The position numbers were made by a program, and so were the translations under genes. Positions 1 through 64,000 of a stretch of DNA of 64,000 bases are shown in pieces (the stretch's first letter is position 1; the number at the start of each line of letters is the position of its first letter). The stretch comes from Flavobacteria bacterium GWA2_35_26 (GTDB taxonomy: Bacteria; Bacteroidota; Bacteroidia; Flavobacteriales; Flavobacteriaceae). The stretch spans positions 56,303 through 120,302 of the forward strand of contig MGWH01000005.1 in NCBI GenBank assembly GCA_001800905.1. The letters are read 5' to 3'. The notes below the pieces were generated by a model, which was not told the origin of the DNA, did not search any database, and was given only the letters and a program-made list of their open reading frames with translations.

Positions 1-185
1 CTTTTTATTGATTTCCATAAAGAAGCGGTAACATCAAATTGGAAGGTTGATTTTTCTCCAATACTAGTTTCTACGCCTACATTTGGAATAGTCAATAGTG
101 TGGTCAATACGTTTCCTTTTAAATACGTTTGAGCATGGGTATAACCACAGATAAATACTGATAAGAAGATTAAAATTTTCTTCAT
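1..185 (-). CDS. Partial secreted/outer-membrane protein, DUF3575-like (5' part; runs off the left edge)
   Basis: Manual translation from ATG at 185: MKKILIFLSVFICGYTHAQTYLKGNVLTTLLTIPNVGVETSIGEKSTFQFDVTASLWKSIK; signal peptide then an xPNxGxE beta-strand pattern recalled for DUF3575. Not in the ORF track. Confidence 0.6.
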   Translation of the reverse strand, partial: MKKILIFLSVFICGYTHAQTYLKGNVLTTLLTIPNVGVETSIGEKSTFQFDVTASLWKSIK

Positions 186-210
186 TTAAAGGGAATAGTT
201 TTTTATTTTA

Positions 211-1035
211 TTATTTCCTGCTTAACCTTTTTCGGAACCAAAAAATAATATGGTTATTGATTTCCATCAATTGTTGTATTAAAACCGATTTTGATTTGTT
301 TTTTTCTGCTACAAAATGAACAGGTACGTATTTTACTTTTAATTGATGATGATCGACAAAAACGTTAAGTAATCGTTCAGACATAAAGCCTAATACTCTT
401 TCTTGATAAGGATTACTAGAAATAGTTATTTCCTGTTCCACTTTTTCAAGTATGGAAAACAACCAACTTGTGTAGTTTGAAGTTAATTCTTTACTTGCCA
501 CAAACATATTAAAGGGAGAGAATGAATTGGTTTCAAATAGTGTTTTTTTAAATGAAGCTTCATACTCAGGATATAAGGCAATTACCGTTTTTTCTAAGAC
601 ATCAAAATCTTCAGGTAAATGGGATAACGAATAGTGACTGTACAAAGATCGTGTTTTGACTATTTTTTTTGGTAAAATGATGTCATAGCCTTCTAAATTA
701 TTTTCATTATAACAATAATTTTGAAAATGATTCGAAAAGTACTCTTCGGTTATATTTATGATTTTATTAGCGGTTTTTGTCCCTGAAAAATCAAAAAAAC
801 GTCGGTAATGGCAAAGACCAATAGTAGATACTTTATCTAGATTTTTCCATGCCCAATACAGTGCGGTTAGTTCGCAATAGTTTTTGTTTTTAGAACTTAT
901 GTTAGTACCAGTATTGTCTAATTGATAGGGAAGATCAACTGCACTAATTTCTTTACCTACATGAATTGGCAGAAAAGAATTGTCAGGAATATAATTGAAT
1001 TCTTTGTGGGTGCAAATAAGAATTTTGGTACTCAT
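211..1035 (-). CDS. DUF4422-family glycosyltransferase (probable galactofuranosyltransferase, GT111-like)
   Basis: KILICTHK, PIHVGK, DNTGTNISSKNKNYCELTALYWAWKN, IGLCHYRRFF and ERVLGFMSERLLNVF motifs; adjacent to glf. Confidence 0.8.
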   Translation of the reverse strand: MSTKILICTHKEFNYIPDNSFLPIHVGKEISAVDLPYQLDNTGTNISSKNKNYCELTALYWAWKNLDKVSTIGLCHYRRFFDFSGTKTANKIINITEEYFSNHFQNYCYNENNLEGYDIILPKKIVKTRSLYSHYSLSHLPEDFDVLEKTVIALYPEYEASFKKTLFETNSFSPFNMFVASKELTSNYTSWLFSILEKVEQEITISSNPYQERVLGFMSERLLNVFVDHHQLKVKYVPVHFVAEKNKSKSVLIQQLMEINNHIIFWFRKRLSRK

Positions 1036-1047
1036 AATAGAGAAGAA

Positions 1048-2148
1048 TTATAAAGAATCTTTACTTTTTTTCAAGGCTGATCCAATTATTTGATGCATAT
1101 CATAGTATTTATATTCGGCCAATCGTCCCCCAAAAATGACATTTTTATCTTTTTCAGCCAAACTTTTATATTGGTTATAAATAGCGTTATTCTTATCGTC
1201 ATTGACTGGGTAATAGGACTCTTTACCTAAACTCCATTCGTCTGGATATTCATAAGTAATTACCGTTTTCTTTTGGGTACCAAATTCAAAATGTTTGTGT
1301 TCGATGATTCGAGTATATGGAATTTTACTTTCAGTATAATTGATTACAGCATTACCTTGAAAATTAGCTTGATCCAGTGTTTTGGACTCAAATTTCAAAC
1401 TTCGGTATTCTAGGCTGCCAAATTGGTTGTTGTAAAACTCATCAATTTTTCCTGTAAATACTATTTTGTCGGCTATTTGAGTGAACTCTTCGCGTTGTAC
1501 AAAAAAATCAACTTCTAGTCGGACTTCAATCCCGTCTAATAATCCCTCAATTAATTTATTATAACCACCAATTGGAATGCCTTGGTATTTATCATTAAAA
1601 TAGTTGTTGTCATAGGTAAATCGAACAGGTAATCGTTTGATAATAAAGGCAGGTAATTCGGTCGCTTTGCGGCCCCATTGTTTTTCTGTATATCCTTTGA
1701 TTAATTTTTCATAAATATCAATTCCAACTAAAGATATCGCTTGTTCTTCTAAGTTTTTAGGATCCTTTATACCAGATGCTTTAACTTGTTCCTCAATTTT
1801 ATTTTGTGCCTCTTCTGGAGTCCTTACACCCCACAATTGCTGAAAGGTGTTCATGTTGAATGGCAAGTTATACACTTCATCTTTGTAGAAGGCAACAGGC
1901 GAGTTTGTATATCTATTGAACTCAACAAATTGGTTGACATAGTCCCAAATCTCTTTGTCGTTTGTGTGGAAGATATGGGCTCCGTATTTATGAACGTTAA
2001 TGCCCTCCACTTGCTCACAATAGACATTTCCTCCTTGATGGTTTCTTTTATCAATGACTAAACATTTCTTTCCTTTTTTCTTTGCTTCGTGAGCGAAAAC
2101 AGCTCCAAAGAGTCCAGAACCTACTATTAAATAATCGTATTGAGACAT
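1048..2148 (-). CDS. glf: UDP-galactopyranose mutase
   Basis: FAD-binding GSGLFG, HKYGAHIFHT, YQGIPIGGY, TRIIEHKHF, YYPVND, GRLAEYKYYDMHQ. Confidence 0.97.
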   Translation of the reverse strand: MSQYDYLIVGSGLFGAVFAHEAKKKGKKCLVIDKRNHQGGNVYCEQVEGINVHKYGAHIFHTNDKEIWDYVNQFVEFNRYTNSPVAFYKDEVYNLPFNMNTFQQLWGVRTPEEAQNKIEEQVKASGIKDPKNLEEQAISLVGIDIYEKLIKGYTEKQWGRKATELPAFIIKRLPVRFTYDNNYFNDKYQGIPIGGYNKLIEGLLDGIEVRLEVDFFVQREEFTQIADKIVFTGKIDEFYNNQFGSLEYRSLKFESKTLDQANFQGNAVINYTESKIPYTRIIEHKHFEFGTQKKTVITYEYPDEWSLGKESYYPVNDDKNNAIYNQYKSLAEKDKNVIFGGRLAEYKYYDMHQIIGSALKKSKDSL

Positions 2149-2191
2149 TTTAACTGGTATTAATTTGAGGTCAAATATAATTTAGATTTAA

Positions 2192-3781
2192 TTATAAATG
2201 GTACTGTAGGGCAACTTGTAACTGATAATTGTTTTTATTGTTGGGGATTTGCCACTGATAATGTCGATTTATACTTGTTCCAATTTTTCCATTCACAGTA
2301 AATTTCCCGAAATTTTTATATCCATAGGCAGAAAATAATAACTCTACCCATTTTCTATTGTATTCTCCAATACTGTAATCGGTATAAACATCATATGCAA
2401 AATCAAGGTTGTGCGAAAATCGTTCACATTGTATTCCCCATACTTCATTTTTTTTCCAAAGACTAAAATCTAAGGTTTGTGAATTACTACCAGGTCCAAT
2501 ACCGGCTCCAATAACTTGACTCATTTGGGTATAGCCATGTCTAACATAGCCATGCATATACCAAGCGCCAGCAGGCCTGGCTATTCGATCAGCGCTTTGT
2601 TGTAATTGTGTGTGTTCAAAATTAAATTTTAAATAGCTGTCTGAAGAAGCATTATTTTTGAAAATTTTTGCTAAACCAAATGTTAGTGCTCTTGCATGAG
2701 ATGGATCTTGAAATAAATCCCATAAATCTTCTTTATGATCATTCCATCCATTTTCAAAGTAAATTTCAGAGTTAGATTCCTTGAATACCCATCTTAAAAA
2801 TAAAGAAACAATTTGATCGCGTTGTTTGGCATCTTCATTTTTCAAATTTTTCTTTTGGAAAGGCGTGATTACAGGAAAGTAATCGGTAAAACTTTTTCCT
2901 AGTTCATTATTGTATATTTGAAAAATTCGGTTCATTCCAAGGTACAAACCAGGTATCCATTTGGGTTGGTAATTGATTGTTAAACCTGATAAATACCGCC
3001 ATTCTTTGGACTTGGTGTTTTTGTAATTGGTTCCATTTACGATATAATTTTCAATTGGAATATCCAATCCAGATTCGACTAATTTTCCTGAAATGAGTTG
3101 CCATTCAAACGATCCAATTGGTGTTTGTACGGGTTTAACAGAATTGAATGTAAAATGTACAAAACCAGGAGCATTATTACTCATAATAAGCGAATTGTAT
3201 TTACCAGGCCCCCACCAAAGATTTTCATTGGACATACCAAAGTTTACTTTCCCAATAGAATAGTTTAGGGCAGACTGTCCCCAAAATATTTTTTTATATG
3301 CTGAAACCCCCAATCGCTCAGGAATATCATAGTTGTTTAAATAATTGAGATAACCCAATCTGACGCGACTGACAACATAGGTTGGAAACAACTCAAAGGC
3401 TAGGTTTTCGGCAAACACATATTCAGGATTAAATCGAAAATTAAAATGGTTGTATTTTACTGTAAATCCGGCATTTAATTTCATTTGATATCCTTTTGCA
3501 GGAATCATTGCACCATCATTTCTTCCAAAAGGTGCTAGTGTGTTGTATTGTTGGTTTAAAGTTATTGGCAAGTAACTCAATTGAATTTTGTTACTTTTTA
3601 TGGAATCGTTTTCAATTAATAAAGGTCTAATTGTAAACGAGTTTTCGGATTTATTTTTACCAAGTAATTGCTCGTTACGTAATCGTTCATCCTTAAAATC
3701 TATTGATCCTAATGGTATTGATTGCGCTTTTAAATTTTTTGAAAATAAGAATAGAACGAATAGGAATACGACTTTTTTCAT
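2192..3781 (-). CDS. Capsule assembly Wzi-family outer-membrane beta-barrel protein
   Basis: Signal peptide; SNENLWWGPG, SLIMSNNAPGF, GAGIGPGSNSQ motifs; C-terminal LQYHL barrel signal. Confidence 0.75.
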   Translation of the reverse strand: MKKVVFLFVLFLFSKNLKAQSIPLGSIDFKDERLRNEQLLGKNKSENSFTIRPLLIENDSIKSNKIQLSYLPITLNQQYNTLAPFGRNDGAMIPAKGYQMKLNAGFTVKYNHFNFRFNPEYVFAENLAFELFPTYVVSRVRLGYLNYLNNYDIPERLGVSAYKKIFWGQSALNYSIGKVNFGMSNENLWWGPGKYNSLIMSNNAPGFVHFTFNSVKPVQTPIGSFEWQLISGKLVESGLDIPIENYIVNGTNYKNTKSKEWRYLSGLTINYQPKWIPGLYLGMNRIFQIYNNELGKSFTDYFPVITPFQKKNLKNEDAKQRDQIVSLFLRWVFKESNSEIYFENGWNDHKEDLWDLFQDPSHARALTFGLAKIFKNNASSDSYLKFNFEHTQLQQSADRIARPAGAWYMHGYVRHGYTQMSQVIGAGIGPGSNSQTLDFSLWKKNEVWGIQCERFSHNLDFAYDVYTDYSIGEYNRKWVELLFSAYGYKNFGKFTVNGKIGTSINRHYQWQIPNNKNNYQLQVALQYHL

Positions 3782-3791
3782 GGTTTTTTAT

Positions 3792-4784
3792 TTACAATAC
3801 TTTTTTCTTTCTGAAAATGAATTTTGAAACTTTTCTTAGCTTGTAACGGTACCAACTATTTTCTCGTAATTTTTTTTCAGCTTTTTTGTGAAGCGCAAGG
3901 TTTTCTAAAGCAATTTGGTTTAAATCTACAGGAGATTGTTTGTCAGTATATAATAAGGCAAGCGTATTGAATTTTTTATAGCAATTGTAATAAATACGAC
4001 TGATTCTTCTGCACTGTGTAAAACTGTTTGGAAAATATTTTTTTGTTATTTGTAACGTATAAATTAAATGTGGATGAGGAACAATGATATCATCAAGTTT
4101 TTGTCTATTTACTCCAATTTGTTGACTGGAATGTATTCTATACGAAATTAGGTGTTCATTAATATAATCCAAACTGTTTCTAGAGGCTAATATAAGTGCG
4201 ATCCATTCATCATGATAAAATTTTTTTTTGGTCAAATCAGGAAAAGGCAAAATAAGATTTACTATGGATTTCTTGATGCATAAAGTAGCCCCTGTAACCA
4301 TATTCGCATGATGTTTTAATAAACACAATAAGTCAACAGGTTTTTCTAAATTCTTTTCGAAGAAATAAAAGGAATCCCACATATCTGTATTTGGTATAGT
4401 TTCATTGAAGTCATTAATCAATTTTCCGTTGGTAAATATGCCTTCTAATGTCTCGTTTCCTTCAAATTTTGCAATTATTTTTTCTACTTTGTAATAATCC
4501 CAAACATCATCTTGATCTGCTAAAAAAATATACTCTCCGGTGCATTGAGAAATTGCATTTTCAAAATTCTTTGTACTCTTAAGGTTTTTTTTGTTTTGAA
4601 AAAGTTGGATTAAACCGGGATATTTTTCAATATACTCATTTATGATTGCTACAGTAGCATCAGTAGAACAGTCATCATAAATAATAATTTCATCAATTAG
4701 TCGCGATTGATTGATAATACTATTTAATTGATCTTTGATGAATTTGGAACCATTATAGGTGCACATTGCTACTGATAACGTCAT
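3792..4784 (-). CDS. Glycosyltransferase family 2
   Basis: SVAMCTYNG, DDCSTD, FLADQDDVW (DxD), VTGAT, HDEW, YRIHSSQQIG. Confidence 0.9.
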   Translation of the reverse strand: MTLSVAMCTYNGSKFIKDQLNSIINQSRLIDEIIIYDDCSTDATVAIINEYIEKYPGLIQLFQNKKNLKSTKNFENAISQCTGEYIFLADQDDVWDYYKVEKIIAKFEGNETLEGIFTNGKLINDFNETIPNTDMWDSFYFFEKNLEKPVDLLCLLKHHANMVTGATLCIKKSIVNLILPFPDLTKKKFYHDEWIALILASRNSLDYINEHLISYRIHSSQQIGVNRQKLDDIIVPHPHLIYTLQITKKYFPNSFTQCRRISRIYYNCYKKFNTLALLYTDKQSPVDLNQIALENLALHKKAEKKLRENSWYRYKLRKVSKFIFRKKKVL

Positions 4785-4810
4785 GGTTTGCGGTTTAATT
4801 TACTCTAGAT

Positions 4811-5803
4811 TTACACCCATTTAATGGATTTGTTTTGTAATGAATTTTTAAAAATAGTTAAAATAGTGTCAACTTCTATAGTACTATTAAATTCATGTTG
4901 CAATTTACTTATTTGAACAATTGATTTTTGAATTTGCTTTTTGTGTTTAATAAAATCAAACAAACTTTTTAGGATCCAAAATTCTCCTTTGATGAGATGC
5001 CATAATAAAGTTGTTGTAACTAATTGTGAATACCATGCTAATTTTCGAAATCCTTTTAAATGTATAGCATGCAAAATAAAACTATTTCTGTAATATGTTT
5101 TTTTTACAAGATTTGATTTGTCTATTTTGATTGTGGAGGCACTTACTTTATGAAAGCAAATAGATTGGTGTTCATAGAATAGTTTCCAACCCATTTTCCA
5201 AGCTCGTAATCCTAAATCAAAATCTTCAAAATAAAAGGGAGAGTAAATCTCATCAAATCCTTTTAATAATTTTAATTTTTGAGTGCAAATTAATGCATTT
5301 GCCCCCGAAAGATAGGTTGTAAATACGGCGTCAGTTAACTTAGTTGAATAATAAAATTTAGTTGCTTTAAGTTTGACTCCTTTAAATCGGGGAAACCTAG
5401 CGTAATCCTCAGTTTGTAAACTTTGATAATTTTTTATTTGTCCCATGACACCAAAAGTATCATTGGTGTCAAAATAATTCAATTGGTTTTCAAAATAATT
5501 GATTGAAAGTTTGACATCGGAGTTGACTAGAAAAACAAGATCTTTAGTAGCTTTTTCAATTCCTTTATTGCAGGAGTAGGAAAAACCTTTGTTGTTCTTA
5601 TTTTCAATTATGTTAATAAAAGGAAATTGTTGCTGTAAATATGCAACTGAATTATCTGTTGAATGATCGTCAATAACGATAAATTCATATTCTAAATTCG
5701 AAAAGTGAAGCGCTTCAATAATTGACGGAATAAATTCCTCTAAAAGGTCTTTACCATTAAAATTTGGTAAAATAACAGAGATTGATTTTTTTGAAACAGT
5801 CAC
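4811..5803 (-). CDS. Glycosyltransferase family 2 (GTG start)
   Basis: SVILPNFNG, DDHSTD, GFSYSCN, VNSDV, GFDE, YFEDFDLGLR. Confidence 0.9.
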   Translation of the reverse strand: MTVSKKSISVILPNFNGKDLLEEFIPSIIEALHFSNLEYEFIVIDDHSTDNSVAYLQQQFPFINIIENKNNKGFSYSCNKGIEKATKDLVFLVNSDVKLSINYFENQLNYFDTNDTFGVMGQIKNYQSLQTEDYARFPRFKGVKLKATKFYYSTKLTDAVFTTYLSGANALICTQKLKLLKGFDEIYSPFYFEDFDLGLRAWKMGWKLFYEHQSICFHKVSASTIKIDKSNLVKKTYYRNSFILHAIHLKGFRKLAWYSQLVTTTLLWHLIKGEFWILKSLFDFIKHKKQIQKSIVQISKLQHEFNSTIEVDTILTIFKNSLQNKSIKWV

Positions 5804-6912
5804 TACAACAAGGATTTGTATACGTTGTAAATGTTTGACGCAATCTGTTCGTCATTAAATTTTTGGACAAAATCATATCCTTTGTCAGCCATTTCTTTTC
5901 TTAATTCAAAATTAGTCAACAGTAGGTTTATGGAATTAGTAATCTCGTCTATATTGTTAGTGTCAATGTATAAAGTATTTGGCCCTCCAGATTCGTGAAA
6001 TACACCGCCTTTGGTTGTAATTACTGGAGTTTTTGAGAATAAAGATTCGATGATTGGAATTCCGAATCCTTCATACAAAGACGGATAAATAAATAAGGTT
6101 GCCAATTGATACAAGATAGCTAGTTCTTCAACCTCTACATCGTTTAAAAATAGAATTTTATGTTCTAGATTGTTTTGTTCAATATAGGATTCAATTTTTT
6201 TCTTATAAGCAGTAGGTGTGCCAATAATTACTAGATAGGTGTCAATATTTTGTATTGCTTGAACAGCAGATAATATATTTTTTCTGGACTCTACTGTGCC
6301 AACATTTAAAATGAAATTTGCAGGCAGCTTATATTTTTCAATGATGTTTTTTTTACGTTCTGAAGAATATTCTTTTTTGAATGCAGGATTACAACCTTGA
6401 TAAACAACCTTTATTTTCCGCGACGGTACATTAAAGTATTTAATAAGATCCGATTTAGTTTGCTCACTTATGGCAATAACCAAATCCGATTTAGTAGTAG
6501 ACTTTCTAAATTTATAGAAATAAATTGCGCGATCTAAAAATGAATAATATTGAGGTAAACTCATGAAAATTAAGTCGTGTACTGTTACAATACTTTTAAT
6601 TTTATTCAGTCCACTAGGTATTTCACCTGATAACCCATGAAATAACTTAATTTCATCTGAAACCAAATCTTTTACAACCCCTTTTTGTCTCCATAAATTA
6701 TAAAACTTTGAATAAAAAGTGGAAGTAGGTTTTTTCTCAATTACATTACTTTCGTTAGTTTCAAATAAATTTTCATTAGTAGGTATTGGATTATAAAGCA
6801 AATAGTTGTTTTCAGGAAAGTAGTGACTAAGAATTCTTACCAAATCTCGGCTATAATTGCCAAGACCAGTTTTATTGTGAAAGATTCTTTTTGCCTCAAA
6901 ACCTATATTCAT
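5803..6912 (-). CDS. Glycosyltransferase family 4 (GT-B fold)
   Basis: TGLGNYS, VTVHDLIF, VGTVESRKN, FIYPSLYEGFGIPIIES. Confidence 0.92.
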   Translation of the reverse strand: MNIGFEAKRIFHNKTGLGNYSRDLVRILSHYFPENNYLLYNPIPTNENLFETNESNVIEKKPTSTFYSKFYNLWRQKGVVKDLVSDEIKLFHGLSGEIPSGLNKIKSIVTVHDLIFMSLPQYYSFLDRAIYFYKFRKSTTKSDLVIAISEQTKSDLIKYFNVPSRKIKVVYQGCNPAFKKEYSSERKKNIIEKYKLPANFILNVGTVESRKNILSAVQAIQNIDTYLVIIGTPTAYKKKIESYIEQNNLEHKILFLNDVEVEELAILYQLATLFIYPSLYEGFGIPIIESLFSKTPVITTKGGVFHESGGPNTLYIDTNNIDEITNSINLLLTNFELRKEMADKGYDFVQKFNDEQIASNIYNVYKSLL

Positions 6913-6984
6913 ATCTAAATTCTAACTTGAGATTTATTATTTTATATGGAACTATTTTTATATAAAACTAATTTTTAAAACATT

Positions 6985-6992
6985 CAAAAGTA
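6985..6992 (-). promoter_or_regulatory. Candidate Bacteroidota -7 promoter element for the GT4-GT2-GT2-wzi-glf run
   Basis: Minus-strand TACTTTTG (TAnnTTTG) in the 103-bp gap upstream of the GT4 gene. Confidence 0.5.
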
Positions 6993-7015
6993 AGTTTTTT
7001 CTTCAAATTTACATC

Positions 7016-7993
7016 TTATTTTTGTAAGTATTTTACTGATCTTGGACTAGTCCATGTTTTTTTAGAAATAGCGTTTCTATAATAGTTGATCAAATTCATA
7101 AAAATATAAGTATTCACTTTTAGCTTTGGAATAAAAAAGAACACTATACCAGTGATTGCTAATAGGCATTTTTCAATAAGAAGCGATAGAATTAACAAAC
7201 TTTGAATTAAATGCTTGTTAAAACCTGATTTATGTTCACTTACAAAAACATGTTTTGAAATAAGAACTTCTGTTTTAGTTAGTGCTTTTGTATTTATATT
7301 AATTCGAGTTGCACCACCATGTTTGTGAAAAATATTTGCTGTTCGAATCAAACAAATTTTCCCATTCTTTTCTTGTATTTTTTTGCAAATATCAACATCT
7401 TCAAAGTATAGCCAGTATTTTTCAGTCCAACCGTTAACAGTATTGAACCATTCTCTACTCATAAATATTGTTGCTCCTGTAACCCAATCTGGGAAAACTT
7501 TTTCTTTGTGAAAATTGAATTTTTTTCGAAGAGAAAAATAATTTACGATTCGGTACAATACTCTTGATAAACCAAAGAGGGTTGATAATTTAGGGAAAAA
7601 TCTAATTTCGGTATATTTATTATTTGACTCATCTGTTTGTAGACAACTCACAATACCATAATCAGGATTTTTATAGGTAGTTTTCCAAAGTTTTAAAACC
7701 GCATCTTTGTTAATAATTGTATCCGGGTTTAAAAAGAATAAATAATTTCCATTTGCATTTGAAGCTCCCAAATTACAACCATTTGCAAAACCATTGTTAC
7801 CTGAATTTTCTATAAATAAAATGGAAGGGAAGAGTGTTTTGAATTCCTCTAGTCTTCCATCATTAGATTGATTGTCGACCACAATTGTTTCCAATGTAAA
7901 TTTTGAACTATTAATAGTAATTATGGACTGTAAACAATCTTTAAGATCGTTCCAGCTTTTATAGTTTACAATGACAATTGAGATATCAACCAT
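7016..7993 (-). CDS. Glycosyltransferase family 2
   Basis: SIVIVNYKS, VVDNQSND, GFANGCNLG, FLNPDT, DWVTGA, LYFEDVD. Confidence 0.9.
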   Translation of the reverse strand: MVDISIVIVNYKSWNDLKDCLQSIITINSSKFTLETIVVDNQSNDGRLEEFKTLFPSILFIENSGNNGFANGCNLGASNANGNYLFFLNPDTIINKDAVLKLWKTTYKNPDYGIVSCLQTDESNNKYTEIRFFPKLSTLFGLSRVLYRIVNYFSLRKKFNFHKEKVFPDWVTGATIFMSREWFNTVNGWTEKYWLYFEDVDICKKIQEKNGKICLIRTANIFHKHGGATRININTKALTKTEVLISKHVFVSEHKSGFNKHLIQSLLILSLLIEKCLLAITGIVFFFIPKLKVNTYIFMNLINYYRNAISKKTWTSPRSVKYLQK

Positions 7994-8005
7994 AAATTTG
8001 GTTTG

Positions 8006-8821
8006 TTAAACAGCTACGTCGTATTCTCTTAACGCATTATTCAGTGACGTTTTTAAATCAGTTGAAGGCTTACGAGTACCAATAATTAATGCGCAAGGCA
8101 CTTGGTATTCTCCGGCAGTGAATTTTTTGGTATAGCTTCCAGGGATCACAACAGAACGCGCAGGCACAAATCCTTTCATTTCAATTGGTTCATCTCCTGT
8201 TACATCAATGATTTTTGTCGAAGCAGTTAAACACACATTAGCCCCAAGAACAGCTTCTTTGCCTACATGAACTCCTTCTACAACAATACAACGCGAACCA
8301 ATAAAAGCTCCGTCTTCAATAATAACCGGTGCCGCTTGTAATGGTTCTAAAACACCACCAATTCCAACTCCACCACTTAAATGAACGTCTTTTCCAATTT
8401 GAGCACAACTTCCAACGGTTGCCCAAGTATCTACCATAGTTCCTTCATCAACATACGCTCCAATATTCACATAACTTGGCATCATGATCACGCCACTAGA
8501 TATATAAGAACCATAACGAGCTGAAGCACCAGGGACAACACGCACTCCTTTTTCGGCATAGTTTCTTTTCAATTCCATTTTGTCATGGTATTCAAAAATT
8601 CCAGCTTCCCAAGTTTCCATTTTTTGAATAGGGAAGTACATTACAACGGCTTTTTTTACCCATTCGTTGACTTGCCATCCATCTCCTTTAGGTTCAGCTA
8701 CACGTAATTTTCCAGCGTCTAATAATTCGATAACTTCTCTGATTGCAGTAGTTGTAGCGGTTTCTTGTAATAAAGCTCTATTCTCCCAAGCTTGTTCTAT
8801 TGTAGTTTGTAATGAATTCAT
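8006..8821 (-). CDS. dapD: 2,3,4,5-tetrahydropyridine-2,6-dicarboxylate N-succinyltransferase
   Basis: WQVNEWVKKAV, RVVPGA, hexapeptide repeats, GGVLEPLQAAPVIIED. Start moved to the ATG at 8821 because a TATCTTTG -7 element (8846-8853) overlaps the track start at 8848. Confidence 0.95.
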   Translation of the reverse strand: MNSLQTTIEQAWENRALLQETATTTAIREVIELLDAGKLRVAEPKGDGWQVNEWVKKAVVMYFPIQKMETWEAGIFEYHDKMELKRNYAEKGVRVVPGASARYGSYISSGVIMMPSYVNIGAYVDEGTMVDTWATVGSCAQIGKDVHLSGGVGIGGVLEPLQAAPVIIEDGAFIGSRCIVVEGVHVGKEAVLGANVCLTASTKIIDVTGDEPIEMKGFVPARSVVIPGSYTKKFTAGEYQVPCALIIGTRKPSTDLKTSLNNALREYDVAV

Positions 8822-8987
8822 TATGTAGTTTGTGTTAATTTTCGACAAAGATAGTTTTTTTGTGCGATTGACAAAAGCCTAATCCAATGATAAAGCGGCG
8901 TTAATGAGTCAATTTATTCTGAATTCAGTTGGGGATTTATTATGAAATTTAAGTAGATTTACCCTTTTAAAATTAAGGGATAAAGTA

Positions 8988-9404
8988 ATGGCAAGAATAC
9001 TCGCTATCGATTACGGACAAAAACGCACAGGAATTGCAGTAACTGATGAGTTGCAAATTATTGCATCGGGACTCACTACGATTCCATCAACAACGGCAAT
9101 CGACTTTTTGAAAGCCTATTTTCAAAAAGAAAAAGTAGAAGCCGTACTTATTGGCGAACCCAAGCAAATGAACGGTCAGCCTTCTGAAAGTGCTCCCATA
9201 ATCAAAGGATTTGTAACACATTTCACCAATCATTTTCCGGAAATGAAAGTCATACGAGTAGATGAACGCTTTACCTCTAAAATGGCATTTCAATCGATGA
9301 TTGATAGTGGATTAAGTAAAAAGAAACGTCAAGATAAAGGTTTGATTGACGAAATTTCAGCCACTATTATGCTGCAAGATTATTTGACAAGAAAAATGTT
9401 CTAA
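8988..9404 (+). CDS. ruvX: YqgF/RuvX-family RNase H-like nuclease
   Basis: LAIDYGQKRTGIA, DERFTS, IDEISATIMLQ. Confidence 0.93.
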   Translation: MARILAIDYGQKRTGIAVTDELQIIASGLTTIPSTTAIDFLKAYFQKEKVEAVLIGEPKQMNGQPSESAPIIKGFVTHFTNHFPEMKVIRVDERFTSKMAFQSMIDSGLSKKKRQDKGLIDEISATIMLQDYLTRKMF

Positions 9405-9501
9405 TATCCATTTTTTTTAAGCAGTGTATAAGCTGTTTATTTTCTTACTTTTCGATTCAATTTTGTTACAAAATTATACTGATTTTTGCATTTTTAAGGA
9501 G

Positions 9502-9509
9502 TATATTTG
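9502..9509 (+). promoter_or_regulatory. -7 promoter element for mqo
   Basis: TATATTTG ending 19 nt before the ATG at 9529. Confidence 0.65.
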
Positions 9510-9528
9510 CACCTTAAAATTTTGACCC

Positions 9529-11022
9529 ATGTCTGATACTACAATTCGAACCAATCCTGATGTAATTCTTATAGGCGCTGGAATTATGAGCGCTACTCTT
9601 GGAGTGATTTTGAAAGAATTACAACCGAATATTACTATTGAAATTTACGAAAGATTAGATACCGCTGCTTGCGAAAGTTCTGATGCTTGGAACAATGCAG
9701 GAACAGGTCATTCGGCTTTTTGCGAATTGAACTATACTCCTGAAGCTGCTGACGGTACTATTAGCCCTAAAAAAGCCATTAGTATTGCAGAATCTTTTGA
9801 AGTTTCGAGACAATTTTGGGCTTATCTAGTTCAACAAAACAAAATTGTTTCTCCGGAAAAATTCATCAAAAGTGTTCCTCATTTGAGTTTTGTTTGGGGA
9901 GAAAAAAATGTGGAGTTTCTTAAAAAGAGATTCAATGCATTGCAATCGAATCCTTTGTTTAAAGAAATGGATTTCAGTACTGAAATTACTGCTTTACAAG
10001 AATGGATGCCCTTAGTGATGGAAGGAAGAGATTTGTCAGAACCTATGGCAGCTACTAAAATGGACATTGGAACCGATGTAAATTTTGGCGAACTAACACG
10101 AAGTATGTTCCATTACTTACAATCTCTTGAAGGTGTTAGTATGCATTTCAATAATGAAGTTAGAAAATTGAAACAGCGTAATGATGGTTCTTGGCGAATT
10201 AAGGTACGTGATATAACTACGAACCAAAAACGAAGAGTCTACCCCAAATTTATATTTATTGGAGCAGGTGGTGGTTCTTTGCCTTTGTTGGAAAATGCTA
10301 ATATTCAAGAAGGAAAAGGATACGGTGGTTTTCCAGTTAGCGGTCAATGGCTAAGATGTACTAATCCTGAGGTAATTGCTAAACACGATGCTAAAGTATA
10401 TGGAAAAGCTAGCGTGGGCGCTCCACCCATGTCGGTACCACATATTGATTCCCGAATGATTAATGGAGAAAAGCAATTGCTTTTTGGCCCTTTTGCAGGA
10501 TTCTCAACCCGTTTCCTTAAGAATGGTTCGTATTCAGATTTGCCTTTATCTATCAAACCTGATAATATCATTCCGATGGTTATTGCCGGAATTAAAAATA
10601 TTCCTTTGACAAAATATTTGATTGAACAAGTTCGTCAGAAGCCAAAAGACAGAATGAATGCCTTGAGAGAATATGTGCCAAACGCAAGATCGAAAGATTG
10701 GAAATTAGAGCGTGCTGGTCAACGTGTGCAAGTGATAAAGAAAGATGAAAAAGAAGGTGGTATTTTGGAATTTGGAACCGAAGTAATCACGACTAATGAC
10801 GGAACATTGTCAGTATTATTAGGAGCTTCTCCTGGCGCATCAACAGCTGTTTCGGTCATGTTAGATGTAGTACAAAAATGTTTCAAGGACCAAATTCAAT
10901 CTAAAGAATGGCAATCCAAATTAAAAGTGATGATCCCTTCATTTGGCCAGGAATTGAATGCCAATCCGGATTTATTAGTTGAGGTAAGAAAAAGTACAAC
11001 AGAGACTTTGAAGCTGAACTAA
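9529..11022 (+). CDS. mqo: Malate:quinone oxidoreductase
   Basis: LIGAGIMSATL, ESSDAWNNAGTGHSAFCELNYT, GAPPMSVPHID, LLGASPGASTAV. Confidence 0.97.
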   Translation: MSDTTIRTNPDVILIGAGIMSATLGVILKELQPNITIEIYERLDTAACESSDAWNNAGTGHSAFCELNYTPEAADGTISPKKAISIAESFEVSRQFWAYLVQQNKIVSPEKFIKSVPHLSFVWGEKNVEFLKKRFNALQSNPLFKEMDFSTEITALQEWMPLVMEGRDLSEPMAATKMDIGTDVNFGELTRSMFHYLQSLEGVSMHFNNEVRKLKQRNDGSWRIKVRDITTNQKRRVYPKFIFIGAGGGSLPLLENANIQEGKGYGGFPVSGQWLRCTNPEVIAKHDAKVYGKASVGAPPMSVPHIDSRMINGEKQLLFGPFAGFSTRFLKNGSYSDLPLSIKPDNIIPMVIAGIKNIPLTKYLIEQVRQKPKDRMNALREYVPNARSKDWKLERAGQRVQVIKKDEKEGGILEFGTEVITTNDGTLSVLLGASPGASTAVSVMLDVVQKCFKDQIQSKEWQSKLKVMIPSFGQELNANPDLLVEVRKSTTETLKLN

Positions 11023-11042
11023 ATAACAAACATATAAGTAGT

Positions 11043-11071
11043 AAAAGCATCGAAATTCTCGGTGCTTTTTT
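11043..11071 (+). terminator. Rho-independent terminator after mqo
   Basis: AAAAGCATCGA-aattc-TCGGTGCTTTT (11-bp stem, one G:U) followed by a T run. Confidence 0.75.
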
Positions 11072-11234
11072 GTTTTTTATTGGTAGTTTTCGATGGTAAT
11101 TTGTCTTTCATTTTTAATGAAATGTACATAAACCAAATTAATTCTATAATACTATCTATTTTTACTATTTTTGCACTCGAATTTGAGAATTAAAAGAGCT
11201 TTATTCTCATAAGTTAAATCGTAATACGACACTA

Positions 11235-11822
11235 ATGATTTTACCAATTATAGGTTATGGAGATCCTGTTTTAAGGAAGGTTGGAACGGAAATCAATTCC
11301 GATTATCCAAACTTAAAGGAGATTATTGCCAATATGTACGATACCATGTACAATGCTTGTGGAGTTGGTTTAGCTGCTCCTCAAGTAGGAATGCCAATAC
11401 GTTTATTTGTGATTGACACCACACCTTTTAGTGATGATGAGGATCTGTCTGAAGCTGATCAAAAGAAAATGAACGGATTCAAACGCACTTTTATCAATGC
11501 TAAAATTTTGAAAGAAGAAGGCGAGGAGTGGAGTTTTAACGAAGGTTGTTTGAGTATTCCAGATGTACGTGAAGATGTATACCGTAATCCGTTGGTTACC
11601 ATCGAATATTGTGAAGAGGATTTTGTGATGAAAACTGAAGTTTTTGATGGTTTGATTGCAAGAGTAATTCAGCACGAATACGATCACATTGAAGGAATTT
11701 TATTTACCGATAAAATTTCGTCTTTGAAAAAGCGATTGATTCAGAAAAAATTAAAAAACATTATCGAAGGAAAAACATTTCAAGAATATCGAATGAAGTT
11801 CTTTGGTAAAAAAGGAAGATAA
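11235..11822 (+). CDS. def: Peptide deformylase
   Basis: GVGLAAPQ, EGCLS, QHEYDH motifs; TATTTTTG -7 element at 11166-11173. Confidence 0.97.
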   Translation: MILPIIGYGDPVLRKVGTEINSDYPNLKEIIANMYDTMYNACGVGLAAPQVGMPIRLFVIDTTPFSDDEDLSEADQKKMNGFKRTFINAKILKEEGEEWSFNEGCLSIPDVREDVYRNPLVTIEYCEEDFVMKTEVFDGLIARVIQHEYDHIEGILFTDKISSLKKRLIQKKLKNIIEGKTFQEYRMKFFGKKGR

Positions 11823-11841
11823 TTTAATAAAAATAGATACA

Positions 11842-12300
11842 ATGAATATCGAAAAAATACTTGCTATTTCTGGTAAACCAGGTTTATACGAATTGAAAAT
11901 CCAAACCCGTACTGGTTTTGTAGCCGAATCTTTATTGGATGGCAAAAAAATTACAGTGAATATGAAAGCCAACGTAAGTTTGTTATCAGAAATTTCAATT
12001 TATACTTATGAGGCTGAAAAGCCTTTGGCTGAAATATTGAATGCCATTGCCAAAAAAGAAAAAAACGGACCTGCTATTTCTCACAAAGAAGATGCAGCTA
12101 CTATGGCCGCTTACTTCAAAGAAATCTTACCTGATTATGATGAAGAAAGAGTTTATGGTTCTGATATCAAAAAAGTTTTGAACTGGTACAATTTGTTACA
12201 ATCTAAAGGAATGGTTAAGGATGAAGCTCCTAAAGCATCTAGCAAAGAAGAATCAGTTACTGAGGAAAAGCCTAAAAAAGCAAAAGCTAAAAAAGCATAA
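11842..12300 (+). CDS. Conserved Bacteroidota protein, DUF5606-like
   Basis: MNIEKILAISGKPGLY, PDYDEERVYGSDIKK; ATG at 11842 preferred over the track start at 11803, which overlaps def. Confidence 0.7.
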   Translation: MNIEKILAISGKPGLYELKIQTRTGFVAESLLDGKKITVNMKANVSLLSEISIYTYEAEKPLAEILNAIAKKEKNGPAISHKEDAATMAAYFKEILPDYDEERVYGSDIKKVLNWYNLLQSKGMVKDEAPKASSKEESVTEEKPKKAKAKKA

Positions 12301-12320
12301 TTGTTTTTAAACAGTTTAAT

Positions 12321-12356
12321 ATCCTGCTGAGATCATTTTCTTAGCAGGATTTTTTT
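12321..12356 (+). terminator. Rho-independent terminator
   Basis: ATCCTGCTGAGA-tcattt-TCTTAGCAGGAT (12-bp stem, one G:U) followed by a T run. Confidence 0.8.
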
Positions 12357-12380
12357 ATTTTTACCAAAACCTATTTCAAA

Positions 12381-13154
12381 ATGAACTCTAGAGAATCACA
12401 ACTTCAAGCTTTCGATCGATTGTTAACTATCATGGACGAATTGCGTGATCAATGTCCTTGGGACAAGAAGCAAACCTTACAAAGTTTACGTCACCTGACT
12501 ATCGAAGAAACCTATGAATTGGGCGATGCAATTTTAGAAAATGATTTGCAAGAAGTCAAAAAAGAATTGGGCGATCTGTTATTACATATTGTTTTTTATG
12601 CCAAAATTGGAAGTGAAACCGAGGATTTCGATATCGCTGATGTTTGTAATTCCATTTGCGATAAGTTGATCCATCGTCATCCTCATATTTATAGTGATGT
12701 GGAAGTAAAAGATGAAGAAGAAGTAAAGCAAAATTGGGAAAAATTGAAATTGAAAGAAGGAAAAAAATCGGTTTTAGAAGGTGTGCCAAAAGGCTTACCG
12801 GCTTTGGTTAAAGCAAGCCGAATTCAAGATAAAGTAAAAGGAGTTGGTTTTGATTGGGAAGAGTCACATCAAGTTTGGGACAAAGTTCAGGAGGAATTAC
12901 ACGAATTACAAGTGGAGGTAGCTGCTGGCGATCAAGATAAAATGGAAGCTGAATTTGGAGATGTCCTTTTTTCTATGATCAATTATGCCCGATTCCTGAA
13001 TATCAATCCCGAGGATGCTTTGGAACGAACCAATAAAAAATTCATTACTAGATTTCAATATTTAGAAAGCAAAACGACCGAAATGGGAAAACCATTGATG
13101 GATATGACTTTGGCCGAGATGGATGTGTTTTGGAACGAGGCGAAGCAATTATAA
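12381..13154 (+). CDS. mazG: Nucleoside triphosphate pyrophosphohydrolase MazG
   Basis: LRDQCPWDKKQT, IEETYEL, ELGDLLLHIVF, KLIHRHPH, second domain EFGDVLF. Confidence 0.95.
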   Translation: MNSRESQLQAFDRLLTIMDELRDQCPWDKKQTLQSLRHLTIEETYELGDAILENDLQEVKKELGDLLLHIVFYAKIGSETEDFDIADVCNSICDKLIHRHPHIYSDVEVKDEEEVKQNWEKLKLKEGKKSVLEGVPKGLPALVKASRIQDKVKGVGFDWEESHQVWDKVQEELHELQVEVAAGDQDKMEAEFGDVLFSMINYARFLNINPEDALERTNKKFITRFQYLESKTTEMGKPLMDMTLAEMDVFWNEAKQL

Positions 13155-13163
13155 TTTTTAATT

Positions 13164-14036
13164 ATGATTTACTTATTACTGTCAGTTGTATTATACGCGT
13201 TGAATAATTTACTTTGGAAAAAGGTTTTACAACAAACAAATAGTTGGTTGGTAATGACTTCAAGGGCTTTTTTGACAGCTAGTATTGGAATCATCGTCAT
13301 CCTTTTTTTTGCTCCAAACATGCTAAATCAAATCAGCTGGAATTCTTTTTGGAGAATTACAATTGCATCTGTATTAGGCGCATTTGGCTTGATTTGTATG
13401 TTATCAGCCCTTCAAAAAGGAACGTTAAGGCAACTAGGTATATTTAATTTATTGACCATTGCCTTTACTGTGACTTATCTATTGCTTTTTGAAAAATTCA
13501 ATGTATTAGATTTTGTTTCTGGAACAAGTTTAATTATAGTAGGATTTAGTATTTATGTTTTTCAAATTCAAAAATTACCTACAAATGAATCCAATAGTAA
13601 AACAGTCATATATTATATTTTAATGTCGTTATTTTTCGCATCCTCTGGATTGGTGCATTGGTATAATTTCAAACAATCTATTTCGCCACTTTTCTCAGTA
13701 GTAAATCAAGAAATAATTGTTTTTTTAGTCGGTGGTATTGGATTAATAGCACAACCTAAATCAGAAAAAGAACATTGGTTTCAATCAATGATAAAATCAG
13801 CTAATTTAGTATTCATCATGGCAGTATTGATTTTTGCTGCTGTTTGGACTGGTTTTTTAGGATTGAAGATTACCAATCCATTATTAGCATCGCTTTTACC
13901 ATTGGCAACTCCTATTTTAACAATCCTTTTTGGAGCTTTATTTTTTAAAGAAAAATGGAATAAAAAAATAGGTTTGGCACTATTTATTATAGCTATTGGT
14001 GCTTATGTATTGCATCTTAATCTAAAACATCAATAG
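13164..14036 (+). CDS. EamA/DMT-family membrane transporter
   Basis: About 10 hydrophobic segments in two halves; C-terminal LFGALFFKEKWNKK..GLALFII signature. Confidence 0.7.
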   Translation: MIYLLLSVVLYALNNLLWKKVLQQTNSWLVMTSRAFLTASIGIIVILFFAPNMLNQISWNSFWRITIASVLGAFGLICMLSALQKGTLRQLGIFNLLTIAFTVTYLLLFEKFNVLDFVSGTSLIIVGFSIYVFQIQKLPTNESNSKTVIYYILMSLFFASSGLVHWYNFKQSISPLFSVVNQEIIVFLVGGIGLIAQPKSEKEHWFQSMIKSANLVFIMAVLIFAAVWTGFLGLKITNPLLASLLPLATPILTILFGALFFKEKWNKKIGLALFIIAIGAYVLHLNLKHQ

Positions 14037-15330
14037 TTAAAAATTGGGTTAAAAATTCAATTGAAAATCTCTTGAATCCAGTTTGAATAGCTATTGATTC
14101 ATATTCGTTTTGAATTTTAAATAACTCTTCTTCATTTGACGACAATGCTGTGGCCAGATGGTACTTTGTAATCAAATAAAAAAGTTTAATATAATCAGAA
14201 TACGACAAACTAAATTTAGAAAGATCTATCAAATCAAACCCGATTTTAGCTTCTTTAATTTTAGCTTCTTTAATTAAATGTAATGTTTGAGTAATTAATA
14301 TCATTGCTTGTGACGGGTAACCGCTCCAGTTCGCTATTGTTAACAGTTCTTCGTAATAATTTTGAATTAGATAATTCGTTTTTTCAAAGTCTTTTATAAA
14401 TAGTAAAGCGGGAAATAATTCTATAGTTAACAAATTGACTTGATCTGATTTATTGAGTAGTATTAAAAATTGATTCCATGTTTTTTCATACTCTAGTTTA
14501 TTTTCTTGCTCATTGAAATAGAGTAAGTTGTATGCAAAACACCGACCTTTTAATACAATAAAAAAATCAGGTTGTAATCGGTTTAAATCGACAGGTTTTA
14601 AATTAGAACTATTGGACAAATAACAATTGTAATTTAAAATTAAATCGTAAAATAAAGCTTCATGGCTATCCGCTAAAGCATGTTTTTTTGCCTCTCCAAT
14701 AAAATCTCCATAATACCCATTAAAAAAGGAATAGTCTATAAACCAGTGCAATATGTTTTCTCTGAATAATTGATTAGGAGTGATTTTTTGTATTATTTGT
14801 GTTATATCATCCTTGTTTAAACTTCTAAAAAGTAAACAGATGTTTGCTGCTAATTTTAATTGATTAGCTTCTTCAAACTTGAAAATTCTCGCATCAAAAA
14901 ATTGATTTAGTACCGAATATTTTTTCTTATAAATAAACGTTTTAATTATAGAGGCAACTTTTAAGTGGTAATCAGTTGTGTCTTGTTGCGATTCCAACCA
15001 TTGAACATCAATTTCATTAATCGTTTCACTTAATTCAATTTTAATCGTTTGTGTCCATACAAACCAGTCATTGTCTTTTAAATATTTCTTTTGATAAGCA
15101 CTAAAATTTTCATAGCCTATATAGTGACTTAGAGTATTTAAAGTATTTAAATTGGGAGTAGTTCCTTTTAAAAAACCAAAAAAACGCCGTAATGTATTAT
15201 ATCCAATTTTTTTCTTGGTTTTCCATTCAATCGCTTCATGCACCATTTTTAATTCGGTACTATTTTCAATTCGGAAACCAATTTGTTTCTGTATATCGAT
15301 ACGTAATTGACTATATGTTTCTGGATTCAT
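14017..15330 (-). CDS. Hypothetical protein with an N-terminal HTH-like domain and a helical C-terminal region
   Basis: 437-aa ORF; GYNTLRRFFG...PNLNTLNTLSHYIGY resembles XRE-type HTH segments; no transmembrane segment seen. Confidence 0.6.
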   Translation of the reverse strand: MNPETYSQLRIDIQKQIGFRIENSTELKMVHEAIEWKTKKKIGYNTLRRFFGFLKGTTPNLNTLNTLSHYIGYENFSAYQKKYLKDNDWFVWTQTIKIELSETINEIDVQWLESQQDTTDYHLKVASIIKTFIYKKKYSVLNQFFDARIFKFEEANQLKLAANICLLFRSLNKDDITQIIQKITPNQLFRENILHWFIDYSFFNGYYGDFIGEAKKHALADSHEALFYDLILNYNCYLSNSSNLKPVDLNRLQPDFFIVLKGRCFAYNLLYFNEQENKLEYEKTWNQFLILLNKSDQVNLLTIELFPALLFIKDFEKTNYLIQNYYEELLTIANWSGYPSQAMILITQTLHLIKEAKIKEAKIGFDLIDLSKFSLSYSDYIKLFYLITKYHLATALSSNEEELFKIQNEYESIAIQTGFKRFSIEFLTQFLTIDVLD

Positions 15331-15343
15331 CGTTTTTAAATAT

Positions 15344-15365
15344 TTATGGGCTAATTATGGGCTAA
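15344..15365. repeat. Perfect tandem 11-bp direct repeat (TTATGGGCTAA x2)
   Basis: 15344-15354 and 15355-15365, 14-35 nt upstream of the 437-aa gene. Confidence 0.85.
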
Positions 15366-15457
15366 ATATACATTTTTTGCGATTTATATTTGTTATGTAT
15401 TTTAATTTATTGTTTTGAAAATTAGGAATCTTGTAATTCCCTTTAATTGGAAAAGAT

Positions 15458-15847
15458 ATGTTGTTTAATAATAGTATAGACCGAATCCAGGTAGTCGAAA
15501 CAGAATTGTTGATTAATGTTAATTTAATTAATCAAAAAAAAATCCCTTTGGAAGAGATTAAAAAAGTATTTGTTTCAGTAAAGAAAATTCCTGTAATCTA
15601 TGAAATTGTATATATACTTATGGGCGGAATTTTTATTGGATTAAATTTTAGTTTTTATCCAATTGGATTCTATTTTTGGTTGGTTTCTGGAATCTATTTG
15701 TTGGGAGAATTTATCGTACATAATTATAAAAGTTGTACTTTAAACGTAGAACTTCAAAATGAAAAAGTACAGATTCGTTTCATACCCTATGAACTTAAAT
15801 ACCAATTAGTTCATAAGATTAACGAAATTAAATTTAGAATTAGGTAA
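15458..15847 (+). CDS. Hypothetical membrane protein (two TM segments)
   Basis: 129-aa ORF with a central hydrophobic hairpin; TATATTTG -7 element at 15385-15392. Confidence 0.55.
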   Translation: MLFNNSIDRIQVVETELLINVNLINQKKIPLEEIKKVFVSVKKIPVIYEIVYILMGGIFIGLNFSFYPIGFYFWLVSGIYLLGEFIVHNYKSCTLNVELQNEKVQIRFIPYELKYQLVHKINEIKFRIR

Positions 15848-15867
15848 TGGGATTTGAATAGTGATTT

Positions 15868-16548
15868 CTATTCAGCCATTTTCTTTAGTTTGCCAATTTC
15901 TTTGAGCGTAATCTTTTTACCAGTCAATTCGATTAACCCCAATTTATTAAAATCAGAAAGTAAACGAATACAACTTTCGGTTGCTGTACCAATCATACTG
16001 GCTAATTCTTCTCTTGACAATTGCACTTTCAAACTGTTATCTTCATTTTTTCCAAAGGTGTCTGCCAAATATAATAGAGTCTCGGCTAAACGTTCTTTTA
16101 CCGTTTTTTGTGCCATATTTACCGAATGAAGATCGGCTTCTTTTAAGTCACCACAAATCGTTTTCATGACATTCATAGAAAACTGATTGTTTTTGTCAAA
16201 AAATCCCATGATTTCTGTTTTTGGAATGAAGCATACTTCCATATCTTCTAAAGCAACGGCACTTAAGTTGACCGGTTCATCGCTTATGATGGAACGTTGT
16301 CCTAACAATTCTCCCTTGGAAATTAATTTTACAATATGATCTTTACCATTAGCACTTAATTTGGACATTTTGCAAACGCCATCTTTTATACAGTAAATGC
16401 CATTAATGGTGTCTCCTTCTTCAAAGATCATCTCACCTTTTTTGATGGTGTACGACTCTTTGCAGTCAGAAAGATGTAGAAGTTCTTCTTTGTTTAGTGC
16501 TTTCAAAGAGCTGAATTCTCTAACGATACATTGTTCACATTTACTCAT
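15868..16548 (-). CDS. Crp/Fnr-family transcriptional regulator (Fnr-like, N-terminal CxxC)
   Basis: MSKCEQC N-terminus, cNMP-type beta-roll, HTH SREELASMIGTATESCIRLL; adjacent to cco genes. Start 16548 preferred because a TAAATTTG -7 element (16576-16583) overlaps the track start. Confidence 0.9.
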   Translation of the reverse strand: MSKCEQCIVREFSSLKALNKEELLHLSDCKESYTIKKGEMIFEEGDTINGIYCIKDGVCKMSKLSANGKDHIVKLISKGELLGQRSIISDEPVNLSAVALEDMEVCFIPKTEIMGFFDKNNQFSMNVMKTICGDLKEADLHSVNMAQKTVKERLAETLLYLADTFGKNEDNSLKVQLSREELASMIGTATESCIRLLSDFNKLGLIELTGKKITLKEIGKLKKMAE

Positions 16549-16592
16549 ACTACCAATTGGGACTTTATTGAAAAACAAATTTAGTGATTATT

Positions 16593-16606
16593 ATGACAAA
16601 TGTCAT
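16593..16606. promoter_or_regulatory. Candidate Fnr-type box 1 (ATGAC-N4-GTCAT) between the regulator and ccoI
   Basis: ATGACAAATGTCAT palindrome; 22 nt from AACCTTTG (-7-like, 16629-16636). Confidence 0.75.
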
Positions 16607-16660
16607 ATTTTAAGTTGTAACTATTGGTAACCTTTGTCACAGGTAAATTGAGCAAAGAGT

Positions 16661-19039
16661 ATGGATACAAAAAACTGTTTCCATTGTGGTTTGGATATTG
16701 TAGAAAAAGAAGAGATTATTTTTGATGACAAATCATTTTGTTGCACGGGTTGTATGACCGTCTACGAAATATTTAGTCTCAACGATATGACTTGTTACTA
16801 TGATTTTGAAAAATCACCTGGAGCAACTCCGCAAGATATTAATGGTAAATATGATTTCTTAGATAATGAAAGTATTGTGTCAAAATTGTTGGATTTCGAA
16901 GAAAATGCAACCGCTATTGTTTCACTTAGCATTCCTCATATACATTGTAGTTCATGTATTTGGATTTTGGAAAATTTACAACGTCTTAAAAAGGGAATAA
17001 GTACGTCTCAAGTTAATTTTCCTGAGAAAAAAGTCCGTATTACCTTCCATCCAGCAGAAGTTTCTTTAAAAGAGATTGTCTATTTATTGAGTGGTATTGG
17101 GTACGAACCTTATATAAGTTTGGAAAATTATGAAGCGGGTTCAAATACTGTTGATAGAAGTTTAACCTACAAATTAGGTGTAGCGTTTTTTTGTTTCGGT
17201 AACATTATGTTACTTTCTTTTCCAGAATATTTTGAAGTCAAAGAATATTGGTTGGATCAATACCGCGGCTTTTTCCGTTGGTTGATTTTTGCCTTATCCT
17301 TACCAAGTTTTTTCTATTCTGCTAGCGGTTATTATGTTTCGGCCTACAAAAGCATCAGATCCAAAATGCTTAATATCGATATTCCAATTGCCTTGGGAAT
17401 TATTGTGATGTTTGTGCGAAGTACCGTTGATATTGTAATGGACTATGGATCGGGTTTTTTTGATAGTTTAACCGGATTGGTTTTCTTCATGCTTTTAGGA
17501 AAAATGTTCCAAATCAAAACCTATAGTTTTTTAAGCTTTGAGCGTGATTTCAAATCCTATTTTCCAATTGCAATTACGCGTATCCAAGGAAATCTGGAAG
17601 AAAGTGTTCCCATTTATGATATCCAAAAAGGAGATCGATTGTTGATTCGAAATCAAGAATTAATTCCGGTAGATGGAATTTTGATTACCGAAACGGCTGA
17701 TATTGATTATAGTTTTGTAACCGGAGAAGCGATTCCAATTACTAAAAAATCAGGCGATAAAGTATTTGCAGGAGGGAAGCAGATAGGAAAAATGATTGAA
17801 ATGGAAGTCTTGTATTCGGTATCCCAAAGTTATTTGACGCAACTATGGAGCAACGATGTTTTTCAAAAAAATGTGGAGCAAAAACACAAAACCATTACCG
17901 ATCAGATTTCGCGTTATTTTACCCCTATTTTACTTTTAATTGCATTTTTGAGTTTTGGCTATTGGATTTTGAAAGATACCAATACCGCATTTAATGTGTT
18001 TACTGCCGTATTAATTGTTGCCTGTCCATGTGCTTTAGCATTGACCGCCCCTTTTACTTTTGGTAATATTTTACGAATATTGGGCAAGAAAAAATTCTAT
18101 CTTAAAAACGCTTTGGTTATTGAACAATTAGCTAAAGTAGATACAATCGTGTTTGACAAAACAGGAACCATTACGACCAATAAAAAATCCAATATTGCAT
18201 TTCAGGGAAATTCACTATCAGAAGCTGATCTTGTTTTAATTAAAAATGTACTTCGCGCTTCCAATCATCCTTTGAGCCGAATGTTGTATGATTTTTTACC
18301 AGAAACTCAGAAACTGAAATTGGATCATTTTGCAGAAATAACTGGTAAAGGGATTCAGGCAACTCTAAACGGAACAACGATTCAATTGGGTTCGGCTTCG
18401 TTTGTAGGTGCCAATGAAGAAAATGCTATCCAACAAACTTCGGTTCATATCACAATCAATGAAAATTATATTGGGAAATATGTCTTTAACAATCAATATA
18501 GAGAAGGCTTGTCTTCCCTTTTTGCACATTTAAGTCAAGGGTACCAACTAAAAATTTTATCGGGTGATAATGAAGGTGAACAAAAAGCTTTGGAACAATT
18601 ATTACCACCGGGCACCGAATTGATTTTCAATCAGAAACCAGAACAGAAATTAGAGTTTATTAAAAACTTACAAGAAAAAGGCCAAAATGTAATGATGGTA
18701 GGTGATGGGCTAAATGATGCTGGCGCTTTGGCTCAAAGTAATGTTGGGATTTCTATTGCAGAAAATGTTAATGTTTTTTCACCGGCTTGCGATGCTATTT
18801 TGGATGCTAATGTTTTTGATCAACTGGATTCATTTATGGCACTTTCAAAAAAAGCAATCACGACAATTAAAATGAGTTTTACAGTCTCTTTGTTGTACAA
18901 TGTGGTTGGGCTATCCTTTGCAATTACGGGTAATTTATTGCCTTTAGTGGCAGCGATAATTATGCCTTTGAGTACGATTACAATTGTCAGTTTTGTAACT
19001 GTAATGAGTAATTATTATTCCAGAAGAAGATTGCAATAA
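16661..19039 (+). CDS. ccoI: Heavy-metal (Cu) P1B-type ATPase for cbb3 assembly, CcoI/FixI
   Basis: N-terminal CFHCG/FCCTGC, HMA HCSSC, TGE, CPC, DKTGT, HPL, GDGLND, YN and MPLS membrane motifs. Confidence 0.93.
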   Translation: MDTKNCFHCGLDIVEKEEIIFDDKSFCCTGCMTVYEIFSLNDMTCYYDFEKSPGATPQDINGKYDFLDNESIVSKLLDFEENATAIVSLSIPHIHCSSCIWILENLQRLKKGISTSQVNFPEKKVRITFHPAEVSLKEIVYLLSGIGYEPYISLENYEAGSNTVDRSLTYKLGVAFFCFGNIMLLSFPEYFEVKEYWLDQYRGFFRWLIFALSLPSFFYSASGYYVSAYKSIRSKMLNIDIPIALGIIVMFVRSTVDIVMDYGSGFFDSLTGLVFFMLLGKMFQIKTYSFLSFERDFKSYFPIAITRIQGNLEESVPIYDIQKGDRLLIRNQELIPVDGILITETADIDYSFVTGEAIPITKKSGDKVFAGGKQIGKMIEMEVLYSVSQSYLTQLWSNDVFQKNVEQKHKTITDQISRYFTPILLLIAFLSFGYWILKDTNTAFNVFTAVLIVACPCALALTAPFTFGNILRILGKKKFYLKNALVIEQLAKVDTIVFDKTGTITTNKKSNIAFQGNSLSEADLVLIKNVLRASNHPLSRMLYDFLPETQKLKLDHFAEITGKGIQATLNGTTIQLGSASFVGANEENAIQQTSVHITINENYIGKYVFNNQYREGLSSLFAHLSQGYQLKILSGDNEGEQKALEQLLPPGTELIFNQKPEQKLEFIKNLQEKGQNVMMVGDGLNDAGALAQSNVGISIAENVNVFSPACDAILDANVFDQLDSFMALSKKAITTIKMSFTVSLLYNVVGLSFAITGNLLPLVAAIIMPLSTITIVSFVTVMSNYYSRRRLQ

Positions 19040-19068
19040 TTGTGTATTTGTTATGTATTTACTACGGC

Positions 19069-19082
19069 ATGACAAATGTCAT
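19069..19082. promoter_or_regulatory. Candidate Fnr-type box 2 upstream of ccoS-NO-Q-P
   Basis: ATGACAAATGTCAT, identical to box 1 (19-nt identity including ATTTT); 22 nt from TAATTTTG (19105-19112). Confidence 0.8.
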
Positions 19083-19130
19083 ATTTTTTGAGAATCACGA
19101 GTCTTAATTTTGTTAACATAAATGTAAGTT

Positions 19131-19322
19131 ATGAGTGTAATTTATTTATTGATCTCCATTAGTATCCTTGTCGCCATTGGGTTTTTTATTGCTTTTATAC
19201 GAGCAGTTAAAACGGGACAATACGACGATGATTACACGCCATCAGTGCGAATGCTTTTTGACGACGAGCTTAGAATAACCCCAAATAAATCAGTACAAAC
19301 AACAGAAGAAAAACAAATTTAA
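19131..19322 (+). CDS. ccoS: cbb3-type cytochrome oxidase maturation protein CcoS/FixS
   Basis: One N-terminal TM then GQYDD...RMLFDD. Confidence 0.9.
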   Translation: MSVIYLLISISILVAIGFFIAFIRAVKTGQYDDDYTPSVRMLFDDELRITPNKSVQTTEEKQI

Positions 19323-19324
19323 TT

Positions 19325-21502
19325 ATGGAAATGCAACAATTTTATTACGACAACAAAATTGTAAAGAAATTCATTTACGCCACCATTGTTTTTGGTGTTG
19401 TAGGAATGTTAGTTGGCCTTATTTTGGCTTTTATGTTTCTTTTTCCAAACGTTACCGACGGTATCTCGTGGTTGAGTTTTGGTAGATTGAGACCTTTACA
19501 TACGAATGCGGTTATTTTTGCTTTTGTGGGTAATGCCATGTTTGCTGGGGTTTATTATTCATTACAACGATTGTTAAAGGCAAGAATGTTTAGTGATTTT
19601 TTGAGTAACTTAAACTTTTGGGGTTGGCAATTAATTATTGTTGCGGCTGCCATTTCTTTACCTTTAGGATATAGTACTTCAAAAGAATATGCCGAATTAG
19701 AATGGCCAATTGATATTGCCATTGCTTTGATTTGGGTTGCTTTTGGTATCAACATGATTGGAACAATTATTAAAAGAAGAGAGCGTCATTTGTATGTTGC
19801 CATTTGGTTTTATTTGGCCACATTTGTTACAGTAGCGGTCTTACACATCTTTAATAGTTTAGAGTTGCCCATTTCGGCTTTAAAAAGTTACTCTGTTTAT
19901 GCCGGGGTACAAGATGCCTTAGTGCAATGGTGGTACGGCCACAATGCAGTAGCTTTCTTTTTGACGACACCTTTCTTAGGTTTGATGTATTACTTTGTAC
20001 CTAAAGCAGCCAATCGTCCAGTGTATTCATACCGACTTTCAATTGTTCACTTTTGGTCTTTAATTTTTATCTATATCTGGGCAGGACCGCATCACTTATT
20101 GTATTCGGCTTTACCTACATGGGCGCAAAACTTAGGAGTTGTGTTCTCCGTAATGTTAATTGCTCCTTCTTGGGGAGGGATGATCAACGGATTGTTAACC
20201 TTAAGAGGAGTTTGGGACAAAGTACGTGTAGAACCTGTATTGAAATTTTTCGTAGTAGCCATTACTGGTTATGGGATGGCCACTTTTGAAGGACCTATGT
20301 TGTCACTAAAAAATGTAAATGCTATAGCACATTATACGGATTGGATTATTGCTCACGTACACGTTGGTGCTCTGGCTTGGAATGGTTTCATGGCCTTTGG
20401 TATGATCTATTGGTTGATTCCAAGAATGACAAAAACACCTTTGTATTCTACTAAATTGGCTAATTTCCATTTTTGGATTGGAACTTTAGGAATTATATTA
20501 TATGCTCTTCCTATGTATGTTGCCGGTTTCTTACAAGCGTCTATGTGGAAACAGTTTAATCCTGATGGTACTTTAACCTATGGTAACTTCCTAGAAACAG
20601 TGACTCAAATTATGCCAATGTATTTAATGAGAGCAGTTGGAGGTACCATGTATCTTACCGGAATGTTAGTGTTAGTATATAACATCATTCAAACGGTAAG
20701 AGTAGGGCAATCTATCGAAGATGAATTGGCCGAAGCTCCGGAGTTACAACCCATCAGTAGCGGAAGATTGAAAGGTGAAAAATTCCACCCTTGGTTGGAA
20801 CGAAAACCGATTCAGTTGACCATTTTGGCTACCGTTGCGATTTTAATTGGAGGGATTATTCAAATCGTTCCAACGATTATGGTAAAATCAAATATTCCAA
20901 CTATTACAAGTGTAAAACCCTATTCTCCATTGGAGTTAGAAGGTCGTGATTTATACATTCGCGAAGGATGTGTGGGTTGTCACTCTCAATCTGTTAGACC
21001 TTTCCGTAGTGAGGTAGAACGTTATGGACCGCAATCTAAAGCAGGTGAGTTTGTTTACGATCATCCATTCCTTTGGGGTTCAAAACGTACAGGTCCCGAT
21101 TTGTTACGAGTAGGTGGGAAGTACAATGACAACTGGCATTTCAATCACTTTTGGAACCCACAAAGTATTTCAGCAGGTTCAATAATGCCAGGTTATAAAT
21201 GGTTGTTTGCCAATGAACCAATGGATATTTCATTAACTCAAAAGAAAATGGAAGCCATGGTAACACTTGGGGTTCCTTATACAAAAGAACAAGTTACCAA
21301 TGCGCAAAAAGATTTAAGAGCCCAAGCAATTAAAATTGAAGAAAGCTTGAAGAACGATCCTGACTTTGTAAAAAGTTATGAAGAAAGCAAGAAAAAAGCA
21401 GCAGCCAAAGGAGAAAAATTCGTACCGATGAACGAAAGAGAAATCATTGCTTTGATTGCGTATATGCAACGACTAGGAACAGATATTAAAGTTAAAAAAT
21501 AA
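19325..21502 (+). CDS. ccoN: cbb3-type cytochrome c oxidase fused subunits I/II (CcoN-CcoO)
   Basis: RLRPLHTNAVIF, WWYGHNAV, GPHHLLY, HVHVGAL; C-terminal GCVGCHSQ heme c motif and WGSKRTGPDL. Confidence 0.97.
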   Translation: MEMQQFYYDNKIVKKFIYATIVFGVVGMLVGLILAFMFLFPNVTDGISWLSFGRLRPLHTNAVIFAFVGNAMFAGVYYSLQRLLKARMFSDFLSNLNFWGWQLIIVAAAISLPLGYSTSKEYAELEWPIDIAIALIWVAFGINMIGTIIKRRERHLYVAIWFYLATFVTVAVLHIFNSLELPISALKSYSVYAGVQDALVQWWYGHNAVAFFLTTPFLGLMYYFVPKAANRPVYSYRLSIVHFWSLIFIYIWAGPHHLLYSALPTWAQNLGVVFSVMLIAPSWGGMINGLLTLRGVWDKVRVEPVLKFFVVAITGYGMATFEGPMLSLKNVNAIAHYTDWIIAHVHVGALAWNGFMAFGMIYWLIPRMTKTPLYSTKLANFHFWIGTLGIILYALPMYVAGFLQASMWKQFNPDGTLTYGNFLETVTQIMPMYLMRAVGGTMYLTGMLVLVYNIIQTVRVGQSIEDELAEAPELQPISSGRLKGEKFHPWLERKPIQLTILATVAILIGGIIQIVPTIMVKSNIPTITSVKPYSPLELEGRDLYIREGCVGCHSQSVRPFRSEVERYGPQSKAGEFVYDHPFLWGSKRTGPDLLRVGGKYNDNWHFNHFWNPQSISAGSIMPGYKWLFANEPMDISLTQKKMEAMVTLGVPYTKEQVTNAQKDLRAQAIKIEESLKNDPDFVKSYEESKKKAAAKGEKFVPMNEREIIALIAYMQRLGTDIKVKK

Positions 21503-21511
21503 ATAGAAATT

Positions 21512-21691
21512 ATGTTTGAACAAATAAAACACAATATGGAAACTATCGCTGGAGTTGCGATCTATCCCATTCTATCGTTATTAATTTTCTTTTTATTCTT
21601 TGTTGGATTGGCACTCTGGGTATTCTCGTATAAAAAAGAAAAAATAGAGGAGTTGAGCCAGATTCCATTGAAAGACAATCCTACATTATAA
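21512..21691 (+). CDS. ccoQ: cbb3-type oxidase subunit CcoQ (59 aa, missing from the ORF track)
   Basis: Manual translation MFEQIKHNMETIAGVAIYPILSLLIFFLFFVGLALWVFSYKKEKIEELSQIPLKDNPTL; single TM, C-terminal S.IPL motif; lies between ccoO and ccoP. Confidence 0.9.
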   Translation: MFEQIKHNMETIAGVAIYPILSLLIFFLFFVGLALWVFSYKKEKIEELSQIPLKDNPTL

Positions 21692-21708
21692 TTTTAAAAC
21701 TGCTTAAA

Positions 21709-22608
21709 ATGAAAAAATTAATCCCTGTATATGTAAGAGTTCCGATTATATTCTTCGCTGTTTTTGGCGCTATGGAATTTTTTATTGACTCTGGCGACCG
21801 ACCTGCTTTTCTTAAGTTTCCGATGGTCTCTGTTTTCTTATTTGTTTTTCTGTTTCTATTGATTGCAATAGAAATTACTGTTAGTGCTATCGATAAAATT
21901 ACCTATCAATTATTGACTGAGGAACAGAAAGCAAAGTTGGAAGAAGTGTCACAAATAAGTTTCAAAGAAAGCCAATGGTATACTAAACTGGTAAAAGCAT
22001 TGACGAAGTCTGAACCAATTGAAAATGAAGGACAACTTTTATTGGATCACGATTATGACGGAATCAAAGAATTAGATAATAATTTACCACCTTGGTGGAT
22101 TTATTTATTCTATGCTTGTATTGCTTTCGCAGCGATTTATTTGGTTCGTTTTGAAATCATGGGAGCTGATGACCAAGAGATGGAATTGAAAAAAGAAATG
22201 GCACAAGCCAAAATTGAAGTGGCCGAGTACATGAAAACGGCTCCTGATTTAATGGATGAAAAAACGGTGACTTTGTTAACGGATGCTCCTTCATTAGCGG
22301 AAGGTAAAACCATATTTACAACCAATTGTGCAGCTTGTCACAGAGCTGATGCTGGTGGGCAAATTGGACCTAACTTAACAGATGACCTGTGGATTTTAGG
22401 TGGAGGAATCAAAAATATTTTCCATACTCTTGTCAATGGCGGAAGAGATGGAAAAGGGATGATTTCTTGGAAAGGAACTTTAAAACCAAAAGAAATGCAA
22501 AAAGTGGCTAGTTATATTATTTCTTTGAAAGGAAGTAATCCTAAAGATCCAAAAGCTCCAGAAGGAGAAGTTTGGGTTGAGGAAGCTACAGCAACACCTG
22601 CAAAATAA
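21709..22608 (+). CDS. ccoP: cbb3-type oxidase subunit III CcoP (single heme c)
   Basis: DHDYDGIKELDNNLPPWW, one CAACH, IGPNLTD, GMISW. Confidence 0.95.
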   Translation: MKKLIPVYVRVPIIFFAVFGAMEFFIDSGDRPAFLKFPMVSVFLFVFLFLLIAIEITVSAIDKITYQLLTEEQKAKLEEVSQISFKESQWYTKLVKALTKSEPIENEGQLLLDHDYDGIKELDNNLPPWWIYLFYACIAFAAIYLVRFEIMGADDQEMELKKEMAQAKIEVAEYMKTAPDLMDEKTVTLLTDAPSLAEGKTIFTTNCAACHRADAGGQIGPNLTDDLWILGGGIKNIFHTLVNGGRDGKGMISWKGTLKPKEMQKVASYIISLKGSNPKDPKAPEGEVWVEEATATPAK

Positions 22609-22620
22609 GCCAACTAACTA

Positions 22621-22652
22621 AAAGACCAATTTCAAATTCGAAATTGGTCTTT
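22621..22652 (+). terminator. Intra-operon hairpin/terminator between ccoP and ccoG
   Basis: Perfect 13-bp stem AAAGACCAATTTC-aaattc-GAAATTGGTCTTT followed by T. Confidence 0.65.
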
Positions 22653-22667
22653 TAAAATTACAATACC

Positions 22668-24086
22668 ATGTCAAATTTACAAGACGAATCATTTAGAGAC
22701 AGCATTGGCACCATTGATGAAACCGGGCATAGAAAATATATTTTTCCAAAGAAACCTTCCGGGAAGTTATATGAATACCGTAAAATAGTAAGTTATTTTT
22801 TATTAGCCATTTTAATTTCGAATCCATTCCTTAAAATCAATGGCAATCAATTCATGATGTTCAATGTTTTGGAACGTCGTTTTAATATTTTTGGTTTTCC
22901 ATTTTGGCCTCAAGATTTTTACTTGTTTGTTTTGTTTATGATTTTGGGAGTGGTATTCGTCATTCTCTTTACGGTTATTTTTGGGCGAATATTCTGTGGA
23001 TGGATTTGTCCGCAAACTATTTTTCTAGAAATGGTTTTCCGCCGAATAGAATATTGGATAGAGGGAGATAGAGGTGCTCAAATCCGATTAGCTAAACAAG
23101 AATGGAATGCTGAGAAAATCATAAATAAAGGATTGAAATGGTCGGTATTTTTGGTCATTTCTTTTTTCATTGCCAATGTATTTTTAGCCTATTTAATTAG
23201 TAGTGACGAACTATTTAAAATGATCGAAGACGGACCTGAAAGTCATTTAAGTACTTTGATAGCATTGTTGATTTTTACCGGAGTTTTCTATTTTGTATTC
23301 GTTTGGTTCAGGGAACAAGTGTGTATTATTGCTTGTCCTTATGGAAGATTGCAAGGGGTACTTTTGGATAACAAATCGATTAACGTAGCTTACGATTTTG
23401 TTCGTGGCGAAAAAGAATCGGGTAGAGCTAAATTAAATAAAAATGAAGATCGTGCCGCTTCTGGAAAAGGAGATTGTATTGATTGTCATCAATGTGTACA
23501 TGTTTGCCCCACTGGGATTGACATTCGAAACGGAACACAATTGGAATGTGTCAACTGTACCGCTTGTATCGATGAATGTGATTCGATTATGGAAACGGTG
23601 GGTTTACCTAAAGGATTGATTCGCTATGCTTCAGAAGACGAAATAGAAAAGAAATCCAAATTTCAGTTTACAGCCAGAATGAAAGGCTATACTGCGGTTT
23701 TGGTAATTTTAATTGGAGTTTTGACAGGACTTTTGTTTTTAAGAACCGATGTAGAAGCTTCTATTTTACGATTGCCAGGACAATTGTTCCAACACAAAGG
23801 GGACAATATTAGTAATGTATATACCTTTAAAATAATTAATAAAACGAATGACGAATTTAAAGATATTCACTTCAAATTGGTTGGAATTAAAGGAACATTA
23901 AATGTAGTAGGACATCAGGATTTTAAAGTACCAAAACAAGGGATGAATAGCGGGACTTTGTTTATTGAAATCAATCAGTTTTTATTGGAAACCGATAAAA
24001 CAAAGTTGGAAATAGAAGTCTATAACGGAAATAAAAAAATTGAAACTGCAACGACTAATTTTCTTAGTCCAAGAAGTTTCGATTAA
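22668..24086 (+). CDS. ccoG: Cytochrome c oxidase accessory protein CcoG/FixG (4Fe-4S, cupric reductase-like)
   Basis: GRIFCGWICPQT, CIIACPYGR, CIDCHQCVHVCPTGIDIR, CVNCTACIDEC. Confidence 0.96.
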   Translation: MSNLQDESFRDSIGTIDETGHRKYIFPKKPSGKLYEYRKIVSYFLLAILISNPFLKINGNQFMMFNVLERRFNIFGFPFWPQDFYLFVLFMILGVVFVILFTVIFGRIFCGWICPQTIFLEMVFRRIEYWIEGDRGAQIRLAKQEWNAEKIINKGLKWSVFLVISFFIANVFLAYLISSDELFKMIEDGPESHLSTLIALLIFTGVFYFVFVWFREQVCIIACPYGRLQGVLLDNKSINVAYDFVRGEKESGRAKLNKNEDRAASGKGDCIDCHQCVHVCPTGIDIRNGTQLECVNCTACIDECDSIMETVGLPKGLIRYASEDEIEKKSKFQFTARMKGYTAVLVILIGVLTGLLFLRTDVEASILRLPGQLFQHKGDNISNVYTFKIINKTNDEFKDIHFKLVGIKGTLNVVGHQDFKVPKQGMNSGTLFIEINQFLLETDKTKLEIEVYNGNKKIETATTNFLSPRSFD

Positions 24087-24101
24087 TTAAATAAATAGTA
24101 T

Positions 24102-24557
24102 ATGAAAATTAAATTCAATTGGGGAACAGGTATAGTAATAGCATTTGGCTTATTCATGACCTTCATTTTGTATTTTGTTGTTGAGGTGCAATCCAATTCC
24201 AAATACGATAATGATTTGGTAGTAGACGAATACTATAAACACGATGCCCGTTTTGGTGAAGAAATGAAACGTACCCAAAATGCGCAGGATTTGGGCGAAA
24301 AACCAAAGGTAGTAGTAACCCAAAGTGGAGTTCAAATCATTTTTCCTTCCGCTTTTGTACCTAATAAAATTAAAGGAATAGTATCCCTCTATAGGCCATC
24401 TAACAAGAAATTAGATTTTGAAATTCCGATTTCAATTTCTGAACCAACTTTGCTCATACCTAATAAAAGTTTGGTAGGTGGCCGCTGGGATATTAATATG
24501 GAATGGCAATACGATGGCAAATCGTATTTAACCAAAGAAACTATTTATATTCGTTAG
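24102..24557 (+). CDS. ccoH: FixH/CcoH-family protein
   Basis: NWGTGIVIAF TM, DLVVDEYY, LYRPSN; follows ccoG. Confidence 0.85.
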   Translation: MKIKFNWGTGIVIAFGLFMTFILYFVVEVQSNSKYDNDLVVDEYYKHDARFGEEMKRTQNAQDLGEKPKVVVTQSGVQIIFPSAFVPNKIKGIVSLYRPSNKKLDFEIPISISEPTLLIPNKSLVGGRWDINMEWQYDGKSYLTKETIYIR

Positions 24558-24563
24558 ACAAGT

Positions 24564-25265
24564 ATGTTGTATTCTGCTTTCATCTTTGGCTTAATTAGTA
24601 GTCTGCATTGTATAGGTATGTGCGGACCAATTGCCTTGATGATTCCCGTAGACAGAACAAATCCAACTAAAAAAGCGACTCAAATTATTACCTATCATCT
24701 GGGGAGATTATCTGCCTATGCGTGTATTGGTTTTATTTTTGGCTTAGTCGGAAAAGGTTTTTTTCTGGCTGGAATTCAACAACGATTGTCTATATTCATT
24801 GGAGTTGCCATGATTATTACGATGCTAACTCCCGAAAGAGTTTTGGCTAATTATAATTTTTCAAAACCTGTTTATCGTCTGATTTCTAAAATTAAATCGT
24901 CTTTAGGAAAGCAATTTAAAAACAAAAGTTATAAATCCTTATTTACTATTGGACTCCTCAATGGTTTCTTGCCATGTGGAATGGTCTATGTAGCGTTATT
25001 TGGCGCTATTGCTATGCAAAATGTTCCTTTTGGAATTCTGTATATGCTACTTTTTGGTATTGGAACCATTCCAATGATGAGTAGTGTTACGTATTTGAAT
25101 TCGATAATGACAGTTTCATTTCGAAACAAAATTCAAAAATTGATTCCTTATGTAGGAGTTGTTATCGGTGTTTTGTTTATTCTACGCGGATTAGGATTGG
25201 GTATCCCATACGTTTCACCAGCCAATATGAGTTTGTTTGTTCAAGAAACACCCAACTGTCATTAG
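24564..25265 (+). CDS. DsbD_2/TauE-like membrane protein of cco loci
   Basis: SLHCIGMCGP and GFLPCGMVY motifs; six TM segments. Confidence 0.8.
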   Translation: MLYSAFIFGLISSLHCIGMCGPIALMIPVDRTNPTKKATQIITYHLGRLSAYACIGFIFGLVGKGFFLAGIQQRLSIFIGVAMIITMLTPERVLANYNFSKPVYRLISKIKSSLGKQFKNKSYKSLFTIGLLNGFLPCGMVYVALFGAIAMQNVPFGILYMLLFGIGTIPMMSSVTYLNSIMTVSFRNKIQKLIPYVGVVIGVLFILRGLGLGIPYVSPANMSLFVQETPNCH

Positions 25266-25268
25266 CAA

Positions 25269-26633
25269 TTAAACGGTCATAGAAAACAAAGCTGTGTCGG
25301 GCGCTTTTCGTTTTAGTAGTAAGTCAAAAGCCATACAAATATTGCGAACAAATGGTTTGCCATCTTCAGTAACTTGTATCCCGTTGGGAATGAAATGAAT
25401 CAAGCCATCTTTTTCCATTTCTTTTAATTGTACCATAACTTCCGGAATTTCTTTGAAGTAGTACTTTGATTCTGTCCATGAAGTTTCAAATTGGCACATT
25501 AAATTCAAAATATGTCTTCGAATGATTAAATCTTCCTCCGTCAAAAGATGACCTCTAATAACAGGAATAGTATTCGCATCCAATAGTTGGTAATACTCTT
25601 CAATCGATTTTACATTTTGAGCAAAACTGTACCAACTGTCACTAATAGAAGATACTCCTAAGCCAATCATCAATTGTGTTTTTGAAGAACTATATCCCAT
25701 AAAATTTCGGTGTAATTTACCTATTTCAAAGGATTCAAATAAACTATCGGTTGTTAAGGCAAAGTGATCCATCCCAATTTCGTGATAGTCATTTTTGTAT
25801 AATAGCTCTTTGCCCGTTTCATATAATTCTCGTTTGGCGGCATCTTTGGGAATGTCCTCGTCATTAAATCCGCGCTGACCATTTCCTTTGATCCAAGGCA
25901 CGTGGGCGTAACTATAAAAAGCCAATCGATCGGGTTGTAATGATTTGGTTTTTTCAATAGTATCAATTACATCTTCTTTTTCTTGAAACGGCAAGCCAAA
26001 AATAATATCGTGACCGATTGAGGTATATCCAATCTCTCTGGCCCATAAAGTAACTTTGGCCACATTGATAAAAGGTTGAATACGATGAATGGCCTTTTGA
26101 ACTTTTTCAGAATAATCTTGAACACCAAAACTCACACGTCTAAATCCTAGATCGTATAGTTTTTGCAACTGCTCACGAGTCGTATTATTGGGATGTCCTT
26201 CAAAACTAAATTCATGTCCTTCAGCTTTATCGGCTTTGGCAAAAATTCCGTGGATCAGGGCTTCTAAATTTTCAGAAGAGAAGAATGTAGGGGTTCCGCC
26301 ACCCAAATGAATTTCCTTAATTTTGGGTCTCTCGCCCAAAAGGGTGCAATACAATTCCCATTCTTTCAGTACGGCTTGAATGTAAGGATGTTCTACTTCG
26401 TGATTCTTGGTAATTCGTTTATTACAGCCACAAAAAGTGCACATGCTTTCGCAAAAGGGTAGATGGACGTACAAACTGATTCCTTCCGAAATATTGCTTT
26501 CTATAAATGATTTTTTAAGAGTAGCTAACCAAATTTCATAGGAAAAATCAAGTTCATTCCAATAGGGCACCGTTGGATAACTGGTGTATCTTGGCCCTGG
26601 AACATTGTATTTTTGGATTAGCGAATGAGTCAT
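25269..26633 (-). CDS. hemN: Oxygen-independent coproporphyrinogen III oxidase (radical SAM)
   Basis: PGPRYTSYPT, HLPFCESMCTFCGC (CxxxCxxC), HLGGGTP, IGMDHFA, LHRNFMGY. Confidence 0.96.
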   Translation of the reverse strand: MTHSLIQKYNVPGPRYTSYPTVPYWNELDFSYEIWLATLKKSFIESNISEGISLYVHLPFCESMCTFCGCNKRITKNHEVEHPYIQAVLKEWELYCTLLGERPKIKEIHLGGGTPTFFSSENLEALIHGIFAKADKAEGHEFSFEGHPNNTTREQLQKLYDLGFRRVSFGVQDYSEKVQKAIHRIQPFINVAKVTLWAREIGYTSIGHDIIFGLPFQEKEDVIDTIEKTKSLQPDRLAFYSYAHVPWIKGNGQRGFNDEDIPKDAAKRELYETGKELLYKNDYHEIGMDHFALTTDSLFESFEIGKLHRNFMGYSSSKTQLMIGLGVSSISDSWYSFAQNVKSIEEYYQLLDANTIPVIRGHLLTEEDLIIRRHILNLMCQFETSWTESKYYFKEIPEVMVQLKEMEKDGLIHFIPNGIQVTEDGKPFVRNICMAFDLLLKRKAPDTALFSMTV

Positions 26634-26683
26634 AACAAAATCATTTGAATGATCAAAAGTAAGTCCGCTTTACACCAATTAAA

Positions 26684-26697
26684 ATGATATTTATCAT
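26684..26697. promoter_or_regulatory. Candidate Fnr-type box 3 upstream of hemN
   Basis: ATGATATTTATCAT (ATGAT-N4-ATCAT); 22 nt from minus-strand TACTTTTG (26654-26661). Confidence 0.75.
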
Positions 26698-26719
26698 CCC
26701 TTCAATTTATTGCATAAAA

Positions 26720-26748
26720 AAAACCTCAATCTTTCGAATTGAGGTTTT
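26720..26748 (-). terminator. Terminator after the DUF349 gene
   Basis: AAAACCTCAAT-ctttcga-ATTGAGGTTTT (11-bp stem) with an A run on the left (U tract on the minus strand). Confidence 0.75.
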
Positions 26749-26765
26749 GTAGGGAGTTTAGTAAA

Positions 26766-28709
26766 CTATTCTTGTTTCAAATTGCGCAATTGCTTCAATT
26801 TTTCTTTCCAAACTTCTAAACTTTCTTTGTGTATAGAGATGTTTTTTCGAACTTCTAACACAATTGAATTTTCTTTTTTAGCGTTTTTAGTATTGGTAAA
26901 AAATTGAATGTTATTTTCTAATTGGAAAATTTCGTTTTGAACTTCTTCAATTTTACGAATTAAGAATATTTTCTCGTTTTCTAATTTTCTTGAATCATTA
27001 CTTTCAGACAATTGATCCATACGATTTGCAAAACGCATCATGTCGGAATCTTTTTTACTTAAGCTTAACTTTTCAAAAAGGGCATCCAATATTTTGTTGA
27101 ACTTTCCTTCGATGTGACGTCTAGCAAAAGGAACTTTACCAAACGCTTTCCAGTTTTGGATATGCAATTTGATTCCGTCTAAATCCGTTTTGTGATCACC
27201 TACTAATTGGAAGGCGCGTAGGGTTTCCAAATAGGCCTTTTTGTTTTCAAAAGCAGCTACTTCTTCGCTATTGTCTTCATTTTTTTGCTCCTTTAATTGG
27301 TCAAAATAATGATTACAAGCTTCTCTGAATTCTTTCCAAATACTATCAGAATATTTTCTTGGAACGTGACCAATTTTCTTCCATTCCTCCTGAATTTGTT
27401 TCATGATTGGAGTAGAAGTAGCAAAATCAGTACTTGTTTGTAATTCTTTGGCTTTAGCCACCAAAGCTTGTTTTTTACTCAAGTTCTCGTTCTGGTCTTT
27501 CTTGATATCTTTATAAAACGAATTCTTAAACGAATTGAAATTACGAACAGCTGTTTTAAAGGCAGCCCATGTTGCTTCATTGACTTCAGTGGGAACTTTT
27601 CCTGCTGCAAAAAAAGCGGCTCTCAAAGCTTCTACTTTTTCTATTTGTACTAACCATTGTGTATGAGCGTTAACCTTTTCAGTGGCTAATACTTCAATTT
27701 GAGCAATGATTTCTTGTTTTTTAGCCAAGTTATCTACTTCGGCACCTTTTAGTTTTTCAAATAACAATTCACGTTTGTCGTGCATTTGTTTGGTTAAATC
27801 GCTAAATCGATTCCAGATTTCTTCGCGGTGTTCTCTAGAAACAGGTCCAATTTCTTCTTTCCAAATGCGGTGTAAATCTTGCAATTCACGAAATGCTTTG
27901 TTGATGTCTTCTTCTTGAACTAATTCTTCTACACGAGCTACAATTTTTTGTTTTTGCTCTAAATTGTGTTTAAAATCAATATCTCTTGCCTCACGGTCTA
28001 GATGCAAATAATCGTAGAAATTTTCAACATGAAAATGATAATTGTTCCAAACGTGGTTGTATTTGTCTTTTGGAATTGGCCCCGCATTTTTCCAACGTTC
28101 TCTTAATTCATTAAAATGCTTTAAGATGTCTTTGATGTTGGCCTGCGGATTAATTAATTCTTTTAACTCTTCCACAATGGCTAAACGATTTTCTAAATTG
28201 TTTTTTAGACTCGTTTGTAAGCTTTTGAAGTGTTCGTTTTTATGGTTTCTGTAAACAGAATAAATGGTGTCAAATTTGGATTTTAATGGGAAATGGTACT
28301 GAAAATCTTCATTTGGATCTTGATTTTCAGCAAGAAATTCTTCTTTTTTTTCCTCAATCAGGTGGTTGTATTTGGCTAAAAAGGCTTTTTTAATTTCTTC
28401 TACATGCTCTTTTATCGATGCTACTTTTTCGTTGGAGACCAAAGTATTTAATTCTTCAACTAGAGATTCCATCGATAAGGCGTCATAGTCTTGCATCGGA
28501 ATATCGTGGCGTTCTTTTACACTTTCATCTTCACTTTCTTCGGCATTACTATCGGCAATCGCCTCAATGATAGTCTGATTTTCATCTATTTCAGCAGATG
28601 CTACTGCAGTTAATTCAACTTCATTCGGTGAAGTTGTTGGTGTTGATTCTACTGAATCTGTCGTGTTTCCGTCTGCATGTTGCAGGTTATCATTCTTTTC
28701 TTCTAACAT
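26766..28709 (-). CDS. DUF349 domain-containing protein
   Basis: Repeated W..IGPV...(S/W).F units: WKNAGPIP, WKEEIGPV, WKKIGHVP, WKAFGKVP. Confidence 0.85.
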   Translation of the reverse strand: MLEEKNDNLQHADGNTTDSVESTPTTSPNEVELTAVASAEIDENQTIIEAIADSNAEESEDESVKERHDIPMQDYDALSMESLVEELNTLVSNEKVASIKEHVEEIKKAFLAKYNHLIEEKKEEFLAENQDPNEDFQYHFPLKSKFDTIYSVYRNHKNEHFKSLQTSLKNNLENRLAIVEELKELINPQANIKDILKHFNELRERWKNAGPIPKDKYNHVWNNYHFHVENFYDYLHLDREARDIDFKHNLEQKQKIVARVEELVQEEDINKAFRELQDLHRIWKEEIGPVSREHREEIWNRFSDLTKQMHDKRELLFEKLKGAEVDNLAKKQEIIAQIEVLATEKVNAHTQWLVQIEKVEALRAAFFAAGKVPTEVNEATWAAFKTAVRNFNSFKNSFYKDIKKDQNENLSKKQALVAKAKELQTSTDFATSTPIMKQIQEEWKKIGHVPRKYSDSIWKEFREACNHYFDQLKEQKNEDNSEEVAAFENKKAYLETLRAFQLVGDHKTDLDGIKLHIQNWKAFGKVPFARRHIEGKFNKILDALFEKLSLSKKDSDMMRFANRMDQLSESNDSRKLENEKIFLIRKIEEVQNEIFQLENNIQFFTNTKNAKKENSIVLEVRKNISIHKESLEVWKEKLKQLRNLKQE

Positions 28710-28922
28710 TTTTTCAATGTATAAGGTTGCTAATTATTCAAGTCGAAAGATAGTAAACCCCAATTGAATAGCAAAATAAATCCCTTATTTATCATCGTTT
28801 TACGTTAAAAATGAGGTGATTTAAGTTTATTATTTTGGATGGTTAAAACCTATAAAGTAAAAGAATTGAGATCTTATGGAATTTAGCAAAGGCTTCAAAA
28901 GTTTTGCAGAATGGGTCGTACA

Positions 28923-29669
28923 TTATTTATTCCAAATGGTCCAAGCTTTCTCTGCTTGAAAAATAAGCATGTCTAATCCGTTTTTAGTTTTGGCACCTTG
29001 AAGCTGCGCTTTTTTTAAAAACTGTGTTTCAGCAGGATTATAGATTAAGTCGTAAGCAATGTGCTTTTTGGTAAAAAATTTGTACGGAATCTCTGGATAA
29101 GCTGCTGTATTTGGGCTAGTTCCAACAGGAGTGGAGTTGATTATAATTTGGTATTCGTCAAAGAGAAGATCAGTGATTTGATTGTAACCTAAAGTAGTTT
29201 CATTGGCTTGTCTTGAAACGAATTGATATTCAATTCCCAATTCTTCTAAGGCAAAAGCCACGCCTTTTGAAGCGCCACCAGTTCCAAGAATTAAGGCTTT
29301 CTTGTGGTGCGATTCCAATAAAGGTTCTAAGGATTTTTGGAAACCATAATAATCAGTATTGTATCCTTTTAGTTTGCCTTTTTTGGTAAATTTAATGGTG
29401 TTAACTGCGCCAATTTTTTGCGCCTTCTTTGATAATTTATCTAGAAAAGGGATTACTTCTTCTTTGTAGGGTATGGTGACATTCATCCCGCTAAGGTGAT
29501 CGTTGTTTTTAATCACGTCTAAGAAAGAGGCGATAGTAGGAATATCAAAATTCTCGTAGGTATATCCTTCTAGATTTTCTTTTTCAAATTTCTCTGTAAA
29601 ATAACCTCTAGAAAACGAATAATTGATATTGCGTCCCAGTAAACCGAAGCGCTTTTGTATAGTTGTCAT
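28923..29669 (-). CDS. aroE: Shikimate dehydrogenase
   Basis: YSFSR, GMNVTIPYKE, IGAVNT, NTDYYGF, LGTGGAS, DLIYNP, NGLDMLIFQA. Confidence 0.93.
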   Translation of the reverse strand: MTTIQKRFGLLGRNINYSFSRGYFTEKFEKENLEGYTYENFDIPTIASFLDVIKNNDHLSGMNVTIPYKEEVIPFLDKLSKKAQKIGAVNTIKFTKKGKLKGYNTDYYGFQKSLEPLLESHHKKALILGTGGASKGVAFALEELGIEYQFVSRQANETTLGYNQITDLLFDEYQIIINSTPVGTSPNTAAYPEIPYKFFTKKHIAYDLIYNPAETQFLKKAQLQGAKTKNGLDMLIFQAEKAWTIWNK

Positions 29670-29671
29670 GC

Positions 29672-31066
29672 TTATTTTTTATGTTTTGCAACGTAGTTTT
29701 GAACTGTTTTTTCTTCCCAAATCATGGGAAATAAATCTTCAATTAAAATGTAATTGTCAAAGTTCAATCGCAAGCCATTACTCAAATGGAATTTTGCTTT
29801 TGTTTTGTCTTGAATCATAAAATACAATCCAGCCAAACGGTATTCAATTTCGTTTTCTTCAGGAAAATATTCAGTAGCTTGTAACAAGGTTTGAATAGCA
29901 CTATCAAACTCACCTAAGAACTGCAAAATATCGACCCAAAACAACCAGGTGTCTAATTGGTAATCACCAAATTCAACTGCTTTACGATACCCAAATTCAG
30001 CTTCTTCAAAGAAATTCATTTGTTTATTAATCGTAGCATAGCGTTTCCAATACAATTGATTTTGGTTGTCAATGGCTAGCGCTTTGTTCACATAAAACAG
30101 TGCTTTTTGGTAGTTATTTTCACGAACGTAAAAGTCGGTAATCGCAATCCAACCTTTATCCAATAATGGGTCTTCGTGTACGGTTTGGTTATAGTATTTA
30201 ATAGCCAAAGCGGTATTACCTAATCGTTCGTGGCATTTACCAATACGAAGTAAAGCATAGGAAGTAGCATCGTCTAATTCGATGGTTCTTTCGTAGCTTT
30301 CAATAGCTTCGGCATACTGTTTTAAACGCTCCAAGGCTTTGGCTTTTTCCATAAAAGCACCCATGAATTCGTCGTCAATTAATGTAGCATAATTGAAAGC
30401 ACGAATGGCATCTTCGTATTCTTTTAAACCATAATGTAAGCGACCCACTTGGTGCCAAGCAATTTCGCTGTATGGATTTTTATCGATGTATTGATTCAAA
30501 TAAGTAATCGCTTCTTTGTTTTGGTCCAAAAACTCAAAACAGTAGACAACATTGTATAAGGCTGATTGATCTTCCAAATCTTCTTCCAAACATTTGATGA
30601 AGCTGTCTTTTGCCATTTCTAAATTGTCCATAAAAAGATATTCCATCCCAATTAAATTATAGACATCGGCATAATCATCGGTATATTGTAGGGCAATTTT
30701 AAGGAGTTCAACTGCTTTTTCGTGTTGATCTCTTTTGGAACAAATATTGGCTTTTTGAATGTAAATTTCTTCGTTGTTCGGCTCAATAGCATACAACTCA
30801 TTTAACATTTTGTCAGCCAAATCCAATTGGTCTTCATACACTAGCATTTCTACTTGAACTAGTTTTAAACCAGTTGATTTTGGATGTTGTTCCAAAGCTA
30901 ATTTAAGCGCCTTTTTGGCCAAAGATGTTTTACCAGAATCAATATAGTGCAGGATGATTTCTTCGAATTCCTCGGAGTCAAAAAACAAGACTTTATTGGT
31001 CTTTAACATCGACTCAAATTTGGAAAGAGATAAGTTGTACTCTTCTTCTTCGTTGCTTAATTGCAT
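29672..31066 (-). CDS. Tetratricopeptide-repeat protein
   Basis: Multiple 34-aa TPR-like units (A..Y..A...D/P patterns). Confidence 0.85.
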   Translation of the reverse strand: MQLSNEEEEYNLSLSKFESMLKTNKVLFFDSEEFEEIILHYIDSGKTSLAKKALKLALEQHPKSTGLKLVQVEMLVYEDQLDLADKMLNELYAIEPNNEEIYIQKANICSKRDQHEKAVELLKIALQYTDDYADVYNLIGMEYLFMDNLEMAKDSFIKCLEEDLEDQSALYNVVYCFEFLDQNKEAITYLNQYIDKNPYSEIAWHQVGRLHYGLKEYEDAIRAFNYATLIDDEFMGAFMEKAKALERLKQYAEAIESYERTIELDDATSYALLRIGKCHERLGNTALAIKYYNQTVHEDPLLDKGWIAITDFYVRENNYQKALFYVNKALAIDNQNQLYWKRYATINKQMNFFEEAEFGYRKAVEFGDYQLDTWLFWVDILQFLGEFDSAIQTLLQATEYFPEENEIEYRLAGLYFMIQDKTKAKFHLSNGLRLNFDNYILIEDLFPMIWEEKTVQNYVAKHKK

Positions 31067-31181
31067 GCTGTTTTGTTTATGATTTTGGCCTAAATAAAAT
31101 TAGGGAAATAGATCCCTGATCGAAGAAAAAGTAATAATTGTTGTGAACAATTTAATTAACAAAAAGCAAGATGAAAATTCG

Positions 31182-32369
31182 CTATTGCTTTTGAATTATT
31201 TCGTCCATAACTTTAAGAATAATGGCGCATCCTTCACGAATTTCTTCTTCAGAAATAGTGAGTGGTGGTGTAATTCGAATGGCACATCCTTCAAAAAGTA
31301 ACCAAAACAAAATCAAGCCTTTGTCTTGACATTTTAAAATTACTTCATTGGTAATTTCTGGGGTTTTGGTCATCGCAGCCAACATTAATCCTTTTCCTCT
31401 AACTTCTTCAATTAAAGGATGGACTAAGAGCGATCTAAAGAGTTTTTCTTTGGCTATAGCCTCCGCCATCAACGTAGTTTCAGTAATTTCTTTTAAGGTA
31501 GCCAAACAGGCTGCCGCTATGACTGGATGTCCTCCAAAAGTAGTAATATGTCCTAGTTTTGGATTATGACTTAACAAATCCATCATGGCTGAAGATGCAG
31601 TAAAAGCGCCCACAGGCATTCCGCCTCCCATGCCTTTTCCCATCACGACTACGTCAGGAACAACATCGTAATTTTGGAAGCCAAAAAGTTTTCCAGTGCG
31701 TCCAAAACCCGGTTGGATTTCGTCTAATATCATTATTGCACCAACTTCGTCGCAACGTTGTCGTACTTTTTTCAAAAAATCATTTTCGGGTTGGATAAAT
31801 CCTGCCCCACCTTGAATGGTTTCTAGTAATATACCGGCTGTTTTTGTTGTAATTTTTTCTAAATCTGCTTCGTTGTTGAACGTAATGAATTCAACATCTG
31901 GAATTAAAGGGCGAAAAACTTGCTTGCGTTCTTCAAAACCCATCACACTTAACGATCCCATCGTGTTGCCATGATAGGAATTGTGACAAGAAATCAATTG
32001 GCTACGACCCGTAACACGGCGCGCTAATTTTAAGGCTCCCTCAATCGCTTCGGTACCCGAATTAACTAAATAGGTTTTGTCTAAAGGAGCGGGCAGGAGC
32101 GAAGCCATTAATTTGCAGTATTCTACTGCAGGACTTTGCGAATACTCACCATACACCATGACATGCGAATACAAATCCAATTGGTCTTTAATGGCTTGAT
32201 TCACTCTAGGATGTTGATGTCCTAATGCACAAGCCGAAACACCGGCTACAAAATCCAAATAACGATTGTTATTGGTGTCGTAAATGTATGATCCTACAGC
32301 ATGCGATACCTCCATTCCTAGAGGGTATGGAGAGGTCTGTGCTTGGTATTGTATAAAATCGGTATTCAC
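31182..32369 (-). CDS. Class III PLP aminotransferase (ArgD/ornithine aminotransferase-like)
   Basis: YLDFVAG, NSGTEAIEGA, SYHGNTMG, ETIQGGAG, DEIQPGFGRTG, VMGKGMGGG, TTFGGHP. Confidence 0.9.
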   Translation of the reverse strand: MNTDFIQYQAQTSPYPLGMEVSHAVGSYIYDTNNNRYLDFVAGVSACALGHQHPRVNQAIKDQLDLYSHVMVYGEYSQSPAVEYCKLMASLLPAPLDKTYLVNSGTEAIEGALKLARRVTGRSQLISCHNSYHGNTMGSLSVMGFEERKQVFRPLIPDVEFITFNNEADLEKITTKTAGILLETIQGGAGFIQPENDFLKKVRQRCDEVGAIMILDEIQPGFGRTGKLFGFQNYDVVPDVVVMGKGMGGGMPVGAFTASSAMMDLLSHNPKLGHITTFGGHPVIAAACLATLKEITETTLMAEAIAKEKLFRSLLVHPLIEEVRGKGLMLAAMTKTPEITNEVILKCQDKGLILFWLLFEGCAIRITPPLTISEEEIREGCAIILKVMDEIIQKQ

Positions 32370-32408
32370 TTTATTTTTTATTGAAATTGAATTTTGCTAT
32401 TTCTTCTT

Positions 32409-34025
32409 TTATTTATCGTAGTCCAAAGTTTCCTTTCGTACTTTCATTGGTACATTTTTCTTGTCTTTTTGTGCTTTGGCTTGTTTGGCTATTTTTTCAT
32501 TATCCTGATTTTCTTCGGGTGGAAAGATGTCGTCTTTAGAAAGAATTCGTTCCTCTTCACGCCAAATAAAGCCTTTTAATTTTCTGTCATTTTCGGGTAA
32601 ATCCTTTTCAGGAAATAAATCGCCATCCACTTGCTTAAAAAAGGTAATTTCATCTACCTCGTTTTTATTAAACAAAATATTGATTTTACTGCTTTTATTT
32701 TTGTTGATGCCAATGAGTTCCTTCGCATCATTTCGCATATAATAAATGACTTCGGTGTTTTTGATGATATCCACATCGTGCAGTTTTCCTTCAATCAATT
32801 TACCCAAGAGATTATGTCCTTTAATTTGATTATACCCTGTTCCGAGAGTATCTTTTGAGACGAGAAAGGTGTTGTTCAATACTTTGAGCGAGTCTAATTT
32901 CTGTGTCGTGTTGTTGCCAATAAGATGCATGATGTCACCTGTTATTTGGCTTTGACCGTTCCAAAGAATGGGTTTTCCAATTAATTTGGTTAACGCAATT
33001 TTGGAACTGGAATGAATGGAATCACATTTGCCACTCATGTCTTTTTTGAAAAAACGCACATTATTAAACGCGCGAATAATTCGATTGCCCTCTTTTCCAG
33101 TTACCATTAATTTTTTTCCATGAATGTAAACTGAATCATTTTCGACAAAGTTGATGGCAACGGCTCTTTTGGTTACAAAAAGGGAATCTTTTTTCTTGTA
33201 CATTTCGGCATAATGGCCTTTTATTATACCACGATTAATGGAATCGGTAATTTTTACATTGCGAGATGCTGTAGCAAATTCTTTGTTTCGATCGTAATAC
33301 AAACTGTCGCCACGTATGATTCTATCATCGTATTTGATATAAGATTTATTCAAAAAATGCGCTTTGTTTTTCTTAGTGTCATAAAAGCCTTTTTCAGTGT
33401 AAATATAATTGGCTTTACTGGTAATGGTTGATGGTCCCAATAAATACGAGTGCCCCGAATTACTGTAGTAATCCAAATGATTGGACTTGATCACATAAGT
33501 AGGATTAGTGATGGTTACTTCAGTTAGAAACTGGAATTTTTTTTGAGGCACAAAGTATTTTCCAGATTTACTTACTAAAGTATTTTGTAGGTTGGTTATC
33601 GTGCCTTTAGTTTTGTAAAAAACCTCTTGAGTGTTTCGATCAAAATTAATAGTATCAGTTACCAAAGTTGCTTCGGGCGAACTCATTACGGCATCGCCAG
33701 TAGCAAATGCTTTTTTGACATTGCCACTGTATTCAGCATATTTGCTATTCAAAAATAAAGTATCACCTTGTACTAATTGGACATTACCAAAAGCTTTGAT
33801 GTAATTTTCTTTTTGAAAATAGTAGGCTTTGTTACAGGTTAAAACCACGCCGTCATGGTTGACACGCACATTGCCTGTTAGTAAAAAAGCATCTGGGATT
33901 TCTACTTGGTTCACATCAGCAAAATCAGAATGTTCTACGATGATTTTTTTAGGAGCCTGTCCCAATACTTTTGGTACCACTACTAAAAACAAAGCAAAAA
34001 AGAATACAATTTGGATTTTTTTCAA
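32409..34025 (-). CDS. OstA/LptA-like beta-jellyroll protein (LPS transport related)
   Basis: Signal peptide; LTGNVRVNHDG, GNVQLVQGDT and repeated beta-strand units. Confidence 0.75.
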   Translation of the reverse strand: MKKIQIVFFFALFLVVVPKVLGQAPKKIIVEHSDFADVNQVEIPDAFLLTGNVRVNHDGVVLTCNKAYYFQKENYIKAFGNVQLVQGDTLFLNSKYAEYSGNVKKAFATGDAVMSSPEATLVTDTINFDRNTQEVFYKTKGTITNLQNTLVSKSGKYFVPQKKFQFLTEVTITNPTYVIKSNHLDYYSNSGHSYLLGPSTITSKANYIYTEKGFYDTKKNKAHFLNKSYIKYDDRIIRGDSLYYDRNKEFATASRNVKITDSINRGIIKGHYAEMYKKKDSLFVTKRAVAINFVENDSVYIHGKKLMVTGKEGNRIIRAFNNVRFFKKDMSGKCDSIHSSSKIALTKLIGKPILWNGQSQITGDIMHLIGNNTTQKLDSLKVLNNTFLVSKDTLGTGYNQIKGHNLLGKLIEGKLHDVDIIKNTEVIYYMRNDAKELIGINKNKSSKINILFNKNEVDEITFFKQVDGDLFPEKDLPENDRKLKGFIWREEERILSKDDIFPPEENQDNEKIAKQAKAQKDKKNVPMKVRKETLDYDK

Positions 34026-34187
34026 GTCTAAATATTTTGGGTATAAAATTAATCAAATTGTATGAAGAGCAAGTGGATTTAATAAATAATTATAAAGCAT
34101 TTAATAGGTTTACATATTGATTCGATTTCAAAACTTGACTATACTTAAAATAATTTATATTTGTTCTTCTTTTCAATATAGAATTTT

Positions 34188-36050
34188 ATGAAATCACTTT
34201 TTCTTTCGGTTACTCTTTTTACTACTTTTTTTGCTGTAGCTCAGTCGAATACGGCTAATAAACAGAATTCAATCACTACGAATACACAACATAAAGCAGT
34301 TGTATATCAGGTTTTTACACGTTTATTTGGAAATACAAATACCACTAACAAACCTTGGGGAACAATCGAAGAAAATGGAGTTGGAAAGTTCAATGATTTT
34401 ACTGACAAAGCCTTGAAGGAAATTAAAGATTTAGGGGTAAGTCATATCTGGTATACAGGAGTTCCACATCATGCAGTTATTCGAGATTATACGCAATTTG
34501 GAATTTCAAATGATGATCCCGAAGTGGTGAAAGGAAGAGCGGGTTCGCCATATGCCGTAAAAGATTATTATAATGTGAATCCCGATTTGGCAGTAAATCC
34601 GGCCAATCGATTGCAAGAATTTGAAGACTTGATAGCACGTACACACAAAGCAGGCTTAAAGTTAATCATAGATATCGTGCCTAATCATGTGGCACGAAAA
34701 TATGAAGGAAAGAATAATCCAAATGGAGTGAGAGACTTTGGTGCGGATGATGATGTTAGCTTAGAGTATCATAGAGATAATAATTTCTATTACATTCCCA
34801 ATACTCGTTTTGAAATTCCTGAGGGAATTACTCCTTTGAATGGAGAACCGAATCCATTGATTGATGGTAAATTTGATGAATTTCCAGCTAAATGGACTGG
34901 TAATGGCTCTCGTTTGGCTCAACCAGACAAAAACGATTGGTATGAAACGGTTAAAGTAAATTATGGTGTTCGTCCTGATGGAACTAAAGATTTCGCTTCT
35001 CTACCGTCAGGTTTTGAAACCAAAAGTTGTCAAGAACATTTCGATTTTTGGAAAGATAAAGAAGTACCGAGTTCTTGGAAAAAATTCCGAGCTATTGCAG
35101 AATATTGGTTGGCCATAGGAGTTGATGGTTTTCGATACGATATGGCCGAAATGGTGCCCTATGAGTTTTGGAGCTACATGAATTCAGCAATTAAAGTACA
35201 AAGACCGGATGCTTTTTTATTGGCAGAAGTTTACAATCCCAAAGAATACAGAAATTACATTCGTTTAGGTAAAATGGATTATTTGTATGACAAAGTGGAA
35301 TTGTATGACAAGTTGAAAGAAATTGTAAAAGGCAGAAGTAATACAGATCCCATTACGGGTATTCAAAAAGGATTGTCTGATATTGAGCACCATATGTTAC
35401 ATTTCTTGGACAATCATGACGAACAGCGTTTAGCTAGTCCAGAATTTGCAGGTTCGGCTGAAAATGGAAAACCTTTGATGGTAGTTTCGGCTACTATAAG
35501 TACTTCACCAACAATGATTTATTTTGGTCAAGAAGTAGGAGAGGCAGGAAACGAAAACGGTGGTTTTGGTTCCCATTCTAGAACATCCATCTTTGATTAT
35601 GTAGGTGTTCCCAATCACCAACGTTGGATGAACAATGGCAAATTTGACGGTGGTAAATTAACTCCTTCAGAGAAATCGTTGCGTGACTTCTACAAAAGAG
35701 TATTGAATTTTACTTTGAAGAGTTCTGCATTAGTAGGCGATTTTAAAGAAATACATTCCGCAAATACTACTATTACTGGCGGATATTTACCAGAAGTGTA
35801 TTCGTTTGTACGTTGGTCAGATAACCAAAAATTAATTGTAGTCGCTAATTTTTCTTCATCAAAAAAGAGCCGATTCGAATTAATAATTCCAAAGGATATT
35901 GTTCAAAAATGGCATTTGAAAAATGGTAAATACAGAATCGTTGATCAATTGTATCAAAATAGCCAATTAACTTTAAAGGTTATCAATGGTGAAGGAAAAG
36001 TAATTATTGATTTGAAACCTTCAGAATCTTTTGTGTACCAATTACAGTAA
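34188..36050 (+). CDS. Secreted GH13 alpha-amylase-family glycosidase
   Basis: Signal peptide; DIVPNH, GFRYDMAE (nucleophile Asp), LAEVY (acid/base Glu), FLDNHDE; TATATTTG -7 element at 34156-34163. Confidence 0.9.
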   Translation: MKSLFLSVTLFTTFFAVAQSNTANKQNSITTNTQHKAVVYQVFTRLFGNTNTTNKPWGTIEENGVGKFNDFTDKALKEIKDLGVSHIWYTGVPHHAVIRDYTQFGISNDDPEVVKGRAGSPYAVKDYYNVNPDLAVNPANRLQEFEDLIARTHKAGLKLIIDIVPNHVARKYEGKNNPNGVRDFGADDDVSLEYHRDNNFYYIPNTRFEIPEGITPLNGEPNPLIDGKFDEFPAKWTGNGSRLAQPDKNDWYETVKVNYGVRPDGTKDFASLPSGFETKSCQEHFDFWKDKEVPSSWKKFRAIAEYWLAIGVDGFRYDMAEMVPYEFWSYMNSAIKVQRPDAFLLAEVYNPKEYRNYIRLGKMDYLYDKVELYDKLKEIVKGRSNTDPITGIQKGLSDIEHHMLHFLDNHDEQRLASPEFAGSAENGKPLMVVSATISTSPTMIYFGQEVGEAGNENGGFGSHSRTSIFDYVGVPNHQRWMNNGKFDGGKLTPSEKSLRDFYKRVLNFTLKSSALVGDFKEIHSANTTITGGYLPEVYSFVRWSDNQKLIVVANFSSSKKSRFELIIPKDIVQKWHLKNGKYRIVDQLYQNSQLTLKVINGEGKVIIDLKPSESFVYQLQ

Positions 36051-36060
36051 AATTAAAGCA

Positions 36061-36831
36061 CTATTGGGCAATAGCTTCTTCGTAATTTTCTTCTACTTTT
36101 CTCCAGTTGATGACATTAAAGAAAGCGTCAATGTAGTTTTTTCGTTTGTATTGGTAATCCAAATAATAGGCGTGTTCCCAAACGTCTAACGCTAAAATAG
36201 GTTTTCCTTGTACTTTAGCATTTCGCATGAGCGGATTATCCTGATTGGCTGTACTAGTAATTTGTAATTTTCCAGAACGATCTACAATTAACCACACCCA
36301 ACCTGAGCCAAACAATTTGGTCGCTTCGCCTTTAAATTGAGTTGTAAAATTATCAAATGATTCGAAATCTTTTACGATTGCAGATGCCAATGAATCTTTT
36401 GGTTGGCCAGCTGATTTTGCACCAATACATTCAAAATATAAGGAATGATTGTAATAGCCACCGGCATTGTTTTTTTGTTCTTCAATACTGGTATCCAATT
36501 GCGCTAATACTTCCTCTATAGTCAGGTTTTCAAGGTTAGTACCAGTAATTGCTTCGTTCAATTTGTTAGTATACGATAAATAATGTTTAGAATAATGATT
36601 TTCTAAAGTAATTGCGGAGAGTTGGGGTGCCATAGCATCATATCCAAAGGCTAATTTTTCCAATTGAAATGAACCGTCGTTTGCTTTCACATCATCTGGC
36701 ATTCCCATGGTAATTTTTTCTTCTGCACTAGGCAATGGAACTTCGACTACTTCGGTTAATTTTTTCTTGTTGCAAGAGAATAAAATAAAAAAGAATGCTA
36801 CATAAATAACTTTAGAAAAGTGCTTTTTCAT
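36061..36831 (-). CDS. Fe/Mn superoxide dismutase, lipoprotein (Mn-type signature)
   Basis: Lipobox LFSC; HYSKH, NAGGYYNH, FGSGWVWL, STANQDNP, DVWEHAYY. Confidence 0.9.
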   Translation of the reverse strand: MKKHFSKVIYVAFFFILFSCNKKKLTEVVEVPLPSAEEKITMGMPDDVKANDGSFQLEKLAFGYDAMAPQLSAITLENHYSKHYLSYTNKLNEAITGTNLENLTIEEVLAQLDTSIEEQKNNAGGYYNHSLYFECIGAKSAGQPKDSLASAIVKDFESFDNFTTQFKGEATKLFGSGWVWLIVDRSGKLQITSTANQDNPLMRNAKVQGKPILALDVWEHAYYLDYQYKRKNYIDAFFNVINWRKVEENYEEAIAQ

Positions 36832-36838
36832 GACTTGT

Positions 36839-37108
36839 TTATTTTTTCAATAAAGAATTGATAATTTGGATATACTGTTCTTTGGATTCTTCAATGGAAT
36901 AATGACTGATTTGCATCCAAGCGTTGGTTTTAAAAGCATTTCGCAAATCAAAATTTTCAGATTGGTTGTATTCTGCTGAACCAAAGGTAGCTTGCTTATA
37001 AAACGCATACAAACGCAATTGTACATCTTGTGGTAAAGAGGCTTGCGTCATTTTTGAAGCGGCTGCAACAGCTTCTTCAAATCGTTTATCTAAATCGGTT
37101 TCAATCAT
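36839..37108 (-). CDS. Acyl-CoA-binding protein (ACBP domain)
   Basis: LRLYAFYKQAT, KTNAW...SIEESKEQYI match the ACBP four-helix signature. Confidence 0.85.
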   Translation of the reverse strand: MIETDLDKRFEEAVAAASKMTQASLPQDVQLRLYAFYKQATFGSAEYNQSENFDLRNAFKTNAWMQISHYSIEESKEQYIQIINSLLKK

Positions 37109-37761
37109 TACGCTTTGGTTGCAATAACTGTTTTTCCGCCAATGGCTTTTTGATTTAACACAACATTAATTGGAGTACCCAAAGGTAAAAATAAATCCAC
37201 TCTAGATCCAAATTTTATAAATCCAGCATCCGTTCCTTGAATTACTTGCATACCTTCTGTAGCATAGTTTACAATTCGCTTCGCCAAAGCACCAGCAATT
37301 TGTCTGTATAAAACTTCACCGAAAGATTTATTTTCTACAACAATAGTAGTCCTTTCATTTTCTTCGCTTGCTTTTGGATGCCAAGCAACTAGAAATTTGC
37401 CTGGATGGTATTTGCTAAATTTAACTACACCTCCCATAGGATAACGAGTGACATGCACGTTAATAGGCGACATGAAAATAGAAACTTGTAAACGTTTGTC
37501 TTTGAAGTATTCCCCTTCGTACACTTCTTCAATAACGACTACTTTTCCATCTACAGGAGATAAAATTTCATCTTCATTTAAGATAAACGTACGTTTTGGA
37601 TTTCTAAAAAATTGAAGAATAATTATTAAAAAAAGGATGGCTATGATTTTGATTGTCATCTTGATCCAGTCAGTATCGATTAAGCTATCACTTGCTAAAA
37701 CAACAATGGCGGTAATGAATGTACCTAATAAAATTGACGGGGTTCCTTCTTTATGAAACAT
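37108..37761 (-). CDS. psd: Phosphatidylserine decarboxylase proenzyme
   Basis: FFRNPKR, SPVDGKV, IFMSPINVH, ENER, GFIKFGSRVD (GS cleavage site); start MFHKEG at 37761. Confidence 0.93.
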   Translation of the reverse strand: MFHKEGTPSILLGTFITAIVVLASDSLIDTDWIKMTIKIIAILFLIIILQFFRNPKRTFILNEDEILSPVDGKVVVIEEVYEGEYFKDKRLQVSIFMSPINVHVTRYPMGGVVKFSKYHPGKFLVAWHPKASEENERTTIVVENKSFGEVLYRQIAGALAKRIVNYATEGMQVIQGTDAGFIKFGSRVDLFLPLGTPINVVLNQKAIGGKTVIATKA

Positions 37762-38641
37762 AGGATAAAATTTGATAAAATAAATATACAATTGGTGCTA
37801 CAAATATAACACTATCTAGACGATCTAGAATGCCTCCATGTCCGGGCATTATTTTTCCGCTGTCTTTTACTTCAGCAATTCGTTTGAATTTGGATTCAAT
37901 TAAGTCGCCAATAGTTCCAAAAACGCCTACTATCAATGCAATCATTGTCCAGATTAGAATTGAAGTATCACTAAAATTGGGATTGGGTTTGATGTAAAGT
38001 TTTGAAATCAAATAACCAGCAAAAATTGCGAATGCTACACCGCCTAAAAATCCTTCAATAGTTTTTTTAGGGGAAATACGTTCGTATAATTTGTGCTTTC
38101 CAATTGACTTTCCTACCAAATATGCAAAAGTGTCATTGGTCCAAATTAAAATAAAAAGGCCTATGATAATTTTAGGATTGTAATCATTTATTCCGAATGA
38201 GATTTTCACAATAAAGATGAAAGGTAAAAGGATGTATCCAACTAAATACAAATATTTCCAAATAGGAAAAACTATTTGTTCTTTATTGTCAAATAAGAAA
38301 ATCAAACATTTTATAAAAATCAACAAACAAATAGCTAAAAGTACTAGGTTTAGTTGGTCAATATCAATACCGAGTTGGATGGGTTGTTCTCGAAGATTAG
38401 AAAGGTAATTGTCAGTTTCTGTTTTGTAATAACTCAACAGGCTAATTGCTGTATATGAAAGCGATACGAGCGATAGCGGTAAAATTTTGTTTATCTTAAC
38501 TAAGTTGCAAAACTCAAATGTTGCAATGACTAAAAAAATTCCAAATAGTAGAATGAAACTTTCAGTAGAGTAAAGGATAGAGAATAATAAAAGTGTAATG
38601 TAAACTACACCAGAAATTAATCTTTTGAGCGTTTCATTCAT
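37751..38641 (-). CDS. cdsA: Phosphatidate cytidylyltransferase
   Basis: WTNDTFAY, SPKKTIEG, GDLIESKFKR..VKDSG.IMPGHGGILDRLDS. Confidence 0.95.
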   Translation of the reverse strand: MNETLKRLISGVVYITLLLFSILYSTESFILLFGIFLVIATFEFCNLVKINKILPLSLVSLSYTAISLLSYYKTETDNYLSNLREQPIQLGIDIDQLNLVLLAICLLIFIKCLIFLFDNKEQIVFPIWKYLYLVGYILLPFIFIVKISFGINDYNPKIIIGLFILIWTNDTFAYLVGKSIGKHKLYERISPKKTIEGFLGGVAFAIFAGYLISKLYIKPNPNFSDTSILIWTMIALIVGVFGTIGDLIESKFKRIAEVKDSGKIMPGHGGILDRLDSVIFVAPIVYLFYQILSYVS

Positions 38642-38642
38642 T

Positions 38643-39245
38643 TTAAAGATCTTCTAAAAGCAATAAATATAAATTCTTAGCAGAACTTCCGTATTGAGTG
38701 AAGTCTTCTTCTTTTGCTTTTTCGAAATATTTAATGGTAGTAATATTGGTAGGATAGTCTCTCTCGTATTTCTTTTTTATAGCACTAAGACCATCACTTT
38801 TAGCCCCAAGAATTTGACTTGTGGTTGCAATAACTATAATGTTTACAGGTAATTCGAATGGTTTTAATTGTTTGATTTGTTTAGAAGAAAATAAAATAGA
38901 ACCTTCTTCAGCAATTAAATTTTCGCAACTAGCCAATAAAAAAGCAGGGTTTGTTGGTTTGTCAAAAGGTAGTTTGTTTTCTTCTAATAATTCAAAAAGA
39001 GTAGGATCAAAACATAAAACTTCATTTTCAAACCAATCGTTTTCTTCCAGTATATTTTCAAATTGCTCGCTTATCTCTTTTTTGTTCTCACAGTAGATAA
39101 ATTTTCCGCCATTCTTTTTAAAATGATATATAAAAGCTTCATCAACAGCCATAGTTACTTCTGGAAGAAATTGGCTTTGCTCATTATCTTTATCTTCGTC
39201 AGATGCCGATTTATATGAACTGAAAAGTTTTTTAAAAAGACTCAT
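38643..39245 (-). CDS. LUD-domain-like protein
   Basis: FKKNGGKF, CENLIAEEGSILF pattern; TATCTTTG -7 element at 39285-39292. Confidence 0.65.
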   Translation of the reverse strand: MSLFKKLFSSYKSASDEDKDNEQSQFLPEVTMAVDEAFIYHFKKNGGKFIYCENKKEISEQFENILEENDWFENEVLCFDPTLFELLEENKLPFDKPTNPAFLLASCENLIAEEGSILFSSKQIKQLKPFELPVNIIVIATTSQILGAKSDGLSAIKKKYERDYPTNITTIKYFEKAKEEDFTQYGSSAKNLYLLLLEDL

Positions 39246-39294
39246 ATTCTATTTGAACTACTTAAAATATTGTTTGAAAACGTTCAAAGATAAA

Positions 39295-39333
39295 AAAATC
39301 TTAATTCAAAAGTGTTTTTTGAATTAAGATTTT
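39295..39333 (-). terminator. Hairpin after ftsH
   Basis: Perfect 17-bp inverted repeat AAAATCTTAATTCAAAA-gtgtt-TTTTGAATTAAGATTTT. Confidence 0.7.
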
Positions 39334-39355
39334 AATAATTATTACTTTTTTAAAG

Positions 39356-41278
39356 TTACGATACCACTTCTTCCATGTTGGCATCAAAGCTTCTCTTTCC
39401 AAAAATAGCTTCTAAATCGTCTTTAAATATGACTTCTTTCTCAATTAAAATATCAGCCAATTGATTTAGTTTTTCTTTATTTTCTTCTAAAATTTGTATT
39501 GCTCTTTGGTATTGACCCTCAATTAAACTAGAAATTTCTTCATCAATTACTTTTGCAGTTTCATCCGAATAAGGTTTTGAAAAACTGTATTCACTTTGCC
39601 CTGACGAATCGTAGTAAGTAACGTTTCCAATTTTTTCATTCAAACCATAAACGGTTACCATAGCTCTAGCTTGACGCGTTACTTTTTCAAGATCACTTAA
39701 TGCACCTGTAGAAATTCTGTTGAAAATTACTTTTTCAGCAGCTCTTCCTCCCATAGTAGCGCACATTTCGTCTAGCATTTGGTCAGGACGAACGATCAAA
39801 CGTTCTTCCGGCAAGTACCAGGCAGCACCTAAGCTCTGTCCTCTAGGTACAATAGTTACTTTGATTAGTGGCGCAGCATGTTCTAACATCCAACTTACCG
39901 TAGCGTGACCTGCCTCGTGAATAGCAATTGCTTTTTTCTCTTCAGGTGTTACAATTTTATTTTTCTTTTCTAAACCACCAATAATTCGATCGACAGCATC
40001 TAAGAAATCTTGTTTGTCTACAGCAGTTTTATTATTTCTGGCTGCAATTAAAGCCGCCTCGTTACATACATTAGCAATATCTGCTCCCGAAAAACCTGGA
40101 GTTTGTTTGGCTAAAAAGTCAACATCCAATCCTTCAACTTTTTTCAAAGGAGCCAAATGTACTTTAAAGATTTCTCCGCGTTCGCGAATGTCTGGTAAGT
40201 CTACAAAAATTTGTCTATCAAAACGTCCAGCACGCATTAACGCTTTATCTAAAACGTCAGCACGGTTAGTAGCGGCTAGTACGATAACATTCGAATTGGT
40301 TCCAAAACCATCCATCTCAGTTAATAACTGATTCAATGTATTTTCGCGTTCGTCGTTACCGCCTGACATATTGTTTTTTCCTCTCGCTCTTCCCACTGCA
40401 TCAATCTCATCAATGAAGATAATTGCGGGTGCTTTTTCTTTAGCTTGTTTGAACAAATCACGCACTCTAGAAGCACCAACACCTACAAACATTTCCACAA
40501 AATCAGAACCTGATAAAGAGAAAAATGGCACTTGTGCTTCACCAGCAACTGCTTTGGCTAACAACGTTTTACCTGTTCCCGGAGGTCCGACAAGCAATGC
40601 GCCTTTCGGAATTTTACCTCCTAGATTGGTATATTTTTCAGGGTTTTTAAGGAATTCTACAATCTCTTGAATTTCTTCTTTAGCTCCTTCTAAACCGGCT
40701 ACATCTTTGAAAGTAGTTTTGATATCTGTTTTTTCATCAAACAATTTGGCTTTTGACTTTCCAATATTGAAAATTTGTCCGCCACCTCCAGCACCGCCAC
40801 CAGACATTCTTCTCATGATGAAGATCCAAACGGCAATAATTACGATGATTGGTAGTAGACTCACAAAAATATCGGTCCAATTGCTTTTTTGTAAGAAGTT
40901 GAAATCTTTCAATTTTCCTTCTCCCACCGCTTTTTCTAATTTAGTTTGAAAAATTTGGTCGTTACCAATTTCCAAAGTATAATGCGGTCCGGCATTAGGT
41001 CGGTCAAAAACATCTTTCGCTACTTTTGAATTTGATTTGTCTTTTAAAGCCGCTGCTGTTAGGTAAACTTCCGCTTCGCTTTTGTTATATACAATTACTT
41101 TTTCAATTTGCCCTTTTTCTAGAAAGTTATTGAATTTAGACGAGGTTAATTGAGCAGGTTCCTCAAAATTACTTCCGCCAGTTGCAAAACTGATGAAAAG
41201 AAAAATAAGAAGAATTCCCACGTATACTAACCAAGGACTTACTTTAAATTTATTCGGATTCGGATTATTATTCGCCAT
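39356..41278 (-). CDS. ftsH: ATP-dependent zinc metalloprotease FtsH
   Basis: Two TMs, GPPGTGKT (Walker A), IIFIDEID (Walker B), SRH region, HEAGH. Confidence 0.98.
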
Positions 41279-41293
41279 TACTCGTTTTTTTCT

Positions 41294-41665
41294 TTAGTAT
41301 TTGTTTTCTATTGAAGTAATTTTTGCATCTCCCCAAAGGCTTTCAATGTTGTAATACTCACGAATATGTTTTTGAAAAACATGAACTACCACATTGACAT
41401 AATCCATTAATACCCATTCGGCATTATCAGTTCCTTCAACATGCCAAGGTTTATCTTTCAATTCTTTGGATACGGTTTTTTGTACGGAGCTTACGATGGC
41501 GTTAACTTGTGTATTAGAGGTTCCGTTGCAGATGATGAAATAATCGCAAACTGCGGTATCTATTTCTCTTAAATCTAAGATGTCAACATCATTTCCTTTT
41601 ACTTCTTCGATTCCCTTAATGATGTTTGCAATAAGTGCATCATTATTTATAGTCTTTTTCGCCAT
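41294..41665 (-). CDS. rsfS: Ribosomal silencing factor RsfS
   Basis: DYFIICNGTS, WVLMDYVNVVVHVF, YYNIESLWGD. Confidence 0.95.
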   Translation of the reverse strand: MAKKTINNDALIANIIKGIEEVKGNDVDILDLREIDTAVCDYFIICNGTSNTQVNAIVSSVQKTVSKELKDKPWHVEGTDNAEWVLMDYVNVVVHVFQKHIREYYNIESLWGDAKITSIENKY

Positions 41666-41763
41666 GAATTATTTTTAATATAAGTTGGTAAAGTTACCAT
41701 TTTTTGTGATTATTTTTGAACCATTAACAGAATATTAAGTTCTGTCTTGCAAATAATAGTTGT

Positions 41764-42492
41764 ATGAAACTAATCAAACTCGATGCCATTGATTCGACTA
41801 ACGAATTTCTCAAAGGCATATCGACCCAACAAAACACAGAAAATTTTACTGTTGTTACCGCCGAGAACCAAACAAAAGGGAAGGGGCAAAGGGGAGCAGT
41901 TTGGAATTCAGAAATAGGTAAAAATCTAATTATGAGTGTATTGGTTAAGGATTACTTAATACATACCAATGCTATTTTTAACTTAAATATTGCATTCTCA
42001 TTGGCTGTTATTTCGACATTAAAAAAGAAAAATATACCTGATTTAAGCATTAAATGGCCCAACGACATTCTGTCAGCCAATAAAAAAATTGGAGGTATTT
42101 TGATTGAGAATAGCATTAAAAGTGACGGATCAATTCATTCAATTGTCGGATTAGGCTTGAATGTGAACCAAACTAATTTTGACGGATTACCCAAAGCGTC
42201 TTCTTTGGCAGTGGTTACAGGTCTTGAATTTGATAAAGAGGAGTTACTTATTGATGTTATCACCAACTTAGAAAAGAATGTAACCGAGAGCAAAAACAAT
42301 CCGGACGCTTTACGCCAACAATTTGTGGAATTGTTGTATAAAAAAGATATTCCAATGCCATTCATAAATCAAAAGGAAGAAAAATTCATGGGAATTATTC
42401 AGGGGATATCGTCAATTGGTAGGTTGCGAGTTTTGCTGGAGGATGATTCGGTTGCCGAATTTGACATTAAAGAAGTTCAAATGTTATATTAA
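41764..42492 (+). CDS. birA: Biotin-protein ligase (no HTH)
   Basis: DSTN, QTKGKGQRG..W, KWPNDI, KIGGILIE, GLGLNV; TATTTTTG -7 element at 41711-41718. Confidence 0.93.
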   Translation: MKLIKLDAIDSTNEFLKGISTQQNTENFTVVTAENQTKGKGQRGAVWNSEIGKNLIMSVLVKDYLIHTNAIFNLNIAFSLAVISTLKKKNIPDLSIKWPNDILSANKKIGGILIENSIKSDGSIHSIVGLGLNVNQTNFDGLPKASSLAVVTGLEFDKEELLIDVITNLEKNVTESKNNPDALRQQFVELLYKKDIPMPFINQKEEKFMGIIQGISSIGRLRVLLEDDSVAEFDIKEVQMLY

Positions 42493-42494
42493 TA

Positions 42495-42528
42495 AAAAAG
42501 GGCTGTAATTGAAATTACAGCCCTTTTT
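42495..42528. terminator. Bidirectional terminator between convergent genes
   Basis: AAAAAGGGCTGTAAT-tgaa-ATTACAGCCCTTTTT, perfect 15-bp stem. Confidence 0.85.
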
Positions 42529-42544
42529 AAATTTTATTTTATAA

Positions 42545-42937
42545 TTAAATTTTGTGCATGTTTTCAGCCAGTGTTTCGATGAATTTTTGAATTGGCCCTT
42601 TAATCATCATAGCCATCATTGGGTTGAAATCGCCTTCAAAATCTAATTTTACATCAGCGTTATTTACATTAACTGCGTCAATTGAAGCAGTTAATGTAAA
42701 AGGCAGTTTATCACTGGCAGCGCCTAAAACTAGTTTAGTAGGAGCTGTTTTTTCTTTAATGACTAATTTGATTTCAGGCATTCCTTTCAAACCAAAAATG
42801 AAAGCATCAGCACCAATTACTTCAAATTTCGCAATATTTTCAGGCATTAATTGTTCAAAGTTTTTTACATCAGACAGCAATTCAAATAGATTTTGAGCTG
42901 ACTTTTGAACATTTACTTTTGGACTTTCTAAATTCAT
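42545..42937 (-). CDS. SRPBCC/CoxG-like protein
   Basis: 130 aa; LSDVKNFEQLMP, FEGDFNPMMAMMIKGP pattern; directly downstream of pyrE. Confidence 0.65.
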   Translation of the reverse strand: MNLESPKVNVQKSAQNLFELLSDVKNFEQLMPENIAKFEVIGADAFIFGLKGMPEIKLVIKEKTAPTKLVLGAASDKLPFTLTASIDAVNVNNADVKLDFEGDFNPMMAMMIKGPIQKFIETLAENMHKI

Positions 42938-42955
42938 TTGGTTTGTATTAACAAA

Positions 42956-43597
42956 TTAAACATTCCAGGTTGAAGGACTCTGGTTCCATTCACTCAAGGT
43001 TTGTTGTTCTTCTTCTGTGATATAGTTTTTGGCTACAGCCAAATTCAATAAGTTTTCGTAATTGCTTAAAGTGTATAATTCCACATTAGCTTTTTTGAAA
43101 TTTTGCTCAGCTACATCAAATCCATAGGTAAAGATAGCGGCCATTCCCTTAATGTTAGCTCCCGCTTCTTTCAACGCTTCTACAGCAAGTAGGCTACTAT
43201 TTCCAGTACTAATTAAGTCTTCCACCACCACTACATTTTGACCTTTTTGTAAAAAACCTTCCACTTGATTTTGTCTTCCGTGTTTTTTTGGTTCAGGACG
43301 AACATACACAAAAGGTAGTCCCATGCTTTCGGCCACAAGTATACCAATTCCAATGGCACCTGTAGCAACTCCTGCAATAACGTCGGGTTTGCCAAATTGT
43401 TTTTCAATGTTTTTGGCAAATTCATCACGAACATAATTTCGGATAGCTGGAAATGAGAGTATTAGTCGGTTATCACAGTAGATAGGTGATTTCCATCCAG
43501 AAGCCCATGTAAAAGGATTTCTTGGATTCAATTTAATTGCATTTATTTGCAAAAGCAATTCGGCTGTTTTTTCGGCTGTTTCTTTATTAAAAATCAT
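42956..43597 (-). CDS. pyrE: Orotate phosphoribosyltransferase
   Basis: FTWASGWKSPIYCDNR, KKHGR, VVVEDLISTG; ATG at 43597 preferred (the track start at 43630 lies inside the NUDIX gene). Confidence 0.95.
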   Translation of the reverse strand: MIFNKETAEKTAELLLQINAIKLNPRNPFTWASGWKSPIYCDNRLILSFPAIRNYVRDEFAKNIEKQFGKPDVIAGVATGAIGIGILVAESMGLPFVYVRPEPKKHGRQNQVEGFLQKGQNVVVVEDLISTGNSSLLAVEALKEAGANIKGMAAIFTYGFDVAEQNFKKANVELYTLSNYENLLNLAVAKNYITEEEQQTLSEWNQSPSTWNV

Positions 43598-43601
43598 AGC
43601 G

Positions 43602-43609
43602 CAAATGTA
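43602..43609 (-). promoter_or_regulatory. -7 element of pyrE overlapping the NUDIX start codon
   Basis: Minus strand reads TACATTTG-CGCT-ATG(pyrE). Confidence 0.6.
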
Positions 43610-44204
43610 TAAAGTTTTTGTGAACGACAAACCACTTTTTTTAACAAATCATATCTCTAAGGAGACCGATTTTCAATTGTTTTTGTTAGAAAGTATTGAC
43701 ATCGAACAGCTTATTGTAAAAATTTTTCAAAATAAAATTCAAAAAGCCTATTTATACCATCCCGATGAAAAGGAAATTTTGAAAACTTTAAAAGAAAAGA
43801 TCCCTGTAAACAAAGCAGGTGGTGGCTTAGTTTACAATAAAAAAGGTGAGGTGCTCTTTATTTTTAGAAATGGAAAATGGGATTTACCAAAAGGAGGAAC
43901 CAACAAAGGCGAAGAAATTGAAGACACTGCCATGCGTGAAGTGGAAGAAGAAACGGGAGTTGGCTTGTTAGCGGTTACCAAAAAATTACAAAAGACCTAT
44001 CACGTTTTTAAACGGAACGGTAAATACCGACTTAAAATTACGCATTGGTTTGAGATGACCTCTGATTATGAAGGTACTCTTGTAGGTCAAGCCGAAGAAG
44101 GAATTGAAAAAGTCGCTTGGCTAAGTCCGATACAAATTAAAGAAGCATTGAAGAACTCCTATGAGAATATCAAATTATTATTTGAAGATGAAATGCTCCA
44201 TTAA
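43605..44204 (+). CDS. NUDIX hydrolase
   Basis: Nudix box GGTNKGEEIEDTAMREVEEETG preceded by WDLPK. Confidence 0.92.
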   Translation: MYKVFVNDKPLFLTNHISKETDFQLFLLESIDIEQLIVKIFQNKIQKAYLYHPDEKEILKTLKEKIPVNKAGGGLVYNKKGEVLFIFRNGKWDLPKGGTNKGEEIEDTAMREVEEETGVGLLAVTKKLQKTYHVFKRNGKYRLKITHWFEMTSDYEGTLVGQAEEGIEKVAWLSPIQIKEALKNSYENIKLLFEDEMLH

Positions 44205-44275
44205 ATTACAAATGGCTTAAAAAAAATCCTAAAGGGATTCTTTTTAAACCATTATATATTTATGATAAACCAACT

Positions 44276-45496
44276 TTATGAGATGGTTTTTCGTTCTAAT
44301 AGTGCCATATAAAATCCATCAAAACCAGATTCTGAAGCTAATATCTTTCGGTCTTCAATAAATTGAAATTGTTTCCCAATTTCGGTAGTTAAGAAGCGTT
44401 TCACTTGTTCTTGGTTTTCCGAAGGTAAAATAGAGCAAGTTGCATAGACTAACTTTCCGCCAGGTTTTACAATTTTGGAGTAGTTCTCCAATACTTCAGC
44501 TTGAACTTTTCGAATATTATCGATGAATTCAGGTTGTAATTTCCATTTAGCATCTGGATTCCTTTTTAATACACCTAGACCACTACAAGGAGCATCGATC
44601 AATACACGATCTGCTTTTTCATGTAGCTTTTTGATAACTTTAGTAGAGTCAATAATTCGGTATTCAATATTAAAAGCACTATTTCTTTTAGCTCTTAATT
44701 TTAATTGCTTCAATTTACTTTCGTACAAATCCATAGCAATCAATTGCCCTTTATTTTCCATTAAAGAAGCAATGTGCAAGGTTTTTCCTCCAGCACCAGC
44801 ACAAGTATCTACAACACGCATTCCAGGCTTTACATCAAGAAAAGCAGCTACTAATTGTGAATTGGCATCTTGTACTTCAAAGAAACCTTGTTTGAAAGCA
44901 TCGGTTAAGAAAACATTGGCTCTTTCCTTTAAAACTAAAGCATCCGGTTGGTCTTTCAAATACTCGGTTTCAATATTCAAATCCATCAAAATCGCTTTTA
45001 GCTTTTCTTTGGTGGTTTTTAGCGTATTAACACGAAGAATCACTTTAGCCGGTTGGTTCTGAGCAGTAATTTCTTTTGACCAAACTTTCTCGCCTAATTC
45101 TTTTACCCCTATTTCGTCCATCCAATCTGGAATAGATTCTTTGAAGGTTCTAATTTTAGATAATTCATCAAAACGACCTTTGATTTTTCGTTCAGGAGTA
45201 CCATCTAATTGGCGCCAATCCGGAATAGGATATCCTCTTAATACAGCCCAAACCGCAAAAATGCGCCATAAATTATCTCTATCAAAAGGTTCTTTAACTT
45301 CGGCTATTTCAGAGTACAATCGTTTCCAGCGTACAATTTCATAGATGGTTTCTGCAACAAATTTTCTGTCAGAACTTCCCCAACGTTTGTCTTTTTTTAA
45401 GGAACGTGCTACCACTTTGTCTGCATATTCTCCTTCGTTGAAAATGGCATTTAATGCGTCAATGGTAGTATAAACTAAATTTCTATGTAATCTCAT
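44276..45496 (-). CDS. RsmB/NOP-family RNA C5-cytosine methyltransferase
   Basis: FEVQD, DTCAGAGGKT, VLIDAPCSGLG, LVYATCS (two catalytic Cys). Confidence 0.92.
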   Translation of the reverse strand: MRLHRNLVYTTIDALNAIFNEGEYADKVVARSLKKDKRWGSSDRKFVAETIYEIVRWKRLYSEIAEVKEPFDRDNLWRIFAVWAVLRGYPIPDWRQLDGTPERKIKGRFDELSKIRTFKESIPDWMDEIGVKELGEKVWSKEITAQNQPAKVILRVNTLKTTKEKLKAILMDLNIETEYLKDQPDALVLKERANVFLTDAFKQGFFEVQDANSQLVAAFLDVKPGMRVVDTCAGAGGKTLHIASLMENKGQLIAMDLYESKLKQLKLRAKRNSAFNIEYRIIDSTKVIKKLHEKADRVLIDAPCSGLGVLKRNPDAKWKLQPEFIDNIRKVQAEVLENYSKIVKPGGKLVYATCSILPSENQEQVKRFLTTEIGKQFQFIEDRKILASESGFDGFYMALLERKTIS

Positions 45497-45561
45497 TTTA
45501 AATAATTGAATTGCAAAGGTACTATTTAATGATTGGAAAGCTAAATTTTAATGTTCTAAAT

Positions 45562-45593
45562 AAAAAGACACTGTCGCTAAACAGTGTCTTTTT
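45562..45593 (-). terminator. Terminator after kup
   Basis: AAAAAGACACTGT-cgctaa-ACAGTGTCTTTTT, perfect 13-bp stem. Confidence 0.85.
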
Positions 45594-45612
45594 GTATATT
45601 AAAACAAGAAAT

Positions 45613-47574
45613 CTATTTCACTCTTGTTAATCCTATATTTTCTGGTGCGTGAAGTACCATTGGGAATTTTTCAATTTTCACAGAACTACTGTCTAATCCG
45701 AAGGCTCTTTCTTCCGATAAACTAAGTTTTTTGATTAAGAAGTAAGAATTCATAACTAATTTTTCATGCCATAATAAATCACTATCATTTGATAGGAATT
45801 TTTCAGATAATACAAATTTGAAGTCCCCTAGGATGTTATTTTTATTTAGAGATTCGTAACGACTTGTGATATCTACCTCACCCTTTTTAACCATGTCTTT
45901 CAATACCTCGCGGAACATCAAGTTGATTTTAGTAGGTTCTCTAAATCCTAAATTGAAATCAATTCGGTAAATATCATCTTTTAAAATCTCAGTTACTTTA
46001 TATTCAGTTTTATAAGGCTCTGATAAAATGTTAACGTGAACAAACCAGTAGATATCGGCTCTTTTTGGTCTTTTTTGAAGAATTGAATACATTACTTTTT
46101 CTTCAATTTCATCCACTCTACCTGCATTGGTCATGTATACCAAGTGGGTTGCGTATTTTGGGATTGTTAGATCGGCACTTAATTCGCCCAAGACTTTTTT
46201 GTAATCTTCAATTTTAACAATTTTGGTGTATGCTTTATTAATTTTCTTAGCTAAATACCAAATAGTCATAATTGAAATTAAAGTAAGAGCGATGCACAAT
46301 GTTACATAACCCCCTTCGGCAAATTTGGTAATATTAGCAGCTAAGAAGCTAAATTCAATTATTAAATAAATACTAATTAAAGGCACATATAAGAACCATT
46401 TCACTCGTTTCATTATCAAATAAAAATTCAATAAAATGGTAGTCATAATCATACAAAGGATAATAGCTAAGCCATAGGCGTGTTCCATATTGCTTGATTC
46501 CTCGAAGTGTAAAACAATTCCAACACAACCAATAAAAAGCAACCAGTTAATGGAAGAAATGTATAATTGTCCTTTCAATTCAGTTGGGTATTTTATTTTG
46601 GCTTTAGGCCAAAAGTTCAATCGCATGGCTTCGTTAATTAATGTAAACGAACCGCTAATCAAAGCTTGTGATGCAATTACGGCAGCCAATGTTGCTACTA
46701 CGATTCCAATAGGTTGGAACCAATCGGCCATGATTAAATAAAATGGGTTTCCGTTTTTACCACCTAAACTAGCTAAAGTTTCTCCTTCGTGATGAATTAA
46801 GTATGCACCTTGTCCAAAGTAGTTTAGTAGCAATGCTATTTTTACGAAAATCCAACTGATTCGAATGTTTTTTCTTCCACAATGACCCATGTCTGAATAC
46901 AAGGCTTCAGCTCCTGTTGTACATAAAAATACAAACCCAAGAACGAAGAAACCGTCCGGATGTATAGAAAGTAATTTGTAAGCATAGTAGGGGTTTATTG
47001 CTTGGAGAACTTCAGTATGTTTTGCAATTTGAATTCCTCCCAAAACAGCTAACATAGTAAACCAAATTAACATCATAGGAGCAAAAAACTTCCCGACTAA
47101 CTTGGTTCCAAATTGCTGAATTGTAAACAATATGAACAAAATTCCAATTACAATCGGAATGGTATTGATTTCAGGATAAAAAGTTCTTACTCCTTCTACG
47201 GCAGACGATACAGAGATAGGAGGGGTTATAATACCGTCGGCTAGCAAAGCACTTCCTCCAATAATAGCGGGTACTATTAGCCATCGTATTTTGGTTTTTT
47301 TGACCAAAGCGTATAAAGCAAAAATTCCACCTTCACCATGGTTGTCAGCACTTAAAGTGATGAGAACATATTTAATTGTAGTTTGCAGAGTCAGTGTCCA
47401 AAAAACACATGATATTCCTCCTAAAACAATATCGGCATTAATAATATGGTCACCCAAAATGGCTTTCATTACATACAAAGGAGAAGTTCCGATGTCACCA
47501 TAAATAATACCTAAAGAAACTAATAGACCACCAAGTGTTAATTTACTATGAAGATCTTTGTGCGCTACGCTCAT
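45613..47574 (-). CDS. kup: KUP/HAK/KT potassium uptake transporter
   Basis: GIIYGDIGTSPLY, DNHGEGG, TGAEALYSDMGH, ASQALISG, YISSINW. Confidence 0.96.
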   Translation of the reverse strand: MSVAHKDLHSKLTLGGLLVSLGIIYGDIGTSPLYVMKAILGDHIINADIVLGGISCVFWTLTLQTTIKYVLITLSADNHGEGGIFALYALVKKTKIRWLIVPAIIGGSALLADGIITPPISVSSAVEGVRTFYPEINTIPIVIGILFILFTIQQFGTKLVGKFFAPMMLIWFTMLAVLGGIQIAKHTEVLQAINPYYAYKLLSIHPDGFFVLGFVFLCTTGAEALYSDMGHCGRKNIRISWIFVKIALLLNYFGQGAYLIHHEGETLASLGGKNGNPFYLIMADWFQPIGIVVATLAAVIASQALISGSFTLINEAMRLNFWPKAKIKYPTELKGQLYISSINWLLFIGCVGIVLHFEESSNMEHAYGLAIILCMIMTTILLNFYLIMKRVKWFLYVPLISIYLIIEFSFLAANITKFAEGGYVTLCIALTLISIMTIWYLAKKINKAYTKIVKIEDYKKVLGELSADLTIPKYATHLVYMTNAGRVDEIEEKVMYSILQKRPKRADIYWFVHVNILSEPYKTEYKVTEILKDDIYRIDFNLGFREPTKINLMFREVLKDMVKKGEVDITSRYESLNKNNILGDFKFVLSEKFLSNDSDLLWHEKLVMNSYFLIKKLSLSEERAFGLDSSSVKIEKFPMVLHAPENIGLTRVK

Positions 47575-47781
47575 GATATTTGATTAAAAAGTGGGCAAAT
47601 TTACTCTTTTTAAATATATTAGGATAAAAAATTCAAAAAAATCACAATGGTAGGTGTGAATTACTATCTTATAGAATTCCAGTAGTTTAATTATTTAAAT
47701 TTAATTTTGAGTTTCGGCAGAGTTTCTAAATATTAATTGCATTTTAAATAATTGTATTTTAGCATTCTTAATTGATTTTTT

Positions 47782-48825
47782 ATGAATAAACTAGTTCTTA
47801 TTGTTGTCAGTATTGTATTTTTTTCTTGTAAATCAATTCATTCTGTCGACAACCGAAATGCCGTTACCGTCACTATAGATACTTTATTACAAGATAAAAT
47901 CAGTATTCGTGCTTTGGCATTGGATCATGATAAAGTTTGGTATGCAGCGGATCAATCTAGATTTGGCTTCATAGATGTGAAGACAAATCAGAAGAAAGAA
48001 ATTAAATTGCCTTCTGAAAAAAATGCCGAGTTTAGGAGTATTGCCCAAACGGAAAAATATGTTTTTATTTTAAACGTGGGTAATCCTGCTTTGCTATATA
48101 AATTTTCAAAAGAGGATTTGAGTTATGAATTGGTTTACCAAGAAAATCACGAAAAAGTATTTTACGACAGTATGCAATTTTGGAATGATAAAAAAGGTAT
48201 TGCTATTGGTGATCCAATAGAAGGTAGTTTTTCTATGATTACCACCCGAGATGGGGGAGTTTCATGGCAAAAAATGCCTTCAGATCGATTACCTCATTTA
48301 GTTGATGGCGAAGCTGCTTTTGCGGCAAGTAATACCAATATTGTAATTAAAGGCAATGCTACTTGGCTTGTATCTGGCGGAAAAAAAGCACGAGTATTCC
48401 ATTCTATAAATAAAGGTAATAGTTGGTCAGTAGTGGAAACACCAATAGTTCAAGGAAAGCAAATGACAGGAATTTTTACAGCTGATTTTTACAATTCATC
48501 AGTTGGTTTCATATCGGGTGGAAATTATGAAGTACTGAATCAAAACTTTGATAATAAAGCAGTAACGCATGATGGTGGAAAAACCTGGAAATTAGTAGCG
48601 CAGAATCAGGGTTTTGGGTATGCTTCTTGTGTGCAATATATTCCCAATAGTCATGGAAAAGAATTGATTAGCGTAGGTGCTTCAGGAATTTATTACTCTA
48701 ATGATGGTGGTAGTAGTTGGAATCAATGGAGTACAGATTCTAGTTTGTATACTATCAGATTTTTGAATAACAACACAGCTATCGCAGCAGGTAAAAATAA
48801 AGTGATTCGTATTCGATTTAAATAA
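47782..48825 (+). CDS. BNR/Asp-box repeat beta-propeller lipoprotein (Ycf48-like)
   Basis: Lipobox FFSC; Asp boxes TRDGGVSW, SINKGNSW, THDGGKTW, SNDGGSSW. Confidence 0.8.
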   Translation: MNKLVLIVVSIVFFSCKSIHSVDNRNAVTVTIDTLLQDKISIRALALDHDKVWYAADQSRFGFIDVKTNQKKEIKLPSEKNAEFRSIAQTEKYVFILNVGNPALLYKFSKEDLSYELVYQENHEKVFYDSMQFWNDKKGIAIGDPIEGSFSMITTRDGGVSWQKMPSDRLPHLVDGEAAFAASNTNIVIKGNATWLVSGGKKARVFHSINKGNSWSVVETPIVQGKQMTGIFTADFYNSSVGFISGGNYEVLNQNFDNKAVTHDGGKTWKLVAQNQGFGYASCVQYIPNSHGKELISVGASGIYYSNDGGSSWNQWSTDSSLYTIRFLNNNTAIAAGKNKVIRIRFK

Positions 48826-48826
48826 T

Positions 48827-48852
48827 AAAGCCATCCCTATGGAATGGCTTTT
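48827..48852. terminator. Terminator between convergent genes
   Basis: AAAGCCATCC-ctat-GGAATGGCTTTT (one bulge). Confidence 0.6.
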
Positions 48853-48872
48853 GGGGGGTATATTATATGAAT

Positions 48873-49331
48873 TTAATCTTTTCTTTGTCCTCTATTTCGG
48901 TACTGCAATAACAATTTTCTACTAAAGTCCTCCTCTGATTTTTTAAGTTTAATGATTTTTGACGCAGGAAGAATTCCTTTTAAATTAAGTATGAATTTCT
49001 TTCTCAATACATAAAACTCCTCTTCATTTGTTTCCATTTGACTTAAAAGTACACTGGCTTCTTTCTCAGTCATTTTATCTTTTCCATCACGATATCGTTT
49101 AATAAACGATCTCATTTTTAAATGTTTTAATTCAAATTCTTTTTCTTCGAAGGCATTGTAAATAGGCCAAAATTTTTCTGCTTCGGAACTATTTAAATCT
49201 AACTCTGTAGTTATAAATGCAACTTTCATTGCTTTAATTTGTTCTCTTTTTTCTTTCATATTTTCGCCTTGCGCAAATGAGCTAAACGGGCTAAATAAAA
49301 GTAATGCGAATACTAGGTTAAGAAGTTTCAT
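48873..49331 (-). CDS. Secreted helical protein (Spy/CpxP-like, ECF-associated)
   Basis: Signal peptide; KVAFITTELDL..EAEKFWPIYN motif; last gene of the ECF cluster. Confidence 0.65.
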   Translation of the reverse strand: MKLLNLVFALLLFSPFSSFAQGENMKEKREQIKAMKVAFITTELDLNSSEAEKFWPIYNAFEEKEFELKHLKMRSFIKRYRDGKDKMTEKEASVLLSQMETNEEEFYVLRKKFILNLKGILPASKIIKLKKSEEDFSRKLLLQYRNRGQRKD

Positions 49332-49354
49332 AATTGATTGTATTAATTGATTTT

Positions 49355-49768
49355 TTATTCTGATAAAAGTCTCTCTAAATCGGAATTGATACTTAGATGT
49401 TCTTCAATGATCTCGTCTTTTAGTTGAATTGTCGCTCCCATCTTATTTAAATCGTCTTCGTCTAATTCACTAATTAGATCATATTGATTGATGTTAGTTT
49501 GATAACTTAAATGATTTTCTAAAGTAGTTAGATCTAATTCCTCTGCAGGTTTTGAAAGTTGATTAAAAATTGGGATAAATAATCCAATGACTAATATGGC
49601 TGCTACTGCCATAAGTAGTTTGCTTTTTTGTTTATACAATGGAATCACCCTATTTGTTTCATCGGGAAATTGAGAAAGAACCTTTTTTGAAAAATCTTCA
49701 AAGTAGTTGTCTGGAACTATAAATCCAGAGGTAGTTTTCGGTATATTTTCTAAATTAAATTTTTTCAT
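49355..49768 (-). CDS. Putative anti-sigma-type single-TM protein
   Basis: N-terminal GFIVPDNYFEDF, one TM, acidic C-terminus; directly downstream of the ECF sigma gene. Confidence 0.65.
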   Translation of the reverse strand: MKKFNLENIPKTTSGFIVPDNYFEDFSKKVLSQFPDETNRVIPLYKQKSKLLMAVAAILVIGLFIPIFNQLSKPAEELDLTTLENHLSYQTNINQYDLISELDEDDLNKMGATIQLKDEIIEEHLSINSDLERLLSE

Positions 49769-49775
49769 GGCAAGG

Positions 49776-49805
49776 TTTTGACTAAAAAGAGTTTAAAAGG
49801 TTTAA
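49776..49805 (-). promoter_or_regulatory. Candidate ECF promoter (internal, before the anti-sigma gene)
   Basis: Minus strand TTAAACC-TTTTAAACTCTTTTTA-GTCAAAA; the -35-like part overlaps the sigma stop codon. Confidence 0.5.
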
Positions 49806-50344
49806 TTTGAAGTGACATAGGCTTCTATTTTTTTTACTGCATGGTGATAGGAGGCTTTTAATGCGCCAACTGAAGTGTCTAAAATAGTTGCGATTTCTTC
49901 ATATTTTAATTCTTCAAAATATTTCATTTTGAAAACCAATTGTTGTTTAGTGGGTAATAAAGCTATGGCTTTTTGTAGTTTGATCTGAATTTCATTACCA
50001 TCAAAAAAAACATCCGATTGCAGATTATCAATTATTTTGGCATTTATTTCTTCCGTAGAAGTATTATTTTTTTTGGCTTTTTGTTTGATAAACGTTAGCG
50101 ACTCATTAGTAGCTATTCGGTACATCCATGAAAAAAGTTTACTTTCTCCTTTGAAGTTTTTTAGATTTTGAAATACTTTAATAAATGTATTTTGGAGAAC
50201 ATCGTCAGTATCATCATGGTTCAATACAATATTTCGAATATGATGATACAAAGGTCTTTGATAGGTATGCAAGAGTTTTTGAAACGCTTCATTTTGCGTT
50301 TTAGGATCCAATAATTCTTGAATAAATTCTTTTTCTTCTTGCAA
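49802..50344 (-). CDS. ECF-subfamily RNA polymerase sigma factor (TTG start)
   Basis: DDVLQNTF, LFSWMYRIATN (region 2), LP..QQLVF, YEEIA..L..SVGALKASYH (region 4.2). Confidence 0.93.
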   Translation of the reverse strand: MQEEKEFIQELLDPKTQNEAFQKLLHTYQRPLYHHIRNIVLNHDDTDDVLQNTFIKVFQNLKNFKGESKLFSWMYRIATNESLTFIKQKAKKNNTSTEEINAKIIDNLQSDVFFDGNEIQIKLQKAIALLPTKQQLVFKMKYFEELKYEEIATILDTSVGALKASYHHAVKKIEAYVTSN

Positions 50345-50361
50345 AATTTTTGTTTAACTGA

Positions 50362-50390
50362 TTAGAATAGAAGGGATCCAAAAGGTTTAA
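50362..50390 (-). promoter_or_regulatory. Candidate autoregulatory ECF promoter
   Basis: Minus strand TTAAACC-TTTTGGATCCCTTCTA-TTCTAA; same 16-nt spacer as the copy at 49776-49805. Confidence 0.5.
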
Positions 50391-50398
50391 TCAAACGA

Positions 50399-51493
50399 TT
50401 AAATTTCTGATGGATTGGTTTCTGTTTCTGAATCTGGAGTATTTTCAGTTTCTGGAACTATTTTGGGTGTTTCTTTTTTGGGTTTAACCCGAAAGTAAAA
50501 TTCAGTTTTCCATTTAGAGGGTTTTTTTATATCACTTTTACTGATGGTAAATATTGCTATATGTGAAAATGGAGAATCAGGTGTAATTACTTTTTGATTA
50601 ATATACGATTTCGATTTTTTCAGGGCTTCTTTGGTATGCGAATAGTCCCCGTAAAGAGAAGTTTTAATGGCTGAAAATGATTCTAATTCATCCGCTAAAA
50701 TATCACTTCCTTCACTCGTAATAATGGCTTCTTTAATAGGAATACAAAGCGAAATTTTTGCTAATCCACTTTTTTCATCATAGGTGTGGTAAATAATGAA
50801 GGGTTTGCCATTGCGTTCAATTTCATTTTGCTCACAAAAAGCAATTATTTTTGGAAAAACAATTCTCGAATTTCGTACTACCTTACTAATTTTACTGGTA
50901 AAACTTTGATAAAGGTATGGGGTTCTCAATTTTTGAACTAATCCATTTACTTTGATTTTGTAAGTGTTGATTTCATATACCAAACTACGATCTAGGTTAA
51001 CCAAACTTTTATCAAAAAGGTCACCAATAATTTTGCGGGCTCCACCATGTAAAGCAGTGTAAATTTTATAAGAGAAACTCATTTCTCCTACCGATTTTAC
51101 AGTAACTTTTGTTCCGCCTAAAGTATCTTTGAATATCCAAGTGATTTTGAATTTGGAATCATCCCAATCCATTTTTTGATGAATACTATCATTTTCTTTT
51201 AGCGATAAAGTTTGAATTGTTCCAGTACCTTCAGAGCCTTCCCAGGTGAATTTGGCCCCTTTGCCTAAAGTATTTTTGTAGAATTGCCCTTTTAATGAAG
51301 TATCTCCCAACATATAATACATAAAATCTTGCCAGTTTTCAGCATCATTTACGTAATTGTACACGTTTGATTTTGAAGTATGAATAATTTTACTTTTTTC
51401 GATGGAAAAATTACCTTTTTGTGTTGCTATAAAAACAGAAAAAGATATAAAACTAAGCAAAAGTAAAAGGAAGAAATATTTTAAGATTTTCAT
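50399..51493 (-). CDS. Membrane-anchored SRPBCC + GyrI-like small-molecule-binding protein
   Basis: N-terminal TM; GKGAKFTW and TKVT (SRPBCC); GKPFIIYH and GDYS (GyrI-like). Confidence 0.7.
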   Translation of the reverse strand: MKILKYFFLLLLLSFISFSVFIATQKGNFSIEKSKIIHTSKSNVYNYVNDAENWQDFMYYMLGDTSLKGQFYKNTLGKGAKFTWEGSEGTGTIQTLSLKENDSIHQKMDWDDSKFKITWIFKDTLGGTKVTVKSVGEMSFSYKIYTALHGGARKIIGDLFDKSLVNLDRSLVYEINTYKIKVNGLVQKLRTPYLYQSFTSKISKVVRNSRIVFPKIIAFCEQNEIERNGKPFIIYHTYDEKSGLAKISLCIPIKEAIITSEGSDILADELESFSAIKTSLYGDYSHTKEALKKSKSYINQKVITPDSPFSHIAIFTISKSDIKKPSKWKTEFYFRVKPKKETPKIVPETENTPDSETETNPSEI

Positions 51494-51566
51494 ATTGACT
51501 GTAAAAGGGTTGCTTACGTAAAGTTACGTTATTTTATTTCACAATATCTGTTGAAAAAAAAATATA

Positions 51567-51755
51567 CTAGCGCTTAAAGAAAATCTTGATTACAAAAAGT
51601 AATCCTATAAATACTAAAAAACCGATCAATATTTTATAATTCCCTTTGTAAAAAATTTGGTGCAATCGCGCATCTTTTCGATAAGAAAAAAACATTGCAA
51701 TTACAAAAGCTATAAAAAAAAGGAGTCCGAAGATTAATTGTCCTGTACTAAACAT
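51567..51755 (-). CDS. Small two-TM conserved hypothetical protein
   Basis: 62 aa with two hydrophobic helices; TAAATTTG -7 element at 51774-51781. Confidence 0.65.
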   Translation of the reverse strand: MFSTGQLIFGLLFFIAFVIAMFFSYRKDARLHQIFYKGNYKILIGFLVFIGLLFVIKIFFKR

Positions 51756-51823
51756 CTGTTGAAAATTTTAAAGCAAATTTAGGCATTTATTCAAGAATAG
51801 TTGTTAATTTTCCAATCCAATTA

Positions 51824-52222
51824 ATGAATCCATTTATGCAAAAACAAATTAAAGCGGTTAAGGAATTTCACACCGCATTTCGAATAGGACATAGTGAGTC
51901 ACCCGTTGCCGATTTGGGCGAAACCAAAAAGCATCTTCGTTATAATTTAATGAAAGAAGAGAATGAAGAGTATTTAGAAGCCGTTTTAAACAATGACTTG
52001 GTTGAAATAGCAGATGCATTAGGCGATATGCTGTATATACTTTGTGGGACAATTATCGAACACGGTTTGCAACATAAAATCGAGGAAGTGTTTGATGAAA
52101 TTCAGCGCTCAAACATGAGTAAATTAGGAGAAGATGGTAATCCAATTTATCGTGAGGACGGAAAAGTAATGAAAGGGCCGAATTATTTTAGACCTGATTT
52201 TTCTAAAATTTTAGGAGAATAA
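51824..52222 (+). CDS. MazG-like/PRA-PH all-alpha NTP pyrophosphohydrolase
   Basis: KEENEEYLEA, EIADALGDMLY, SNMSKL, DGKVMKGPNY; alternative start at 51836. Confidence 0.85.
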   Translation: MNPFMQKQIKAVKEFHTAFRIGHSESPVADLGETKKHLRYNLMKEENEEYLEAVLNNDLVEIADALGDMLYILCGTIIEHGLQHKIEEVFDEIQRSNMSKLGEDGNPIYREDGKVMKGPNYFRPDFSKILGE

Positions 52223-52242
52223 ACTAAATTAATTTTAATATA

Positions 52243-52276
52243 AAAAAAGCGATTTTCATCTGAAAATCGCTTTTTT
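52243..52276. terminator. Bidirectional terminator
   Basis: AAAAAAGCGATTTTC-atct-GAAAATCGCTTTTTT, perfect 15-bp stem. Confidence 0.85.
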
Positions 52277-52294
52277 GTATTTAATAAGTATTGG

Positions 52295-53362
52295 TTATAC
52301 TTTGACAGTCCAACCAAAAGTATCTTCAGCTACTTTATTTTGAATATTAGTTAGTTTTAATTTTAAATCGGCAGCCACTGAATTATCTAATTTAGGTAAT
52401 TCGTAGTAGTGGTCTTTGTATGAGAATCCCGCAATTGGGCTAATTACGGCAGCTGTTCCAGCACCGAAAATTTCTTTTAGACTTCCGTTTTTAGCAGCTT
52501 CTACTAATTCGTCTACTAATACAGAACGTACTTCAACTTGGATACCTTCTCTTTTAGCTAAATCAATAAGTGTTTTTCTAGTAACTCCATCCAAAATACG
52601 CTCACTTGTAGGTGCTGTATATAAAGTATCATTGATTCTGAAAAACACGTTCATCGTACCCGCTTCTTCTAGTTTCGTATGGGTTGCATCATCGGTCCAA
52701 ATCACTTGTTGGAATCCTTCTTTGTTAGCCAAATTAGTTGGGTAAAATTGCCCCGCATAATTGCCAGCTGCTTTTGCTGCACCAATTCCGCCATTTGCAG
52801 CTCTACTGTAATGTTCAGCTACAATTACTTTAACTTCACCTGCATAATACGATTTAACAGGAGATAGGATAATCATGAATTTATAGTTGTCTGAAGGATT
52901 GGCGATTACACCGGTTCCAGTTCCAATCATAAATGGTCTTATGTACATAGAGTTTCCGTCGCCTTTTTTTACCCAAGCTTGGTCTATTTTAAGTAATTCT
53001 TTCAAACCATCCATAAAAATAGTTTCAGGAACTTCAGGCATTGCCATTCTAACCGCTGATTTATTGAAACGTTTGTAGTTCTCATCAGGTCGGAATAACC
53101 AAATTGCATCTTGCTCGTCTTTGTAGGCTTTCATTCCTTCAAAAATTGCTTGACCATAATGAAAAACACGAGTCGAAGGATCTACTAAGAAAGGAGCGTA
53201 GGGTTTGACAGTTGGAGTTTGCCATTCGCCATTTATAAAATCACATTCAAATAAGTGATCTGTAAAAACGGCTCCAAAACTTAGGTTATCAAAATCTACC
53301 TCATTAATTTTAGAAGTAGCAGATGGTATAATTTCAATTTTTTTGGTTTGAGTTGCACTCAT
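52295..53362 (-). CDS. ilvE: Branched-chain amino acid aminotransferase
   Basis: FHYGQAIFEGMKAY, LFRP, YIRPF, AKAAGNY (PLP Lys), EEAGTMN, ILDGVTR, GAGTAA. Confidence 0.95.
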   Translation of the reverse strand: MSATQTKKIEIIPSATSKINEVDFDNLSFGAVFTDHLFECDFINGEWQTPTVKPYAPFLVDPSTRVFHYGQAIFEGMKAYKDEQDAIWLFRPDENYKRFNKSAVRMAMPEVPETIFMDGLKELLKIDQAWVKKGDGNSMYIRPFMIGTGTGVIANPSDNYKFMIILSPVKSYYAGEVKVIVAEHYSRAANGGIGAAKAAGNYAGQFYPTNLANKEGFQQVIWTDDATHTKLEEAGTMNVFFRINDTLYTAPTSERILDGVTRKTLIDLAKREGIQVEVRSVLVDELVEAAKNGSLKEIFGAGTAAVISPIAGFSYKDHYYELPKLDNSVAADLKLKLTNIQNKVAEDTFGWTVKV

Positions 53363-53641
53363 AATAAAGAATAATTTTTATTGTATAAATGAAAAGCAAT
53401 TGCTCCTATTTTTTAACGATTACAAAATTAAATAAAAATCGGCAAAATACTTATGAAAATACTATTAATTAAAGCATTTATCTGTGATTTATGTATATTT
53501 AAAAATAATCATTCAATTAAGGTTGATTTATGGGAATTATATAATAAATATCATTTTTTTTCGAATGAAACGTTTTTGTTTTAACTAATTTTGGGCATAA
53601 AATAAAACGCCTTAGGTAGTATAAATTTCAAATAAAAGGTA

Positions 53642-54316
53642 TTGGAAAGAGAAATTATTCAAACGCTCGATGGTTCTACAACAATTCATCTCAAAGAATG
53701 GGATGAATGTTATCATTCCAAACACGGTGCTATTCAGGAAGCGCAACATGTTTTTATTAAAAATGGACTTTCCTTATTTCCAAATCAAGCAGTATCTATT
53801 TTAGAGATAGGATTTGGTACAGGGTTAAATGCTTTTATTACTTTATTGGAATCTAAAAAATTCCATCAATCGATACATTATGTTGGAGTAGAAGCTTATC
53901 CTGTGAATGCAGCTGAAGTTATAGCAATGAATTATGTGACCGAGTTAAATGCAATTTCAGATGAAGCTCTATTTAAAAAAATGCACGAAAGTAACTGGGA
54001 TGAAAAAGTTTTTTTACATCCTGAATTTGAGTTAACCAAACGAAAGCAGTTTTTTGACGAAATTGATGCAGTCGAAGAATTTGATTTGATTTACTTTGAT
54101 GCTTTTGGCTATCGAGTGCAACCGGAACTATGGAGTACAGCGATTTTTAAAAAAATGTTTACTGCTCTTCGGCCAGGTGGTAAATTAGTTACTTATGCTG
54201 CGCGAGGAGTAGTTAAAAGAAGCATGATTGAGGTTGGATTTACAGTTGAAAAGTTAGCTGGACCACCGGGAAAAAGAGAAATGTTTCGTGCAAGTAAAGC
54301 TATTGAGTCAGTTTAA
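53642..54316 (+). CDS. mnmD: tRNA mnm5s2U34 methyltransferase (MnmC N-terminal-type; TTG start)
   Basis: DGS.T, YHSKHGAIQEAQHVF, ILEIGFGTGLN, IYFDAF, GPPGKREM. Confidence 0.85.
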   Translation: MEREIIQTLDGSTTIHLKEWDECYHSKHGAIQEAQHVFIKNGLSLFPNQAVSILEIGFGTGLNAFITLLESKKFHQSIHYVGVEAYPVNAAEVIAMNYVTELNAISDEALFKKMHESNWDEKVFLHPEFELTKRKQFFDEIDAVEEFDLIYFDAFGYRVQPELWSTAIFKKMFTALRPGGKLVTYAARGVVKRSMIEVGFTVEKLAGPPGKREMFRASKAIESV

Positions 54317-54429
54317 TTTCGGGAATAAAATAAATTACTTAAAACTTCGTTAAAATAACACTATGTCATTTACTATTGATGTAATTTTATACAGCGAAAT
54401 TTAAAGTTTAACCCAAAATTGAATTCATT

Positions 54430-54627
54430 ATGACAAAAGTAATGCTTGACTACACCAAATCTATTCTAGAGAGAGTCAGTTTTGATCCTGCACTTTTTTA
54501 CAAAGAATTACAAAAAGCGATTAAAACTTTATTGCCCCATGAAATGGTCCAATTAAAAGAATGGTTATATAGATTTACAAATGAAAAACCAGAACTAAAA
54601 CCCTGTTTGTTAGTTATTAATTCATAA
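54430..54627 (+). CDS. Small conserved hypothetical protein (65 aa)
   Basis: YTKSILERVSFD..LF.KEL.KA..LLP.E...L..W helical pattern; followed by a terminator. Confidence 0.65.
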   Translation: MTKVMLDYTKSILERVSFDPALFYKELQKAIKTLLPHEMVQLKEWLYRFTNEKPELKPCLLVINS

Positions 54628-54658
54628 AAAAAAGGAACCAATTTGGTTCCTTTTTTTT
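54626..54658. terminator. Bidirectional terminator
   Basis: A8-GGAACCAA-t-TTGGTTCC-T8. Confidence 0.85.
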
Positions 54659-55598
54659 ATTTTTTGTTTAATGGGCTAATGATTTCTACATTTTGAAATG
54701 CAATGGCTCCTTTAATTATTCCGGAAATAGTATTCCGTAGCGCGTCGATGATATGAATTTTCAGTTCGCTTTTTGGATAAATTATGCTGACTTCACGAGC
54801 AGGTTTCGGCTCTTTAAAATGGCGTAGTTTATTTTTATCCGATTCATTTAAGTCTAAAGTATGTAAAAAAGGCAATAAGGTGGTACCTAGTCCCTCATTG
54901 GCTAACTTAATCAAAGTTTCAAAACTACCACTTTCTATTTGAAAATGATTGATTTCATTTCTGGTATTATTTCTACATAAATTAAGGATACCATCTCTAA
55001 AACAATGTCCGTCTTGTAGTAATAGAATTTCGTCCAAATTCAAATCGGCAACTTCAATTTCTTTTTTCTGGTAATGTTGATGTCCCTCAGGAATATAGGC
55101 CATAAATGGCTCATAGTAAAGCACAATCTCTTTGATTTTTTCTTCTTGGAGCGGAGTTGCAGCAATCGCCGCATCCAAATGGCCGTTGTTTAATTTTGTA
55201 ATTATTTCAGCAGTATTGAGCTCTTCAATAATCAATTTTACTTTTGGATATTTTTTGATAAAATTTTTCAAAAACATCGGAAGCAAAGTAGGCATAATGG
55301 TAGGGATAATACCTAATCTAAATTCACCACCTATAAATCCTTTTTGTTGTTCAACAATATCTTGAATTCGATCAGCTTCATTAACAATACTTTTAGCTTG
55401 AGTTACAATTTTTTGACCTATATCGGTCAATTGTATGGGTTTTTTGGTGCGATCAAAAATTTGGATATTAAGTTCCTCTTCAATTTTTTGAATTTGCATA
55501 CTCAAAGTAGGTTGAGTTACAAAACATTTGTCTGCAGCTAGCGTAAAATTTTTGTATTCAGCTACTGCAAGTACATATTTAAGTTGAGTAATAGTCAT
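54657..55598 (-). CDS. oxyR: Hydrogen peroxide-inducible genes activator OxyR (LysR family)
   Basis: LysR HTH, GIIPTIMPTLLP, redox pair GHCFRDGILNLC (C199/C208 equivalents), SFETL. Confidence 0.93.
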   Translation of the reverse strand: MTITQLKYVLAVAEYKNFTLAADKCFVTQPTLSMQIQKIEEELNIQIFDRTKKPIQLTDIGQKIVTQAKSIVNEADRIQDIVEQQKGFIGGEFRLGIIPTIMPTLLPMFLKNFIKKYPKVKLIIEELNTAEIITKLNNGHLDAAIAATPLQEEKIKEIVLYYEPFMAYIPEGHQHYQKKEIEVADLNLDEILLLQDGHCFRDGILNLCRNNTRNEINHFQIESGSFETLIKLANEGLGTTLLPFLHTLDLNESDKNKLRHFKEPKPAREVSIIYPKSELKIHIIDALRNTISGIIKGAIAFQNVEIISPLNKK

Positions 55599-55618
55599 AA
55601 GAATAGTTTATATTGATG

Positions 55619-55712
55619 CAAATATAAAAACAATAAGTTAAACTTATAGACTGTCTTCAACTTTTAAATTGCTTATAACTCATTACTATAAATAGTTATA
55701 CCATGACGCTAT
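55619..55712. promoter_or_regulatory. oxyR promoter and candidate OxyR boxes
   Basis: Minus-strand TATATTTG (55619-55626); palindrome ATAAGTTAAACTTAT (55633-55647); ATAA-N7-CTAT (55675-55689) and ATAC-N7-CTAT (55698-55712). Confidence 0.55.
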
Positions 55713-55724
55713 AACAAATTAGTA

Positions 55725-56690
55725 CTACGATGTGCAATTAATTATTGATAAATATATTGGCATGCCAATGGTTATATTCACTGGAAATGTTATGGCTAAA
55801 GCCATAGGTAAGTAAAGTCCAGGATTTGCTTTTGGAACTGTAATTTTCATTGTAGCTGGAACTGCTATATATGATGCACTTGCGGCTAATACTGAAAAAA
55901 TAAATCGGTTTGAAATATCATCGGTTACAACGGAACTTAATATTGCAAATAAACACCCATTTACAATTGGGATTGCCACTGCAAAAACTAATGGAAACCA
56001 TCCACTGCTAAAGAAGGATTTTAATTTTTTCCCACTCGTGATTCCCATATCTAATAAAAATATTGCAAGAAAGCCTTTGAATAAATCATTTGTGAACGGC
56101 TTTATTCCTTGAGCTTGTTCTGCATTAGCTAGATAGCCAATAACTAAACTTCCAAGGATAAGCAGAACGCTACCATTCGTTAGCGAATGTTTTACAATAG
56201 ATTTTTTTTGGAATTTAGTATTATCTCCTTTGTAAAAAATCGAAATAAGCATTAATCCAATAATTATGGAAGGCGATTCCATTATTGCCATAACTGCAAC
56301 CATATGCCCGTGTAATTGCAACTGATGCGCCTCTAAATAAGATACTGCGGTAACAAATGTAACGGCACTTACAGATCCATATGCTGCTGCAATAGCCCCT
56401 GAATCAAAGAGGTTTAATTTTCTTTTCAGAATAAAAAAGGTATATACTGGAATTATTGCCGAAATACCAATACCAAATAATAAAGACCATATAATTTCAG
56501 TTGAAAAGGTTTCGTGGGATAATTCTTGCCCCCCCTTAAAACCGATGGCAAATAAAAGATATAAGGAGATAAATTTTGAGGAATTTTCAGGAATTTCTAA
56601 ATCACTTTTCAAATACACTGCAATGATTCCAAGTACGAAAAAGAGAAGAGCTGGATTTGTTAAGTTTTCAATGAGCAAGTTTACATTCAT
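55725..56690 (-). CDS. sbtA: SbtA-family sodium-dependent bicarbonate permease
   Basis: LFFVLG...KSDLEIP, LYLLFAIGFKGG, AAAYGSVSAVTF, ESPSII, LLILGSL, FLLDMG, AASASYIAVPA, ITFPVNI.IGMP. Confidence 0.88.
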   Translation of the reverse strand: MNVNLLIENLTNPALLFFVLGIIAVYLKSDLEIPENSSKFISLYLLFAIGFKGGQELSHETFSTEIIWSLLFGIGISAIIPVYTFFILKRKLNLFDSGAIAAAYGSVSAVTFVTAVSYLEAHQLQLHGHMVAVMAIMESPSIIIGLMLISIFYKGDNTKFQKKSIVKHSLTNGSVLLILGSLVIGYLANAEQAQGIKPFTNDLFKGFLAIFLLDMGITSGKKLKSFFSSGWFPLVFAVAIPIVNGCLFAILSSVVTDDISNRFIFSVLAASASYIAVPATMKITVPKANPGLYLPMALAITFPVNITIGMPIYLSIINCTS

Positions 56691-56718
56691 AATTATTTAT
56701 ATCAAGTTTAGGTTTTAT

Positions 56719-58071
56719 TTATCGAATTTTTGAGAATTGTAGTCTCATTCCTTTTGGGGAATAATCAAATACTCCGTTAGTATATACTATATTTCCGTTT
56801 ACAATAGTTGTCATAATTTTACTTTGGAAAACTTGTTCTTCAAAAGGAGACCATTTGCATTTATATAAAATATTTTCTTTTGTCACTTTCCATGATTGGT
56901 TTATATCAACTAATACTAAATCAGCATAATAACCTTCTCTTATATAACCGCGCTCTTTTAGCTTATAAATTTCAGCAACATAATGAGCCGTTTTTTCAAC
57001 AATCATTTCTAATGTCAATTTATTTTGATGATACATTTCTAGCAATGCAGGAAGAGCATGCTGTACTAATGGACCTCCGGACATGGCTTGAAAATAGGTT
57101 CCTGTTTTTTCTTCTATGGTATGGGGAGCATGATCTGTAGCAATTATGTCTAATTTTCCGCTATGTAATGCATCAAATAAACCCTTTTGATTCATTTCTG
57201 ATTTGATTGCAGGATTCCATTTTATTTTGGCTCCTAATTTTTTGTAATCTTGGTCTGAAAACCACAAATGATGAACGCAGGCCTCGGCAGTAATTCGTTT
57301 TTTATGTAAAGGTGTTTTGCAATCAAATAATTCGGTTTCAGCTAGAGTTGAAATATGAAATAAATGCAATCTATTTCCGTATTTTTTTGCAATATCAATT
57401 AATTCTTTCGTGGTGGAGTAACATGCTTCTTCGTTTCGTATTATGGGGTGGTATTCAAAAGGAATATCTGAATTGAATTGAAGTTGTAACGTTTCAGTAT
57501 TCTTCTTGATAATAGCATCGTTTTCGCTATGTAACGCTATTAAAGTATTGGAATTGGCAAATATTTTTTCGATATATTCTGGGTAATTGGCTATAATCCC
57601 ATCCTCTTTAGAAAAATACAATCCGTCATCTGTAACCCCACAAACATTTTCCGTATCTGTTTTTAAAGTTTCCTCCCAATTATCTTTGGTAAGCCCCATA
57701 AAAAAAGAATAATTGGCTAATGATTTTTCATCTGCTAACGAATATTTTTGTTCAAGTAATTCATTAGTAAGTGTATTAGGTAACGTATTTGGCATGTCCA
57801 TAAATGAGGTAATACCTCCAGCAACAGCTGCTATAGATTCGGTGAATAGGTCAGCTTTGTGGGTAAGTCCGGGTTCTCTAAAATGAACTTGATCGTCAAT
57901 AAATCCGGGAAGTAGGTATAAGCCTTCTGCATTAATTTCATTGCAAACAAGTTCTTTGTGTATCGCAATTGAATGATCAATTTTCTCGATTCGATTTTTG
58001 TTAATTAAGACATCTTTGGTAACAATTCTCCCTTCGTTAACAATCTGTGCATTTCGTATTATTAGTCTCAT
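56719..58071 (-). CDS. pyrC: Dihydroorotase (Bacteroidota long-type scaffold) with a TDDG motif at the usual carbamylated-Lys position
   Basis: IDDQVHFREPG, DMPNT, HLFHIST, EACVHHL, IKWNP, IATDHAPH, SGGPLVQH, WSPFE; residues 143-150 read VCGVTDDG. Confidence 0.85.
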   Translation of the reverse strand: MRLIIRNAQIVNEGRIVTKDVLINKNRIEKIDHSIAIHKELVCNEINAEGLYLLPGFIDDQVHFREPGLTHKADLFTESIAAVAGGITSFMDMPNTLPNTLTNELLEQKYSLADEKSLANYSFFMGLTKDNWEETLKTDTENVCGVTDDGLYFSKEDGIIANYPEYIEKIFANSNTLIALHSENDAIIKKNTETLQLQFNSDIPFEYHPIIRNEEACYSTTKELIDIAKKYGNRLHLFHISTLAETELFDCKTPLHKKRITAEACVHHLWFSDQDYKKLGAKIKWNPAIKSEMNQKGLFDALHSGKLDIIATDHAPHTIEEKTGTYFQAMSGGPLVQHALPALLEMYHQNKLTLEMIVEKTAHYVAEIYKLKERGYIREGYYADLVLVDINQSWKVTKENILYKCKWSPFEEQVFQSKIMTTIVNGNIVYTNGVFDYSPKGMRLQFSKIR

Positions 58072-59030
58072 AATTCAGCTACTGCTCTGTTTAATCTATC
58101 GTTTATAGATTTTCCTAGATTAATATTGGGTAATTTTTCAATTAAGAGTACGTCTAGACCTAGAGCATCCAATTCATGTAAATAAGAATATAAATTTTTT
58201 GAAGCTTCCTTAAAATCTCCTGTTGGAGATAAAATGTACTGTACAATTGGCTTAGTTGTATTTACCTTATTTTGAAATTGAAGTACCCCAATTTTTTCAG
58301 ATGAGATAGACTCTAATTCTTTTTCAATATCCTCAACTAGAAAAGATTTTGTTTTTGGAGCATAATGTTTAGTAAACATTCCAGGCGCACTTGGGGCAAT
58401 AGAATCTTTATTGTGGACCTTTATTGGGCCTACAATTTTTTCAATTTCTTCGATCGGAATAGCACCATATCTATAAAGTACAGGTAGTTCTCCTTCAAAT
58501 CCGATAATGGTTGATTCAATTCCATTTTGACAATTTCCTCCATCTAAAACAACGTCTATATCATTCTTAAAATAGTCAAAAACATGTTGCGCATTTGTTG
58601 GGCTAATTGACCCAAAAGGATTGGCGCTTGGTGCAGCTAAGGGGAAGTTTAAATGATGTAATAGCTTCAAAGTCAAAGGATGATTAGGAACTCTAACAGC
58701 AACAGTATTCTTTCCTGAAGTTACCCAATCGGAAATACAATCTTGTTTTTTTAGTACTAAGGTTAATGCACCTGGCCAAAATTGAGCCGCTAATTGAGTT
58801 GCTAAATGAGGTATTTCTTTGGCGACTTCTTTCAGTTGTTCAGTTGACTTAAGATGAACGATTAGCGGATTATTATTGGGTCTTTTTTTTATTTCGAATA
58901 TTTTCTTAACTGCGGATTCGTTATAAATATTGGCAGCCAAGCCATAAACTGTTTCAGTTGGAATTGCAACTACCTTGCCTTCATTTAGGGTATGGATTGC
59001 GAAAGAAATATCTTTAGTTATTACTGTCAT
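58068..59030 (-). CDS. sua5: Sua5-type L-threonylcarbamoyladenylate synthase (YrdC domain + Sua5 domain)
   Basis: PTETVYGL, KKRP..NPLIVH, FWPGALT, AVRVP.HP, LAAPSAN, GIESTII, linker APGM..KHYAP, C-terminal LYSYLHELD...INDRLNRA. Confidence 0.92.
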   Translation of the reverse strand: MTVITKDISFAIHTLNEGKVVAIPTETVYGLAANIYNESAVKKIFEIKKRPNNNPLIVHLKSTEQLKEVAKEIPHLATQLAAQFWPGALTLVLKKQDCISDWVTSGKNTVAVRVPNHPLTLKLLHHLNFPLAAPSANPFGSISPTNAQHVFDYFKNDIDVVLDGGNCQNGIESTIIGFEGELPVLYRYGAIPIEEIEKIVGPIKVHNKDSIAPSAPGMFTKHYAPKTKSFLVEDIEKELESISSEKIGVLQFQNKVNTTKPIVQYILSPTGDFKEASKNLYSYLHELDALGLDVLLIEKLPNINLGKSINDRLNRAVAEL

Positions 59031-59036
59031 AATTAA

Positions 59037-59873
59037 TTAAGGATTACAATAGTCGCAGTACATTGGATCTTCATACTTTTTAGTGTTAGGAAACATTTTA
59101 GTCTCTTGATGTAAACATTTTTTGCATTGATAATTAACGCTTAAAGCTGATTGTGTAGGGGAGTTGCATAAATTACATGGTAATCCTCGAGTCACTTCTT
59201 TAATTTCAAAGCCCGGGGTATCGCATCTGGGACATTTGGTATTCATCTTTTCAACTAATTTATGAGCGGTTTTTTCAATAACTTTCATTCTAGTTGGATT
59301 GAAACAAGCTCTCATATCGGTTTCAACAAATACTTTTCCGAACATTTTTTGGATTTGGTTGAATTGAATAAGTAGTTCTTTTTCATTCGTAATCCCTTTA
59401 TAACATATAGAAAAATTACTGTCATCTGATTTAAGAATTAATCCGTGGGAAGGGAATTGAATATTGGATGAAAATTCTAATAGGTCTTGTTCTGTAGCGA
59501 CATATGTTCCATTAAAATTTGTCGAAGTGCTTAATTCAGTGGCGATTATTTCTAAATTGTTTTTAATATCCAATAGCATTAAATGTTCTTCATCTGCAGG
59601 TAGAAAAAATACGGATGGATGTGCTCCAAAGGATCCCTCACTGGCAATCACTAAATCGCATTTGTAATGGTCTACTGCTGATAAGCATTTTTGGCGAAGC
59701 GTGGAGATTACATCCTTCTTTCTTTCAATTTCTCCGCTAAATGTGCCTAATGTATCGGTATTAAATAGTTGGTTTACTATGCATGTAACACCAAATTCTT
59801 TTTCAAATATTGGAGCTATTATTTTTTCTTTTCCGTGTTGAGTAGCTATCAGTAAATTTCTTCCTTCAAACAT
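59037..59873 (-). CDS. DUF6671-like protein: ITPase-like N-terminus plus four CxxC motifs
   Basis: ATQHGKE, NTDTLGTFSGEIER, IASEGSFGAHP, ETDMRA..NPTRM, then CPRC, CNLC, CKKC, CDYC. Confidence 0.7.
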   Translation of the reverse strand: MFEGRNLLIATQHGKEKIIAPIFEKEFGVTCIVNQLFNTDTLGTFSGEIERKKDVISTLRQKCLSAVDHYKCDLVIASEGSFGAHPSVFFLPADEEHLMLLDIKNNLEIIATELSTSTNFNGTYVATEQDLLEFSSNIQFPSHGLILKSDDSNFSICYKGITNEKELLIQFNQIQKMFGKVFVETDMRACFNPTRMKVIEKTAHKLVEKMNTKCPRCDTPGFEIKEVTRGLPCNLCNSPTQSALSVNYQCKKCLHQETKMFPNTKKYEDPMYCDYCNP

Positions 59874-60151
59874 TATTTATTTACTGAAATTTTAATCATA
59901 CATTCAATTTCCAATGTATGCTTTTCTTTTTCCGCTAGATGAATCACTTCTTCAATTAAACCCTTCATTTTATTCAGTTCTTCAATCCTTTTTTTGGAAT
60001 GATTAGCATCTTTATTGAAGCGAATTTGACTGCTAAAATCCTCTAAACTATGAAAACTAATCTTGTTGTTAATTAATGAGTTAAGAAGAGTTTTTGCTTC
60101 ATTTGGATCAAAAATACCTTCTATTAATTTGTGTTGTGATTCGTTTTTCAT
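59873..60151 (-). CDS. Conserved hypothetical protein (92 aa, soluble, coiled-coil)
   Basis: LIEGIF.P.EA..LL..LI..KI.FH ... S.KRIEEL; its stop overlaps the next start (TAATG). Confidence 0.7.
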   Translation of the reverse strand: MKNESQHKLIEGIFDPNEAKTLLNSLINNKISFHSLEDFSSQIRFNKDANHSKKRIEELNKMKGLIEEVIHLAEKEKHTLEIECMIKISVNK

Positions 60152-60153
60152 GA

Positions 60154-60360
60154 TTATAATTTGACTTTAGTTATTTTTAATAAATAAGTTGATACAAACA
60201 ATGATACTCCAAGAATTATAGTAGACAAGAATGAAAATTCGGATAGAATATTAAATACCATTGCTACTGACAATAAAATAATTATTGTTTTGTAAATCGT
60301 ATTTTGTGATTTACAGAACATTTTAATTTTGCTTTTCAAAAGGAATCGTATCTTTTGCAT
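60154..60360 (-). CDS. Small membrane protein (68 aa, two TM)
   Basis: Basic N-terminus and two hydrophobic helices; 2 bp from the next gene; TAAATTTG -7 element at 60380-60387. Confidence 0.55.
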   Translation of the reverse strand: MQKIRFLLKSKIKMFCKSQNTIYKTIIILLSVAMVFNILSEFSFLSTIILGVSLFVSTYLLKITKVKL

Positions 60361-60379
60361 CTTTTTTTATTGCAAATTT

Positions 60380-60414
60380 CAAATTTAATAATCATATATT
60401 TTTATTTATATTTG
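60380..60414. promoter_or_regulatory. Back-to-back -7 elements of the divergent operon and lysR promoters
   Basis: Minus-strand TAAATTTG (60380-60387) and plus-strand TATATTTG (60407-60414) in a 78-bp gap. Confidence 0.6.
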
Positions 60415-60438
60415 TTATCATTTATATAAATATATTAT

Positions 60439-61362
60439 ATGAATTATACATTTCATCAATTAAAAGTTTTTTTGAAAGTTTCTCAAACAAAAAGTATTAC
60501 TAAGGCTGCTAATGAGCTACATCTTACACAGCCAGCAGTATCAATACAATTAAAAAATTTTCAAGATCAATTTGAAATCCCACTTACAGAAGTAATAGGG
60601 AGGCAATTGTATGTTACTGATTTCGGAAAAGAAATTGCATCAACTGCCGAACAAATTTTAAGTGAAGTTGAAAAAATCAATTTTAAAACACTTGCCTACA
60701 AAGGAATATTATCAGGGGTGTTAAAAGTATCTGTTGTATCGACAGGGAAATATGTGATGCCTTATTTTTTGAGTGATTTTCTAAATTCAAACAATGGTAT
60801 TGAGCTTGATATGGATGTTACCAATAAATCAAAAGTGATTAAAGCTTTAAGAAATAATGAAGTTGATTTTGCATTAGTTTCTAATCTTCCTGGAGAAATC
60901 AATGTTGAATCTGAAACATTAATGCAAAATAAATTGTTTTTGGTAAGTAATAAACAGTATTTGAATGATTCAAAATTATCAAGTAATGATGCTTTAATTG
61001 ATGTTCCTTTGATTTATAGAGAAGAAGGTTCTGCTACAAGATTACATATGGAAAATTATTTTTCAAAAAAAGGATATATCATTAAAAGCAAACTGCAATT
61101 AACTTCTAATGAAGCAGTTAAACAGGCAGTAATATCAGGAATTGGTCTATCAATCATGCCGTTAATTGGTTTGAAAAACGAATTGGAAAAGGGGGATTTA
61201 AAGATTATTCCTGCCAAAGGATTACCCATTGTGACCAATTGGAAATTAGTGTGGTTAAAAGGCAAGAAAATGAGTCCGGTAGCAGCAGCTTATTTAGAGT
61301 ATATCAGACAACAAAAAACTGTAATTAATGAAAATCAATTTTCATGGATTAATAATTATTAA
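60439..61362 (+). CDS. LysR-family regulator, CbbR/CmpR-like
   Basis: YTFHQLKVF, SITKAANELHLTQPAVSIQLK, STGKYVMP, REEGSATR, SNEAVKQAV.SGIG motifs typical of the CbbR-like effector domain. Confidence 0.8.
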   Translation: MNYTFHQLKVFLKVSQTKSITKAANELHLTQPAVSIQLKNFQDQFEIPLTEVIGRQLYVTDFGKEIASTAEQILSEVEKINFKTLAYKGILSGVLKVSVVSTGKYVMPYFLSDFLNSNNGIELDMDVTNKSKVIKALRNNEVDFALVSNLPGEINVESETLMQNKLFLVSNKQYLNDSKLSSNDALIDVPLIYREEGSATRLHMENYFSKKGYIIKSKLQLTSNEAVKQAVISGIGLSIMPLIGLKNELEKGDLKIIPAKGLPIVTNWKLVWLKGKKMSPVAAAYLEYIRQQKTVINENQFSWINNY

Positions 61363-62555
61363 TCATTTAGATTCTCATTAAATGCTGATGGAAGTAGGGT
61401 AGGAATAAACTTGATCAATATGGGTAACAACAAACTTCCTCCAGGCAATAAAAATATGGTTAATGATGGGATAGTTTTACAAATATCAAGTAATTGTTTT
61501 TTTATTTTTTTCTTTTCTTTTTCATCCAAATCCCTGCTTGTTGAATGAGCTAACAATACCATAAGTTCTTTACTTTGAACAATTTCCTTCACTAGGCGTG
61601 TTTTGTTACGTGCAATAAGAGTGACAACACTTTGCGTAGTTTGATCGTAAAAATGTTTAACAGGATTGGAATAATTAAAATAAGGAATTTCCTTTTTATG
61701 TTTGGAAATAAAGAGATTCGTATCGTTGATACTTTGTTTTACAAACTCGTCAGATACAGCAAGAGCTTCGGCCAATTGAAATAAAAAATAGGATTCATTC
61801 GTTTCTAAAACTCCATCGTTCCATAGCGCCATACCAGCAATGTCAATTAGGTAATTCTTTTCTAATTCATTGGTAAAAAAATCCAATTCCAGTGTTTCTA
61901 AACTCAAATTAGAGTTTTTGGAGAATTTACTATAACGTATAGATGCCTCAAAAAGTTTGATTAATAAGTCGTCGTATTGCGATTTATTGGTTTTGATTTT
62001 CAAAGCCAGAGTGACAATATTGACAATCGTTTCTTCTATTTTTTTGAGATATTTTTCCGGGATATTTCCATGCATTAAATATTGGCGAAAGGCCAATACA
62101 TCAATATACAAAAGCGCATTGGTAACTAAATGAGAAAAGTTTTTACTGATGATGTTTTCATTAGTTTGAACTCGTTCGTCAATGAATTTTTCAAGTGTAA
62201 GTGAAGGACTATTCTTTGGGAGTAATTTTTTAAACAAGTTAAATTCTTCTGGATGCATCTCATTATAAAAAGACACCGTTTCGGCAATGAATTCCTCCCA
62301 ATTAAGTTTTTCCTTAGTAACACTATAAACTCCTAAAAGGCTATTCAATAAAGCTACTTTTGACACTTCTTCTTTGAACCAACCAGTAATAGGAATTACC
62401 GATTTTGTATCCAACGAAATGATGTGCCCATAGATAAATCCTGATTTTCTTAATGCTTTATAGAAAGCATCATTTTCAGTGACCAATTCCATCTTTGAAA
62501 TCTGTTGTTCACTGAAAAATTTATCGATCCAACCGGGTACTGAAGGGTTTATCAT
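61359..62555 (-). CDS. LETM1-related protein
   Basis: C-terminal EKKKIKKQLLDICKTIPSLTIFLLPGGSLLLPILIK resembles the LETM1 TM/ribosome-binding segment. Confidence 0.7.
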   Translation of the reverse strand: MINPSVPGWIDKFFSEQQISKMELVTENDAFYKALRKSGFIYGHIISLDTKSVIPITGWFKEEVSKVALLNSLLGVYSVTKEKLNWEEFIAETVSFYNEMHPEEFNLFKKLLPKNSPSLTLEKFIDERVQTNENIISKNFSHLVTNALLYIDVLAFRQYLMHGNIPEKYLKKIEETIVNIVTLALKIKTNKSQYDDLLIKLFEASIRYSKFSKNSNLSLETLELDFFTNELEKNYLIDIAGMALWNDGVLETNESYFLFQLAEALAVSDEFVKQSINDTNLFISKHKKEIPYFNYSNPVKHFYDQTTQSVVTLIARNKTRLVKEIVQSKELMVLLAHSTSRDLDEKEKKKIKKQLLDICKTIPSLTIFLLPGGSLLLPILIKFIPTLLPSAFNENLND

Positions 62556-62672
62556 TAACTTGAATTAAAAGTACAAAGCTAGGTTTTTTTCTGGTTTCAA
62601 AGATGAAATTAAAATTAAAAAACAGTTTTGTAAATGAATACAAAACGGTTTGAATTGCCAAGTAAATAATTG

Positions 62673-63197
62673 TTACTTTATGATTGCTGAGCAGGCTACT
62701 CGAGCTCCAGAATTTCCAGTGGGCTGCGTTACGAAATCATCAGCACCTTGATGCACTATCAATCCTTTTCCTAAAACATCTTTAGCAGGATCTCCACAAC
62801 CTATACACCATTCCTCAGTAGTCAAAGTGATTGTTCCATTTCCATTTTCATCAGCTGTGAAGTTTCCAATATCGCCTTTATGGTATTCTCCTTCTCCCCA
62901 TTTACCGTGTTTTTTAAAGGTAGGATTCCAATGTCCGCCTGCTGAACTTCCATCAGCGGCAGAACAATCTGATTTTTCGTGAATATGAATGGCATGAACA
63001 CCCGGTTTTAGCCCAGTAAGTTTAGCTTCAAAAGTGACTTTTCCTTTTTTCTCTGTAAAGGTTGCAGTTCCTGCAACTGAACTATTACTCTTCGGTTCAA
63101 AATACAGAGCTAGTTTTTTTACATCATTTGAATTGGCAGTTTTACAGCCAATAATAACAGCTACAATAACAAGAATGGATACTACTATTTTTTTCAT
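62673..63197 (-). CDS. sodC: Cu/Zn superoxide dismutase, lipoprotein
   Basis: Lipobox IIGC; HAIHIH, GGHWNP, HGKWG, HKGDIGN, IVHQ..DD, SGARVAC (all metal ligands and the catalytic Arg present). Confidence 0.93.
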   Translation of the reverse strand: MKKIVVSILVIVAVIIGCKTANSNDVKKLALYFEPKSNSSVAGTATFTEKKGKVTFEAKLTGLKPGVHAIHIHEKSDCSAADGSSAGGHWNPTFKKHGKWGEGEYHKGDIGNFTADENGNGTITLTTEEWCIGCGDPAKDVLGKGLIVHQGADDFVTQPTGNSGARVACSAIIK

Positions 63198-63267
63198 TTT
63201 TATGTTTTTTTATTAGGATAAAGTTACATCTATTAGGAGAAATATGTTCAATATAATCTTAAAATAT

Positions 63268-63303
63268 AAAAACCGCTCCGATAAAACAATCAGAACGGTT
63301 TTT
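63268..63303 (-). terminator. Terminator after the acyl-CoA dehydrogenase gene
   Basis: Minus-strand RNA AAAAACCGUUCUGAU/AUCGGAGCGGUUUUU, 15-bp stem with two G:U pairs that form only on this strand. Confidence 0.7.
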
Positions 63304-63341
63304 AAAACAAATTAAATTCAAACTAAAAACTATCTTTCTGC

Positions 63342-64000
63342 TTAAAAGCAATATTTATTTTCGGCAACTAATTTTGCTGTAATGGTTTCTCTTAAACCAA
63401 CTACATTTGGCATGTTAGTGTATTTTGTAAATCGACGTAATCCCATTAACATCATGCGTTGTTCGTCGCCTTCAGCAAAAGAAACGATGCCTTCTTTTCC
63501 TTTTTGAGTTACAATGTCAACCGCTTGATACAAATACAATCGAGCCATTGCAATTTGTTCTTGTACATTTGTTTCGCCCTGTTTTTTGGCTAATTTCTCC
63601 GTACGTAAAACAGTACTTTCTGCCATGTAAATTTCGATTAACATATCTGCAGCAGCCATTAATAATTGTTGGTGCGCTTCTAAATCGGTTCCGAATTTCT
63701 GGATGGCACCACCTGCAACCATTAAAAAGGCTTTTTTCAATTTACCAATCATTTCTTTTTCTTCCGAAAATAATTCAGAATAATCGGGAGTGTCAAAAGA
63801 AGGAATTCCCATTAATTCTTCTTGCACTTTCATGGCTGGACCTAATAAATCTACTTGGCCTTTCATGGCTTTTTTGATTAACATTCCAACAGAAAGCATT
63901 CTGTTAATTTCGTTCGTTCCTTCATATATACGTGCAATACGAGCGTCTCTCCATGCCGATTCCATCGGTGTATCTTCAGAGAATCCCATTCCGCCATACA
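63342..64000 (-). CDS. Acyl-CoA dehydrogenase (3' part; starts beyond the window)
   Basis: YGGMGFSEDTPMESAWRDARIARIYEGTNEINR (frame stays open to the window edge). Confidence 0.92.
   Translation of the reverse strand, partial: YGGMGFSEDTPMESAWRDARIARIYEGTNEINRMLSVGMLIKKAMKGQVDLLGPAMKVQEELMGIPSFDTPDYSELFSEEKEMIGKLKKAFLMVAGGAIQKFGTDLEAHQQLLMAAADMLIEIYMAESTVLRTEKLAKKQGETNVQEQIAMARLYLYQAVDIVTQKGKEGIVSFAEGDEQRMMLMGLRRFTKYTNMPNVVGLRETITAKLVAENKYCF

What the first reader, a model, noticed from the sequence alone, without database searches (positions are those of the whole stretch)
16593..26697. Three Fnr-like palindromes (ATGAY-N4-RTCAT), each exactly 22 nt from a -7 element
Seen: ATGACAAATGTCAT at 16593 (ccoI) and 19069 (ccoS-NO-Q-P), and ATGATAAATATCAT on the minus strand at 26684-26697 (hemN); in all three the gap to the TAnnTTTG-type element is 22 nt. 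Box 1 is also 9 nt from the regulator's own -7 element, a position suited to autorepression. Established: E. coli FNR binds TTGAT-N4-ATCAA. Inference: a Bacteroidota Fnr consensus and fixed activation geometry, usable to predict the microaerobic regulon.
Basis: partly seen in the sequence, partly recalled or inferred. Interest (0 to 1): 0.62.

Follow-up and report, generated by a model that had tools for sequence, protein, structure and literature searches.

The report
FNR-like low-oxygen switch in Flavobacterium
Three copies of a 14-base palindrome sit at one fixed distance upstream of the promoters for the high-affinity (cbb3) oxidase, its copper pump and oxygen-independent haem synthesis, next to an FNR-like regulator gene; this is very probably the low-oxygen gene switch of flavobacteria, built like the E. 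coli FNR switch, and I found no description of it for this phylum.

Summary
ATGAY-N4-RTCAT occurs three times in the window (0.5 expected), each time 22 nt from an nAnnTTTG -7 box. The own genome holds a fourth such site, before a 41-aa membrane peptide gene.

Conservation:
- The ccoS site keeps box + exactly 22 nt + TAnnTTTG in 74 of 74 Flavobacterium loci, with a variable spacer.
- The ccoI site keeps 22 nt in 71 of 79 loci.
- Across 41 genus genomes, gap 22 gives 120 hits, gap 21 gives 9, gap 23 gives 32, and reversed-pattern controls give 0 to 1.

Boxes, the adjacent Crp/Fnr regulator and cbb3 are present or absent together (14 of 14 genomes; phylum-wide Fisher 5e-23).

Published F. psychrophilum data place TAnnTTTG at -12..-5. 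They also map a transcription start for a hypoxia-cluster gene whose box lies at -48..-35. The box centre is therefore -41.5, the classic class II position.

The regulator keeps equivalents of FNR Cys20, Cys23 and Cys122 but not Cys29. Its recognition helix reads E--IR, not E--SR. It scores below NCBIfam's FNR cut-off.

It works like FNR, but strict FNR membership is not shown. No binding or sensing experiment exists.

The parts
15868..16548 (-). Crp/Fnr-family regulator, 226 aa from the ATG at 16548 (MSKCEQC...). It has Cys4, Cys7, Cys53 and Cys106 and the recognition helix GTATESCIRLL.
   Evidence: Pfam cNMP_binding + HTH_Crp_2. Best NCBIfam hit is FNR NF008365 at 87.5 bits against a cut-off of 228. 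PDB FNR 5E44/9QLT E~1e-17 to 1e-18. 79-94% identical orthologues in 80 Flavobacterium loci.
16576..16583 (-). -7 box of the regulator's own promoter (TAAATTTG), 9 nt from box 1. Predicted TSS is near 16571.
   Evidence: A -7 box lies 8-12 nt from the box in 79 of 79 loci (9 nt in 47, 10 nt in 21).
16593..16606 (.). Box 1, ATGACAAATGTCAT, shared by the divergent regulator and ccoI promoters.
   Evidence: Present in 79 of 80 Flavobacterium loci.
16629..16636 (+). ccoI -7 box AACCTTTG (weak, no T at the first position), 22 nt after box 1. Predicted TSS is near 16641.
   Evidence: The gap is 22 nt in 71 of 79 loci, 23 in 5 and 21 in 2.
16641..16657 (+). Conserved ccoI leader AGGTAAATTGAGCAAAG. Function unknown.
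   Evidence: Conserved at nucleotide level in most loci without a fixed reading frame. No Rfam match.
16661..19039 (+). ccoI/fixI, a copper-translocating P-type ATPase for cbb3 maturation.
   Evidence: NCBIfam TIGR01525/TIGR01511.
19069..19082 (.). Box 2, ATGACAAATGTCAT, 30 nt after the ccoI stop.
   Evidence: Present in 74 of 74 loci.
19105..19112 (+). ccoS operon -7 box TAATTTTG, 22 nt after box 2. Predicted TSS is near 19117.
   Evidence: The gap is exactly 22 nt in 74 of 74 loci.
19131..25265 (+). ccoS - ccoNO (fused) - ccoQ - ccoP - ccoG - ccoH(FixH) - DsbD_2 operon.
   Evidence: NCBIfam TIGR00847, NF011053, TIGR00782, TIGR02745. Pfam FixS, FixQ, FixH, DsbD_2.
25269..26633 (-). hemN, oxygen-independent coproporphyrinogen III oxidase.
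   Evidence: TIGR00538, 417.8 bits against a cut-off of 325.
26654..26661 (-). hemN -7 box TACTTTTG, 22 nt after box 3. Predicted TSS is near 26649.
   Evidence: Paired convergent ccoS/hemN-type hits 7.6-12 kb apart in about 20 genus genomes. hemN confirmed behind such a site in G022.
26684..26697 (.). Box 3, ATGATAAATATCAT as read on the minus strand.

Best explanation
The 14-bp palindromes (extended consensus T-ATGAY-AWWT-RTCAT-A) are operator sites for a dimer of the adjacent Crp/Fnr-family regulator (15868-16548, minus strand).

At ccoI, at the ccoS-NO-Q-P-G-H operon, at hemN and at a 41-aa peptide gene elsewhere in the genome, the site ends 22 nt before the sigma-A -7 box. Its centre is therefore 29.5 bp from the first T of TAnnTTTG. 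With that box at -12..-5, the site spans -48..-35 and is centred at -41.5.

This is the class II position of E. coli FNR and CRP. The site replaces the -33 TTG element, and the bound dimer would recruit or activate RNA polymerase directly.

The same site 1 lies at about -35..-22 of the regulator's own promoter. Occupancy there, or polymerase bound at ccoI 45 bp away, should shut the regulator gene off, giving negative autoregulation.

The signal is most likely oxygen shortage, sensed through a Cys-ligated Fe-S cluster (Cys4, Cys7 and Cys106 plus a fourth ligand, probably Cys53).

Shown: sequence, spacing, conservation, co-occurrence, and the TSS position and hypoxia induction in a congener.

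Inferred: binding by this protein, activation, autorepression, and the nature of the sensor.

Rough odds: this regulator binding the sites and activating from about -41.5, 0.85. Low O2 as the physiological signal, 0.75. An O2-labile Fe-S cluster as the sensor, 0.55.
For: 1. Non-random occurrence in the window and genome.

2. Phylogenetic footprint.
- ccoS: box + exactly 22 nt + TAnnTTTG in 74 of 74 loci with a divergent spacer.
- ccoI: box in 79 of 80 loci, gap 22 in 71 of 79.
- Peptide gene: 19 of 21 orthologues.

3. Spacing specificity in 41 genus genomes: gap 22 = 120 hits, gap 21 = 9, gap 23 = 32, reversed controls 0/0/1.

4. Link to the regulator.
- Adjacency is conserved across the family.
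- Eight genus genomes without boxes all lack the regulator orthologue and a true ccoN. Six with boxes have both.
- In 301 genomes of the phylum, 33 of 54 regulator-positive genomes have at least 2 hits, against 7 of 247 regulator-negative ones; Fisher 5e-23.
- The own genome has only one other, very distant Crp-like gene.

5. Geometry relative to the TSS.
- PMC9723704 places TAnnTTTG at -12..-5.
- Its Table S2 maps TSS T_0050 for a cytochrome c551/c552 gene with ATGATATTTATCAT at -48..-35, a 22-nt gap and TACTTTTG at -12..-5.

6. Physiology.
- In F. psychrophilum that gene, the cbb3 operon and hemN form one co-expression cluster induced by O2 limitation.
- In relatives, box+22 sites precede nirK-cytochrome c, ScdA/RIC, an Rrf2 regulator, peptidase U32 and hemN. 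In the own genome feoAB has a box at gap 21.

7. Promoter and protein features.
- The promoters lack the -33 TTG that ordinary promoters of this genome show at -35..-33.
- The protein aligns to FNR with Cys20/23/122 equivalents conserved. Its recognition helix, GTATE[ST]xIRLL, is invariant across the phylum.
Against: - No binding, footprint, mutant or expression data exist for this organism.
- TSSs in this genome are predicted, not mapped. Across F. psychrophilum promoters the TSS sits 3-5 nt after the -7 box, so -41.5 is the modal value, not an exact one. A second mapped example gives -39.5.
- The FNR Cys29 equivalent is missing (Ser13).
- The NCBIfam FNR model scores 87.5 bits against a cut-off of 228.
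- Cys53 is absent from 18 of 132 diverse homologues that keep the other three Cys.
- In F. psychrophilum the cbb3 cluster is also strongly induced by the iron chelator 2,2'-dipyridyl. That is not what a holo-active Fe-S activator of the E. coli type predicts.
- The ccoI -7 box is weak here.
- The feoAB site has a 21-nt gap.
Confidence: 0.8

Rival explanations
1. The sites, the regulator and the class II geometry are as described, but the protein does not sense O2 through an O2-labile [4Fe-4S] cluster. It would respond instead to a thiol/disulfide redox state, to NO, to haem or to iron/cluster loss, with low oxygen acting only indirectly.
For: - Only three of the four FNR ligand positions are kept.
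- It scores below the FNR family cut-off.
- In F. psychrophilum the cbb3/hemN cluster is also induced by 2,2'-dipyridyl.
- In relatives the regulon includes NO-related genes: nirK, ScdA/RIC and an Rrf2/NsrR-like regulator.
- Characterised Crp/Fnr proteins of the phylum (HcpR, PgRsp of P. gingivalis) are haem-binding.
Against: - Cys4, Cys7 and Cys106 are nearly invariant across the phylum and align with FNR cluster ligands.
- One homologue lost Cys4, Cys7 and Cys53 together.
- The core regulon (cbb3, ccoI, hemN) is the classic FNR/FixK low-O2 set and is induced by O2 limitation.
- Chelator effects can be indirect.
Confidence: 0.2
2. The palindromes are bound by another factor, such as the distant Crp-like paralogue or a response-regulator/Crp fusion of the kind noted in marine flavobacteria. 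The adjacent regulator would then be only a co-located target.
For: - The own genome has a second Crp-like gene with an FNR-type E--SR helix at C2:426596-427111.
- Earlier scan notes report RR-Crp fusions next to similar boxes in other flavobacteria (not checked here).
Against: - The paralogue is very distant (E=0.05).
- Genus genomes that keep only such paralogues (E 1e-13 to 1e-18) have no boxes at all.
- Box counts track the adjacent regulator across 301 genomes.
- Divergent adjacency with a shared box is conserved in 79 of 80 loci.
Confidence: 0.05
3. The palindromes are chance AT-rich inverted repeats or part of the core promoter or a UP-like element, with no dedicated regulator.
For: - The genome is AT-rich.
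- The bare 14-mer pattern occurs at the chance rate genome-wide (19 hits).
Against: - Composite-pattern controls give about 0 hits against 4 here and 120 in 41 genus genomes.
- The box is conserved while the flanks and spacer vary.
- The box is absent from hundreds of ordinary sigma-A promoters of the genome.
- Boxes are lost together with the regulator.
Confidence: 0.01

Closest known systems
FNR of Escherichia coli / Aliivibrio fischeri (PDB 5E44, 5CVR, 9QLT) and class II FNR promoters
   Same: - Crp/Fnr fold.
- An N-terminal CxxC plus a beta-roll Cys aligned with Cys20, Cys23 and Cys122.
- Glu and Arg of the recognition helix are kept.
- A 14-bp site with a TGA-N6-TCA core.
- The site ends 22 nt before the first T of the downstream promoter element, so its centre is at -41.5.
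- Targets include hemN, feoAB and high-affinity oxidase functions (own knowledge for E. coli).
- Negative autoregulation.
   Different: - The Cys29 equivalent is absent. Another invariant Cys (Cys53, beta-strand 3) is the likely fourth ligand.
- The helix reads E--IR, not E--SR.
- The outer base of the half-site is A, not T (ATGAY against TTGAT).
- It works with Bacteroidota sigma-A (-7 TAnnTTTG / -33 TTG) rather than -10/-35.
- It scores 87.5 bits against the 228-bit cut-off of NCBIfam FNR.
- The autoregulatory site lies at about -28.5 rather than overlapping the TSS.
FixK2 / FnrN / ANR / FnrL control of ccoNOQP(fixNOQP)-ccoGHIS and hemN in Proteobacteria
   Same: The core regulon is the same: the cbb3 oxidase, its assembly genes ccoGHIS and hemN behind TTGA-N6-TCAA-type boxes (own knowledge; papers listed).
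   Different: - Different phylum and promoter architecture.
- No FixLJ cascade is visible here.
- FixK2 lacks the Fe-S Cys motif, whereas this protein has a CxxC.
- ccoI is a separate, divergently controlled unit here.
Crp/Fnr proteins characterised in Bacteroidota: HcpR, PgRsp and CrpPg of Porphyromonas gingivalis; structure 2GAU
   Same: Same superfamily and phylum. 2GAU is the best PDB sequence match (E 5.5e-30 over residues 17-225).
   Different: - HcpR and PgRsp are described as haem-binding and NO/redox-linked.
- The 2GAU match begins at query residue 17, so it does not cover the N-terminal CxxC.
- They come from an anaerobe without cbb3 oxidase (own knowledge).
- No ATGAY-N4-RTCAT/-41.5 regulon is described for them.

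Membership tests
Crp/Fnr superfamily | N-terminal cNMP-binding-type beta-roll plus C-terminal Crp-type helix-turn-helix | tested here: met
   PF00027 (1e-20), PF13545 (6.7e-17) and PF00325. 62 PDB Crp/Fnr hits.
FNR sensu stricto (O2-sensing [4Fe-4S] subgroup; NCBIfam NF008365) | Whole-protein score above the curated family cut-off | tested here: not met
   87.5 bits against a cut-off of 228.
FNR sensu stricto | Four cluster ligands Cys20, Cys23, Cys29 and Cys122 (C-X2-C-X5-C ... C) | tested here: not met
   Cys4, Cys7 and Cys106 align with Cys20, Cys23 and Cys122. The Cys29 position is Ser13.

Across the phylum, Cys4/7/53/106 are conserved in 28-30 of 30 sequences. All four are present in 89 of 132 diverse homologues.
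FNR sensu stricto | E--SR DNA-recognition motif and a TTGAT-N4-ATCAA site | tested here: not met
   The helix reads TATESCIRLL, which is E--IR, and this is invariant in the lineage. The site is ATGAY-N4-RTCAT. The TGA-N6-TCA core is shared but the outer base differs.
FNR sensu stricto | O2-labile Fe-S cluster controlling dimerisation and DNA binding | not testable with these tools
   Needs anaerobic purification and spectroscopy.
Class II (overlapping -35) activator-dependent promoter | Activator site centred near -41.5, abutting or replacing the upstream promoter element, at fixed helical phase | tested here: met
   - The 22-nt gap is invariant.
- TAnnTTTG lies at -12..-5.
- A mapped TSS in a congener puts a box at -48..-35.
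- There is no TTG at -35..-33.
- TSSs in this genome itself are not mapped.
Class II activator-dependent promoter | Transcription depends on the bound activator | not testable with these tools
   Needs a regulator mutant or in vitro transcription. The only indirect support is hypoxic induction in F. psychrophilum.

The most novel reading that the evidence does not exclude
This is a Bacteroidota-specific FNR lineage whose sensor is rewired. The fourth cluster ligand would come from beta-strand 3 of the beta-roll (Cys53) instead of the N-terminal arm.

Its switching logic may also differ from E. coli FNR. Induction of the regulon by an iron chelator in F. psychrophilum would fit activity of a cluster-free or differently metallated form.

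In addition, the conserved 41-aa single-pass peptide under its control could be an unrecognised small subunit or assembly factor of the flavobacterial cbb3 oxidase.
Probability: 0.2. Interest if true: 0.7.

Novelty: new variant of a known kind. Interest (0 to 1): 0.5.

Why it matters
**Regulatory knowledge.** Flavobacteria are major degraders in fresh water, sea and soil and include fish pathogens, yet their transcription factors are almost uncharted. In seven full-text searches I found no paper describing an FNR-type regulon or motif for this phylum.

**Prediction.** The rule 'T-ATGAY-AWWT-RTCAT-A, 22 nt, TAnnTTTG' has near-zero background. It allows the low-oxygen or denitrification regulon of any flavobacterial genome or MAG to be read from sequence. 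Examples found here are nirK, RIC, peptidase U32, feoAB and small peptides.

**Mechanism.** The -41.5 class II architecture survives with the unusual Bacteroidota sigma-A and its -7/-33 promoters. This gives a defined system for asking how activators contact that polymerase.

**Sensor chemistry.** The altered Cys set gives a defined variant for Fe-S sensor studies.

Tried and rejected
- **Bare palindrome as a regulon predictor.** Rejected. Its 19 genome-wide hits are at chance level and mostly lie in coding sequence. Only the composite with the -7 box is specific.
- **Common orientation of the asymmetric centre (AAAT) at all four own sites.** Not general. hemN-type sites in relatives carry ATTT or AATT, and ccoS orthologues may simply inherit it.
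- **G315, a genome of another class with 22 hits, as proof of phylum-wide use.** Rejected as clean evidence. Many hits are copies of one repeated element.
- **Gap-23 hits.** Many share a different look (ATGATTnnAnTCATAAAA...), so they were not counted as the same system.
- **Other own-genome candidates.** C4:26195 (CTGATTTTTATCAT, gap 23, before a PaaE-like reductase gene) and C5:153151 (ATGACTCATCTCAT) are left as unsupported. C1:204047 lies behind a terminator and is judged chance.
- **TSS rows for ccoS, ccoI and hemN of F. psychrophilum.** Not in the stored part of Table S2.
- **Rfam scan of 15000-29000.** Nothing relevant.
- **Pfam for the 41-aa peptide.** No family.
- **Whether 2GAU is PgRsp.** Could not be settled.
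- **Structure prediction.** Not run, because the tool returns no coordinates, so Cys-Cys distances could not be measured.

Full report
**1. Observation**

| Box | Sequence and position | Gap | -7 box | Gene start |
|---|---|---|---|---|
| 1 | ATGACAAATGTCAT, 16593-16606 | 22 nt | AACCTTTG, 16629-16636 | ccoI ATG 16661 |
| 2 | ATGACAAATGTCAT, 19069-19082 | 22 nt | TAATTTTG, 19105-19112 | ccoS ATG 19131 |
| 3 | ATGATAAATATCAT, minus strand, 26697-26684 | 22 nt | TACTTTTG, minus strand, 26661-26654 | hemN ATG 26633 |

The ccoI -7 box is imperfect, with A rather than T at its first position.

On the other strand, box 1 is followed by 9 nt and TAAATTTG (16583-16576). This is the -7 box of the divergent regulator gene, whose conserved start is the ATG at 16548 (MSKCEQC...).

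ATGAY-N4-RTCAT has exactly these three matches in the window. Shuffles give a mean of 0.50, and none of 100 shuffles reaches 3.

**2. Genes**

- The regulator is a Crp/Fnr-family protein (Pfam cNMP_binding + HTH_Crp_2).
- Its neighbours are ccoI (P-type Cu ATPase), then ccoS, fused ccoNO, ccoQ, ccoP, ccoG, ccoH (FixH) and a DsbD_2 protein.
- hemN is convergent with that operon.
- The window is C5:56303-120302 of a 2.10-Mb, 35% G+C genome.
- The closest public loci are all Flavobacterium.

**3. Beyond chance in the whole genome**

The bare palindrome occurs 19 times in 2.1 Mb, which is about chance, and mostly inside genes. The composite 'palindrome + 22 nt + nAnnTTTG' occurs four times, against 0 for the reversed-pattern control.

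The fourth site is at C6:165097-165140 (ATGACAAATGTCAT, 22 nt, TATATTTG). It lies 21 nt before a 41-codon ORF for a single-pass membrane peptide, which is followed by a terminator.

A perfect box (ATGATAATTATCAT) also precedes feoAB, but with a 21-nt gap. The orthologous site in another genome has the same 21 nt.

**4. Conservation**

In 80 Flavobacterium loci holding the regulator (79-94% identical), synteny with ccoI, ccoS...dsbD_2 and hemN is kept.

- The regulator/ccoI intergenic box is present in 79 of 80 loci. The gap to nnnnTTTG on the ccoI side is 22 nt in 71 loci, 23 in 5 and 21 in 2.
- The gap to the regulator's own -7 box is loose: 8 nt in 9 loci, 9 in 47, 10 in 21, and 11-12 in 2.
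- Upstream of ccoS, 74 of 74 loci have the box, exactly 22 nt and TAnnTTTG, while most of the spacer differs between loci.
- The consensus extends to T-ATGAY-AWWT-RTCAT-A followed by TTTT.
- The peptide gene exists in 21 of 61 genus genomes. 19 of these have the box; 18 have a 22-nt gap and 1 has 21 nt.

**5. Spacing specificity**

Counts in 41 genus genomes with a strict TAnnTTTG:

| Gap | Hits | Reversed-pattern control |
|---|---|---|
| 22 | 120 | 0 |
| 21 | 9 | 0 |
| 23 | 32 | 1 |

Many of the gap-23 hits share a different sequence type.

About 20 genomes show the convergent ccoS/hemN pair of hits 7.6-12 kb apart, as in the window. hemN was confirmed behind such a site in a genome where it is unlinked to cco.

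The tight activation-side spacing, set against the loose regulator-side spacing, is what activation versus occlusion predicts.

**6. Link to the regulator**

- Eight genus genomes with no hit all lack an orthologue of the regulator (best hits are paralogues at E 1e-13 to 1e-18, or nothing) and lack a ccoN above the family cut-off. Six genomes with hits have both.
- In 301 genomes across the phylum, 54 have a homologue at E<=1e-30. 33 of those 54 have at least 2 composite hits, against 7 of the 247 without a homologue; Fisher 4.8e-23.
- All tested genera of the family keep the box between the regulator and ccoI.
- In another class, two genomes have ATGACAAAAATCAT + 22 nt + nAnnTTTG before a ccoI homologue.
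- Most of the phylum has neither regulator nor boxes.
- The own genome holds only one other, very distant Crp-like gene.

**7. Position relative to transcription starts**

The F. psychrophilum 5'-end RNA-seq study states that the sigma-A TAnnTTTG box lies at -12 to -5 and that the median 5'UTR is 24 nt (PMC9723704). With a 22-nt gap the 14-mer spans -48..-35, centre -41.5. That equals the distance from an E. coli class II FNR/CRP site to the -10 hexamer (own knowledge).

Table S2 of that paper lists sequences from -50 to +10.

- TSS T_0050 (SigA) reads TGAtgatatttatcat-ttttttaAGTCATAACATAGCC-TACTTTTG-AAgt-a. The box is at -48..-35, the gap is 22 nt and the -7 box is at -12..-5.
- Its gene is a cytochrome c551/c552. 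It belongs to co-expression cluster C52 together with the cbb3 operon and hemN, and that cluster is induced by oxygen limitation.
- A second mapped TSS (T_0388, a PAS-sensor gene) has a box, 22 nt and a poor -7 box, with the centre at -39.5.
- TSSs vary by about 2 nt relative to the -7 box. The firm quantity is therefore the 29.5 bp from box centre to the -7 box.

In this genome, ordinary sigma-A promoters show TTG enrichment starting at -35 (29 occurrences against about 11 background). The FNR-type promoters read T-A-T there. They lack the -33 element, and the box overlaps its place.

Predicted TSSs here are near 16641 (ccoI), 19117 (ccoS), 26649 (hemN) and 16571 (regulator). These give leaders of 14-23 nt.

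**8. The protein**

- It aligns over its whole length with Aliivibrio FNR (E about 1e-17 to 1e-18). Cys4, Cys7 and Cys106 fall on FNR Cys20, Cys23 and Cys122, but Ser13 sits at the Cys29 position.
- The NCBIfam FNR model scores 87.5 bits against a cut-off of 228.
- Across 30 homologues from the phylum, Cys4, Cys7, Cys53 and Cys106 are conserved in 28-30.
- Among 132 homologues from 50%-identity clusters, all four are present in 89, and Cys53 alone is missing in 18.
- Orthologues in loci L110-L113 (67-72% identical, 4.8-5.5-Mb genomes) have no other Cys in the sensor domain. If the cluster has four Cys ligands, Cys53 is the fourth. By jelly-roll topology, Cys53 (beta-strand 3) neighbours the strand carrying Cys106. 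That step is inference from topology and was not measured.
- The recognition helix GTATE[ST]xIRLL is invariant. It keeps Glu and Arg of FNR's E--SR but has Ile for Ser. This parallels the change of the outer half-site base from T to A; the causal link is inference.

**9. Regulon content**

Own genome:
- ccoI
- ccoS-NO-Q-P-G-H-dsbD_2
- hemN
- the 41-aa peptide gene
- the regulator itself
- probably feoAB

Relatives, behind box+22 sites:
- a NirK-cytochrome c fusion
- ScdA/RIC
- an Rrf2 regulator
- a U32 peptidase-family protein
- YceI proteins
- DUF465
- a second Crp/Fnr gene
- hemN

This is a coherent low-oxygen and denitrification set.

**10. Caveats**

- The sensor chemistry is open. The F. 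psychrophilum supplement reports that the same cluster is strongly induced by 2,2'-dipyridyl. A simple holo-active Fe-S activator does not predict that.
- The high count in one genome of another class is partly a repeated element.

**11. Literature and earlier notes**

Seven full-text searches returned no paper that describes an FNR-type regulator or motif in Flavobacteria or Bacteroidota.

- The F. psychrophilum paper does not mention Fnr or Crp.
- A CRP/FNR meta-regulon study treated the CRP/FNR homologue of its Flavobacteriales MAG as MalR-like.
- Characterised Crp/Fnr proteins of the phylum are the P. gingivalis haem-linked HcpR and PgRsp, plus CrpPg.

Earlier AI notes of this scan describe the same arrangement in other flavobacterial genomes and read it the same way. 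They are not independent evidence.

**12. Verdict**

It works like FNR at class II promoters. Strict FNR membership fails three tested criteria, so I file it as a new variant of a known kind, of moderate interest.

Noticed in passing
G000 C6:164953-165075 (minus strand; outside the window): A 41-aa single-pass membrane peptide gene (MRNLPLYSWANGSFIMIVVFGLVILALVGAVLIMMNSGKKK) lies behind ATGACAAATGTCAT + 22 nt + TATATTTG.

It is conserved in 21 of 61 genus genomes, and 19 of these have the box. It has no Pfam family. It may be a small partner of the cbb3 oxidase.
   Followed up: partly
window 16641-16657: The ccoI leader AGGTAAA(A/T)TGAGCAAAG is conserved at nucleotide level across most of 79 Flavobacterium loci. 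The distance and frame to the ccoI ATG vary (12 or 13 nt), so it is probably a non-coding leader element. There is no Rfam match.
   Followed up: partly
G000 C2:784250-784292, upstream of feoA/feoB (feoB at C2:784555-786657): A perfect box, ATGATAATTATCAT, lies 21 nt (not 22) before TACTTTTG upstream of feoAB. The same 21-nt arrangement occurs at G006:C1:446268. This is a likely extra regulon member with off-by-one spacing.
   Followed up: partly
L191, L194-L198, L200-L202 (G001, G022, G004): In larger Flavobacterium genomes, box+22 sites precede a NirK-cytochrome c fusion, ScdA/RIC, an Rrf2 regulator, a U32 peptidase-family protein, YceI proteins, DUF465 and a second Crp/Fnr gene.

The nirK spacer carries its own inverted repeat (AAAAGAC...GTCTTTT), which could be a second operator.
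   Followed up: partly
genus genomes, one search list: Many gap-23 hits share another sequence type (ATGATTnnAnTCATAAAAn..GTA..TTTG). This could be a different factor's site or the start of a conserved divergent gene.
   Followed up: no
G315 (another class), e.g. C3:3028, C9:3001, C51:143334: Identical 44-nt copies (ATGACTCAAGTCATTGTTTTCGCCTATAACGTGTATTATGTTTG) lie on several contigs. This repeated element carries a box-like promoter and inflates the hit count of that genome.

Other hits in the same genome precede a pyruvate:ferredoxin oxidoreductase-like gene and a ferredoxin-like gene; these two identities are read by eye from the N-terminal sequences.
   Followed up: partly
G000 C2:426596-427111: This is the only other Crp-like gene of the genome. 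It is very distant (E=0.05), but its recognition helix (SREVISRLL) carries the canonical FNR-type E--SR motif.
   Followed up: no
PMC9723704 supplement (F. psychrophilum): The hypoxia cluster C52 (cbb3, hemN, cytochrome c551/552, sRNA Rfp4) is also strongly induced by the iron chelator 2,2'-dipyridyl. This is unexpected for an E. coli-type holo-active Fe-S activator.
   Followed up: no
window 26698-26765: The hairpin AAACCTCAAT...ATTGAGGTTT lies between the DUF349 gene (26766-28709, minus strand) and box 3. It looks like the terminator of that gene, so hemN has its own promoter directly after it.
   Followed up: no

Follow-up and report, generated by a model that had tools for sequence, protein, structure and literature searches.

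The locus lies on contig MGWH01000005.1 of Flavobacteria bacterium GWA2_35_26, a heterotrophic, non-photosynthetic freshwater-type flavobacterium with a 2.1 Mb genome (completeness 99.5%). Within the 64,000-nucleotide stretch that was analysed (the window), six minus-strand genes are arranged as an operon with a LysR-type regulator divergent from it. The first-pass annotation of this layout holds in its details: recomputation from the ORF coordinates gives identical gaps of 2, -1, 6, -4 and 28 bp and a distance of 78 bp to the divergent LysR, and the intergenic region carries one TAnnTTTG on the operon strand, as the single -7 element described at the operon head. No terminator-like sites occur between the operon genes. 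The features are listed below, with positions counted from the first nucleotide of the window.

60439-61362, plus strand: LysR-type regulator of the NdhR/CmpR/CbbR branch (HTH_1 and LysR_substrate), divergent from the operon
60361-60438: shared control region, with LTTR box, half-site and -7 elements of both directions
60415-60429: LTTR box 1, TTATATAAATGATAA, a T-N11-A site (family consensus TTATG-N5-CAT[TA]A)
60407-60414, plus strand: lysR -7 element, TATATTTG, the sole such element on the lysR strand
about 60390-60398: second half-site, TATGAT, in the control region
60387-60380, minus strand: operon -7 element TAnnTTTG, TAAATTTG, followed by GAAATTTG
60380-60373, minus strand: operon -7 element GAAATTTG, following the TAnnTTTG element; the pair spans 60387-60373
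60154-60360, minus strand: small two-helix membrane protein, 68 aa, operon gene 1
59873-60151, minus strand: o92, a conserved soluble protein, 92 aa
59037-59873, minus strand: DUF6671 protein, 278 aa (PF20376, 298 bits)
58068-59030, minus strand: full-length Sua5, 320 aa (Sua5_yciO_yrdC and Sua5_C; TIGR00057 200 bits, cut-off 123)
56719-58071, minus strand: dihydroorotase on the type III scaffold, 450 aa (NF006688 620 bits, cut-off 535)
57622-57633, minus strand: codons of T147-D148-D149-G150, in place of the carbamylated Lys by alignment
55725-56690, minus strand: Sbt_1-family permease, 321 aa (PF05982, 380 bits), the final operon gene

The 92-aa and 68-aa products gave no family match in profile searches, and none of the papers in the literature collection searched mentions DUF6671 or the module as a whole.

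An NdhR/CmpR-type LysR would bind the conserved T-N11-A box, which overlaps the lysR -7 element, and the second half-site is placed immediately upstream of the operon -7 element. With this arrangement the regulator would repress lysR itself and turn the operon on under carbon shortage. An operator/promoter of 40 nt, with a 62-nt consensus, is kept in 39 DUF6671 loci. When a position weight matrix was trained on the other loci and then scored on the present locus and genome, the control region here reached 43 bits, the only strong match in the 2.1 Mb genome; because the matrix gives no second operator, the regulon in this genome is a single operon. Of the 18 minimal LysR-SbtA loci, 16 also carry the element where lysR begins, scoring 32-50 bits.

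The regulator had been described as ‘CbbR/CmpR-like’, which is right at the sequence level, with NdhR and CmpR as its top solved relatives. NdhR (5Y2V) is the best of these at 184 bits, CmpR (5Z49) reaches 100 bits with its effector domain alone and the next full-length LysR 84 bits, and the CbbR equivalog model gives 181 bits, under its cut-off of 450. The residues with which NdhR contacts 2-oxoglutarate (K104, Y105, S224, N225) correspond to K104, Y105, S223 and N224 in the module LysR and are invariant or nearly so across 41 module LysRs, and the 2-phosphoglycolate pocket differs at two residues (H130K, R267T/S). The residues of the inter-subunit anion site, which holds 2-oxoglutarate in NdhR, are retained, and the likeliest signal would be a TCA-cycle dianion, e.g., 2-oxoglutarate, whose level would drop once bicarbonate-dependent anaplerosis stalls. 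2-Phosphoglycolate and RuBP cannot be signals, because the host is a heterotroph without RuBisCO, no large subunit being found in the 99.5%-complete genome. The cyanobacterial low-CO2 regulators NdhR (CcmR) and CmpR, which control sbtA, ndhF3 and cmp genes, share with the module the same LysR branch, an SbtA homologue next to the module regulator, its apparent autoregulation via the T-N11-A box and, for NdhR, the 2-oxoglutarate interface residues. They differ in that the module host is heterotrophic and RuBisCO-free, that its 2-phosphoglycolate pocket is altered at two positions, and that the cyanobacterial regulons are without the biosynthetic enzyme paralogues carried by the flavobacterial operon.

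The permease is distantly related to SbtA, the Na+/HCO3- symporter of cyanobacteria, and aligns with Synechocystis SbtA (7CYE) at 83 bits across both inverted repeats. It does not have the long cytoplasmic loop of the Synechocystis protein and, in contrast to the cyanobacterial systems, no SbtB-like partner is found in the 64,000-nt window. From this homology and the neighbouring genes, the permease would import bicarbonate.

The dihydroorotase was predicted from the outset to be ‘Lys-carbamate-free’, and the alignments bear this out at the sequence level: VCGVTDDGLYF of the operon PyrC aligns with PGLK---LF of the P. gingivalis enzyme 2GWN and with GIKIFLGSS of the host’s second pyrC. The motif [ST]DDGLYF is present in 42/42 DUF6671-linked PyrC proteins and G[IL]K[ILM]F in 17/17 housekeeping copies, and all other catalytic motifs are retained in the lysine-free form. 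The best solved match of the operon PyrC is 2GWN itself (1e-126), with which it shares Gln in place of His in the first metal motif, the other ligands and the substrate motifs, and it passes the same NCBIfam equivalog as the type III enzymes. It departs from them in having [ST]-D-D-G for the carbamylated lysine and a changed loop 4, and the lysine-free variant forms its own clade, separate from the housekeeping copies (99/98 support), and is always a second copy. In type III dihydroorotases the lysine carbamate has been described as invariant, whereas type I enzymes use Asp-Gly instead (PMC9771888). As in the type I enzymes of B. anthracis and A. aeolicus, Asp then Gly stands where the metal-bridging group sits (PMC9771888), although the operon PyrC is type III by sequence and tree and has QxH where type I has HxH. 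It is hypothesized that the Asp-Asp-Gly insert replaces the CO2-derived lysine carbamate, like the Asp-Gly of type I, so that the metal centre could assemble without CO2, and such a carbamate-independent dihydroorotase would keep pyrimidine synthesis going.

Whether canonical pyrC and tsaC exist elsewhere in the genome, a question raised by the first-pass annotation, can be answered for both. A housekeeping type III pyrC with the lysine lies at C2:661812-663149 (737 bits, 51% identical to the operon copy), and two short YrdC/TsaC-type genes, at C5:55446-55922 and C6:158870-159418, both exceed the TIGR00057 cut-off; the operon pyrC and sua5 are therefore extra. A canonical pyrC is likewise present in 5/5 genomes bearing the lysine-free PyrC. 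For bicarbonate, the Km of threonylcarbamoyl-AMP synthesis is 13 mM, and t6A falls without CO2 (PMC5951830); the extra Sua5 would raise the capacity for this synthesis. No features were found that separate the operon Sua5 from the solitary long Sua5 of other genomes, the module Sua5 does not form a clade of its own, and related long Sua5 genes are solitary in 13/13 other loci inspected.

DUF6671 homologues, all about 280 aa, number 2419 at 90% clustering and 2119 representatives at 50%. They combine an enzyme-like domain with a C-terminal region of four CxxC motifs, and their conservation comprises eight invariant Cys and many invariant charged residues. The AF2 model (pLDDT 88) has a weak likeness to YjjX/ITPase/Maf/CinA (E about 1e-3, TM 0.3-0.5). 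The protein is tied most tightly to the lysine-free dihydroorotase, and our guess, weakly held, is that it is a metal-binding enzyme handling nucleotides or carbamates, or else a partner of this dihydroorotase. Homologues of o92 occur at 46/82 DUF6671 loci and between lysR and sbtA in 8/18 minimal loci; its AF2 model (pLDDT 89) is a strand, a helical hairpin and a strand, with no significant match in a PDB fold search (best E-value 0.3). A hydrophobic ORF (39-73 aa) lies directly upstream of o92 in about 18 other loci, often with a 4-5 nt overlap. The DUF6671 protein, o92 and the 68-aa membrane protein are all conserved module members.

The module is conserved well past genus level. Of the DUF6671 loci, 42 have 6 kb or more of flank on each side, and among these Sbt and LysR are each found at 60%, which upholds the proposed SbtA, LysR and DUF6671 link, followed by o92 (57%), Sua5 (52%), PyrC (48%), IDH (33%) and beta-carbonic anhydrase (24%). 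At further Sbt_1 loci of Flavobacteriaceae, the same LysR is divergently paired with sbtA in 18/18 fetched, three of which are adjoined by beta-carbonic anhydrase and SulP. The core unit in this family is LysR divergent from SbtA, with or without o92 between them, to which DUF6671, Sua5, the lysine-free PyrC, NADP-IDH, beta-carbonic anhydrase, DabBA and BioD are added depending on the genome. Elsewhere, DabB-DabA (PF10070, 793 bits) or beta-carbonic anhydrase stands behind the same regulator and operator, or beta-carbonic anhydrase and SulP adjoin them, and such exchanges of partner point towards inorganic carbon. Other neighbours are linked to carbon as well: four module loci have BioD within or next to them, in three of which LysR is missing from the fetched stretch, and at locus L006, which has no LysR, the bare PyrC-DUF6671 pair has PPDK and PEPC as flanking genes. 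At the genome level, across 151 genera and without correction for phylogeny, DUF6671 (4) and the DDGLYF motif (4) share 3 (p = 3e-5), and long Sua5 (21) and Sbt_1 (25) share 14 (p = 1.5e-8). The lysine-free PyrC occurs without DUF6671 in one genome, and in one other DUF6671 occurs without this PyrC.

The reading that we consider fairly probable is that heterotrophic Bacteroidota have a regulon for conditions in which dissolved inorganic carbon (CO2/HCO3-) is short, and that this locus represents it in extended form. Heterotrophs in air need a carbonic anhydrase or a transporter, a need that extra endogenous CO2 can bypass (bioRxiv 10.64898/2026.09.08.750065; PMC8567241). The known supply systems of E. 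coli, S. aureus and B. subtilis (carbonic anhydrase, MpsAB/DabAB) likewise provide bicarbonate for anabolic carboxylations in air (PMC8567241; bioRxiv 10.64898/2026.09.08.750065), and DabBA and beta-carbonic anhydrase serve as alternative members of the module. However, those are single transporters or enzymes, for which the cited literature describes neither a dedicated NdhR-type regulator nor accompanying enzyme isoforms, whereas here a conserved regulator and operator join transport to paralogues of CO2-dependent enzymes. If true, ordinary bacteria may have a means of living with scarce CO2 that combines a bicarbonate-transporter homologue, spare copies of two CO2-dependent enzymes and the enzyme-like DUF6671 protein. 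By analogy only, the logic would resemble that of Zur/Fur regulons, in which alternative isozymes are expressed under cofactor shortage: a shortage would call up a paralogue not needing the scarce cofactor, except that CO2 itself would be the ‘cofactor’, with a LysR as regulator. The predicted low-CO2 module as first proposed is partly supported: the extra pyrC and sua5 copies and the conserved SbtA/LysR link hold, as do, at the sequence level, the regulator and enzyme claims; not supported are any feature that would set the operon Sua5 apart from the solitary form and an intrinsic carbon role of the PyrC-DUF6671 pair. Counting against the carbon-shortage reading are also the beta-carbonic anhydrase and SulP pair that the host genome already has elsewhere, the restriction of the regulon here to a single operon, the distance of the permease from characterised SbtA together with the absence of an SbtB-like partner from the window, the bare PyrC-DUF6671 pairs, and the two genomes in which the lysine-free PyrC and DUF6671 occur one without the other.

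A mosaic operon is an unlikely alternative, in which only LysR, o92 where present and SbtA form an inorganic-carbon unit, and PyrC(DDG)-DUF6671, along with Sua5, is an independent nucleotide-metabolism cassette with no CO2 logic. Such a cassette, e.g., an alternative dihydroorotase with its partner or a salvage or breakdown route for ureido compounds, would on this account have landed repeatedly behind one promoter. Bare PyrC-DUF6671 pairs do occur at 9/42 full-flank loci amid unrelated genes, glycoside hydrolases and peptidases among them, so the pair has no intrinsic tie to carbon uptake; the long Sua5 of other genomes is solitary, and the minimal LysR-SbtA unit works without the cassette genes at 18 loci. 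Yet the cassette is found behind this one regulator in many Bacteroidota orders with no other promoter context recurring, carbonic anhydrase and DabBA are what is otherwise inserted at loci headed by the LysR, with BioD, PEPC and IDH also adjoining the module, and the PyrC paralogue differs systematically in one respect alone, the loss of the enzyme’s only CO2-derived group.

It is more doubtful still that the permease carries something other than bicarbonate and that the operon is a pathway for making, importing or degrading a carbamoylated or ureido metabolite, its steps being an adenylation in the manner of Sua5, the closing or opening of a ring by the cyclic amidohydrolase, and DUF6671. 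Carbamoyl or ureido chemistry is common to YrdC-type domains and dihydroorotase-like amidohydrolases, DUF6671 is enzyme-like in appearance, and the SbtA homologue is distant, with its substrate assigned by homology. However, PyrC and Sua5 pass NCBI equivalog cut-offs with all standard catalytic motifs examined intact, and such a pathway leaves unexplained both the NdhR-like regulator and the alternative partners DabBA, beta-carbonic anhydrase, SulP, PEPC, BioD and IDH. Least probable, and by a wide measure improbable, is a metal-sparing module, in which the Asp-for-carbamate dihydroorotase and its partners would be backups for zinc shortage by analogy with Pseudomonas Zur regulons, which include pyrC2 and a carbonic anhydrase. 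Carbonic anhydrase and dihydroorotase are both zinc enzymes, and Asp-bearing type I dihydroorotases can function on one zinc (PMC9771888). Against this, the regulator is an NdhR-type LysR and not Zur, the eight invariant Cys of DUF6671 in their four CxxC motifs would cost metal rather than save it, and the recurring partners are transporters of three inorganic-carbon families.

The locus comprises a minus-strand operon and a divergent regulator gene:

60360 to 55725, minus strand: six-gene operon, in the order 68-aa membrane ORF, o92, DUF6671, Sua5, dihydroorotase (PyrC) and Sbt_1 permease
59873 to 60151, minus strand: o92, a conserved 92-aa soluble protein and the second gene of the operon
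60439 to 61362, plus strand: lysR, divergent from the operon

The ORFs lie where the first-pass annotation placed them, with gaps or overlaps of 2, -1, 6, -4 and 28 bp between consecutive operon genes and a head-to-head gap of 78 bp to lysR. The head region carries one Bacteroidota-type -7 element per direction, and no terminator-like sites were found between the operon genes. A sigma-70 promoter scan (32 sites vs 27.6 expected) carries no information for Bacteroidota. Family scans identified an Sbt_1 permease, a dihydroorotase, a full-length Sua5, a DUF6671 protein and the divergent LysR, and returned no family match for the two small operon products. Conservation shows that o92 and the small membrane ORF are both real genes. 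The structural model of o92 (strand, helical hairpin, strand) is confident, yet the fold search gave no significant PDB neighbor.

The closest solved relatives of the module LysR are NdhR (5Y2V, 184 bits) and CmpR (5Z49, effector domain only, 100 bits), with the next full-length LysR scoring 84 bits. The description of this regulator as CbbR/CmpR-like therefore holds. The CbbR equivalog model NF045990 gives 181 bits where 450 would be required; on these scores the protein is related to proteobacterial CbbR and not orthologous to it. Using NdhR effector-residue numbers from a 2026 review, mapped onto the module LysR by HMMER alignment, the 2-oxoglutarate (2-OG) subunit-interface residues (K104, Y105, S224 and N225) are identical at four of four positions. 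In the 2-PG pocket (T101, T102, H130, N164, R195, T201 and R267), four residues are identical, T101S is conservative, and H130K and R267T/S differ. These eleven positions, whose role as ligand sites is predicted from sequence, are invariant or near-invariant across 41 module LysRs. Upstream of lysR, a stretch of 62 nt is conserved in 39 loci and contains, in order, TTATG-N5-CAT[TA]A (T-N11-A), the lysR -7 element on the opposite strand, a second TTATGAAT half-site, and the operon -7 element. The predicted operator, TTATG-N5-CAT[TA]A, is kept in these 39 loci and in 16 more. A position weight matrix built from other loci scores 43 bits at the operon in the window, and when scanned against the whole genome it found the operon's own site and no further operator.

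How widely this arrangement is shared was examined from two directions. Among 151 sampled genera of Flavobacteriaceae, DUF6671 occurs in four and Sbt_1 in 25. In 18 further Sbt_1 loci from this family, sbtA is divergent from the same LysR orthologue in every case (53-62% identity), with the operator at the start of lysR in 16, o92 between the two genes in eight, and a beta-carbonic anhydrase (beta-CA) and SulP adjoining in three. The constant pairing and the near-constant operator point to an ancestral unit of LysR divergent from sbtA, with or without o92, to which DUF6671, Sua5, the lysine-free PyrC and isocitrate dehydrogenase (IDH) are add-ons; the window holds an extended form of this unit. 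We also took 80 DUF6671 loci with their flanks, which by record title are mostly from Bacteroidota of several classes, with single records from Leptospira, Pyrinomonadaceae and Porticoccaceae. Clustering of all ORFs gave a usual order of divergent LysR, then IDH (optional), small membrane ORF (optional), o92, DUF6671, Sua5, PyrC (optional), beta-CA (optional) and Sbt. Where the flanks reach at least 6 kb on each side (42 loci), Sbt and LysR are each present in 60%, o92 in 57%, Sua5 in 52%, PyrC in 48%, IDH in 33%, beta-CA in 24% and SulP in 10%. The link to SbtA proposed in the first-pass annotation is thus conserved, both in the 18 further loci and in most full-flank DUF6671 loci. By genome, DUF6671 and the DDGLYF motif of the variant PyrC each occur in four, three of them in common (p = 3e-5, kinship ignored).

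The first gene is a beta-CA in three loci, and in one genome a LysR-headed operon contains a 102-aa o92 homologue, DabB, DabA and DUF6671. In four loci PyrC is followed by BioD, a CO2-using enzyme, and in three of these the fetched stretch contains no LysR. Bare PyrC-DUF6671 pairs make up nine of the 42 full-flank loci. A scan of 20 flanking genes at 11 bare-pair loci found glycoside hydrolases, peptidases, an ATP-grasp protein, a CitMHS transporter and others unrelated to carbon; carbon-related neighbors were found only in L006, where PPDK and PEPC flank the pair and no LysR is nearby, and in L045 (PPDK). In 31 loci (L005/L082, 6288-7724, and 30 others) the operon begins with an NADP-IDH, which is 78-89% identical in nearly all of them, across several classes; the DUF6671 proteins of the same loci are about 55% identical to the copy in the window. 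L013, L050 and L061 share an unannotated gene (about 166 aa), whose product has an N-terminal CPFC motif and matches nothing in Pfam; in L005 the gene is split, at 11231-11737. It lies between PyrC (DUF6671 in L061) and the genes running to Sbt and may belong to the module as well. Four MAGs with a Bacteroidota-type module (L040, L045, L034 and L065) are labeled Klebsiella pneumoniae, Asaia bogorensis or Chitinophaga pinensis, and these labels seem unreliable.

The operon permease covers the whole Sbt_1 profile (PF05982) at 380.6 bits (cut-off 27), while similarity to Synechocystis SbtA amounts to just 83 bits in two stretches spanning both inverted repeats (321 vs 374 aa). It lacks the region corresponding to SbtA chain residues 167-212, so that the SbtB-binding cytoplasmic loop of SbtA is apparently missing, and no adjacent PII-like SbtB gene was found in the window. 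By these comparisons the permease is a distant relative of the characterized SbtA, without SbtB, which counts against a simple story. Its putative function as a Na+-coupled HCO3- importer finds indirect support in the beta-CA and SulP genes of the three minimal loci. Published accounts of marine flavobacterial genomes name SbtA and SulP as importers of bicarbonate for anaplerosis (PMC3595038). In seven loci (L023, L030, L034, L047, L056, L059 and L068), a 103-aa protein with weak similarity to CutA1, which has a PII-like fold (E = 8e-4, below cut-off), is encoded upstream of DUF6671, usually preceding o92, and is a candidate SbtB analogue.

The dihydroorotase was described in the first-pass annotation as free of the lysine carbamate, and at the sequence level the lysine is indeed absent in 42 of 42 clade members. 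The enzyme passes the type III equivalog PRK09236 (619.8 bits vs a cut-off of 535), with 2GWN as its closest solved structure (1.2e-126). Type III enzymes are characterized by an 'invariant' lysine carbamate bridging two zinc ions and by Gln in place of the first His of the HxH metal motif, whereas type I enzymes have an invariant Asp followed by Gly (PMC9771888). In alignments, this Gln is shared by the operon PyrC, the housekeeping PyrC and 2GWN (DDQVHFREPG), while the bridging segment reads VCGVTDDGLYF in the operon PyrC, PGLK---LF in 2GWN and GIKIF in the housekeeping enzyme, such that the type III lysine is replaced by T147 and a D148-D149-G150 insert. The motif [ST]DDGLYF occurs in all 42 PyrC proteins adjoining or near DUF6671, and the lysine in 17 of 17 housekeeping copies. 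The other metal and substrate motifs of the operon PyrC are kept (DDQVHFREPG, PNT, two His strands and ATDHAPH). A type I-like Asp-Gly is therefore present at the bridging position, the equivalence resting on the published description (PMC9771888) rather than on structural superposition. Type I models score 160-216 bits, far under their cut-offs, and the protein carries QxH in place of HxH and groups with type III in the tree. In a maximum-likelihood tree, the lysine-free enzymes stand apart from the housekeeping group (support 99/98) and contain two deep sub-clades. The enzyme thus joins a type III scaffold to a type I-like Asp-Gly in place of the lysine, and we found no mention of such a pairing in the dihydroorotase literature searched. 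We infer from the sequence that the Asp may bridge the metals and that the enzyme may be active without CO2.

The operon copies are not the sole housekeeping ones, since a canonical pyrC and two short YrdC/TsaC-type genes are found elsewhere in the 2.1-Mb genome (6 contigs, 99.5% complete). A whole-genome tblastn search located the second full-length pyrC on contig 2, with 51% identity to the operon copy, a canonical G-I-K-I-F-L-G-S-S-T-G-N-M loop and a PRK09236 score of 737 bits vs 620, and canonical PyrC is also present in five of five genomes found with the variant. Contig 2 additionally carries, outside the window at 164829-166016, a third, degenerate dihydroorotase-like gene (about 420 aa) that has lost the metal ligands, with WFDSSVSLGEPG where DxHxHxRxPG is expected and AFGDYN at the bridging position; its product looks like a non-catalytic PyrC'-type protein.

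The operon Sua5 matches the YrdC domain (PF01300, 209 bits), the Sua5 C-terminal domain (PF03481, 88 bits) and TIGR00057 (199.7 bits vs a cut-off of 123.2), the last cut-off also being exceeded by both short YrdC/TsaC-type genes. Long Sua5 genes also occur solo, without module neighbors, and as these nest within the module Sua5 diversity in the tree, a special low-CO2 Sua5 isoform was rejected. In another system, t6A synthesis is bicarbonate-limited, with a Km of 13-31 mM (PMC5951830). In the 151-genus survey, 21 genera have long Sua5, 25 have Sbt_1 and 14 have both (p = 1.5e-8, kinship ignored), and this overlap, although the genes are usually unlinked, suggests a functional tie beyond the operon.

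DUF6671 (PF20376, 298 bits vs a cut-off of 23.8) comprises over 2000 sequence clusters in public databases; our literature search found no papers on this family, and the module is its first functional context. In the model (pLDDT 88), an alpha/beta domain, many of whose charged residues are invariant, is followed by a C-terminal region that bears four CxxC motifs, likewise invariant. Fold searches returned weak matches to YjjX (1U5W, E = 8e-4, TM 0.29 by query and 0.43 by target) and ITPase (2J4E, E = 2.5e-3), along with weak Maf- and CinA-like resemblance. This likeness between predicted and solved folds lends modest support to the side note on DUF6671 in the first-pass annotation, and is too little for assigning a reaction. 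A profile search of 1.84 billion representatives retrieved only DUF6671 relatives of the same length, with no informative fusions among the top 150.

We consider a regulon for inorganic-carbon shortage the best unifying reading of the locus, and a somewhat probable one. Here, an NdhR-like LysR, probably sensing a TCA-type dianion, would govern bicarbonate uptake together with CO2/bicarbonate-dependent enzymes. Heterotrophs without carbonic anhydrase or transporter fail in air, and added endogenous CO2 can bypass the need (bioRxiv 10.64898/2026.09.08.750065; PMC8567241), which might explain why an NADP-IDH stands at the head of the operon in one third of loci; IDH is absent from the window. Several findings speak against so simple a picture, besides the distance of the permease from SbtA: a PEPC, a BioD and a beta-CA/SulP pair are already present elsewhere in the genome, bare PyrC-DUF6671 pairs occur mostly among genes unrelated to carbon, and the module Sua5 forms no clade of its own. 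The cyanobacterial NdhR-type carbon-uptake regulon is of the same kind, but the one proposed here is found in heterotrophs and is extended with enzyme paralogues. An autotrophic CO2-concentrating mechanism would have RuBisCO as its sink, and no match to the RuBisCO large subunit was found in the 99.5%-complete genome. We consider it unlikely that the module serves to spare zinc.

A more specific possibility, which we put forward only tentatively, is a true CO2-sparing response in heterotrophic Bacteroidota, with isozymes freed from the CO2 cofactor or gripping bicarbonate better. A 2-oxoglutarate-type signal would free the NdhR-like regulator, which would then switch on bicarbonate uptake and enzymes that are independent of the CO2 cofactor or better at using bicarbonate, the clearest case being the dihydroorotase with aspartate for lysine carbamate. 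In that case DUF6671 could be a novel enzyme, or an assembly factor, dedicated to the low-CO2 state, for example serving the lysine-free dihydroorotase or acting on a carboxy or carbamoyl intermediate.

According to the first-pass annotation, this combination of genes is not known to have been described. In our literature searches, neither the regulator and its operator nor the enzyme paralogues or DUF6671 were described anywhere. To our knowledge, the sensing of CO2 or bicarbonate shortage in non-photosynthetic bacteria is barely understood beyond the need for carbonic anhydrase or a transporter. The locus provides a compact, testable candidate regulon in a major aquatic phylum, with a homologue of cyanobacterial low-CO2 regulators, a conserved operator, defined genes and cultivable carriers. 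The full LysR-headed operon is present in, among others, Flavobacterium luteum NBRC 112527, F. cheonanense JCM 17069 and F. taihuense NAS39, and F. ranwuense LB2P22 carries the operon with no LysR adjoining. It also raises the new idea of cofactor sparing for CO2 itself, and the dihydroorotase clade lacking the 'invariant' lysine carbamate is open to enzymological and crystallographic study. Many module carriers are MAGs, and isolate names suggest lake and sea-ice samples. Algal blooms in such waters deplete CO2 and raise the pH, making an ecological relevance of the module possible.

Further genes lie near the module in the window:

54657 to 55598, minus strand: OxyR-like LysR, 126 bp downstream of sbtA, scoring 222 bits where the OxyR equivalog requires 329
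61359 to 62555, minus strand: LETM1-related biofilm-associated protein (NF040639, 524 bits), convergent on lysR, the gene ends overlapping by 4 bp
62673 to 63197, minus strand: 174-aa secreted protein with HIHEKSDCS...GGHWNP motifs, by motif a candidate Cu/Zn superoxide dismutase

The OxyR-like gene has its own TATATTTG element at 55626-55619, and a second LysR occupies its position in several Flavobacterium-type loci. The LETM1-related protein neighbors the module in at least 10 fetched loci, mostly labeled Flavobacterium. Outside the window, contig 2 encodes a Can-type beta-carbonic anhydrase beside a SulP transporter (619563-621887), and a like pair adjoins the module in five Flavobacterium loci (L010, L015, L053, L057 and L066).

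Follow-up and report, generated by a model that had tools for sequence, protein, structure and literature searches.

Bacterial type II and type III dihydroorotases (DHOases), as well as the archaeal, human and active fungal enzymes, contain an invariant carbamylated Lys, while bacterial type I DHOases have at this site an invariant Asp with a conserved Gly after it; the carboxylate of this Asp and the carbamate of the Lys coincide on superposition (PMC9771888). A gene found in a 64,000-nucleotide stretch of the genome of Flavobacteria bacterium GWA2_35_26 (contig MGWH01000005.1; this whole stretch is called the window below) raises the question of whether a DHOase of the Lys type can have changed to the Asp type, and of what such an enzyme would do for its host.

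Replacement of the carbamylated lysine by a TDDG motif

The gene (positions 56719-58071, minus strand) encodes a 450-residue DHOase paralog of the type III / NF006688 family. The first-pass annotation had read VCGVTDDG at residues 143-150, with no Lys, and had considered the other active-site motifs to be intact. Translation of the gene bore out both claims, with exact coordinates. The sequence is V143-C-G-V-T147-D148-D149-G150, the codons for T147 to G150 (57622-57633, minus strand, read from 57633 to 57622) corresponding to the C-terminal end of barrel strand beta4, and the motifs HFREPG (63-68), MPNT (93-96), HIST (239-242), KWNP (284-287) and DHAPH (313-317) are all present. A Lys was indeed found to be the normal residue at this site, as G-[IVL]-K-[IVL]-F-x-GSSTG was read in 58/58 Lys-type Bacteroidota loci and in the second copy carried by the same genome. 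The use of an Asp from a TDDG motif by class I enzymes, also put forward in the annotation, is seen in Aquifex (AFTDD153G) and Bacillus anthracis (AFTDD151G). Because the metal ligand in type I DHOases is the second Asp of the motif, with the Gly next to it (PMC9771888), D149 is the likely counterpart of Asp151 of B. anthracis and Asp153 of Aquifex.

The protein scored 619.8 bits with the NF006688 equivalog model, above the curated cut-off of 535, while the type I DHOase PRK09357 models gave 120-216 bits against cut-offs of 538-786 (e.g. 216 against 575). Its scores with the allantoinase models were far under their cut-offs. The closest solved structure by sequence was Porphyromonas gingivalis PyrC (2GWN; E=1e-126, 47% identity). 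In the HMMER alignment, the query GVTDDGLYFSKEDG (GVT-DDG-LYFSKEDG) was placed opposite GLK---LFLGSSTG of 2GWN, i.e. T147 stands in place of the carbamylated Lys, with three inserted residues (DDG) and then a rewritten loop after it (loop 4, residues 147-162; 57586-57633, minus strand). In type III DHOases, one of the alpha-Zn His is replaced by Gln (PMC9771888). This hallmark is shared by the TDDG protein, which has Gln at the first His of the HxH motif (Q61-V62-H63; 57883-57891, minus strand) and reads DDQ61-V-H63-FREPG rather than HVH.

Fold and origin of the motif

The AlphaFold2 (AF2) model of the TDDG protein (pLDDT 93.4) superposed on 2GWN with a TM score of 0.95 and on type I DHOases with a TM score of about 0.81. 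Strand beta4 ends at V146-T147 in the model, and the pLDDT falls to 64 at residues 151-160, as expected for a flexible loop. The TDDG enzyme shares with the 2GWN type (NF006688 / PRK09236) a large adjacent beta-sandwich domain, the Gln of DDQVHFREPG, and the motifs MPNT, HxE, H(I/L)ST, KWNP, DHAPH and SGGP. It differs from this type in having Thr/Ser plus DDG for Lys, LYFxxxxG for GSSTG and HSE for HCE. With the type I enzymes of B. anthracis (3MPG) and Aquifex aeolicus (3D6N) it shares an identical [TS]-D-D-G at the end of strand beta4, the second Asp of which (D151/D153) ligates or bridges Zn in these enzymes without any CO2-derived modification. It is, however, only about 26% identical to them and has QVH where they have HxH; in type I DHOases, loop 4 is also shorter and the adjacent domain is smaller.

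To place the motif in the phylogeny, as the first-pass annotation had proposed, a tree was computed with IQ-TREE (LG+C20, careful search) after removal of the loop-4 columns. The [TS]DDG sequences fell inside the Bacteroidota Lys-type clade (support 91/81). The main [TS]DDG clade, which included the representative P0123, was recovered with a support of 100/97 and was sister to two Lys-type Bacteroidota sequences (83/77). Its deeper relatives were all of the Lys type save P0127 and P0128, and type I formed a distant outgroup (branch 1.37). P0127 and P0128, which combine TDDG with HVH, fell outside the main clade in both trees, while a single clade including them stood unrejected in an AU test (p = 0.24). 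Since the clade is nested in Lys-type enzymes even without the loop columns, a Lys-type scaffold has gained the type I-like [TS]DDG, much as the annotation had supposed. The passing of the NF006688 cut-off and the 2GWN-like fold agree with this, and Gln61, which is common to type III, points in the same direction as the tree. Inheritance of the motif from type I, or recombination with it, was ruled out by the outgroup position of type I, the type III-like flanking residues and the 2GWN-like fold. Judged by these comparisons, the resemblance of the [TS]DDG motif to type I is convergent.

An accessory copy beside the canonical PyrC

The annotation had also named a circumstance under which its reading would fail, namely that TDDG is the normal state of the core Flavobacterium PyrC. 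The genome to which the window belongs, that of a freshwater flavobacterium (2.1 Mb, 99.5% complete), contains three DHOase-like genes. One of them (C2:661812-663143) encodes the canonical Lys-type PyrC, NVAGIKIFLGSSTGNMLV, which is 51% identical to the TDDG protein. The third (L003) is PyrC'-like, lacks the HxH motif (DSSVS instead) and has AFGDYN at the DDG site. A Lys-type PyrC was also present in all 17 genomes of the main, TDDG clade that were examined (16 plus the window genome).

We further analyzed 201 Flavobacteriaceae genomes, one per genus. The Asp type was found in five genera (G000, G053, G090, G094 and G192), each with two type III genes; in the three of these that have SDDG (G090, G094 and G192), the second gene was assigned to type III by its match. 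Among the single-copy Flavobacteriaceae genomes, the 20 best-scoring ones all had the Lys type (20/20). A genome of the same genus as the window genome (G173) was devoid of the Asp-type gene. The Lys-type single-copy genomes, together with the paired copies, rule out TDDG as the usual flavobacterial state: core copies are of the Lys type and the TDDG copy is always an extra one. The TDDG enzyme is therefore an accessory second copy, distinct from the core PyrC. Unlike the type III pyrC that serves as sole housekeeping gene, it is encoded by an accessory operon gene.

Conservation of the subfamily and replacement of the substrate lid

The Asp motif is no peculiarity of one genome: it characterizes a widespread accessory subfamily present in Flavobacteriales, Chitinophagales, Sphingobacteriales and others. 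DDG was invariant in at least 145 homologs (D148, D149 and G150 in 145/145 clade members), position 147 being Thr in 96% of the clade members and Ser in the others. This invariance indicated that the motif results neither from chance nor from a sequencing error. The best 120 database clusters (66-99% identity) all read G[IV]TDDG. In a collection of species-representative genomes, 23 loci (L004-L026; 60-94% identity) had [TS]DDGLYF, while loci L027-L083 (at most 57% identity) had G[IVL]K[IV]F[MQ]GSSTG. The hosts of L004-L026, which came mostly from lakes and reservoirs, were Flavobacterium spp., other Flavobacteriales, Chitinophagaceae/Sediminibacterium, Ferruginibacter and Sphingobacteriales MAGs. 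Carriers of the operon available in culture include Flavobacterium sandaracinum LB-D12, F. omnivorum CGMCC 1.2747 and F. xanthum DSM 3661. A further subclade with SDDG (GVSDDGLYFTKKGNLLADN, 53-54% identity) was found in three other Flavobacteriaceae genera, and representatives at 50% clustering added P0123 (SDDG), P0127 and P0128 (TDDG, but HVH). As the SDDG subclade is only 53-54% identical, a threshold of 60% identity or more was rejected as a classifier of the Asp type, and Asp-type and Lys-type sequences were counted by reading their motifs.

Comparison of 145 Asp-type with 61 Lys-type Bacteroidota sequences showed that the fixed differences comprise loop 4 (residues 147-162) plus S182, I187, T221, K222, I227 and Y369. 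S182 is a Cys in the Lys type (the change from HCE to HSE), beside the beta-metal His. In loop 4, Lys is changed to Thr, DDG is inserted, LYF replaces VFM and the GSSTG substrate lid is gone, the consensus of the Asp type being DDGLYF(S/N)xxxG. The metal and substrate residues are otherwise the same throughout the Asp- and Lys-type sequences. Another Lys might have taken the bridging position, which would also have spoken against the annotation. No conserved substitute Lys was found in the loop; K155 was ruled out as a candidate, as it is poorly conserved and replaced by Asn in most clade members.

These data bear on the possibility of a DHOase-like subunit without catalysis, or with a regulatory task, that would act with a partner, the neighboring DUF6671 protein (see below), in the way that PyrC' scaffolds aspartate transcarbamoylase. 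Pseudo-enzymes often arise through loss of the Lys-carbamate, one clearly inactive DHOase-like gene (L003) is already present in the genome, and the partner gene is constantly adjacent. Yet none of the other metal ligands and substrate residues varies, and the inserted DDG, which copies a proven catalytic solution, is 100% conserved. The dN/dS ratio was about 0.05 (0.05-0.07 against the three close orthologs L004-L006), indicating strong purifying selection. Pseudo-DHOases such as L003 show the opposite pattern, i.e. the loss of both HxH (to DSSVS) and DDG (to AFGDYN). We consider a non-catalytic role to be very improbable.

The residues expected of a DHOase (R65, N95, H181, H239, D313 and H317) are all kept. 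As they include the residues with which known DHOases bind carbamoyl-aspartate (R65, N95 and H317), the enzyme probably still converts carbamoyl-aspartate to dihydroorotate. Continued DHOase chemistry is favored by these residues, by a motif proven in type I, by purifying selection and by a score above the equivalog cut-off. In type III enzymes, the GSSTG lid presumably contacts carbamoyl-aspartate. The loop that replaces it, LYFxxxxG, is unlike that of either type I or type III, and with the lid lost the substrate or the kinetics may differ.

A more radical change would take the protein out of pyrimidine synthesis altogether. As a cyclic amidohydrolase, it would act on another ureide or a cyclic amide, or run hydrolytically, its partners being DUF6671 and sometimes the Sua5 protein encoded next to it. 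It would then belong to an undescribed carbamoyl/CO2 pathway, for example one that releases CO2 from a carbamoylated metabolite or captures it. The complete replacement of the substrate lid, together with that of the Lys, is consistent with this, as are the constant presence of the canonical PyrC alongside and the fold, since allantoinases and hydantoinases match the AF2 model with TM scores of 0.87-0.90. So is the neighborhood: DUF6671, which looks enzymatic, adjoins the Asp-type DHOase, on one side or the other, in three sub-lineages, and the product of Sua5 is a carbamoyl-adenylate. Against such a change stand the conservation of the three carbamoyl-aspartate binders and of every other conserved Lys-type residue, the equivalog score, and the absence of Sua5 from 5/23 operons as well as from the SDDG and P0128 loci. 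Moreover, type I DHOases run the standard reaction with TDDG and without a closing lid (PMC9771888). We regard a change of substrate as rather unlikely.

Genomic neighborhood of the Asp-type DHOase

In the window, a divergent gene for a LysR regulator (60439-61362, plus strand), the best match of which is CbbR (181 bits, under the cut-off), is followed on the minus strand by a small promoter-proximal ORF for a hydrophobic protein of 68 aa (60154-60360), a second such ORF of 92 aa (59873-60151), which is conserved in related operons, and the genes for a DUF6671 protein (59037-59873), a full-length Sua5-type threonylcarbamoyl-AMP synthase paralog (58068-59030), the DHOase and an Sbt_1-family, SbtA-like permease (55725-56690). 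The Sua5 gene overlaps the start of the DHOase gene by 4 bp, and the permease gene lies 28 bp downstream of the DHOase gene. Scanning for sigma-70 promoters and terminators revealed no excess over the shuffled background, the sigma-70 model being unsuited to Bacteroidota.

The annotation had pointed to a bicarbonate importer directly downstream of the DHOase. The Sbt_1 gene is indeed found there in the window and was found in 19/23 of the Asp-type loci L004-L026, its product being 76-83% identical across orders, but the most constant neighbor was DUF6671 (23/23). Sua5 was present in 18 of these loci, and the CbbR-like LysR gene wherever the contig extended far enough, the regulators beside the operon in other genomes being 52-63% identical. 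The order LysR / DUF6671 / Sua5 / DHOase / Sbt_1 was also kept in three further loci (L128, L130 and L131). Many related operons additionally contained a 478-aa isocitrate dehydrogenase and a 103-aa CutA1/PII-like protein.

Other arrangements were observed outside this core set. The P0128 locus reads IDH / DUF6671 / TDDG-DHOase, and P0127 adjoins a beta-carbonic anhydrase gene. The G090 locus has PPDK / SDDG-DHOase / DUF6671 / PEP carboxylase, and in G054 a LysR gene is followed further on by DabB / DabA / DUF6671, with DUF6671 directly after DabB-DabA. G173 has kept LysR / 92 aa / DUF6671 / Sua5 / Sbt_1 while missing the DHOase, which indicated that the DHOase is dispensable for the core role of the operon. 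Rubisco or carboxysome genes were seen neither in the window nor in the loci that were fetched. The link to inorganic carbon proposed in the annotation came out stronger than claimed: it rests on loci arranged independently of one another, which between them encode a CbbR-like LysR, Sua5, an SbtA-like permease, DabAB, PEP carboxylase and beta-carbonic anhydrase.

The neighborhood allows one to evaluate the idea that the gene is an ordinary redundant pyrC duplicate, with operon neighbors that are coincidental and no relation to CO2. In its favor, bicarbonate transport by Sbt_1 permeases of heterotrophs is putative, the similarity of the window permease to Synechocystis SbtA amounts only to E=2e-22, and the LysR protein scores under the CbbR cut-off. 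This idea is difficult to reconcile with a neighborhood shared by several orders, in which the proteins are still 60-67% identical, with the occurrence of DabAB, PEP carboxylase and carbonic anhydrase in independent arrangements, and with the tendency of DUF6671 and the Asp-type DHOase to be found together in the 201 genomes sampled (Fisher p = 1e-6). Coincidence is in our opinion improbable.

The operon Sua5 resembles Pyrococcus Sua5 (E=3e-71). The window genome contains two further short genes of the YrdC/TsaC family, and by this gene count the operon Sua5 is an extra paralog. The DUF6671 family comprises at least about 8,000 sequence clusters. A search of the PDB with its sequence gave no match, and a literature search yielded nothing relevant on DUF6671, or on Sua5 with DHOase. 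The structural model of DUF6671 was confident (pLDDT 90.4). Its Foldseek matches were weak (ITPase, YjjX, Maf, HcgB and CinA; E about 1e-3, TM 0.3-0.5) and hint at an ITPase/YjjX/Maf-like core, putatively nucleotide-binding, to which four C-terminal CxxC motifs are added. The many invariant polar residues suggest that DUF6671 is an enzyme, and its tight pairing with the DHOase hints at a joint function beyond a simple isozyme swap.

A candidate role at low inorganic carbon

The explanation that we favor, and to which we give somewhat better than even chances, is that the TDDG protein is an active, carbamate-free DHOase isozyme within a gene set for inorganic-carbon limitation. Thr/Ser and the inserted Asp-Asp-Gly would substitute for the carbamylated Lys on strand beta4, and the carboxylate of D149 (or D148) would hold the Zn centre instead of the Lys-carbamate, with Q61/H63, H181, H239 and D313 as the other ligands. 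The metal centre could then assemble without CO2. The DHOase would be co-transcribed with DUF6671, the Sua5 paralog and the SbtA-like permease under the control of the CbbR-like LysR, and this gene set would serve when inorganic carbon is scarce, e.g. in lake water that is depleted of CO2 at high pH. Under normal conditions, the cell would rely on the canonical Lys-type PyrC encoded elsewhere in the genome. The TDDG enzyme would thus probably be a CO2-independent back-up for pyrimidine synthesis. Two points count against Lys carbamylation becoming limiting: the window genome has a beta-carbonic anhydrase gene, and the host makes respiratory CO2. A literature search on carbamylated Lys (KCX) with CO2 limitation disclosed nothing relevant.

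The operon is reminiscent of the SbtA-SbtB and DabAB uptake operons of cyanobacteria and chemoautotrophs, which are controlled by LysR proteins of the CbbR/CmpR type: a divergent CbbR-like LysR gene stands beside Sbt_1, relatives have DabB-DabA, and the fuller operons encode the CutA1/PII-like protein. It differs from them in that its hosts are heterotrophic Bacteroidota and in that it contains DHOase, Sua5, DUF6671 and often isocitrate dehydrogenase. We tentatively propose, as a broader view that we hold to be possible though short of an even chance, that it is a mobile, CbbR-type-controlled inorganic-carbon starvation operon of freshwater heterotrophic Bacteroidota, in which CO2-dependent steps are swapped for CO2-robust isozymes. 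Bicarbonate would be imported by the SbtA-like permease or DabAB; the swaps would consist of the carbamate-free DHOase, a Sua5-type t6A enzyme and the extra isocitrate dehydrogenase; and DUF6671 would have to be added to inorganic-carbon metabolism as a new component, and an obligatory one. If this were true, it would be the first loss of a Lys-carbamate as an adaptation to CO2 scarcity, and would give a hint as to why type I DHOases use Asp.

In the literature, the Lys-carbamate is viewed as invariant outside type I and the Asp as peculiar to type I, and the searchable literature describes no type III DHOase without carbamylated Lys, no DUF6671 and no such operon. The present findings suggest that the switch from Lys to Asp was made a second time, within a Lys-type lineage and with few other sequence changes. 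The two paralogs present in one cell would form a natural matched pair with which to study the role of the carbamate in CO2 sensing or dependence, metal affinity and pH profile, and the recurrent linkage to bicarbonate/CO2 uptake offers a testable physiological reason for the existence of the Asp type. What we have found is a type III DHOase that lacks the carbamylated Lys, embedded in a possibly new, putative gene set for inorganic-carbon limitation. It would tie the uncharacterised DUF6671 family to inorganic-carbon metabolism, and points to an unrecognised response to inorganic-carbon limitation in abundant lake heterotrophs.

Gene content of the operon

A copy of the operon in G173, a genome of the window's own genus, has retained the LysR, 92-aa, DUF6671, Sua5 and Sbt_1 genes in the same order as the window (L105, 3489-7570), while the DHOase gene is missing. 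Thus, the Asp-type DHOase is a gain/loss module inside the operon. Fuller versions were also found, with extra genes upstream of DUF6671 (L128-L131, L007, L009, L011, L013 and others). These encode an isocitrate dehydrogenase (478 aa; domains Iso_dh and Isocitrate_DH_C_bact), a CutA1/PII-like protein (103 aa), which is possibly an SbtB analogue, and an additional 80-aa protein, all three of which are absent from the compact operon of the window.

A second LysR gene (window 54657-55598, minus strand) lies directly downstream of the Sbt_1 permease gene and encodes an OxyR-like protein (222 bits, below cut-off). Because its conservation is limited to the closest relatives, it was ruled out as a member of the operon.

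Paralogs and distant homologs

Two YrdC/TsaC-family genes were found in the window's own genome, one just upstream of the window (188 aa, C5:55380-55919) and the other on a different contig (206 aa, C6:158876-159424). Together with the operon Sua5, they make three paralogs in a 2.1-Mb genome. The same genome contains a third DHOase-like gene, which is type I-like (418 aa, C2:164829-166061, corresponding to L003 1501-2757). The DxHxH position of its product reads DSSVS and the AFTDDG position reads AFGDYN. The product resembles inactive PyrC'-type proteins, which partner aspartate transcarbamoylase.

P0127, a distant TDDG-type homolog of the HVH type (L092, 6001-7371), has Asn at the position of the beta-metal His (HLLNISS), and may represent a further functional departure. 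Its gene is flanked by a 131-aa ORF, immediately preceded by a beta-carbonic anhydrase gene, and by a UbiA prenyltransferase gene.

Genomic context of DUF6671

In G192, the DUF6671 gene adjoining the SDDG-type DHOase gene (L104, 5292-6103) is divided by a stop codon into ORFs of 158 and 132 aa. Either the gene has decayed into a pseudogene or the assembly is at fault here, the MAG being 75% complete; both are possible. In G090, the SDDG-type DHOase and DUF6671 genes are flanked by the genes of an anaplerotic enzyme pair that fixes bicarbonate, with pyruvate phosphate dikinase on one side and PEP carboxylase on the other (L103, 2423-10409). G054 encodes DabB and DabA (matches to PF00361 and, at 793 bits, PF10070), which form an energy-coupled CO2-hydrating uptake system, followed by DUF6671, with a homologous CbbR-like LysR gene upstream (L106, 564-6916). 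The DUF6671 gene is directly 3' of DabB-DabA, an arrangement that links this uncharacterised family with inorganic carbon.
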